Shown: piece by piece, positions 1 through 24,724 of the stretch
Position numbering within the stretch: the first letter of the stretch is position 1
How the letters are laid out: each line of letters begins with the position of its first letter
Source of the DNA: Syntrophomonadaceae bacterium
Lineage (GTDB): Bacteria > Bacillota > Dethiobacteria > DTU022
NCBI GenBank assembly: GCA_003558195.1
Contig: PWMM01000100.1
Span: forward strand, 1 to 24,724
Direction: 5' to 3'
Length of the DNA stretch: 24,724 nt
Notes under the pieces: model-generated
Told to the model about the DNA's origin: nothing
Seen by the model: the letters and a program-made list of their open reading frames with translations, nothing else
Databases searched by the model: none
Position numbers and translations under genes: made by a program

Positions 1-2
1 AA

Positions 3-968
3 GTTTATTTTCCAATCAAAGGCGGTTTTCTGGGCCAGACGGTAAACCATGTCAAGGCTGTGGACGGCATATCTTTTTCTGTTTTTGAAGGGGAAACTAT
101 TAGCCTGGTCGGTGAGTCGGGCTGTGGTAAATCTACAGCTGGCAGAGCCATATTGCGCCTGGAGCAGCCTTCTGCTGGTGAAGTCTATTACAACGGTGTA
201 AACCTGACCAGTCTTAGCAAGAAAGAACTGCGTTCCGTTCGCAAACACTTGCAGATAATTTTTCAGGATCCCTTTGCTTCTATTAACCCTCGCCAGACGG
301 TAATCCAGGTTCTTGAAGAAGCGCTCTTTATTCAAAAAATTGTCCCCCCTGAAAAACGCCGACAGAGAGCGCTTGAACTGCTTGAAACGGTTGGTCTGAA
401 AGAACATCAGGCAGATCGATACCCGCATGAGTTCAGCGGTGGACAACGCCAGAGAATCGGCATAGCCAGGGCTCTCTCTTTAAATCCGAAACTGGTTATC
501 TGCGATGAAGCTGTTTCTGCTTTAGATGTTTCGATCAGAGCCCAGATTCTAAACCTCTTAAAAAGGCTCCAGAGGGAATTTCATCTTACATATCTTTTCA
601 TTTCCCATGATCTAGGTGTAGTTCGCCATATATCTGATCGGGTTATAGTGATGTATTTGGGGCGGATAATGGAAATAGCCGATAAAGATTCACTCTTTGA
701 GAACGCCAGGCATCCTTATACAAAGGCATTGTTATCTGCGATGCCAGTTTTTAAACCGAGTCAGAAAAGAGAAAGAATAGTTTTAACTGGGGATGTGCCA
801 TCTTCCATAGATCCTCCCGGGGGATGTCGCTTCCATACACGGTGCCCTTATGTACAGGAAATCTGTAAAACGAAAATGCCTGAATTAAGAACATCCAACG
901 GGATGAAAGAAGGGCACCAGGCAGCTTGCCATTTATTTGAGGATATTTATAACGAAGCAGTTGGTTAG
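3..968 (+). CDS. oppF: Oligopeptide/dipeptide ABC transporter ATP-binding subunit (OppF/DppF type), 5'-truncated at window edge
   Basis: Frame is open from base 3 (VYFPIKGGFLGQTVNHVKAVDGISF). Walker A GESGCGKS, Q-loop IIFQDP, signature FSGGQRQR, Walker B VICDE, C-terminal oligo_HPY region (HPYTKALL...GCRFHTRCP...ACH). Confidence 0.95.
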   Translation, partial: VYFPIKGGFLGQTVNHVKAVDGISFSVFEGETISLVGESGCGKSTAGRAILRLEQPSAGEVYYNGVNLTSLSKKELRSVRKHLQIIFQDPFASINPRQTVIQVLEEALFIQKIVPPEKRRQRALELLETVGLKEHQADRYPHEFSGGQRQRIGIARALSLNPKLVICDEAVSALDVSIRAQILNLLKRLQREFHLTYLFISHDLGVVRHISDRVIVMYLGRIMEIADKDSLFENARHPYTKALLSAMPVFKPSQKRERIVLTGDVPSSIDPPGGCRFHTRCPYVQEICKTKMPELRTSNGMKEGHQAACHLFEDIYNEAVG

Positions 969-1056
969 TGCAAAGCTTCTAGAGATATATTTTTTTCCAT
1001 CGGATAACTATAATTTCCTGCAAAAAGTGATAAGAAATAAGGGGGCTTGAGGTGAA

Positions 1057-1233
1057 TTGAACTGCGAAGAACCTGTAACTAATCATTCAGATTGCGAGCC
1101 GTCATTATCCAAGGGTGCCAAAGAGAAAAATAAACGCTCTGGGAATAATAGTGGAGGTGTAAAGCATTATCCCGGTATTCTGGAAGAGGGTCTTGTATAT
1201 AGTTGTGCAGGCCCGAGAGCTGATCATGAATAG
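1057..1233 (+). CDS. Possible 58-aa small ORF (MNCEEPVTNHSDCEPS...YSCAGPRADHE), unknown
   Basis: Manually translated open frame TTG(1057)-TAG(1233) filling most of the oppF-aminotransferase gap; GAGG lies only 4 nt upstream; no family recognised. Confidence 0.25.
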   Translation: MNCEEPVTNHSDCEPSLSKGAKEKNKRSGNNSGGVKHYPGILEEGLVYSCAGPRADHE

Positions 1234-1278
1234 ATATAGCCGCACCTAATAAGCTCCCTATTTTAAGAGGTGATAATA

Positions 1279-2610
1279 ATGAATCAAAAGGATGCGGCCA
1301 AAGATAAATACGTTGCTCAGCGTCGACTGTCCTCACAATGGCATGAGCGGGCTAAAACTGTTTTTCCGTCAGAGGGTGCAACCCATTTTGCGCGGATATT
1401 TAATCCTTTCCGCCCTTATATCACTCATGCCAGTGGTATCAATAAATGGGACCTGGATGGTAATAAATATATTGACTATGTCCTTGGACACGGTGCTTTG
1501 CTGTTAGGGCACAATCACAAAGATATAGTAGAAGCAGTACAGGAACAAGTGGCCCGGGGAGTTCTATATGGTGAAAATCATACCCCTGAAGTAGAATGGG
1601 CGGAATTAATCCAGGAAATGATGCCTGGGGCTGAAAAGATCATGTTTTTCCCCTGTGGTAATGAAGCTAATATGATGGCTGTGAGGTTAGCCCGGGTCCA
1701 TACCGGAAGAAGCAAAATATTACGGTTTGAGAAGCATTATCACGGTTGGTCGGATGAACTTGCTTCTCCTGCTGAAACTGGTGTAAATCAGGATCAGGTG
1801 ACCATTATCCCACAAAATGACTTGGGAAGACTTGAAGAAGAGCTTTCCAGTAAACAGTATGCCGTACTTTTCACCGAGGCAGGTGGAGCATTCCTGGGTG
1901 GTAGAACTCCTCTAGAGCCTGATTTTGTTAAGCTTATTCCCACTATAACCCGAAAATATGGTACACTATGGACTCTTGATGAAGTTGTTACCGGATTACG
2001 GTTTGCTCCTGGAGGCTGGCAATCGATAGTGGGAATTAAACCAGATTTAACGACTCTTGGTAAATGTATTGGTGGAGGCTTGAGTGCAGGCGCTTTAGTA
2101 GGCAGGACTGAAATATTTGAACCACTGAAGCCAGGTGGTGTTTCCGGTAGGCAGGTAATGCATGGGGGAACCTGGAATGCAAACCCATTAACAGCAGCCG
2201 CCGGTATCGCAGCCTGTAAGCTTTTAAAATCTGGCGAACCCCAAATTAAAGCAGCAGAAAGTGCTTCTTATTTCCGCCAGGAAGGCAATAAGCTTCTCAA
2301 AGAAAAAGGTATTAGTGGGGCTTTTTACGGAAAATCATCCATTGTCTATTTATACCTTGGTCCGGTTGACTATTTCACTTCTGATGATACACTTCCCCCG
2401 GTTAAAGATTTGGATAAATTGGCTGATCCTGCTATGATGCCTGTTTTTAACCGGCTTTTACTGCATTTATTGCAAAGAGGAGTATCAAATTTAATCGGTT
2501 CTATCTATATTTTCTCTTATCTGCACACCAAGAAAGATCTTGACCACACTCTCTGCGCTTTAAGTGATGCTCTGCAAAACATGCTAGCAGAAGGTGCTTT
2601 TAAATCCTGA
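1279..2610 (+). CDS. Class III PLP-dependent aminotransferase, glutamate-1-semialdehyde aminomutase-like (probably not true HemL)
   Basis: WDLDGNKYIDY, YHGWSD, DEVVTGLR, PLP-lysine motif PDLTTLGKCIGGG, HGGTWNANPL. RBS AAGAGGTG favours ATG 1279 over GTG 1270. Confidence 0.88.
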   Translation: MNQKDAAKDKYVAQRRLSSQWHERAKTVFPSEGATHFARIFNPFRPYITHASGINKWDLDGNKYIDYVLGHGALLLGHNHKDIVEAVQEQVARGVLYGENHTPEVEWAELIQEMMPGAEKIMFFPCGNEANMMAVRLARVHTGRSKILRFEKHYHGWSDELASPAETGVNQDQVTIIPQNDLGRLEEELSSKQYAVLFTEAGGAFLGGRTPLEPDFVKLIPTITRKYGTLWTLDEVVTGLRFAPGGWQSIVGIKPDLTTLGKCIGGGLSAGALVGRTEIFEPLKPGGVSGRQVMHGGTWNANPLTAAAGIAACKLLKSGEPQIKAAESASYFRQEGNKLLKEKGISGAFYGKSSIVYLYLGPVDYFTSDDTLPPVKDLDKLADPAMMPVFNRLLLHLLQRGVSNLIGSIYIFSYLHTKKDLDHTLCALSDALQNMLAEGAFKS

Positions 2611-2818
2611 TTGATAATTTAACACTAATTGTTTTTACCCGTTTTTAGTTCACAGGTAACAAAGAATTTAATAATTATTTTTTGTATTTACAAGGAATTC
2701 AAAAAAGTTTGACGAACTTAAAGCTATTGATAATAGATGCTCTAACATTATCCAGTAAAAATGATTATGCTTATTACAGTGCTAACTAATTACAGTTATG
2801 AGCTAAGGGGTGAAAATA

Positions 2819-2926
2819 GTGATTGATATCGGGATGTATATCAATGCAATTATATTTATTGGCATTGTATTTTTTACTTTTATAGGTGTTTATGTTTTGT
2901 TTGTAAGGAATTTTAGAGAGAAATGA
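2819..2926 (+). CDS. 35-aa single-pass membrane peptide (MIDIGMYINAIIFIGIVFFTFIGVYVLFVRNFREK)
   Basis: Manually translated. SD AAGGGGTG (2805-2812) 6 nt before GTG; about 20 hydrophobic residues followed by a basic tail. Below the ORF-track cutoff. Confidence 0.6.
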   Translation: MIDIGMYINAIIFIGIVFFTFIGVYVLFVRNFREK

Positions 2927-3001
2927 TGGGAAATAATCTTTTATATAAATCTTAATAAAGGTATTGGAGGTTAGTTTGTTTGTGTAGATGAAAAGTGATG
3001 C

Positions 3002-4060
3002 TTAAGGTTCCTCCATGTATCGTCTTGGATTAACCGGGGATCCTTTATAGTGTACTTCGTAGTGAAGATGTGTTCCTGTAGTACGTCCGGAAGCTCCCAT
3101 ATATCCAATAGTTTGGCCTTTTTCCACAATATCACCTTTATTAACTGCGAAACCATCAAGGTGGGCATAGTAAGTCTCATAACCCGAGCCATGATAAATT
3201 ATTATCAGGTTGCCAAGGCTTCCCCGGTAACCCAGGAAAGTAACTTCTCCATTGGCGCTAGCTCTTACCTTAGAGCCGTGTGCACCGGCGATATCGACCC
3301 CGGTATGAAATTGATACCCACCGGCATAGGGAATGCTTCTTGTGCCAAAACCAGAGGTAACTCGCCCCCTTGCCGGCCACAAAGAAGGTTTAGACATAAT
3401 CTCTTCAAGTCTTGTTTCAATTTTCCCGATATATAATTCAACTTCATCTAGCGTATCAATTTGCTCGGGGATTACACCATGTAAAATGGTGATATTTTCA
3501 AATGCTCGATTAAACAGCATGTTTGAACTTGAATAATTACTGTATGATTGTGAAAAACTGTCAAAACTGTTATAAGGTTGTTCTAAGATGGTATATTCTG
3601 CCGATGATACAGCATTACTGTAGCTTCCTGTCTGATTATCCTGGTTAGAAAATCTGTAACGGCTTGAATCTTGAAAGGTTTTTCTGGTGGCGGTGATCCG
3701 GGTTTGAATGCTTTCTACATCATCCAATATATCAACATCATCAATCTTTTCTGTGATCTCTTCAATTAACTCATCCAGCTCCAATATCTGGTTCATTGCT
3801 TTTTCAGTTTCTATTGCAAGCGCATTAATTTCTTGTTCTTGGGCCCGGTTGATCTGGCGTAAATCTTCAACCTGGCTTGCTTCTGCTGAAACTTTTAAAA
3901 ATGAGTAACCCAAAAACGTGGAAGATGCTATTATAACTAACAAGAGCATAATTGCAAGCTGGATACCATAAAATGGTATACACAGGCTAAAGGTTGACTC
4001 CTCTGAATGAGGGATAACCATAATTGTAAAGCAACGTTTTTTGTTGTTTTCAGGTGCCAT
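3002..4060 (-). CDS. Membrane-anchored M23 family metallopeptidase (peptidoglycan hydrolase/activator)
   Basis: N-terminal FTIMVIPHS plus TM segment and coiled coil; C-terminal HTGVD (HxxxD), YAHL, GRTTGTHLHYEV (HxH). Confidence 0.93.
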   Translation of the reverse strand: MAPENNKKRCFTIMVIPHSEESTFSLCIPFYGIQLAIMLLLVIIASSTFLGYSFLKVSAEASQVEDLRQINRAQEQEINALAIETEKAMNQILELDELIEEITEKIDDVDILDDVESIQTRITATRKTFQDSSRYRFSNQDNQTGSYSNAVSSAEYTILEQPYNSFDSFSQSYSNYSSSNMLFNRAFENITILHGVIPEQIDTLDEVELYIGKIETRLEEIMSKPSLWPARGRVTSGFGTRSIPYAGGYQFHTGVDIAGAHGSKVRASANGEVTFLGYRGSLGNLIIIYHGSGYETYYAHLDGFAVNKGDIVEKGQTIGYMGASGRTTGTHLHYEVHYKGSPVNPRRYMEEP

Positions 4061-4251
4061 ATTTTATGATCTAATTCCTTTTTTAGCCTTTTAAAATAAG
4101 ACAATACAATTATGACTGTAATCAAACCATACGCACTTGTCATTATCTTTTATTCTTAACTAAAAGCTTAAAAATGCTAATTAGCAAAGCATAAACAAAG
4201 GATTTTATAACAATAGATAAGATAAATCATGTATTATTTTATATGTTTAAT

Positions 4252-4268
4252 GTTACAATAAAATTACA
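4252..4268 (-). promoter_or_regulatory. WalR (YycF)-type binding box TGTAAT-N5-TGTAAC
   Basis: Minus strand reads TGTAAT TTTAT TGTAAC, matching TGTWAH-N5-TGTWAH, about 190 nt upstream of and co-oriented with the M23 gene. Confidence 0.65.
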
Positions 4269-4433
4269 GTAAAGCCAAGTCTAAAAGTACAGAATCTCGT
4301 ATCAAGAAAACGCATCCTTAATTGAAGACATTTACACTGTTTTCATTTAGCTTTTCTTTATATAAATAGATGATGGAGTGGTTTTTTTGAAATGCTTAAA
4401 TAGCAATTTAATATATTGGAAAGGAGTGGTCTT

Positions 4434-5183
4434 ATGAGATCAAATAACATGGAAGAATGCCCGTATTGTAGAGAAAAAATAGACAGTAGTGATCCTAAAT
4501 GTCAATATTGTGATTCTATGCTCGATAATAATGATTCTTTTACGGGAGAGTCCGTAAGAAAAAAAAGGCCTGCCCAGAAGATTACCATTGTTAAATCTCC
4601 CAGGAAGAAATGGCTTTTATGGGTACCGGTGCTATTGATTCTAATTGTTTCTCTTGTCTTTTTAGGAGAATCATTAGCAACGCCTGATGACGATTTTACT
4701 GTAGCTGATGATGATGGTGAACTAATAGATGAGGATGCTGAAGAAAGCATTTTTGGAGATGATTTAGAAGTAACAGATCTTGATCAGCCCGGGAATGATC
4801 TAGAGGAAGCTGAATTTGCGGAAGATCTAGTAACAGTGGATTCTATAAATCGAAAATATGAACCTAAGTTTGAGGCTTTAGAAGATGAAATAACTGCTGA
4901 ACTAATCAAATTGTTTAATGCTGCGATGCAAGAATATGAACAGGCTAACGGGGGAGTTCTTTTTCAACTTCAACTGGTTAATAAATATATGAGAAAAGTG
5001 CGCCAAGTTGAAAGCAGGGCAGACGAAAGGTTTTATAAGATCCTCGACCAGATGGAAGAAGAATTGGTGGAGAACGATTTGTCTACCGCTATTATTTCTG
5101 AGTTAGAGGAGGACTACTTAAGAGATAAGCAGGAGAAAAAACGTGAGCTAACTAATTTTCTTCAAAATCCTAACCTCGACTAG
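4434..5183 (+). CDS. Hypothetical membrane protein: N-terminal zinc ribbon (CPYC...CQYC), one TM helix, acidic linker, helical C-terminal domain
   Basis: Two CxxC pairs; WLLWVPVLLILIVSLVFLG TM; D/E-rich tract. RBS GGAAAGGAG favours ATG 4434 over TTG 4416. Confidence 0.85.
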   Translation: MRSNNMEECPYCREKIDSSDPKCQYCDSMLDNNDSFTGESVRKKRPAQKITIVKSPRKKWLLWVPVLLILIVSLVFLGESLATPDDDFTVADDDGELIDEDAEESIFGDDLEVTDLDQPGNDLEEAEFAEDLVTVDSINRKYEPKFEALEDEITAELIKLFNAAMQEYEQANGGVLFQLQLVNKYMRKVRQVESRADERFYKILDQMEEELVENDLSTAIISELEEDYLRDKQEKKRELTNFLQNPNLD

Positions 5184-5290
5184 CTCGTTCAAAAAGGACT
5201 GGATCCATTAGCCGTGGAAATTGAAATGGCGGTATCTTGACTCCTTATCATAAAAAGGGGTTGACCAAAACTCTAAAGGAGGTACTGCCA

Positions 5291-5368
5291 GTGTCAGAAT
5301 GTCACAAGGCTATTGAACAGTTTACAGTTAAAAGTGATTGGATTTCTAAACTACAGGCCTTATATTGA
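5291..5368 (+). CDS. Possible 25-aa peptide (MSECHKAIEQFTVKSDWISKLQALY)
   Basis: Strong SD AAGGAGGT (5276-5283) 7 nt before GTG 5291; stop TGA 5366-5368. No family recognised. Confidence 0.4.
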   Translation: MSECHKAIEQFTVKSDWISKLQALY

Positions 5369-5503
5369 TAAACCGTTAGCGAAGCAGCGGGTTCTCTAAA
5401 AGATTGTTAAAAACTTGCACAGTGGTTTTTTCAGGATTAGAACATATCTTGCCATTTTAGGTAAGGCTTTTAGCCAGGGGCTTGATTTTATATTGCAAAA
5501 CAG

Positions 5504-6025
5504 GTGATGGAAATGGCTAAATCCGGTGAATATACGGTCAAAAGATTTCTGGAAAGCAAAAATCTAAGGGTAGAAAAAATTCCTGAAATAGATATCAAAA
5601 CGGCTGATTTCGAAGTCTATAATAACAATAAGTTGCTCTGCTTTTTAGAAGAAAAAACTATTGATTTCACCCTGCCTGTTTGGAATAACGAAATGGCTTT
5701 CTTTAATGCATTGGCTAAACATATTTATGAATCTATAAAACAGTTTAAAAGTATTAATCCCGGCAAAAAAGTTCCCAATGTATTGTCTTTAACAAACCTG
5801 GTTCCGGCCAGATCAATTAATGATTTATTCATTACACTAACCGGCCAGATCATAACTTCAAAAGGTAAACTGCGCTCTATTGATAACATGAAACGAGTTG
5901 AAAAAGATTTAGCACTCATTGATCTTTATCTCTGGTTTGATAATGATCAATATTCCGGCTACATTTGCGATGAAGAGCAATCTCCAATGGGAGAAAAAGT
6001 CGCCCGGGTGATGGGGCTTAATTAA
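5504..6025 (+). CDS. Hypothetical protein with PD-(D/E)XK nuclease-like motif
   Basis: E9...T-A-D35-F...E49-E-K51 pattern (numbered from GTG 5504). The real start may be ATG 5507 or 5513. Confidence 0.7.
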   Translation: MMEMAKSGEYTVKRFLESKNLRVEKIPEIDIKTADFEVYNNNKLLCFLEEKTIDFTLPVWNNEMAFFNALAKHIYESIKQFKSINPGKKVPNVLSLTNLVPARSINDLFITLTGQIITSKGKLRSIDNMKRVEKDLALIDLYLWFDNDQYSGYICDEEQSPMGEKVARVMGLN

Positions 6026-6034
6026 AGGAGATCT

Positions 6035-6646
6035 CTAATTGGGTTGATAATGTATATTATGCTCAAGAGAAGGATCTTGATCTTTTTGAAGATCCCACCA
6101 TTCACTTCCAAGGTTACTTTCATAAGTGATGCCAAACTCATTTTTAAGCCCTCTTATGATCTGGTTATAGCGGTTCATTAGCTCAACTTTTCTTTCCTGG
6201 TTGGCACTCTGATACTCTTCTTCGATTGCTTGTAAAGCCTCTTTGGCTTTCTTAACATTTTTATCTTCAGATGGATCTATACTTTTTTGATCTAAGCTAT
6301 CGTTGACTGAAGAGGTATCCATTGCCTGGAGGTTTTGGTTTTGGTCTTGATTTGCAACAGGTTCTTCATGATCATTAGCGGTGTTAATATCCGGGTCTGC
6401 TAATATTGTGGGTTGATCAAGATCCTGCTCAAGCGGTTCTTCTGAAAGTGACTCCAAGCTATCATTATAATCAGGTTCTATAACAGCACGGTGGCTCATG
6501 TGCAGCCAACCAGGGAGACCTCTCTTTGCATTAAAGCTTTCCAATTCTGAATTATTTGTTTGTTGATGATCAATAAAATCACAGCCGCCAGTTATGATTA
6601 GCATTATTAATAATAGTATATAACCCTTTTGCTTACATACAATCAT
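6035..6646 (-). CDS. Hypothetical putative lipoprotein
   Basis: RBS CAGGAG; basic then hydrophobic N-terminus ending ITGG-C (imperfect lipobox); low-complexity D/Q/E/N linker; C-terminal helical segment. Confidence 0.7.
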   Translation of the reverse strand: MIVCKQKGYILLLIMLIITGGCDFIDHQQTNNSELESFNAKRGLPGWLHMSHRAVIEPDYNDSLESLSEEPLEQDLDQPTILADPDINTANDHEEPVANQDQNQNLQAMDTSSVNDSLDQKSIDPSEDKNVKKAKEALQAIEEEYQSANQERKVELMNRYNQIIRGLKNEFGITYESNLGSEWWDLQKDQDPSLEHNIHYQPN

Positions 6647-6932
6647 AACGCTTTCTCCTGATTTTTAGAAAATAGGCATCGATTGTTTTTCAGGAAAGCA
6701 ACATCAAGACCAATTAAACTGAAGCTTATTAAAAAAATGGTCTCTTAATATGCATCAGTGGATTTTCAACGGGGTTTATTTCAATAAAAAATAACCCCTA
6801 TTAAAATACTTTTTTCTTAGAGTTGAAGCTAATAATAAATGCCTCTAGTTTTATAAATAGATGGTAGTATTTATTAAAGTGCAAATCGTTTAAATCATAT
6901 TAAGTAAAGAGATGCTCATTAATTTAGTACAA

Positions 6933-7052
6933 TTAATTCAGGATGTTTATGAGCCACTCAATAAAGTCAAATGCATCCCTGTAATCACAACCTGTTAAAA
7001 AAAGTGAACCGAACAGCAACACAAAAAATGCAAAATACCAGGTTTTATTCAT
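6933..7052 (-). CDS. 39-aa mini-lipoprotein (MNKTWYFAFFVLLFGSLFLTGC-DYRDAFDFIEWLINILN)
   Basis: Manually translated. GGAGG (7065-7061) 8 nt before ATG; canonical signal peptide II with LTGC lipobox; TAA at 6935-6933. Missed by the ORF track. Confidence 0.7.
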   Translation of the reverse strand: MNKTWYFAFFVLLFGSLFLTGCDYRDAFDFIEWLINILN

Positions 7053-7093
7053 TTTTCGTTCCTCCAGTTTATCTATTCTTAATCTTTATTTTA

Positions 7094-7117
7094 CTATAAA
7101 TGTGCTCACATTTATAG
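7094..7117. repeat. Perfect inverted repeat CTATAAATGTG-CT-CACATTTATAG (operator or stem-loop)
   Basis: 11-bp arms with 2-nt spacer, between the chrA2 stop (7150) and the mini-lipoprotein RBS. Confidence 0.8.
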
Positions 7118-7149
7118 CAGTAAACTTTTCTTATTTGAATTTATGATCT

Positions 7150-7680
7150 TTAACTAAAAACAAATCCTCCATAAATTAATGCTGCCAATAGAATAAAGCC
7201 TGGATGAATGTTGAATTTTTCTAAGCATAGTAAACTAATAAAGCCCATCAATATAGTATGCGCAAAACCGATTTGATTATATGAATCCTTTAAAAAGCTG
7301 TAAGCCATGATTGTGAGCATAACAGCAATAGCTGGTTAAACAAAAACTGTTAGCCTTTTCACACGAACGGAGTCTCTATACCGGTAGAGGATGCTTAAAA
7401 GTGCTATCATTAAAAGCAGTGAAGGTACAACAGTAGCTAGTAAGGCTACAATCCCTCCTGTTATCCCTCCTACTTCATAACCAATATATGCTGCCATTTT
7501 AGTAGCAATTGGACCCGGTAAAACATTTCCAAACGCCAGTGCTTCTCCAAATTCCACCCTGGTTAACCACCCATAACGGTGAACCACTTCATATTCTATT
7601 AAGGGGATTGCAGCCGGTCCGCCACCATATGCGATTATCCCCGGGATAAAAAAAGCAAGAAATATTTGCCAGTATATCAA
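7150..7680 (-). pseudogene. chrA: Short-chain chromate transporter (CHR), second subunit, interrupted by in-frame TAA at 7338-7336
   Basis: YGGGPAAIP and LPGPIATK motifs. Reading past the stop gives PAIAVMLTIMAYSF...NIHPGFILLAALIYGGFVFS* in the same frame, for a full-length 176 aa. TTG start overlaps the upstream TGA. Confidence 0.85.
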
Positions 7681-8249
7681 TTGCCTTGCACCTCACTGTT
7701 ATCTTTATACACAGGCCATAACAGGGCTCCCAGTATAATAAGTATAATAATTAGGCCTGGGTGGATATCAAAACTAACCATTAGTAGCAATGCTCCCCAA
7801 AAGATAGCGGAGCTTTTAAACCAGCCCATTTCCTTTAAAGATTGATTCATAAACTGGTATATTATTATACCCAGCATTACCCCAATAACTGGCGGAATAC
7901 TTTTTCTCATACCCTGCACCCAGGATAGGTCATGTAATGCTGCCATCGAAGTTAATAAAAATACAACTGCCAGGGCAGTGGGGAGTACCAGCGCGGATAC
8001 CGTGATCATAATTCCCAAAAGACCGGCTAGCTTCCATCCTATGTAACCCGCCATTTTTGTTGAAATTGGACCGGGTAAAGTATTACCAATGGCCAGGACA
8101 TCGTTAAATTCATCATCTGATATCCATTTTTTGTTATTTACTACTTCCAGGTAGACCAGGGGTATAAATGAAGGTCCTCCACCATAACCTAAAATTCCTA
8201 TTCTAAAGAAAGTCAAAAATAAAGATAAATAATGGTGTTTTTTCTTCAA
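7677..8249 (-). CDS. chrA: Short-chain chromate transporter (CHR), first subunit
   Basis: GILGYGGGPS, EFNDVLAIGNTLPGPISTKM, DIHPGLII; TTG start with GGAGG RBS. Confidence 0.92.
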   Translation of the reverse strand: MKKKHHYLSLFLTFFRIGILGYGGGPSFIPLVYLEVVNNKKWISDDEFNDVLAIGNTLPGPISTKMAGYIGWKLAGLLGIMITVSALVLPTALAVVFLLTSMAALHDLSWVQGMRKSIPPVIGVMLGIIIYQFMNQSLKEMGWFKSSAIFWGALLLMVSFDIHPGLIIILIILGALLWPVYKDNSEVQGN

Positions 8250-8280
8250 CGTAATCCTCCACTCAGGTTATGCTCAGTTA

Positions 8281-9888
8281 TTACCAGGCAGCTACTGTGC
8301 CATCAGCGCGTGGCTCACTGGCACCTATTAGAACATTATTGTCATCTTTCATAATTATTTGTCCTCGACCGAAACTTAAACTATCAATTGCCTCTTCTAC
8401 TTGATGTCCTCTTAAAGCTAGCTCTTTTTTGATGCTTGATGGTAAATCTTTTTCCACTATAATTTTGTTTCCTTTTAACCATTGCCATCTTGGGGCATCT
8501 AAAGCTTCCTGGGGATTCAGATTAAAGTCAACCAGGTTAGATACTACCTGTAGATGACCCTGGGGTTGCATAAAGCCTCCCATAACTCCAAATGGTCCGA
8601 TTGCTTTCCCATTTTTCGTTATAAAAGCGGGTATGATAGTATGATAGGGTTTTTTCCCAGGTTCAATAAAATTAACACTGTTATTATTTAATGAAAAATT
8701 GTTGCCCCTGTTATGTAAAGCAATGCCAGTATGAGGGACAACAATTCCCGATCCAAAACCCTGGTAGTTACTCTGGATATAAGAAACCATATTGCCTTTT
8801 GCATCTGCTGAACATAAGTAAACAGTGCCACCTTTTCGCTGATCGCTAATACCCAGATCTGCAGCTAGCTCGGTAATTGAAGCCCTTTTTTTTGCGGCAT
8901 AGCTTTCAGAAAGAATATAATCTAAATCCACAGTCATGTATTTTGGATCTGTGATATATTTTATCCCATCAGAAAAAGCATTTTTTAAGGCTTCAATTTG
9001 CAGGTGATAGGTTGAAATAGTCTCTTTTTCTTTTAAATCAAACCCGTTTAAAATATTGAGGCCTAGCAATGCTACCAGCCCATGGGTATTAGGAGGCATT
9101 TCCCAAATCTCATAGCCTTTATAGTTGATTTTAATGGGAGTTACCCACTCCGGGGAGTACTTTTCTAAATCAGCATATCTAATGAAACCGCTTTCTGATT
9201 TGGAAAAACTATCCATTTTTTCAGCTAAAGTTCCACGATAAAATGATTCCGCCCTGGTAGCTGCTATCTCTTTTAAAGTTCTGGCATGATCCTGAGATCT
9301 CCAAATTTCTCCAGGTTTCGGAGCTCTACCGGCAGGCGCAAAGATGTCGAACCAATTCTTTAAATATTCAGGTTGGCTTAGCGTATTAAATTTTTCATAT
9401 TCTCTTTCCCATAACATAGCGATAACTGGTGATACAGGAAAGCCATTAAAAGCATAATCAATTGCTGGTTTGAATAACTGCTCAAAAGGTAAAGTGCCGA
9501 ATTTTTTTGATAGTTCAGCCCAGGCTGAAGGGGTTCCAGGTACAGTTACGGGAATCCATCCTGTTTCCGGTATATCTTTAAAACCCTGCTTTTTAATAGC
9601 TTCAGCGTTTATCAGCCCTGGTGCCGGGCCGCTTGCATTTAAAGCAGACAATTTATTATTATTCCATACCAGGGCAAAGCTGTCTCCTCCTATACCGTTA
9701 GAGGTTGGCTCCACTACAGTTAAACAAACAGCAGTTGCTATAGCAGCGTCTATAGCATTGCCTCCCATTTTTAATATATCAAGCCCCGCCTGGGCTGCTA
9801 AAGGTTGAGAAGTACAAACCATGCCCTTGTTGCTGTAAACAACACTTCTTCTGGATGGATACTTGTATTGATTACTGTTGTAATTCAT
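8281..9888 (-). CDS. ggt: Gamma-glutamyltransferase family Ntn-hydrolase (YwrD/HpxW-like subgroup)
   Basis: SQPLAAQAG, GGNAIDAA, VVEPTSNGIGGD, autocleavage Thr in GG-TVYL, GGFMQPQG, EPRADG. RBS AAGGAG indicates a start at ATG 9888 or 9891, not 10005. Confidence 0.93.
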   Translation of the reverse strand: MNYNSNQYKYPSRRSVVYSNKGMVCTSQPLAAQAGLDILKMGGNAIDAAIATAVCLTVVEPTSNGIGGDSFALVWNNNKLSALNASGPAPGLINAEAIKKQGFKDIPETGWIPVTVPGTPSAWAELSKKFGTLPFEQLFKPAIDYAFNGFPVSPVIAMLWEREYEKFNTLSQPEYLKNWFDIFAPAGRAPKPGEIWRSQDHARTLKEIAATRAESFYRGTLAEKMDSFSKSESGFIRYADLEKYSPEWVTPIKINYKGYEIWEMPPNTHGLVALLGLNILNGFDLKEKETISTYHLQIEALKNAFSDGIKYITDPKYMTVDLDYILSESYAAKKRASITELAADLGISDQRKGGTVYLCSADAKGNMVSYIQSNYQGFGSGIVVPHTGIALHNRGNNFSLNNNSVNFIEPGKKPYHTIIPAFITKNGKAIGPFGVMGGFMQPQGHLQVVSNLVDFNLNPQEALDAPRWQWLKGNKIIVEKDLPSSIKKELALRGHQVEEAIDSLSFGRGQIIMKDDNNVLIGASEPRADGTVAAW

Positions 9889-10383
9889 CATTTCTCCTTT
9901 TAAAGCATTATTATTTGCTTCCTTGAGCATTATTTTACTTCTAATACGGCGCCGGTTGGTTCTCTTGAACCCTGCTTGAAGTGTGATGAACATTAAACAA
10001 ATCAAGGAGTTACTTTCAGCCTGTTTTTACCATATTATTTTGTCCATAGTTTGACTTGTAATATTCGCGAAGGGGAAAAAATATCCTGCAGGAAAAAGAT
10101 TGTTCTTTCATCAAGGAGGTGATCCTTTAAAAAAGCAAGCAAGGAGTTAGTCTTTATTCACTAAGCAATGATCAGGCAATAAAAAAGCTAAAGACATTCT
10201 GCCAGAATCTAAAAGCTTATTCTTAATCTTATTATCTGCTATTTACACGGCTGGCATCAACTCTTTAGATCTAAAACTATCAAAAATGAAAGCTGTTTTT
10301 GTACAGATTTCCCCGTCCAGGTAAAAATAGTATTTAACTGGGTCTTGTTTTAACTCATTATAGCAGCCGAAGCAGACCTAGGT

Positions 10384-10842
10384 TTATTTAACTGTTAAAA
10401 CACTACAGTTTTTTGACTCCTGGACTACTGCACTACTAACGCTTCCAAGGAATATTTTTTGTAAACCGCTACGTCCCCTGCTACCTATGACAATGGTATC
10501 AAAACCATCTTCACTTGCTGTTTTTACAATAGTATCTGCCGGGCGCCCTTCTTTTAAAATTGTCCGTGCTTTGATATTTTTTCTTTCTAAATAATCCTGG
10601 GCATCTTCTAAAATTTTATTTGCTTCTTTTTTATTTTCTTCAAGTATAGTTTTGAAATTTTTCATATCTTCTTCAGTTGGAGCATAGGCTTCTCCACGGG
10701 GTAGCGCAGAAAGGTTTACGCTTTCATCATAAACATGAATAATGCCTACTTCATCCACATTACATCCTTCTGCAAGTATTGCTGCTTTTTCTAATGCTTT
10801 TTTACTGTGCTGCGAGCCATCTGTGCAAACTAAAATCTTCAT
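10384..10842 (-). CDS. Universal stress protein (UspA family)
   Basis: KILVCTDGSQHSKKAL, G-x-P-A-D-x-I, IVIGSRGRSGLQKIFLGSVS. RBS AAAGGAGTG before ATG 10842. Confidence 0.95.
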   Translation of the reverse strand: MKILVCTDGSQHSKKALEKAAILAEGCNVDEVGIIHVYDESVNLSALPRGEAYAPTEEDMKNFKTILEENKKEANKILEDAQDYLERKNIKARTILKEGRPADTIVKTASEDGFDTIVIGSRGRSGLQKIFLGSVSSAVVQESKNCSVLTVK

Positions 10843-11047
10843 GATATTATCACTCCTTTTACCGGTTAATTGCCTGGAAATATCAAAACCTTTCAAATAT
10901 ATTTTACCATAAAAATAACAATTTATGCTGATATTCAAAATCTTAGCCCTGATCTAGTATAATAAAGCTATAAAGAAGAACCAGGCAAAATATGTATGTT
11001 CTAAAAGAGTGTTCGAATTTTCAATTGGAAAGGAGTATAGATAATTT

Positions 11048-11638
11048 ATGAAGTTTCCATGTAAGCTTGCAATCCTTATTTTCGATGAGGTTGAAGTGCT
11101 TGACTTTTGCGGCCCTTTTGAAGTTTTTTCCATAACAAAAGACAACCATGGGCAAAGTCCTTTTGAGGTAATGATTGTGGCAGAGGATAACACCCCGGTA
11201 TTAGCAAGAAACAATTTAAGTATAAACCCTCAATACACCATTAAAAATTGCCCGAAACCGGATATTATTTTAATTCCTGGAGGACCTGGAACACGTAAAG
11301 AATTATATAATGATACCTTAATTGGCTGGATAAAATCTATTTCTTTGGCCAGTCAACTAACTTTAACTGTATGTACCGGGTCATTATTGCTGGGAAAAAC
11401 AGGTTTACTAGATCATATGGAAATAACTACTCATCACGGGGCATTGGATTTATTAAGAGAAACAGCACCAAAAGCTGAAGTTAGGAGCGATGTAAGATTC
11501 ATTGACAATGACCGGTATATTACGGCAGCGGGCATATCTGCCGGTATTGATATGTCTTTATACGTTGTAGGAAAACTACTTGGCCGGGATATTGCTGAAA
11601 AAACAGCATCTTATATGGAATATAATTGGACGGGTTGA
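11048..11638 (+). CDS. DJ-1/PfpI family protein (InhA/GlxA-N-like, no AraC domain)
   Basis: EVEVLDFCGPFEVF, IPGGPG, nucleophile Cys in TVCTGS, TAAGISAGID. Confidence 0.93.
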   Translation: MKFPCKLAILIFDEVEVLDFCGPFEVFSITKDNHGQSPFEVMIVAEDNTPVLARNNLSINPQYTIKNCPKPDIILIPGGPGTRKELYNDTLIGWIKSISLASQLTLTVCTGSLLLGKTGLLDHMEITTHHGALDLLRETAPKAEVRSDVRFIDNDRYITAAGISAGIDMSLYVVGKLLGRDIAEKTASYMEYNWTG

Positions 11639-11705
11639 TGAGATCTAGTATTTAGAATATGCTGGAACCGATCGCATCAAACCTGGTCTAGTAGAAACTG
11701 TTTAA

Positions 11706-12005
11706 TCATCCCCCGGCTGCTGGAGGGAAAATGCTGACCCTGTCTCCTTCCTCCAGGATTGAAGAGAGGCCCTTTAGCTGCCTGATGTTAAAGCCATTAA
11801 CAAGGATCGTTAAATCGGTCTTGTTATGACTGCCAAAAAGGGTCAGGGTGGCACTCCCTATGGTGAGCTTTTCCGGTATGCCGTAATCGCGGCATAAAAC
11901 CCGGAGCAGCTCCATAACTGTTGCATCTTCCGGCAGTTCTACTATTATATAATCTGACCCCAGTGAATCTCTCAGGAAAAGGTATGCTTTTACTGTTACC
12001 TGCAC
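11706..12005 (-). CDS. moaD: MoaD/ThiS-family ubiquitin-like sulfur carrier
   Basis: 99 aa, ILVNG...LEEGDRVSIFPPAAGG with C-terminal Gly-Gly; downstream of AOR on the same strand. Confidence 0.88.
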   Translation of the reverse strand: MQVTVKAYLFLRDSLGSDYIIVELPEDATVMELLRVLCRDYGIPEKLTIGSATLTLFGSHNKTDLTILVNGFNIRQLKGLSSILEEGDRVSIFPPAAGG

Positions 12006-12113
12006 GGGGTCACACCCCCGGTTTTTATTCTATGCTTGCCATAATAAGTTGCAGCGTTAACCGGCTCTATCTCACCTTTTGCACCGGTTTTGTTGTTGTT
12101 TTCAGGAATCAGT

Positions 12114-13799
12114 TTAATCCTTCATTTTCTTCAGTTCCTCTTCTCGAAGCTGCTTTTTATAGATTTTTTCTGTTACGGTAAATGGCAGGTCCTGGCGGAA
12201 TTCTACCTGGCGGGGTACGGCATAAGATGCGCATTTGTCGCGGCAAAACTCAATGATTTCTTCTGCCGTTACTGTTTCTGTGTAATCATCCTTGAGCACT
12301 ACATAAGCTTTGATCCTTTCACTGCCTGCCCGATCAGGATCCGGGATCCCGATGGCTGCAGCCATTGATACAGCGGGGTGCTGATAAAGGATGTCATCGA
12401 TAGTGCTGGTATAAACTTTGAAGCCGGACACATTGGCCATATCTTTGATCCGGTCGACGATATAAAAATAGCCGTCTTCGTCCATACTGACAATGTCACC
12501 CGTGGGTAACCAGCCGTTGATCAGGCCGGAACCTGCTTCGGGCCAGTATCCCTTCATCACCTGCGGTCCCTTTATGTACATGTGCCCCGGTTCACCCTGC
12601 GGGCATTCGCTCCCGCTTTCTTCATCGATCAGCTTCACATCAGTATCTGGAACCGGCAGGCCGATGCTGTATTTTTGCCTGGCGGAAAAACCGGTAATTT
12701 TAGAAAACCCGCTCAAATCAAGGTGGGTCAGGGGGCTGGTTTCTGTCAGGCCATATCCTTCAGTAACCGGCATTTTGATCTTGGCGGTAATCGTTTCCCT
12801 CACTTCCAGGGGCAGGTAAGAAGCCCCGGACAGGATCTGGATCGGCAGGCGGGGCAGGTCTTTTTCGCTTAATTTCATCAGCTGGGTTGGGACCAGGGCA
12901 GTCAGGAAGGGGCGGTTTTCCACCAGGATTCTGGCAATTTCATCTAGGTCTCTGGGGTCGCGGACCAAAATCAGTTTAAGGCCCCAATAGATCCCAAAAA
13001 GGGCCGCGGCATCGCCGTAGGAGTGGAAGAGGGGAACCCCCAGGCAAAGTGAAGCCTTTCCGCGTATCGATTTTTCCAGGTTAGCCATAGCCCAGGCCAT
13101 CGATTGCAACACATTGGAGTAGCGGTTGAAGTGGGTGAGCATAACGCCCTTGGGAATCCCGGTAGCGCCGCCGGTGAAGGCCAGGTAGGCCAGGTCACTC
13201 CGAGGATTTATCTCAACCTGCGGGGGCCGGGAATCGTGGTTCTCAATTAAAGTTATTAAATCGTAGATCCCTTCCGGTACCTCCCGGTGATTTTCTTCAG
13301 CAGCGGTATAATCGGTAAGGGATGTGGTTATGATCTGCCGGATCCTGGTTTCAGGTTTTAAGGCCAGGATTTTATCAGCCTGCTCCCGGAGGCAGATCAC
13401 GGTTTCTGCTCCTGATTCGCCAATCTCATATGCCAGTTCCCTTTCTGTGTGCAGAATGCTGCAGGGAACATGGGTCGCCCCTGCTTTAAGGAGCCCGAAG
13501 TTGGCAATAATGTACTGGGGAGAGGTGGGCAGGATAGTGGCTACCTTGTCGCCCTTTTTAACCCCGAATCCAGCCAAGGCACAGGCCAGCCTGTCGGTAT
13601 AATCTTTAAGTTCATTATAGCTGATTTTCACCCCGCAATACTCAATAGCCTGGGAACGGGGATGCTTTTCAGCTGACTGGTCGAGCATGCTAAACAGGGG
13701 CAGCTCAGGATAAGGTTCCAGGCTTTGGGCTAATTTATAAGGGCCCAGCTTGTAACTTTTCAGCCAGGGCCTTTTTTGTTCTATTTCGCTCAAAGTCAA
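12114..13799 (-). CDS. AMP-forming acyl-CoA synthetase (long-chain-fatty-acid--CoA ligase/FadD-like)
   Basis: P-loop FTGGATGIPKGVMLTH, EGYGLTETSP, TGDI...DEDGYFYIVDRIKD, terminal Lys in PFTVTEKI. TTG start 11 nt after the AOR stop, with AAGGGGGT RBS. Confidence 0.93.
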   Translation of the reverse strand: MTLSEIEQKRPWLKSYKLGPYKLAQSLEPYPELPLFSMLDQSAEKHPRSQAIEYCGVKISYNELKDYTDRLACALAGFGVKKGDKVATILPTSPQYIIANFGLLKAGATHVPCSILHTERELAYEIGESGAETVICLREQADKILALKPETRIRQIITTSLTDYTAAEENHREVPEGIYDLITLIENHDSRPPQVEINPRSDLAYLAFTGGATGIPKGVMLTHFNRYSNVLQSMAWAMANLEKSIRGKASLCLGVPLFHSYGDAAALFGIYWGLKLILVRDPRDLDEIARILVENRPFLTALVPTQLMKLSEKDLPRLPIQILSGASYLPLEVRETITAKIKMPVTEGYGLTETSPLTHLDLSGFSKITGFSARQKYSIGLPVPDTDVKLIDEESGSECPQGEPGHMYIKGPQVMKGYWPEAGSGLINGWLPTGDIVSMDEDGYFYIVDRIKDMANVSGFKVYTSTIDDILYQHPAVSMAAAIGIPDPDRAGSERIKAYVVLKDDYTETVTAEEIIEFCRDKCASYAVPRQVEFRQDLPFTVTEKIYKKQLREEELKKMKD

Positions 13800-13810
13800 A
13801 ACCCCCTTTT

Positions 13811-15673
13811 CTAGCTCCAGAGTTTATCGGAAACGTCTTCCAGGCCGAGTTCTTTTAACTTCGCCGCTGCCGGTTTACCAGTTTCCCGGTCCCATCCCCT
13901 GAGGTGGTAGTAACGCTCCAGCAGCACGGGAAGATCATTGACCTGTCCTTCTGCCGGTCCTTCCGGCAGGGGATCTTCCAGGAGCCGCTTTGGCAGCGTA
14001 TCATCTTTAGGAGTGAGCCCTTCACGGCTGCAAAAAGCCCGGGCCAGGTTGTAAACTCGTTCTCCCGCTTTTTTGTACTCTTCCAGGGTATAATCCCAAC
14101 CGGTGGCCAGGTTGACCAGTTCCACCCAGTCTGCGGCACTGATGCACAGCCCCATAAATTTACAGGCTCCAATGCAGTCGAAAGAGGTGAGCATATCTTC
14201 GAGATCAACGGCAATTTTTACTTCATCAGGATCGGCGGCGAAGGGGTCCTTGATTTCACTTTCTTCAACGATCAGGAAGGGGGCATCCACAAAAGTGGGT
14301 CCCTGCACATAGGCAGTGATATGATCGCCGCCCCGGTTGGCAGTTGCGTAAGTTAAACCGGTTAGCTGCACGGCCCTGCTGTCGTAAGCCGGAAGTTCCA
14401 GGCCTTTCACGTGCATGGCAAAGGCTTCGCTGCCCTGGCCCAGTTTTTCTGACATTCTTTTTGTTCCCTCTGCCAGGAGGTCGCCAATACCTTCACGCCG
14501 GGCAACCAGGTGGACCAGGTCGACAATTAAGTCAGGATTACCGAAATTTAGCTCCAGCCCGCCTGTGTCCTCAGCTGTCAGGATCCCTTTCTCGTAGCAT
14601 TCCATGGCAAAAGCGAAGGTGCTCCCCGCTGAAATTGTGTCCAGGCCATAATCGTTGCAGAGGTATCCAGCCATGGTGATGGCTTCCAGGTCGTTTACAG
14701 CGCACATGCCGCCAAAAGTCCCTACGGTCTCGTATTCCGGGCCTTCCCCCTTGTGCCCGGCGTACTTGCCTTCCCGAATTTCTGTTCCCCGCCCGCATTC
14801 GATGGGGCAGGCAAAGCAGGTCACGTTTTTTGTGAGGATTTTATCGGAAATGGCCGGGCCGTTAATATCCTCGGCGTCTTCAAAGATCCCGGTTTGCCAG
14901 TTTTTGGTTGGAAAGCCGCCCCTGATGCTGACCAGGTCTAAGACCACACTGGTCCCAAATGCCTGCAGGGACATCTTAAACATGGAATCGTCCATCAGTT
15001 CATACTGTTTCCTGGAATGAGCCTTGAATTGATCAGGATCAAAGATGGTGAGAGGTTTGCTGCCCCTTACGGCTATAGCTTTTAGTTTTTTTGAGCCCAT
15101 CACGGCCCCGAGGCCGCAGCGGCCGGCGGCGCGCCCCAGGTCGTTCATGATCGCTGCATACTGGACCAGGTTTTCCCCGCCCGGTCCGATACAGGCAATA
15201 TTAAATTTATCTCCCATTTCTTCTTTAATTGCTGCAGTTGTTTCCGGAACATTCAAACCCCAGAGATGGGAAGCGTCTTTTACCTCAACCTTATTGTCAT
15301 CCACTGCCAGGTAGACTGGATGAGGAGATATGCCTTCAAATATAACTCCATCGTAACCGCTTTTTTTAAAATCGACCCCCCAGCGGCCCCCGGAGTTGGC
15401 CTGGCCCCAGATTCCTGTCTGCGGTGATTTTGCGACCACGCTGAAACGGCCAGTACTGGGCGCGACAGCCCCGGTGAGACTACCAGTCATAAAAATTAAC
15501 TTGTTTTCTTCACCTAACGGGTCCGCTTTTGCCGGCACCTCATCCCACAAGTAGCGGGTGGCCAGCCCGGCGCCTCCCAGGTATTTTTTATAATCATCTG
15601 CTGGGACATCTTCTTTCTTAGCCGTACCGCTGTTCAGGTTGACCCTGAGTATCTTTCCATGGCAGCCGTACAA
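13811..15673 (-). CDS. aor: Aldehyde:ferredoxin oxidoreductase family (tungstopterin/4Fe-4S) enzyme
   Basis: GRAAGRCGLGAVMGSKKLKAIAV, CFACPIEC (CxxCxxxC), EGPEYET, GLDTISAG, VKGLELPAYDSR, RGGDH, GACKF. GGAGGT lies 7 nt before TTG 15673 (track start GTG 15682 overlaps the RBS). Confidence 0.96.
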   Translation of the reverse strand: MYGCHGKILRVNLNSGTAKKEDVPADDYKKYLGGAGLATRYLWDEVPAKADPLGEENKLIFMTGSLTGAVAPSTGRFSVVAKSPQTGIWGQANSGGRWGVDFKKSGYDGVIFEGISPHPVYLAVDDNKVEVKDASHLWGLNVPETTAAIKEEMGDKFNIACIGPGGENLVQYAAIMNDLGRAAGRCGLGAVMGSKKLKAIAVRGSKPLTIFDPDQFKAHSRKQYELMDDSMFKMSLQAFGTSVVLDLVSIRGGFPTKNWQTGIFEDAEDINGPAISDKILTKNVTCFACPIECGRGTEIREGKYAGHKGEGPEYETVGTFGGMCAVNDLEAITMAGYLCNDYGLDTISAGSTFAFAMECYEKGILTAEDTGGLELNFGNPDLIVDLVHLVARREGIGDLLAEGTKRMSEKLGQGSEAFAMHVKGLELPAYDSRAVQLTGLTYATANRGGDHITAYVQGPTFVDAPFLIVEESEIKDPFAADPDEVKIAVDLEDMLTSFDCIGACKFMGLCISAADWVELVNLATGWDYTLEEYKKAGERVYNLARAFCSREGLTPKDDTLPKRLLEDPLPEGPAEGQVNDLPVLLERYYHLRGWDRETGKPAAAKLKELGLEDVSDKLWS

Positions 15674-15827
15674 TTGTAACACCTCCAGATTTTTTTTGGT
15701 TCCCGGAAATCAAAAGTTGCATGAATTGTGTGAGCTTGTAAAATGAAAAGACGATTTATTTAAATATACAGCTTATAGTGGGAAAAAACAACTATATTTT
15801 TGCGAAAACACTAATATATTATTAAAT

Positions 15828-15864
15828 TGCTATAATTATATACTTTCAATTTACTGTTAAACAA
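15828..15864. promoter_or_regulatory. Overlapping divergent sigma-A-type promoters around palindrome TATAATTATA
   Basis: + strand extended -10 TGcTATAAT (15828-15836); - strand TTGTTT (15864-15859), 18 nt, TATAAT (15840-15835). Confidence 0.55.
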
Positions 15865-15970
15865 GGTATACTCTAATCAGTATGCAGCGATTATTTAAGC
15901 CTGTTTCTCTTTGATAATATTACTTTTAAAGAGACAAGCGGTACAATAATACATATAAGGGGTTGATACA

Positions 15971-16552
15971 GTGGAGAGTAATAATCTTGCAGAATTTGCT
16001 TATGGGAGTGAAGAATGGGAAAAAGCATACCGGGAGATGGTTGAAAAACGTCTGGCGAAAGTAGAACCACCTTTTGCAATGGGTTCACCGGAGTGGGTGG
16101 ACGCTTTTGAAAAGAACATTCAGGAAGATGAACTGTACAAGAAGGTGGCAAAAAAATGGGAAGGAACTGTAGTAATTCACATCCTGGGCGATCCGGCCAT
16201 TGGCCTAGATGGCGATATTTTTATGCTAATGGATCTATGGCATGGCGATTGCCGTTCGGTCAGGTTGGTGCCTGAGGAAACGGGGAAAAATGCAGACTAT
16301 GTGTTAACCGGTAATTTTGAAAGATGGGAGTCGGTGTTAAAAAAAGAACTTGATGTAGTTAAAGCAATGATGCAGGGTAAAATCAAACTTAAGGGCTCAC
16401 TACCGGTAATTGTACGCTTTGTGAAAGCCTGTGTTCGCCTGGTTGAACTTGCTGCCGGCATTGATACCCGGTTCCAAACTGAAATGAGTGAGCAAGAGCG
16501 TGAAGCTTTCAAGGAGTGGTTTAACGAATTAAGAGCCAGGTTTGGGTTTTAA
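15971..16552 (+). CDS. SCP2 (sterol carrier protein-2) lipid-binding domain protein with N- and C-terminal extensions
   Basis: MDLWHGDCR, ADYVLTGNFERWESVLKKELDVVKAMMQGKIKLKGSL is the typical SCP2 C-terminal pattern; GTG start with AAGGGG RBS. Confidence 0.85.
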   Translation: MESNNLAEFAYGSEEWEKAYREMVEKRLAKVEPPFAMGSPEWVDAFEKNIQEDELYKKVAKKWEGTVVIHILGDPAIGLDGDIFMLMDLWHGDCRSVRLVPEETGKNADYVLTGNFERWESVLKKELDVVKAMMQGKIKLKGSLPVIVRFVKACVRLVELAAGIDTRFQTEMSEQEREAFKEWFNELRARFGF

Positions 16553-16838
16553 TACAATTAATGTTTGCTCAGCTTTACCTAATTTTGAATTGGTGATGGC
16601 TCATCGTGGGAAATGGTAGCTACTCAGCTTCAGCCTTTAGCTTTGTTTGCCTTCGACATTAGCCATCTCTTTTTCTGGTCTCGGCAGCCTGCTTCCATGC
16701 AGACTGACCAGCTACAACCTTTGTTTCATAGGCATTGCAACTGCTCTAGCGAAATGTCCCCTGTCTAAAATCAAGCACGGTTGAGCAGATAAAACCTCAT
16801 TAAAGTTCTTCAATTAAATTAGGAGGAGGATTACTGGA

Positions 16839-18002
16839 TTGTCATACAACCGCGATCTGGCTTTTGAATATAACAACCCGACCAAAATTATCTTTGGTGA
16901 GAATAGTGTTAAAGAAATCGGCCTGGAAGTGGAAAGGCTTGGCGGCTCAAAAGCTTTAATTGTGACCGATCAAGGGCTAGTTCAAGCCGGCCTGGCGGAA
17001 AAGATAGAGAAAGCACTGGGCAGGCGCTATGTTGGAACATACGATGGCTGTCTTCCAGATTCAGGTTTCCACCTGGTTGATGAAGGCGCGGCCTTTGCCC
17101 TGGAAAAGGGAGCCGATATCCTGGTTAGTGTGGGTGGAGGAAGTGTTATTGATACGGCTAAGGGCATGGCCGTGGTTTTGAAAGAAGGGGGGACAATCAG
17201 TGATTACCGGGGCATGCAAATGCTGACCCGTCCCCAGACACCTCATATTGCTGTTCCCACAACCGCAGGAAGCGGCAGTGAGGTGACCTGGTTTGCCGTA
17301 ATCAAGGACTGGGATAACAATGTCAAGGAAGCTTTTCTTGATGTCCACCTCATTCCGGATTTGGCCATCCTGGATCCGCACATGGTTACCGGCCTTCCCC
17401 CTCACCTGACTGCGGGTCCGGGAATGGATGCTTTTTCCCACGCCATAGAAGCATTTCACTCCCTGCAGCGGCAACCGATCAATGACGGTTTGTCCTTGCA
17501 GGCAGTCAGGCAGATTAAAGAGTATTTGCCCCGCTGTATTGAAGATGGCTCAGACCTGGTTGCCCGTGGTCAGCAGCAGCTGGCAGCCACCATGGCTGCT
17601 ATCGCGTTTAGCAACAGCCAGCCGGGCCTGGTTCATGCCATGGCTCACCCGCTTGGGGCGCTCTTTAAAGTGCCGCACGGGCTTGCCAACGCTATCTTGC
17701 TCCCCCATGTCATGCTTTTTAACATGCCTGAGTGCGCCGACAGGTATGCCCAGGTTGCGCAGGCCATGGATCTTGATGTGCGGGGGTTAAGAGATGAAGA
17801 AGCGGGCAAGGCCGCCGTGCAGGCTATTCAAGACTTAATTGAAAAGATCGGGTTGCCCCGGAAGCTACGTGATGCCGGTGTCCCTGTAGACAGGCTGGCT
17901 GAAGCTGCCGATTATTCCCTGGCCGATGGTTCTATTTTCTATAACCCGCGCATGGTGACAGAAATAGAGGAAGTTTTAGAAGTTTACCAGGCAGCCTGGT
18001 GA
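16839..18002 (+). CDS. Iron-containing (class III) alcohol dehydrogenase
   Basis: VGGGSVIDTAK, VPTTAGSGSEVT, AILDP, metal ligands in DAFSH, H in VHAMAH and PHG; TTG start with AGGAGGAGG RBS. Confidence 0.95.
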   Translation: MSYNRDLAFEYNNPTKIIFGENSVKEIGLEVERLGGSKALIVTDQGLVQAGLAEKIEKALGRRYVGTYDGCLPDSGFHLVDEGAAFALEKGADILVSVGGGSVIDTAKGMAVVLKEGGTISDYRGMQMLTRPQTPHIAVPTTAGSGSEVTWFAVIKDWDNNVKEAFLDVHLIPDLAILDPHMVTGLPPHLTAGPGMDAFSHAIEAFHSLQRQPINDGLSLQAVRQIKEYLPRCIEDGSDLVARGQQQLAATMAAIAFSNSQPGLVHAMAHPLGALFKVPHGLANAILLPHVMLFNMPECADRYAQVAQAMDLDVRGLRDEEAGKAAVQAIQDLIEKIGLPRKLRDAGVPVDRLAEAADYSLADGSIFYNPRMVTEIEEVLEVYQAAW

Positions 18003-18018
18003 TGGTGTAATTAAATTG

Positions 18019-18483
18019 TTATCCATGCCCTGCCAGATCGAATTTAAATTTTGGGATTTGCTGATCGGGATTCAGGGATGATCTTACCAGCCCTGTTTGG
18101 ATTGCGCCCATTTTCAAATAGAAAGGCAGCGCTTTGGGATATGTGATACCTTCGAGGGTTTTGAAACCTTTTTCCTGGCACATAACTACCAGGTGTTTCC
18201 AGAGTTTCCTGCCCACGCCACAGCCGATCAGGTCTCGCCTCACATAAAAATGTTCCAGCCGGGCAGTGTTGCCTGCGGCTTTGATGTTGAAAAAAGCTGT
18301 GATGTTTTTTTCGTCGCTGCAGGTTAAAACACGTACGCTGTTTTCTACCAGGGTGGCTCCGGTTAGTTGATACCTGGTGGCAAACCTGGCCATCACCGCT
18401 TTGCTGTGGCCCCAGTACGCTTCTGATTCGTAAGCCAGCTGGTTCAGAATTCTTAAATCATCCGGTTGGGCGGGCCTGATAAT
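18019..18483 (-). CDS. GNAT N-acetyltransferase, probable non-canonical ATT start (154 aa)
   Basis: Frame extends upstream of GTG 18396 as I-IRPAQPDDLRILNQLAYESEAYWGHS; no ATG/GTG/TTG before the upstream TGA; GGGAGG 7 nt before ATT 18483. Motif A FYVRRDLIGCGVGRKL and ALPFYLKMGA present. Confidence 0.8.
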   Translation of the reverse strand: MIRPAQPDDLRILNQLAYESEAYWGHSKAVMARFATRYQLTGATLVENSVRVLTCSDEKNITAFFNIKAAGNTARLEHFYVRRDLIGCGVGRKLWKHLVVMCQEKGFKTLEGITYPKALPFYLKMGAIQTGLVRSSLNPDQQIPKFKFDLAGHG

Positions 18484-18526
18484 AGCTATTCCTCCCTGTT
18501 TTCACTATGTATACTATACCTGGCTT

Positions 18527-20218
18527 TTACTTTTCCAAATGCTGGCAAAAGTAGAGGGGTCCGGCCAGCAGGGCTTTGCCATCTTTCAAGTTTGCCATGT
18601 TTATAAGGGCATGCTCAGCCCATGCTGCTGCCGTGGGTAGTGGGGCTGTTTCCTGTCTCGGAAGCGGAATCTCTACCAGTGGAACATTCTCGGGAAGATC
18701 TGCTTCTTTATGCAATATGGCCAGCGCGGTTTCCAGGCCGCCCAATTCGTCAACCAGGCCTTTAGAGAGGGCCTGTTCTCCGGTCCAAACTTTTCCACCC
18801 CCGACTTCTTTTACTGCTTCAGCCTGCAAAGCCCGGCTTTCTGCCACCCGTTTGATAAATAGCTCGTATACATGAAAGATGAAGTCCAATGCTTTTTTTC
18901 TTTCTTCTTCATTAAATAGTTCTTCCGGTGAACCAAATAATTCTTTTTGGCCCCGCCTGATCGTTTCCCGGTTTAAAAGTAGCTTATCCAAAAGCTGGGC
19001 ATTAACGATCTTGGCGGCAATTACCCCGATAGAACCGGTGAGGGTAGCCGGCTGGGCGATTATATAGGGGGCGGGAGTGGCTACATAATAGCCACCGGAT
19101 CCAGCTATGGAGCTCATCATCGCTACTAAAGGTTTCCGAGCGGCAATTTTGCCCAAAACTGCGGTGATCGCTTCCGAAGCTGCTGCCGAGCCGCCGCCTG
19201 AATCGATATATAGTAATACAGCTTTCACTCTTTTGTCTTTGAGAGCCATGCGGGCTTGCTGAACAAAACTAAGATCACCGGTCTGGTCATTGAAGAGGAA
19301 GGGCGCGGGAACTGGTGGCCTGGACGGTGAGCGGCGGCTCTTACCGTCAATAATATTGCCCTGGACCCTGAGGAGGGCAATGTAGCGGCCTGGTCGGGGC
19401 GGTAAGGGCCTGGGGAAGCATTTTTTGCACTCATCCCATGCAGCCAATCTGGCCGGTTTTTCTTCGCCGAGGTAGGAGGGGAGGTCTTCAGCATTGATGA
19501 TGCCATCAACAGCGCCGGTATCTAAGGCTTTTTCACCGTAAAGAGGAGTCTGGCCGATTAATTCCTGGACCTTGTCTTGTCCGAGGTTGCGGCCATTGGC
19601 AATAGCTTTTACAAATTGGCTATAATATGAATCAAGGAGCCATTCGGTCATTTCCCTGACCTGTTCAGACATTTTGGATCGTACAAACCTTTCCAGCGCG
19701 GATTTATATGGGCTGACCTGGACCACGTCCAGTTCGATACCTAAGTGCTCGAGAGCATTCTTCAGGTACAACTGGCGGTTTGTGAAGCCGAGGGTATAGA
19801 TTATGCCGCCTTCCTGGAGGAGGACCCGGTTACAGGCAGCAGCCAGGCAGTAAGTGGATGAATCATAACCGGTGGACCAGGCAATTACCTCCTTGTTTTT
19901 TGATTGGATTTCCCGGATCGAACTGTTCAGGGTCTGGATCTGGGCCAGGGTGAGTTCAGGTTTACCCAGGTGTAGAATTATTCCTTTTACCCGGGGATCT
20001 TTTGAAACTGTCCGAAAGTCATCAGCCAGTTCCTGCAGACTTTTAGCCCTGGCGATCATTCTTCTCTGTAGAATGCTCTCCGGGGGTGTTTTCAAATCTG
20101 GATACGAACCGTGCAAAGTAAAGGTAACATATTCTGGTGGGCGCAGCCCTTTTTTCAAGATGTTAGCCAGCCATACCAGGAAAATGCGAATCAAATAGAT
20201 AGGATAGGCGATCAGCAT
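18527..20218 (-). CDS. sppA: Signal peptide peptidase SppA (S49, two-domain long type)
   Basis: Catalytic Lys motif PYKSALE in the N-domain; IDSGGGS, nucleophile AGSGGYY, TLTGSIGV and GKVWTGEQA in the C-domain. Confidence 0.92.
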   Translation of the reverse strand: MLIAYPIYLIRIFLVWLANILKKGLRPPEYVTFTLHGSYPDLKTPPESILQRRMIARAKSLQELADDFRTVSKDPRVKGIILHLGKPELTLAQIQTLNSSIREIQSKNKEVIAWSTGYDSSTYCLAAACNRVLLQEGGIIYTLGFTNRQLYLKNALEHLGIELDVVQVSPYKSALERFVRSKMSEQVREMTEWLLDSYYSQFVKAIANGRNLGQDKVQELIGQTPLYGEKALDTGAVDGIINAEDLPSYLGEEKPARLAAWDECKKCFPRPLPPRPGRYIALLRVQGNIIDGKSRRSPSRPPVPAPFLFNDQTGDLSFVQQARMALKDKRVKAVLLYIDSGGGSAAASEAITAVLGKIAARKPLVAMMSSIAGSGGYYVATPAPYIIAQPATLTGSIGVIAAKIVNAQLLDKLLLNRETIRRGQKELFGSPEELFNEEERKKALDFIFHVYELFIKRVAESRALQAEAVKEVGGGKVWTGEQALSKGLVDELGGLETALAILHKEADLPENVPLVEIPLPRQETAPLPTAAAWAEHALINMANLKDGKALLAGPLYFCQHLEK

Positions 20219-20233
20219 ATAACCAGCCCCTTT

Positions 20234-20746
20234 TTAAAGTTTGAGATTGTCATAACCCCTTACAATCTCCTGTGTTACCCCTTCGATTGTCAGGCCTGAG
20301 CATTCAATAATCAAATCGGCATATTTTTCATATAAAACAGTTCTTTCTTCATAAAGATCAATTAGTCCCTTGCCTTCACCGAAGACGATGCCCCTGCTTT
20401 CTATGTTGTTTAATCTCCGTTCGATTTCATCATAGTCAAGCTTCAAGTAAACGAACAAGCTTTTCTTTTTCAAGTGATTAACAGCTTTTTCACTGTAGAC
20501 GACACTGCCCCCCGGAGCGATTACAGAATTGACAGTATTGAGGTTAAGGAGCACACTTTCTTCAATCACCAGGAATTCTTCAAAGCCGACCCGGTCGATT
20601 ATCTCTTGCAGAAGGGCACTTTCCCTCTCCTGGATAATCAGATCAGCGTCGATAAAGGTTTTCCCCAGCTCTTTGGCGATTAAAACGCCGGTGGTGCTTT
20701 TGCCGGCTCCCGGCATGCCGATTAAAACCAGGTTGCTGCGCTGCAT
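20234..20746 (-). CDS. aroK: Shikimate kinase family P-loop kinase
   Basis: LVLIGMPGAGKSTTG, FIDAD, VIAPGGSVV, LYEERTVLY. ATG 20746 with AAGGCGGTG RBS; the track extension to 20824 is unlikely. Confidence 0.8.
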   Translation of the reverse strand: MQRSNLVLIGMPGAGKSTTGVLIAKELGKTFIDADLIIQERESALLQEIIDRVGFEEFLVIEESVLLNLNTVNSVIAPGGSVVYSEKAVNHLKKKSLFVYLKLDYDEIERRLNNIESRGIVFGEGKGLIDLYEERTVLYEKYADLIIECSGLTIEGVTQEIVRGYDNLKL

Positions 20747-20904
20747 AAATTTCACCGCCTTACTGCTATACTTGCTACTTCCCTTGCTACTTATTGTATC
20801 AAGAATTAGGAGAATTGACAGCACTAACGGTATAGTTTAAAGTGTCATCAAATTCATCAATTGATCATTATATTATCTTTATAACAAGGAAGGAGCGATT
20901 TTAT

Positions 20905-21201
20905 ATGAGTAGAGGAGCAGCTGGTGCAGCCGGAGCGGCAGCAGCCGCGGGAGCTGTAATAGCGCAAGCCATCAAAGCTTCGGGGGCAATAGTAGAAGTA
21001 GACCCCCAGGATTTTAGAAGCCTTGTTGACCGGGTGGAAAAACCCCTGGTAGTGGTGAGTCAGGGTGGTACTTTTAGAAAATACTACCAGTATTTATCCG
21101 GGGTTAGGGGTTTGATCTTTTTCGCTAAATCAACTGAGACTTTGCAATTTAAAGGTAGTACTGAAGTTGTCCAGGCCAACAAGATCTGGATTCCCGGTTA
21201 A
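20905..21201 (+). CDS. 98-aa hypothetical protein with Ala/Gly-rich N-terminus
   Basis: RBS AAGGAAGGAG before ATG 20905; MSRGAAGAAGAAAAAGAVIAQAIKASGAIVEV...KIWIPG. Confidence 0.8.
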   Translation: MSRGAAGAAGAAAAAGAVIAQAIKASGAIVEVDPQDFRSLVDRVEKPLVVVSQGGTFRKYYQYLSGVRGLIFFAKSTETLQFKGSTEVVQANKIWIPG

Positions 21202-21203
21202 TA

Positions 21204-21225
21204 AAACGCTACCTAGTAAGCGTTT
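21204..21225 (+). terminator. Possible weak intrinsic terminator hairpin
   Basis: AAACGCT-8 nt-AGCGTTT immediately after the 21201 stop; short U-tail. Confidence 0.35.
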
Positions 21226-21393
21226 AGCAAGGAAATGGGGTTCCTGATAGACTTGCTAGGCACAAAGCTGGATATTTCTGGGAAAGGTAAGGCTTTTTTA
21301 ACAATCCTCTAAACCACTCTTTTGGCAGGTCCCTGCTCGGGTTTTTAGCATTAAACTGGAAATAACAAAAACAAAGGACTTGGAGGGATAGTA

Positions 21394-22626
21394 ATGGAAC
21401 GTTATCAAAAGCTTTATGAAACAAAAATGCCCAGGGCCAGCATGGGGCGCTACAAAAAAGAGCGAATTGTTTACCGGTATAAAGATGTCCATACTGATCT
21501 AAATGTCGGCCACCTGCTTTGGCTGCAAAGTGGTGGAGGTTGTGATACAGCAGAAATATGGGCTGCCACCTCACAAATGAAAAAGCAGGACAAAGAAAGC
21601 TGGAATCGTGAATTTGCAGCACTGGCCGGAAAGGTAGAGAAACTCGCTTCTGATTCACTGGAAAAAAATCACAAGGTTAGCGCCCGGGAAGCTTTCTTCA
21701 GGGCTTCAACCTATTATGGTTTTTGCGGTAAAAGAAAAAAACAGGTAGAATGTTTCCAGGCCGCCGGCAGGCTTTTAGACCTGCCCATGGAGCAAGTTAA
21801 GATCCCCTTTGAAGGAAAACATCTTCCCGGCTATTTTATAAAGACTGCTCCTGATAATCAGAAGCGTAAGACCTTAATCTTTATCGGTGGCGGCGATACA
21901 ATTCTTGAAGAGCTCTATTTTTTAATCGGTCCGGCAGGGATAAAGCGTAACTATAACCTTTTCATTGTGGAGATGCCCGGGCAGGGAGCAACAAACCTGG
22001 AAGGAATGGTTATGCGCCCCGACACCGAGGTGCCCATGAAAAAAATTGTCGATTATGTGTTAGGCAGGCCGGATGTTGATCCTGAGAAGCTGGCGGCTAT
22101 GGGTCTTAGCTGGGGTGGTTACATGGTTCCAAGGGCTGCCTGCTTCGAGAAGAGGCTGAAGGCCATTGTGGCCAACAGCATCATCTTGGATGGGAATATA
22201 TGGATGACAGAAATTTCTCCCTTTGGCATTATCGCCAAGCTGGAAGATACAATCTTATTTCCTATCATAAAAATGTTTTTCGGCGCTACCATGATGCCCC
22301 GCCTGGAAATGCTTAAAAGGAAATGGGGCGCCAGGGACATGAAGCACTTTGTAGAAATTAACAAGAGTTTTTTCCTGGATCCCCGCCAGATCGAATGTCC
22401 CACCTTGCTACTTGATGGAGAGAACGAGATAAGTTATTCCAGGGGGGTGGAAATAATGCAGGAAATAGCCCTGGAAGCTATCCCGCACCCGGTGAAAAAG
22501 AGAATAACCGGTCCCAAAGAGCTTGGAGCCGGTGGGCACTGCCAGGTAGCCAATGCTAACTTTATGCACCAGGTCACGTTCGATTGGCTTGACGAGGTGT
22601 TTGAAGAGCAGGTAGTAAATAATTAA
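21394..22626 (+). CDS. Alpha/beta hydrolase (FrsA / 2,6-dihydroxypseudooxynicotine hydrolase-like esterase/peptidase)
   Basis: AREAFFRASTYY, IPFEGKHLPGYF, EMPGQG, nucleophile GLSWGG, probable catalytic His in GGHCQ. Confidence 0.88.
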   Translation: MERYQKLYETKMPRASMGRYKKERIVYRYKDVHTDLNVGHLLWLQSGGGCDTAEIWAATSQMKKQDKESWNREFAALAGKVEKLASDSLEKNHKVSAREAFFRASTYYGFCGKRKKQVECFQAAGRLLDLPMEQVKIPFEGKHLPGYFIKTAPDNQKRKTLIFIGGGDTILEELYFLIGPAGIKRNYNLFIVEMPGQGATNLEGMVMRPDTEVPMKKIVDYVLGRPDVDPEKLAAMGLSWGGYMVPRAACFEKRLKAIVANSIILDGNIWMTEISPFGIIAKLEDTILFPIIKMFFGATMMPRLEMLKRKWGARDMKHFVEINKSFFLDPRQIECPTLLLDGENEISYSRGVEIMQEIALEAIPHPVKKRITGPKELGAGGHCQVANANFMHQVTFDWLDEVFEEQVVNN

Positions 22627-22665
22627 ACCCGGGGCATCTAAAATGCACGACAAAAACGAAATCAC

Positions 22666-22681
22666 AAGAGTGGCCACTCTT
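22666..22681. repeat. Perfect 16-bp palindrome AAGAGTGGCCACTCTT between convergent genes
   Basis: Self-complementary with no spacer; overlaps the regulator stop codon. Confidence 0.6.
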
Positions 22682-24722
22682 ATTGAATAAGCTTTAAATT
22701 GCGGGCCAGGGCTACTGCCTGCAGCCTGCCTCTGACGCCCAGCTTACCGTAGATATTACTGGCATGCCATTTTACCGTGCCCGGGGAAAGGAAAAGTTTT
22801 TGGGCTACTTGCTGGTTGGAAAGACCCTGGTTGAACAGGGTAAGGATTTCTATTTCTCTTGAGCTTAATTCTTCGACCAGGTTTTCATAAAGCGCACTAT
22901 TTCCCAGGGCAGGAGCGCTTGTTTCCGCAGCAGTAGATTGCTTTTCCTTAAGCTCTGCATCTTTTACTCCTGGTTCCGTGCCTTGCGATATCCCTTCTTC
23001 AAGGCGGTTTAAAACTGAAAGAACTCTACCGGCAAGAGCCAACAATGCAGGCTTCAGGTTTGCAGGGCCACCTGTTTTTTCTTTGGCTAAAACTCTTTTA
23101 TAAACCGGGATCAGTTCCTGGCCCTGATCGATAAAGATCTGGTAAAAGCCGCTTTCTTCTCCCAGCTGTAGGGCCTGAAGTAAAGAATTTTCAGCATTTT
23201 TACCGCTGCCGAGATTTTTTTCCAGCAAAGTTCTGCTTAAAAGGGTTTCGATTAGAAGTTGCCTGTATTCACCTGCTTCGGCGGCGTTTTTTACCTGCTC
23301 GAGGATCTTTTCTACCTGTTGTTGCGAACAGGGTTCCTCTTTTAAAAGAACCTGGGCCAGGGCCAGGTAGCATCTTTCCCGCCCACCCGGTATATCATCA
23401 CTTTCTTTAATCCCGGCGCCTTTAAGTACTTCCCGGGCTTCAACCGGTTTATTGCAGGCAAGTAAGAGCATAGCTTTCCAGGCAGTAGCGGGAGTGAGGA
23501 TGAATTTGGGAAGAGCTACCTCGCGGTGCAGCTGTTCCAGCTCCTTGATCCTGTTTATGGCAAGTTCATATACCCTTTTAGAATAGTCCAGGGCTATCCC
23601 GTAAAGGCAATTCCAGCCGTGGGATGGTTTTTCAGGTTCGCTTAAGGAAAGGCCCCTCTCTACGAAGCGTTCTGCCTCTTCAAGGCTTCCTCTTTCCTTT
23701 AAACAGTCTCCCAGCAATGTCCATAACAGGCCGCAGCGGGGCAACCTGTCCAGCCCGTTTTTTTTGGCTAGCTGGATTAAGTCATGGGACATCTTTTCTG
23801 CCTCTTCAAGCCGTCCCAGGTAGCTAAGGGTAGTGCCCACCTTGAATCCAGTATTAAGGCTCAAATAGGCATTACCAAGGGTCTCATTATTCCGGTGGGC
23901 ATCAAGGTAATACCGGTAAGCGTCTTTGGGATTGCCGGAAAAAAGCCGGGCATCTCCTGATATAATGCCAACTCTTGAGCGCCAGTAACTGCTTTTTGCG
24001 GGTAAGAGCGCAAGCGCTTTTTCTGCATTATCAAGAGCAGCGGGAAAGTTTTGTTTGTAAATATGGTAGTAAGCTTTAACCACGGCCAGGGTTCCGGCAA
24101 ATTTGTGCTTTTCTGCATCATCGTTAAAAGCAGTACCTGCTTCTACCTGTTCGGCCAGGCTAATGATCGCCCCGGTTTCCTCCATTCCCTTGTGGACCAT
24201 GTAAAACCAGGCTTTATTTACAGTCAGGTACGGGAACTTTACCAGTAGTTCGGAAGGGATCAGCTCCAGACACTCATTAAGCAGGCCAACTCCTTCTGTT
24301 TGGCTTAGAGTTTCGATGTTGCTGTCGAGGATTCGGGCGGCAAGCTCCAGGTTATTTCCTTCTAAAGCATGACCGATGGCTTCACCGGGTTCTTTGGCTT
24401 CAACAAACCACCGGGCTGCTCTTTCATGCAGCAGTTCGATTTTCTCCGGCATCGTTCGCTTCAGCTGGTGCAAAAGTAGATCTGCAAATAGAGGGTGATA
24501 GCGGTACCAATCACCTTCCTCATCAAGGGCAATTAAAAACAAATTTTTTTGTTCCAGTTGGGCCAGCAAATCGGCACTCTCTTCCTGACCTGTAACTGCC
24601 TGGCATAATGAAGCAGAGAAACGTTTTAATACTGAGGTTTGCAGGAGAAATTCGCGTACCGCTTCAGGTTGCCTGGTAAAAACTTCTTCGATCAAGAAGT
24701 GGAAAACGTGGCGGTGGCTGCC
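22680..24722 (-). CDS. MalT-like (LAL/STAND) LuxR-family transcriptional regulator, 5'-truncated at window edge
   Basis: Open to the edge (GSHRHVFHFLIEEVF), FLLQTSVL, WYRYHPLFADLL, TPR-like middle, C-terminal LuxR HTH LSSREIEIL...SNQQVAQKLFLSPGTVKWHASNIYGKLGV. Confidence 0.93.
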   Translation of the reverse strand, partial: GSHRHVFHFLIEEVFTRQPEAVREFLLQTSVLKRFSASLCQAVTGQEESADLLAQLEQKNLFLIALDEEGDWYRYHPLFADLLLHQLKRTMPEKIELLHERAARWFVEAKEPGEAIGHALEGNNLELAARILDSNIETLSQTEGVGLLNECLELIPSELLVKFPYLTVNKAWFYMVHKGMEETGAIISLAEQVEAGTAFNDDAEKHKFAGTLAVVKAYYHIYKQNFPAALDNAEKALALLPAKSSYWRSRVGIISGDARLFSGNPKDAYRYYLDAHRNNETLGNAYLSLNTGFKVGTTLSYLGRLEEAEKMSHDLIQLAKKNGLDRLPRCGLLWTLLGDCLKERGSLEEAERFVERGLSLSEPEKPSHGWNCLYGIALDYSKRVYELAINRIKELEQLHREVALPKFILTPATAWKAMLLLACNKPVEAREVLKGAGIKESDDIPGGRERCYLALAQVLLKEEPCSQQQVEKILEQVKNAAEAGEYRQLLIETLLSRTLLEKNLGSGKNAENSLLQALQLGEESGFYQIFIDQGQELIPVYKRVLAKEKTGGPANLKPALLALAGRVLSVLNRLEEGISQGTEPGVKDAELKEKQSTAAETSAPALGNSALYENLVEELSSREIEILTLFNQGLSNQQVAQKLFLSPGTVKWHASNIYGKLGVRGRLQAVALARNLKLIQ

Positions 24723-24724
24723 GG

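Follow-up and report, generated by a model that had tools for sequence, protein, structure and literature searches.

Entericidins A and B (EcnA/EcnB of E. coli, together with Atu8019 of A. tumefaciens) share a common build, a very short prolipoprotein whose mature part is approximately one amphipathic helix, and Atu8019, a bona fide protein of the entericidin family, showed no lytic activity (PMC7296081). Enterococcal pheromones are hydrophobic peptides of 7-8 residues, which LspA and Eep release from the signal peptides of lipoproteins (PMC4173765). The colicin lysis or bacteriocin release lipoproteins are small too, with a mature part of a few dozen residues, and LptM (YifL; NF047847), the lipoprotein chaperone of the LPS translocon, is likewise tiny and has its function in the few residues past the lipid anchor. 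The precursors of the enterococcal pheromones are lipoproteins of ordinary size, and the signal is a by-product.

Here we describe a gene for a 39-residue mini-lipoprotein from an uncultured haloalkaliphilic soda-lake Firmicute that is related to Dethiobacter. The window, i.e. the whole stretch of DNA analysed, comprises 24,724 nucleotides (GenBank assembly GCA_003558195.1, contig PWMM01000100.1, positions 1 to 24,724). The host genome (G000) is a metagenome-assembled genome of 2.02 Mb in 342 contigs and 77.6% complete, and it was compared, among others, with G001, another species-level genome of the same genus. The T3Sed10 data set, from the sediments of hypersaline soda lakes, holds over 50 such genomes with Dethiobacter-related 16S genes (PMC6146748). 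The features of the locus are as follows:

6933..7052, minus strand: mini-lipoprotein gene, 39 codons plus TAA (ORF list and sequence; five variants, all of 39 aa)
6935..6933 and 7052..7050, minus strand: its stop codon TAA and its start codon ATG, respectively (sequence)
7061..7065, minus strand: Shine-Dalgarno sequence GGAGG, 8 nt before the ATG (sequence and spacing unchanged in four of four aligned loci)
6990..7052, minus strand: predicted type II signal peptide, residues 1-21, with L-T-G followed by Cys22 (lipobox pattern, conservation, lspA/lgt in the genome)
6936..6989, minus strand: mature part of 18 residues, a putatively lipid-modified Cys followed by a predicted anionic amphipathic helix (conservation, dN/dS, hydrophobic moment, AlphaFold2)
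7088..7093, minus strand: candidate own promoter, a conserved -10-like hexamer TAnAAT without a canonical -35 (alignment of four loci)
6035..6646, minus strand: acidic lipoprotein of 203 aa, whose long acidic linker is disordered and whose C-terminal helical region is conserved (neither Pfam nor NCBIfam gave a family above cut-off)

The precursor carries a Lys at position 3, hydrophobic residues at positions 4-19 and the lipobox L-T-G-C, with the Cys as residue 22. An earlier note, made from the letters of this stretch alone, had claimed a strong GGAGG ribosome-binding site, a type II signal peptide ending in LTGC, then only the Cys with a short tail and a stop, and a product of which over half is signal peptide. 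All of the elements it listed were found in the sequence (GGAGG at 7065..7061), and the signal peptide accounts for 21 of the 39 residues (54%), leaving 18 mature residues including the Cys and 17 after it; the sole correction is the minus strand, which the note had left unstated. The exact 39-aa sequence is present in the gene-call collection, where it has no name. About 37 nt before the start codon, the TAnAAT block is kept in four loci including L016, in which the upstream gene is a gamma-glutamyltranspeptidase (GGT) and not chrA. The block thus travels with the mini gene and may be read as its own promoter. A consensus promoter scan called neither a canonical promoter nor a terminator for the mini gene, and a search of Rfam over positions 6400-7400 gave no match. 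On the plus strand, a 42-aa antisense ORF (window 6971..7099) overlaps the mini gene and is open in G000 and G001. In two of the four loci it is interrupted by stops or lacks its start, and the sense frame alone is open in all four; the antisense ORF is therefore a shadow of the sense frame.

Five distinct variants of the mini-lipoprotein were compared (G000, G001, P0001, P0002 and P0009), deriving from two species-level genomes and from soda-lake metagenome contigs. The G001 copy, recovered by a six-frame search of relatives, encodes an 85% identical protein with length, stop and neighbours as in G000. P0001 (locus L016) stems from an NCBI metagenome assembly, P0002 (locus L017; 65% identical) from the Logan assembly of run SRR490128, and P0009 differs by one residue from the window's own protein. 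The gene call of P0002 starts at an upstream ATG; the inner ATG, 8 nt after the invariant GGAGG, gives 39 residues. A JGI soda-lake sediment contig carries a copy that is 100% identical, an ENA contig contains a called 39-aa gene in the same slot, and scans of the genome-contig and metagenome-contig collections yielded one further locus each.

All five variants have 39 codons and an identical stop position, and the 39-aa length as well as the lipobox, whose conservation in relatives the earlier note had proposed to check, are kept throughout. Between G000 and G001, DNA identity is about 87% within the ORF and near random directly after the stop codon. At the protein level, the two genomes are 85% identical in the mini-lipoprotein, 81-95% in the adjoining chromate transporter and 58% in the 203-aa lipoprotein. 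Nei-Gojobori dN/dS for the whole mini gene ranges from 0.12 to 0.37 over the comparisons (0.12-0.13 against G001 and P0001), with dS reaching about 0.7-1.0 at a dN of 0.05-0.15; these selection statistics agree in direction but rest on few sites, the family consisting of two species-level genomes and a few metagenome contigs. For the mature part dN/dS is about 0.05-0.15 against the more diverged partners (0.05-0.07 against G001 and P0001), for the signal peptide it is 0.2-0.7, and the h-region evolves faster than the mature tail. Within codons 15-33, nucleotide variation is confined to third positions (nine of nine variable sites; binomial P about 5e-5). The stretch G-S-L-F-L-T-G-C is invariant across all variants and belongs to an invariant block from G15 to W33 that covers lipobox and tail together. 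The first 12 mature residues are invariant except for one E/D position, and the last six vary with retention of the hydrophobic/polar pattern. At the level of sequence comparison, these data establish the mini gene as real, conserved in length and under purifying selection on its protein sequence.

The query of the word-index protein search comprised the 39 aa plus one extra upstream residue. No longer homologue was found in the word-index search restricted to longer proteins, nor in an exhaustive profile search of 1.84 billion representative proteins, which returned the query's own cluster and one spurious match (P0006, 2279 aa, rejected as a homologue: the match adds up from 14 repeats of a short G-S-I-T-N-T-G-C-D-Y-like motif). 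When 115 genomes of the order were searched with the profile in six frames, the gene was detected in two, G000 and G001; the one extra match was confined to the signal peptide of a 353-aa ORF. Much longer homologues sharing only the N-terminus, the outcome that the earlier note had named as speaking against its reading, were thus not seen in any search. No Pfam family matched at E<=0.01, and NCBIfam gave sub-threshold matches to lipoprotein signal-sequence models over residues 1-22 only. In G000 the gene is single-copy and has no tandem paralogue. ESM Atlas look-ups returned nothing usable for the mini-lipoprotein and, for its neighbour, generic 'putative lipoprotein' clusters at chance-level scores. 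Judged by these searches, the mini-lipoprotein constitutes a new, very small family outside the entericidin, colicin-lysis and LptM families, and its gene appears restricted to one lineage of a few closely related genomes.

Several lines of evidence bear on its nature as a lipoprotein. The product has the positive n-region, hydrophobic h-region and lipobox ([LVI][ASTVI][GAS]-C) of an Lgt/LspA substrate, and the host encodes both enzymes: lspA and lgt are adjacent in G000 and G001 (PF01252 and PF01790 above cut-off). A Cys at position 22 is typical of Gram-positive lipoproteins. The lipobox pattern alone is cheap evidence, since 140 short ORFs (25-60 aa) in G000 fit the Gram-positive pattern used here (after G+LPPv2); only two of these 140, the mini gene among them, combine it with GGAGG at the right distance. 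Lipoprotein processing of the 39-aa product is therefore likely, as far as can be read from its sequence and its host's gene content. Because the invariant block joins lipobox and tail, conservation by itself is no proof of cleavage. A search of three genomes of the genus, including one that is 100% complete, gave no Omp85, and the host looks single-membraned. The presence of lgt and lspA and the lack of a detected Omp85 in these three genomes would place the anchored product on the outer face of the cytoplasmic membrane.

The mature tail has a net side-chain charge of -3. Its hydrophobic moment is 0.47-0.53 with a maximum at 100-105 degrees per residue, within the top 3-4% of shuffles, and AlphaFold2, run on a four-sequence alignment, predicts two helices (residues 2-19 and residues 24-38) that are interrupted at the lipobox (pLDDT about 75-79). 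Both results agree with the amphipathic helix that had been suspected from the alternation of residues in the tail. On a helical wheel one face is wholly hydrophobic (L, A, L, I, Y, I, F), and the other bears D, D, D, E, R, N, N along with W, I and F. In this model the tail is predicted to fit an interfacial helix lying on the membrane, with the mixed face free for contact.

In five of five loci, a gene for a lipoprotein of 203-206 aa follows the mini gene on the same strand, at a distance of about 290-310 nt. In the window it corresponds to the second lipoprotein-like gene with a GC-D start noticed previously (6035..6646, ..GGC-D). An acidic residue directly after the lipid Cys is common among the predicted lipoproteins of G000, so that the shared 'GC-D' start is nothing special. 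Upstream of the mini gene, four loci have two short chromate-transporter genes, and L016 has the gamma-glutamyltranspeptidase. Past the 203-aa lipoprotein follow a 170-aa ORF, a zinc-ribbon membrane protein with a weakly TcaA-like N-terminus and an M23 peptidase; this cluster of M23 peptidase, zinc-ribbon protein, 170-aa ORF and 203-aa lipoprotein (window 3002..6646) recurs in L016 and L040. The larger lipoprotein also occurs in two other genera (36% and 25% identity), where no mini ORF lies upstream, and hence it does not need the mini gene. In G013, of the same genus as the host, the slot after a 171-aa ORF goes straight into a universal-stress-protein gene and holds neither the mini gene, the 203-aa lipoprotein gene, the chrA pair nor the GGT gene. 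The copies in other genera and the G013 slot show that the lipoprotein pair is part of a variable segment and the mini gene a younger addition. With chrA and GGT on the same variable segment, co-inheritance does not single out the pair.

By our own reading of the alignment, a promoter-like element precedes the 203-aa lipoprotein gene in at least three of four loci, and the two genes may not form one operon. No intrinsic terminator was found between them, and folding of the spacer in four loci revealed no conserved hairpin. The spacer of the window contains a G+C-rich hairpin (6765..6800) that is followed by a T-rich run on the plus strand only; it is not conserved at the three other loci, and the terminator scan did not call it. 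Co-folding of mini-lipoprotein residues 10-39 with the mature 203-aa lipoprotein gave a score of 0.00, which, obtained without controls, speaks neither for nor against binding. An origin of the mini gene by partial duplication of its neighbour's 5' end finds no support, the neighbour ranking 6th of 38 predicted lipoproteins in signal-peptide similarity.

Two side observations concern a neighbouring gene and a gene outside the window. The second short chromate-transporter gene (window 7150..7680, minus strand) is split by an in-frame TAA at 7338..7336. Over 432 nt, an independent contig from a soda lake (L025) differs only in having AAA (Lys) in place of this TAA, and the G001 gene is intact (176 aa); the TAA is a single-base variant or an assembly error, not gene decay. 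On contig C265 of G000, a 214-aa ORF encodes a paralogue-like lipoprotein that has an L-P-E-W-L-L..H-R motif in common with the 203-aa neighbour and resembles the copy in G016.

We consider, with slightly better than even confidence, that the locus is a lineage-restricted gene for a 39-residue prolipoprotein yielding a lipid-anchored helix that serves as accessory or partner of an envelope protein. We infer the lipidation, cleavage, helical fold, location and function of the product as follows. The precursor would be exported, Lgt would add diacylglycerol to Cys22 and LspA would cut before it, leaving an 18-residue lipopeptide in the outer leaflet of the cytoplasmic membrane. There it would form one amphipathic helix at the membrane surface, its hydrophobic face dipping into the lipid and its outward face, rich in Asp, Glu and Asn with one Trp, being exposed. 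As a small surface accessory or partner the lipopeptide might then bind an envelope protein, for which the 203-aa lipoprotein is the first candidate. We put forward such an accessory or partner function tentatively, from the invariance of the residues next to the anchor, the mixed face of the helix and the constant position beside the 203-aa lipoprotein gene in a neighbourhood of envelope genes; a free toxin or signal is, in our opinion, less likely.

Other explanations deserve to be weighed against this one. The product might be an uncleaved small membrane peptide, with an N-terminal transmembrane helix and an acidic tail outside, acting as a regulator or in the manner of a type I toxin, so that the lipobox would be incidental. 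Hydrophobic residues 4-21 are long enough to span a membrane, AlphaFold2 draws residues 2-19 as one helix, and the conservation of L-T-G-C is inseparable from that of the whole G15-W33 block. We nevertheless find this unlikely: the lipobox is a perfect match and invariant, with its Cys at position 22, and the h-region drifts freely (dN/dS 0.2-0.7 for the signal peptide against 0.05-0.15 for the tail), as expected of a disposable signal. The strong, exposed GGAGG and the lack of a conserved antisense ORF or an Rfam element also do not fit a type I toxin layout. A membrane-active lipopeptide resembling entericidins or lysis proteins (toxin or antidote), or a bacteriocin immunity lipoprotein, would have the same general build of a tiny lipoprotein with a mature part of one amphipathic helix (PMC7296081). 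Build alone predicts little, as illustrated by the absence of lytic activity in Atu8019 (PMC7296081), and this peptide is anionic (-3), single-copy without tandem paralogue and matches neither the Entericidin nor the colicin-lysis Pfam families (E<=0.01), while the conserved neighbourhood contains no bacteriocin, toxin or dedicated transporter gene. The proposals of an entericidin-like effector and of an immunity factor, both raised in the earlier note, find no support in any of the tests made here, and we regard this class of functions as distinctly unlikely. Its third proposal, the precursor of a peptide signal, either released from the cleaved signal peptide in the style of the enterococcal pheromones or from the tail, fares no better. 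All variants share G-S-L-F-L-T-G as the last seven residues of the signal peptide, and a gene given over mostly to a signal peptide would make an economical precursor, yet invariance before the Cys is equally expected from lipobox recognition. The most constrained part, moreover, is the mature tail, which a pure signal-peptide precursor would not need, and the h-region evolves faster; no receptor-type regulator, oligopeptide-binding gene or conjugative element was seen in the conserved neighbourhood, and we judge a signalling role improbable.

The constant same-strand position upstream of the 203-aa gene, with no intrinsic terminator in between, would also be compatible with a regulatory upstream ORF whose translation or export tunes the downstream lipoprotein. 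Against this stand a spacer of about 290-310 nt that is poorly conserved and has neither conserved structure nor an Rfam match, and a selection at the amino-acid level that is stronger across the tail than is usual for a leader peptide; the idea is very improbable. Least credible of all is that the ORF arose by chance or is what remains, without function, of a longer lipoprotein, the latter being the alternative that the earlier note itself had offered. The distribution is indeed very narrow (2/115 genomes of the order), and C-D-..-D-F-I-E weakly resembles the C-D-F-I-D start of the neighbouring lipoprotein. However, the five variants are equal in length and stop, dN is low (0.05-0.15) against a dS of about 0.7-1.0, and the neighbour is only 6th of 38 in signal-peptide similarity. 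The remnant reading is rejected because three kinds of search yielded no longer homologue.

Going beyond the accessory or partner role, the gene could encode a newly evolved, species-group-specific lipopeptide with an active role at the cell surface of an extreme alkaliphile, for example in self-recognition or signalling, or as a membrane-surface element that traps cations or protons. We give this idea only a small chance. If true, the lipopeptide would be among the smallest functional lipoproteins known, and the locus would present a recent gene birth beside an older lipoprotein gene. With a mature part of 18 residues, it is in any case near the lower end of the size range of bacterial lipoproteins. 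Proteins this small are routinely overlooked or mistrusted, and here comparative evidence alone demonstrates that selection maintains a gene of 39 codons. For the present its practical use is limited, as few uncultured genomes carry the family.

Compared with the entericidins, the mini-lipoprotein has an anionic tail, 18 mature residues versus 32 in Atu8019, and no family match; its host apparently has one membrane, there is no tandem toxin/antidote pair, and the downstream gene is unrelated. It differs from the colicin lysis and bacteriocin release lipoproteins in lacking a Pfam match, a bacteriocin operon and a plasmid context. The LptM model (NF047847) was the only named model that scored, with 15 bits against a cut-off of 27.7 and over the signal peptide only, and in a genus without detected Omp85 (three genomes) there would be no outer-membrane machinery to serve. 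As in the precursors of the enterococcal sex pheromones (cAD1, cCF10; LspA/Eep/PptAB), the lipoprotein signal peptide of the mini-lipoprotein ends in a hydrophobic segment that is conserved; in contrast to them, constraint is strongest in its mature tail, and no genes for a pheromone response were seen nearby. A second mini-lipoprotein family of the genus, represented here by two loci, has the same build:

L033:1495-1620 (G000, contig C218), minus strand: 41-aa mini-lipoprotein with L-V-G-C and a Glu/Pro-rich acidic tail
L003:1474-1599 (G014), minus strand: 41-aa mini-lipoprotein of the same family

This family shares the GGAGG start signal, and its signal peptide is the one most similar to that of the 39-aa mini-lipoprotein in the genome, while its tail is an unrelated low-complexity sequence rich in E and P. 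In both genomes the 41-aa gene is followed, about 280 nt downstream, by genes for an OmpR-type response regulator and a histidine kinase. Of 15 genomes of the genus, at least 8 have short-ORF homologues of the 41-aa family, versus two for the 39-aa family. With two such families in one genus, lipid-anchored peptides may recur as an element of the cell envelope in these abundant anaerobes of soda lakes.

Follow-up and report, generated by a model that had tools for sequence, protein, structure and literature searches.

A five-gene locus of a soda-lake anaerobe as a candidate alcohol-to-acyl-CoA module combining an aldehyde oxidoreductase with an SCP2-fold protein

Do five neighboring genes in the genome of a soda-lake anaerobe, lying in two divergent arms, serve a single pathway, and on what would that pathway act? 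The window analysed is a 24,724-nt stretch from Syntrophomonadaceae bacterium (GCA_003558195.1, PWMM01000100.1:1-24724), for which an earlier note had proposed one pathway that oxidises and activates a poorly soluble alcohol or aldehyde. Because parts of the module exist as fusion proteins elsewhere, these parts very probably work together, converting an alcohol or aldehyde to an acyl-CoA, as judged from sequence comparison. That the five genes function as a single unit, and that this unit is a local, unusually complete form of an anaerobic module conserved elsewhere, with the proposed route included, is the reading that we favor on balance. The module is widespread and apparently undescribed, in that full-text literature searches found no description of an AOR/SCP2/FeADH/ligase module.

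Pfam annotation placed all five genes where the note had them, with the domains it had named, except that the start of the aldehyde oxidoreductase gene moves from 15682 to 15673. On the minus strand are genes for a MoaD/ThiS-type small sulfur-carrier protein (11706..12005), a FadD-like AMP-forming acyl-CoA ligase (12114..13799) and an aldehyde:ferredoxin oxidoreductase (AOR) of the sensu stricto type (13811..15673); on the plus strand are genes for an SCP2-fold protein (15971..16552) and an iron-type (group III) alcohol dehydrogenase (Fe-ADH) of the FucO/DhaT kind (16839..18002). The ligase and AOR genes are separated by 11 nt (13800-13810), as had been noted, and a further 108 nt lie between the ligase gene and moaD, the downstream one of the two. 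The divergent gap between the AOR and SCP2 genes, put earlier at about 300 nt, is 297 nt when measured from the homology-supported AOR start.

The AOR (620 aa; AFOR_N E 8e-83, AFOR_C E 6e-141) is assigned to the tungsten/molybdenum AOR family, sensu stricto, within which sequence does not tell tungsten from molybdenum. Its closest solved structure is Pyrococcus furiosus AOR (1AOR, E 3e-161), with residues 1-612 aligning to 1-602; the corrected start is a TTG codon, and the product, beginning MYGCHGK, aligns from residue 1 of 1AOR. Three clustered cysteines, a fourth cysteine, Glu313, His448 and both pterin-loop aspartates are conserved in this alignment; using 1AOR numbering, we take the cysteines to be [4Fe-4S] ligands, Glu313 and His448 to be catalytic and the aspartates to belong to the pterin loops. 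Matching motifs are CFACPIECGR (CYACPIGCGR in 1AOR), GACKF (GLCLF) and CNDYGLDT (CDELGLDT), while GPEYE and NRGGDHI are kept outright. The protein thus resembles 1AOR and other single-subunit AORs in full-length alignment, cysteines, Glu313, His448 and pterin loops, but differs from the 1AOR type in that, within its clade, an acyl-CoA ligase follows the AOR or is fused to it and SCP2-family genes are also present; no description of a characterised AOR with such partners was found in the literature. A Pfam scan of the window found none of the partner genes of the AorABC type, AorA (Fe-S) or AorC (FAD). Separately, a different AOR paralogue on contig C100 has Pyr_redox_2 and Fer4_11 neighbors.

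The MoaD protein (99 aa; ThiS E 1e-10) reaches 53.2 bits with the NCBIfam model TIGR01687 moaD_arch, above the cutoff of 49.5, and ends in Gly-Gly (...AAGG). A ThiS-family gene also adjoins the AOR gene in loci L021, L153, L154 and L156, and the window protein probably assists the AOR with its tungstopterin cofactor.

The SCP2-fold protein (193 aa; Pfam SCP2 38.4 bits, cutoff 21.3) belongs to a distinct, highly conserved subfamily with the motifs WEG, DLWHG[DE]CR and QGKxKLKG, the DLWHGxCR motif occupying residues 88-95 of the window protein, and it has one additional helix at each terminus. Its AlphaFold model (pLDDT 92.9) finds Thermus thermophilus SCP2 (2CX7) as best Foldseek match (TM 0.92 by target); next come eukaryotic SCP2s, UbiJ and an alkylsulfatase C-terminal domain, and the best 45 matches are all SCP2 proteins or domains. 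The T. thermophilus HB8 protein TT1886 (1WFR, 2CX7) is of the same subfamily (profile E 1e-27) and has WEG and LDLWHGxCR in common with it, but at 130-143 aa lacks the terminal helices of the 187-193 aa form to which the window protein belongs. SCPx thiolase, MFE-2, UbiJ/UbiT and the C-terminal domain of the alkylsulfatase SdsA1, which also figure among the structural matches, set an SCP2 fold beside, or fuse it to, an enzyme for a water-insoluble substrate. These domains are only 14-20% identical to the window protein, however; none partners an alcohol dehydrogenase or a tungsten enzyme, and the invariant His-Gly-x-Cys is specific to the window subfamily. As a member of the SCP2 carrier fold, the protein may bind a lipophilic ligand in an internal tunnel. 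Across phyla the subfamily keeps 50-56% identity and 30 invariant columns, including the polar His and Cys; such conservation exceeds that usual for a non-specific lipid carrier, and the invariant His and Cys may point to a different role. No separate gene for a second small SCP2 (~135 aa) following the ADH was found, since queries with small SCP2s against the 78%-complete metagenome-assembled genome (MAG) matched only the large SCP2 of the window.

The alcohol dehydrogenase (387 aa; Fe-ADH E 2e-47, ADH_Fe_C E 2e-54) is assigned to the group III iron-dependent enzymes. It has the GGGS dinucleotide loop, MDAFSHAIE and HAMAHP...HG, and an Asp/His/His/His metal site whose residue roles we presume from FucO; it reaches no NCBIfam equivalog cutoff. 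The ligase (561 aa; AMP-binding E 1e-77, plus AMP-binding_C) is placed in the ANL superfamily as a FadD-like acyl-CoA synthetase that reaches no cutoff for a named long-chain FadD equivalog. By what we take to be the ANL motif definitions, it has the phosphate-binding loop TGGATGIPKG, GYGLTE, TGD, DRIKD and TEKIYKK, with the hinge Asp and the C-terminal Lys, and its NGWLPTGDI...VDRIKD resembles what we take to be the fatty-acyl-CoA synthetase signature. It has the ANL fold, P-loop and GWLxTGD...VDRxKD motif in common with Escherichia coli FadD-type synthetases, but scores far below the family cutoffs (best NCBIfam score 351 bits against 705; FadD PRK08974, 320 against 884). Across 300 genomes of its own phylum the best match is at most 44% identical, and none of those matches adjoins an AOR gene.

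Are the two arms linked elsewhere? In the window, a DLWHGxCR SCP2 gene lies directly upstream of an Fe-ADH gene with an AOR gene within a few genes, and the same pattern is found in L001-L004, L010, L011, L024-L026 and many of L072-L149. Of the genome loci that could be evaluated, 20 of 22 have the SCP2 and Fe-ADH genes as neighbors, and of the metagenome loci long enough to show the pair, 30 of 43 do; these counts include related genomes, which are not independent samples. Where metagenome loci are well flanked, the ADH follows SCP2 in 16/21, and an AOR gene lies at most three genes away in 15/21, in at least five gene orders. Module genes span Bacillota, Actinobacteriota (Ca. Solincola) and one Chloroflexota-labelled MAG. 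The ligase is absent from most SCP2-ADH-AOR loci (present in 3 of the 21), and the AOR from a sizeable minority of SCP2-ADH loci. The conserved synteny of all four enzyme genes that the earlier note had suggested looking for holds only in a narrow clade (the window, L001-L004, L010, L011 and L072-L080), mostly of soda-lake Dethiobacteria-like genomes, where L073 and L080 stop short of any place for an ADH and L005 and L075 break off inside the AOR; outside it, two overlapping sub-modules are broadly conserved. One metatranscriptome gave only two contigs of <200 nt, both from relatives.

Gene fusions tie the parts more closely. About 45 natural proteins of ~1210 aa from Asgard archaea join an AOR to an AMP-forming ligase, and no closer relatives than their two halves were found for the window AOR (57-61% identical) and ligase (48% over the full ligase length). 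The window AOR falls in a 100/100 clade with these fusions and with split operons of other bacteria that encode AOR, ligase, an SCP2-like protein and MoaD. The Asgard and window loci agree in AOR/ligase order and in an accompanying pair of MoaD and SCP2-family genes; they differ in that AOR and ligase are fused in the one and 11 nt apart in the other, and in that the Asgard locus examined has no Fe-ADH within 7 kb. In the other arm, an SCP2-FeADH-SCP2 protein (P0275) has an ADH part 46% identical to the window Fe-ADH, and a further fusion, P0323, joins SCP2 to a ZnADH. Recurrence in many loci and as fusions indicates that the window arrangement is not due to chance. What the note had proposed as one pathway thereby gains a linkage of its divergent arms, through the near-constant SCP2-FeADH pair, the AOR mostly nearby, the fusions and the split operons.

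In the proposed route, the Fe-ADH would oxidise an alcohol to the aldehyde, the AOR would oxidise the aldehyde to the acid while reducing ferredoxin, and the ligase would convert the acid to an acyl-CoA for entry into beta-oxidation. MoaD would serve cofactor maturation of the AOR, and the SCP2-fold protein, as partner of the ADH and probably of the AOR, would hold a poorly soluble substrate or a reactive aldehyde. An AMP-forming ligase fused behind an AOR agrees with a route in which the aldehyde is oxidised first and the resulting acid is then activated. Neighbors that turn up repeatedly beside the module are genes for thiolase, acyl-CoA dehydrogenase, enoyl-CoA hydratase, DUF35/thiolase and CoA-transferase, and the MAG carries beta-oxidation genes. 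These neighbors, the FadD-like ligase motif and the similarity of the SCP2 fold to fatty-acid and sterol carriers hint at a lipophilic substrate; from them we infer that the substrate is greasy, that the route runs oxidatively and that SCP2 acts as a carrier.

The same two enzyme families and the same alcohol/aldehyde/acid triad occur in known two-step routes, acetate-to-ethanol in acetogens and ethanol oxidation in syntrophs. Such AOR + ADH routes use ferredoxin and NAD(P) as carriers. They have neither a carrier protein nor a dedicated FadD-like ligase, whereas SCP2 is near-constant in window-type loci and the ligase is AOR-fused in relatives. Could the AOR and ADH nonetheless interconvert acetate, acetaldehyde and ethanol, or other C2-C5 compounds, which is the common assumption for Wood-Ljungdahl anaerobes, with SCP2 and ligase accessory or unrelated? 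P. furiosus-type AORs have a broad range, which would allow this, and the PDB relatives of the Fe-ADH (the AdhE-type ADH domain, methanol dehydrogenases, 1,3-propanediol oxidoreductase (DhaT) and FucO) are such that its closest characterised relatives take short alcohols. Genome papers on Dethiobacteria-like organisms and serpentinite Actinobacteria also read aor and adh as acetate-to-ethanol genes (PMC7325909, PMC11932165). We nevertheless think a short-chain function unlikely: it leaves unexplained why SCP2 is an almost constant partner, why SCP2 and ADH occur fused and why the AOR is fused to a FadD-like rather than an Acs-type ligase, and the MAG has ~8 further AOR copies, two with their own Fe-ADH, that could serve small aldehydes.

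The substrate might instead be aromatic or phenylpropanoid, a cinnamyl- or benzyl-type alcohol, for example, passing through aldehyde and acid to an aryl-CoA; the hydrophobic ring compound would then be what SCP2 binds. AORs of P. furiosus and Aromatoleum oxidise aromatic aldehydes well. Among solved structures, the nearest relatives of the ligase include 4-coumarate-CoA ligase (E 3e-54) and feruloyl-CoA synthetase, by which an aromatic substrate is equally possible; solved aromatic-acid ligases match as well as fatty-acyl ligases, and E-values this nearly equal do not separate the two substrate classes. Against this, long-chain-fatty-acid--CoA ligase models come first in NCBIfam (330-350 bits, all under their cutoffs), and the recurrent neighbors are generic beta-oxidation genes, with no ring-reduction gene among those scanned with Pfam or a reference panel, where most neighboring ORFs stayed unannotated. 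An aromatic route is, in our estimate, improbable.

A bolder version of the favored oxidative route makes ADH, SCP2, AOR and ligase a physical assembly line. SCP2 would then be a dedicated aldehyde carrier and not a passive lipid shuttle, its His-Gly-x-Cys holding the aldehyde, perhaps as a hemithioacetal, between the ADH and the tungsten site, with the ligase trapping the acid as acyl-CoA. We rate this quite unlikely; if true, the reactive aldehyde would never be free, and the module would represent a novel form of carrier-protein-mediated aldehyde channelling.

Still more doubtful is operation in reverse, where the AOR would use low-potential ferredoxin to reduce an acid to the aldehyde and the ADH would yield the alcohol, as an electron sink or in fatty-alcohol synthesis, with SCP2 removing the product. 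Acetogens and P. furiosus strains are known to reduce acids by means of AOR, the module comes from H2-rich alkaline habitats, and the earlier note likewise allowed the ADH/AOR pair to run in reverse. But the direct fusion of an AMP-forming CoA ligase to the rear of the AOR makes most sense with the acid as AOR product, and the beta-oxidation neighbors suggest catabolism. Mere shared ancestry of neighbors without common function could draw on the restriction of the full set to related genomes and on other Dethiobacteria where SCP2-ADH without AOR adjoins mtnP-mtnA-surE-rtcB or a PBP gene, but it is very improbable and already largely refuted by synteny and fusions, the linkage outlasting repeated rearrangement, spanning phyla and being sealed by fusion, while with ~9 AORs in a 2-Mb genome we estimate chance adjacency to a given gene at a few percent at most.

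In the divergent region of six loci with AORs 74-93% identical, long invariant runs are confined to the block 15755..15879. It contains a minus-strand promoter-like TTAACA-17-AATTAT (15860-15832) and, read from the sequence, a plus-strand promoter-like TTTCAA-17-TATACT (15844-15872). The block is a candidate shared control region that would co-regulate both arms.

The SCP2 and ADH genes lie 286 nt apart in the window but 20-50 nt apart in relatives. The difference comes from a ~237-nt insertion (16557..16793) particular to the window, which sits after SCP2 and ahead of the ADH ribosome-binding site. It is absent from the aligned orthologous loci L001, L002 and L010, is single copy in the MAG, shows no Rfam match and no credible ORF, and has a folding z-score of -0.37. 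The 286-nt spacer loosens the operon in the window. On the 3′ side of the Fe-ADH gene, Pfam identifies a GNAT gene on the opposite strand.

The five genes that the earlier note assembled into one pathway, from a poorly soluble alcohol or aldehyde to an acyl-CoA with SCP2 as shuttle, are all present by the ORF list and by Pfam and NCBIfam scans of the window. The reverse strand carries genes for a MoaD/ThiS-type protein (11706-12005; TIGR01687, 53.2 bits against a cutoff of 49.5; C-terminal Gly-Gly), an AMP-forming acyl-CoA ligase (12114-13799) and a tungsten-type aldehyde:ferredoxin oxidoreductase (AOR; 13811-15673). On the forward strand follow an SCP2-domain protein (15971-16552) and an iron-type alcohol dehydrogenase (ADH; 16839-18002). 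The AOR-ligase gap is 11 nt, as claimed, and the divergent gap between the AOR and SCP2 genes, previously put at ~300 nt, is 297 nt; 108 nt separate ligase and moaD, and 286 nt separate SCP2 and ADH. The AOR frame can be extended upstream to a GTG at 15682; the TTG start at 15673 is preceded by the ribosome-binding site GGAGGTG, and its product, beginning MYGCHGK, aligns from residue 1 of the Pyrococcus furiosus AOR structure, 1AOR.

Comparison across genomes shows ADH, SCP2, AOR, ligase and MoaD to belong together as a predicted functional unit. Two sub-modules that overlap, SCP2-ADH-AOR and AOR-ligase-SCP2-MoaD, come together in the window. For the first, 23 genome loci were found with the SCP2 protein, of which 22 are evaluable, one contig stopping directly after SCP2; ADH follows SCP2 in 20 of the 22, mostly with a gap of 20-50 nt. 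The divergent AOR arm of the window type occurs in seven loci (L001-L005, L010, L011), although in L005 the contig stops inside AOR and the ligase would lie beyond its end. A second AOR type is co-oriented, as AOR-MoaD-SCP2-ADH or AOR-SCP2, in L013, L016 and L021, and Ca. Solincola (Actinobacteriota) has SCP2-ADH-small SCP2-AOR followed by DUF35/thiolase pairs. Scanning metagenomes with the SCP2 alignment gave 80 further loci, with identity down to about 36%, which were annotated using a reference panel of proteins of established family. Among the 21 with long flanks, SCP2 is followed by ADH in 16, AOR lies no more than three genes away in 15, and a window-type ligase is present in three; the gene orders seen include AOR-SCP2-ADH-SCP2s, SCP2-ADH-SCP2s-AOR, SCP2-AOR and ACAD...AOR-SCP2-ADH. 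Two proteins combine such partners in one chain: the 717-aa P0275 consists of SCP2, an iron-type ADH (46% identical to the window ADH) and the small SCP2, and in P0323 the ADH domain fused to SCP2 is of the zinc type.

The second sub-module came from a fusion search in which the query was the AOR part of the two joined window genes and long candidates were admitted. It returned ~45 proteins of about 1210 aa with AFOR_N, AFOR_C, AMP-binding and AMP-binding_C domains, the majority labelled Thorarchaeota or Hodarchaeota by their sources. In the AOR half, identity to the window AOR is 57-61%. Full-length identity to the window ligase is 48% for the ligase half of one fusion, P0127, whereas the ligases of 300 sampled genomes from the window's own phylum reach at most 44%. 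Among the next-best ligase homologues in those 300 genomes none adjoins an AOR. A ThiS/MoaD gene adjoins the AOR-ligase fusion, as does a 149-aa SCP2-family member (hhalign 99%) that keeps the His and Cys. Unfused operons of the order AOR-ligase-(164-aa SCP2-like; hhalign 98.5%)-MoaD are found on other bacterial contigs, one of which has a further AOR and SCP2 pair alongside.

In a maximum likelihood tree of 41 AORs, a single clade (support 100/100) takes in the AORs of window type together with those of the fusions, of the split operons and of the SCP2-AOR loci. The AORs accompanying SCP2-ADH elsewhere form a second clade; both clades and a few others make a 95/94 group, with the other AOR copies of the metagenome-assembled genome (MAG) outside it. 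Since the rows were picked largely for SCP2 linkage and characterised enzymes were left out, the tree gives the relatedness of the sampled sequences, not full placement in the family. Identities of 37-41% had pointed to three independent AOR lineages recruited beside SCP2-ADH; this was rejected on the tree, with its two related clades and other paralogues outside, and an old association of AOR with SCP2-ADH, later rearranged, appears the better reading.

The enzymes look intact. The window AOR retains all four cysteines of the [4Fe-4S] site, three of them clustered, and the 1AOR residues Glu313, His448 and the two aspartates of the pterin loops. Among solved structures it is closest to 1AOR (E 3e-161), two further AORs and Aromatoleum AorB. 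The ligase has the phosphate loop, GYGLTE, TGD and DRIKD motifs and the C-terminal lysine; its GWLPTGD...VDRIKD stretch closely resembles the fatty-acyl-CoA synthetase signature, and its top NCBIfam models are long-chain-fatty-acid--CoA ligases, with scores far under their cutoffs. The ADH has its GGGS loop and the Asp/His ligands for the metal. The most economical chemistry would run from alcohol through aldehyde and acid to acyl-CoA.

The substrate may be poorly soluble, as suggested by the fold of SCP2, by FadD-like traits in the ligase and by neighbouring genes of beta-oxidation. Genes of beta-oxidation type recur beside the module in other loci (thiolase, acyl-CoA dehydrogenase, enoyl-CoA hydratase, family III CoA-transferase, DUF35/thiolase and 2-oxoacid:ferredoxin oxidoreductase), and the window's MAG has such genes at other places. 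Action on short-chain substrates seems unlikely, though the window ADH is similar to FucO, DhaT, methanol dehydrogenases and the ADH domain of an AdhE, and genome papers on related organisms give aor and adh only as acetate/ethanol genes (PMC7325909, PMC11932165). An aromatic substrate likewise seems unlikely, though the ligase scores roughly equally against solved 4-coumarate, feruloyl and fatty-acyl ligases, which would allow either kind of acid. Reductive running of the module appears unlikely, the oxidative direction fitting better with an AMP-forming ligase that is found fused behind AOR.

The window SCP2 belongs to a sharply delimited subfamily, usually 187 aa long. Across 29 members from several phyla, 50-82% identical to the window protein, 30 columns are invariant, including WEG, DLWHG[DE]CR and QGKxKLKG, motifs shared by Thermus thermophilus TT1886 (1WFR/2CX7). 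The AlphaFold model (pLDDT 92.9, pTM 0.88) is an SCP2 fold with one additional helix at each end. Foldseek returned 2CX7 first (TM 0.92 by target), later matches being yeast, insect and human SCP2s and then UbiJ and an alkylsulfatase SCP2 domain. A profile search of 1.8 billion representatives gave 981 clusters at E <= 0.001 and 31 at <= 1e-30. The unusual conservation, with an invariant His and Cys, suggests that the protein may have a role more specific than passive lipid carriage. Within the subfamily, P0335 and P0306 also carry a fused ferritin-like di-iron domain (a weak match to ribonucleotide reductase small chain) and P0293 a methyltransferase domain, which hints at a portable enzyme partner. 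Loci L027 and L028, of an Actinobacteria MAG, have a 185-aa member within a cluster of ETF alpha/beta, CCG-domain proteins, three FAD_binding_4 oxidases, an SDR, a second small SCP2 and a TetR regulator, without ADH or AOR.

Within the divergent AOR/SCP2 gap a 125-nt block (15755-15879) is nearly invariant among loci with protein identities as low as 74%. It has promoter-like hexamers facing both ways and is thus a candidate shared control region. The 286-nt SCP2-ADH spacer is due to an insertion of ~237 nt (16557-16793) that separates the stop codon of SCP2 from the ribosome-binding site of the ADH; locus L001, at 91% identity, and other relatives lack it. Its identification as a riboswitch or mobile element was rejected: the insertion has no Rfam match, no folding above shuffles, a single copy in the MAG and no ORF.

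AORs are among the most numerous and least understood redox enzymes of anaerobes, their physiological substrates being mostly guessed. The conserved module gives one AOR clade a concrete, testable job: alcohols or aldehydes, which may be fatty, isoprenoid or aromatic, would be oxidised anaerobically and passed directly into CoA metabolism with reduction of ferredoxin. The window arrangement unites all four activities as separate genes; full-text literature searches for AOR or tungsten together with SCP2 or sterol carrier protein gave nothing relevant. Because the module occurs in Bacillota, Actinobacteriota, Asgard archaea and a MAG labelled Chloroflexota, it could be of importance to how lipids and waxes are turned over in soda lakes, serpentinising systems and anoxic sediments. 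The module is also a source of parts for biocatalytic interconversion of poorly soluble acids, aldehydes and alcohols.

The host MAG is 2.02 Mb, 44% GC and 78% complete, and the window is its longest contig. Closest to it are MAGs that carry the labels Syntrophomonadaceae, Dethiobacter or Bacillota, some with soda-lake sediment as named source, and the window DNA itself occurs in soda-lake and salt-lake metagenomes. One soda-lake metatranscriptome has two matching contigs, each <200 nt, which at 94-97% identity come from relatives.

In digester-type Dethiobacteria (L007, L014, L015, L018-L020, L029-L031, L083) the SCP2-ADH pair comes after a conserved run of mtnP-like phosphorylase, mtnA-like isomerase, amidohydrolase, SurE and RtcB genes. 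That the methionine-salvage neighbours (mtnP, mtnA and an MTA-deaminase-like gene) upstream of SCP2-ADH point to reduction of methylthio-acetaldehyde was rejected: unrelated genes, SurE and RtcB among them, intervene, there is no aldolase, and the linkage is confined to closely related genomes. It probably reflects shared ancestry; a link to reduction of methylthio- or deoxy-sugar aldehydes is possible.

GC is 48-54% across the module and its right-hand neighbours (12000-20000) and 32-40% in the left-hand stretch of hypothetical genes (4000-11000), against a genome mean of 44%; either or both stretches may have been acquired. Convergent with moaD is a gene (11048-11638, forward strand) for a 196-aa DJ-1/PfpI protein resembling the N-terminal domain of FtrA/GbdR-type AraC regulators (92 bits), without the DNA-binding domain. 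The 2-Mb MAG has ~9 AOR paralogues in varied contexts (contigs C148, C44, C100, C5, C1, C119, C180, C179 and C203; L032-L040). Those on C119 and C179 adjoin other iron-type ADHs, the former also with 2-hydroxyacid dehydrogenase, SDR and TRAP transporter genes; neighbours are an aminotransferase on C44 and a TRAP transporter on C148, and the C100 copy is AorABC-like, with Pyr_redox_2 and Fer4_11 neighbours. Archaeal AOR fusions of ~830 aa (P0173-P0178, P0186-P0198 and others), labelled Methanomethylicaceae or Nezhaarchaeota by their sources, end in PF00215 with PF02581, PF04131 or PF00977, a combination usual in 3-hexulose-6-phosphate synthase and enzymes like OMP decarboxylase, and may represent a formaldehyde-linked AOR.
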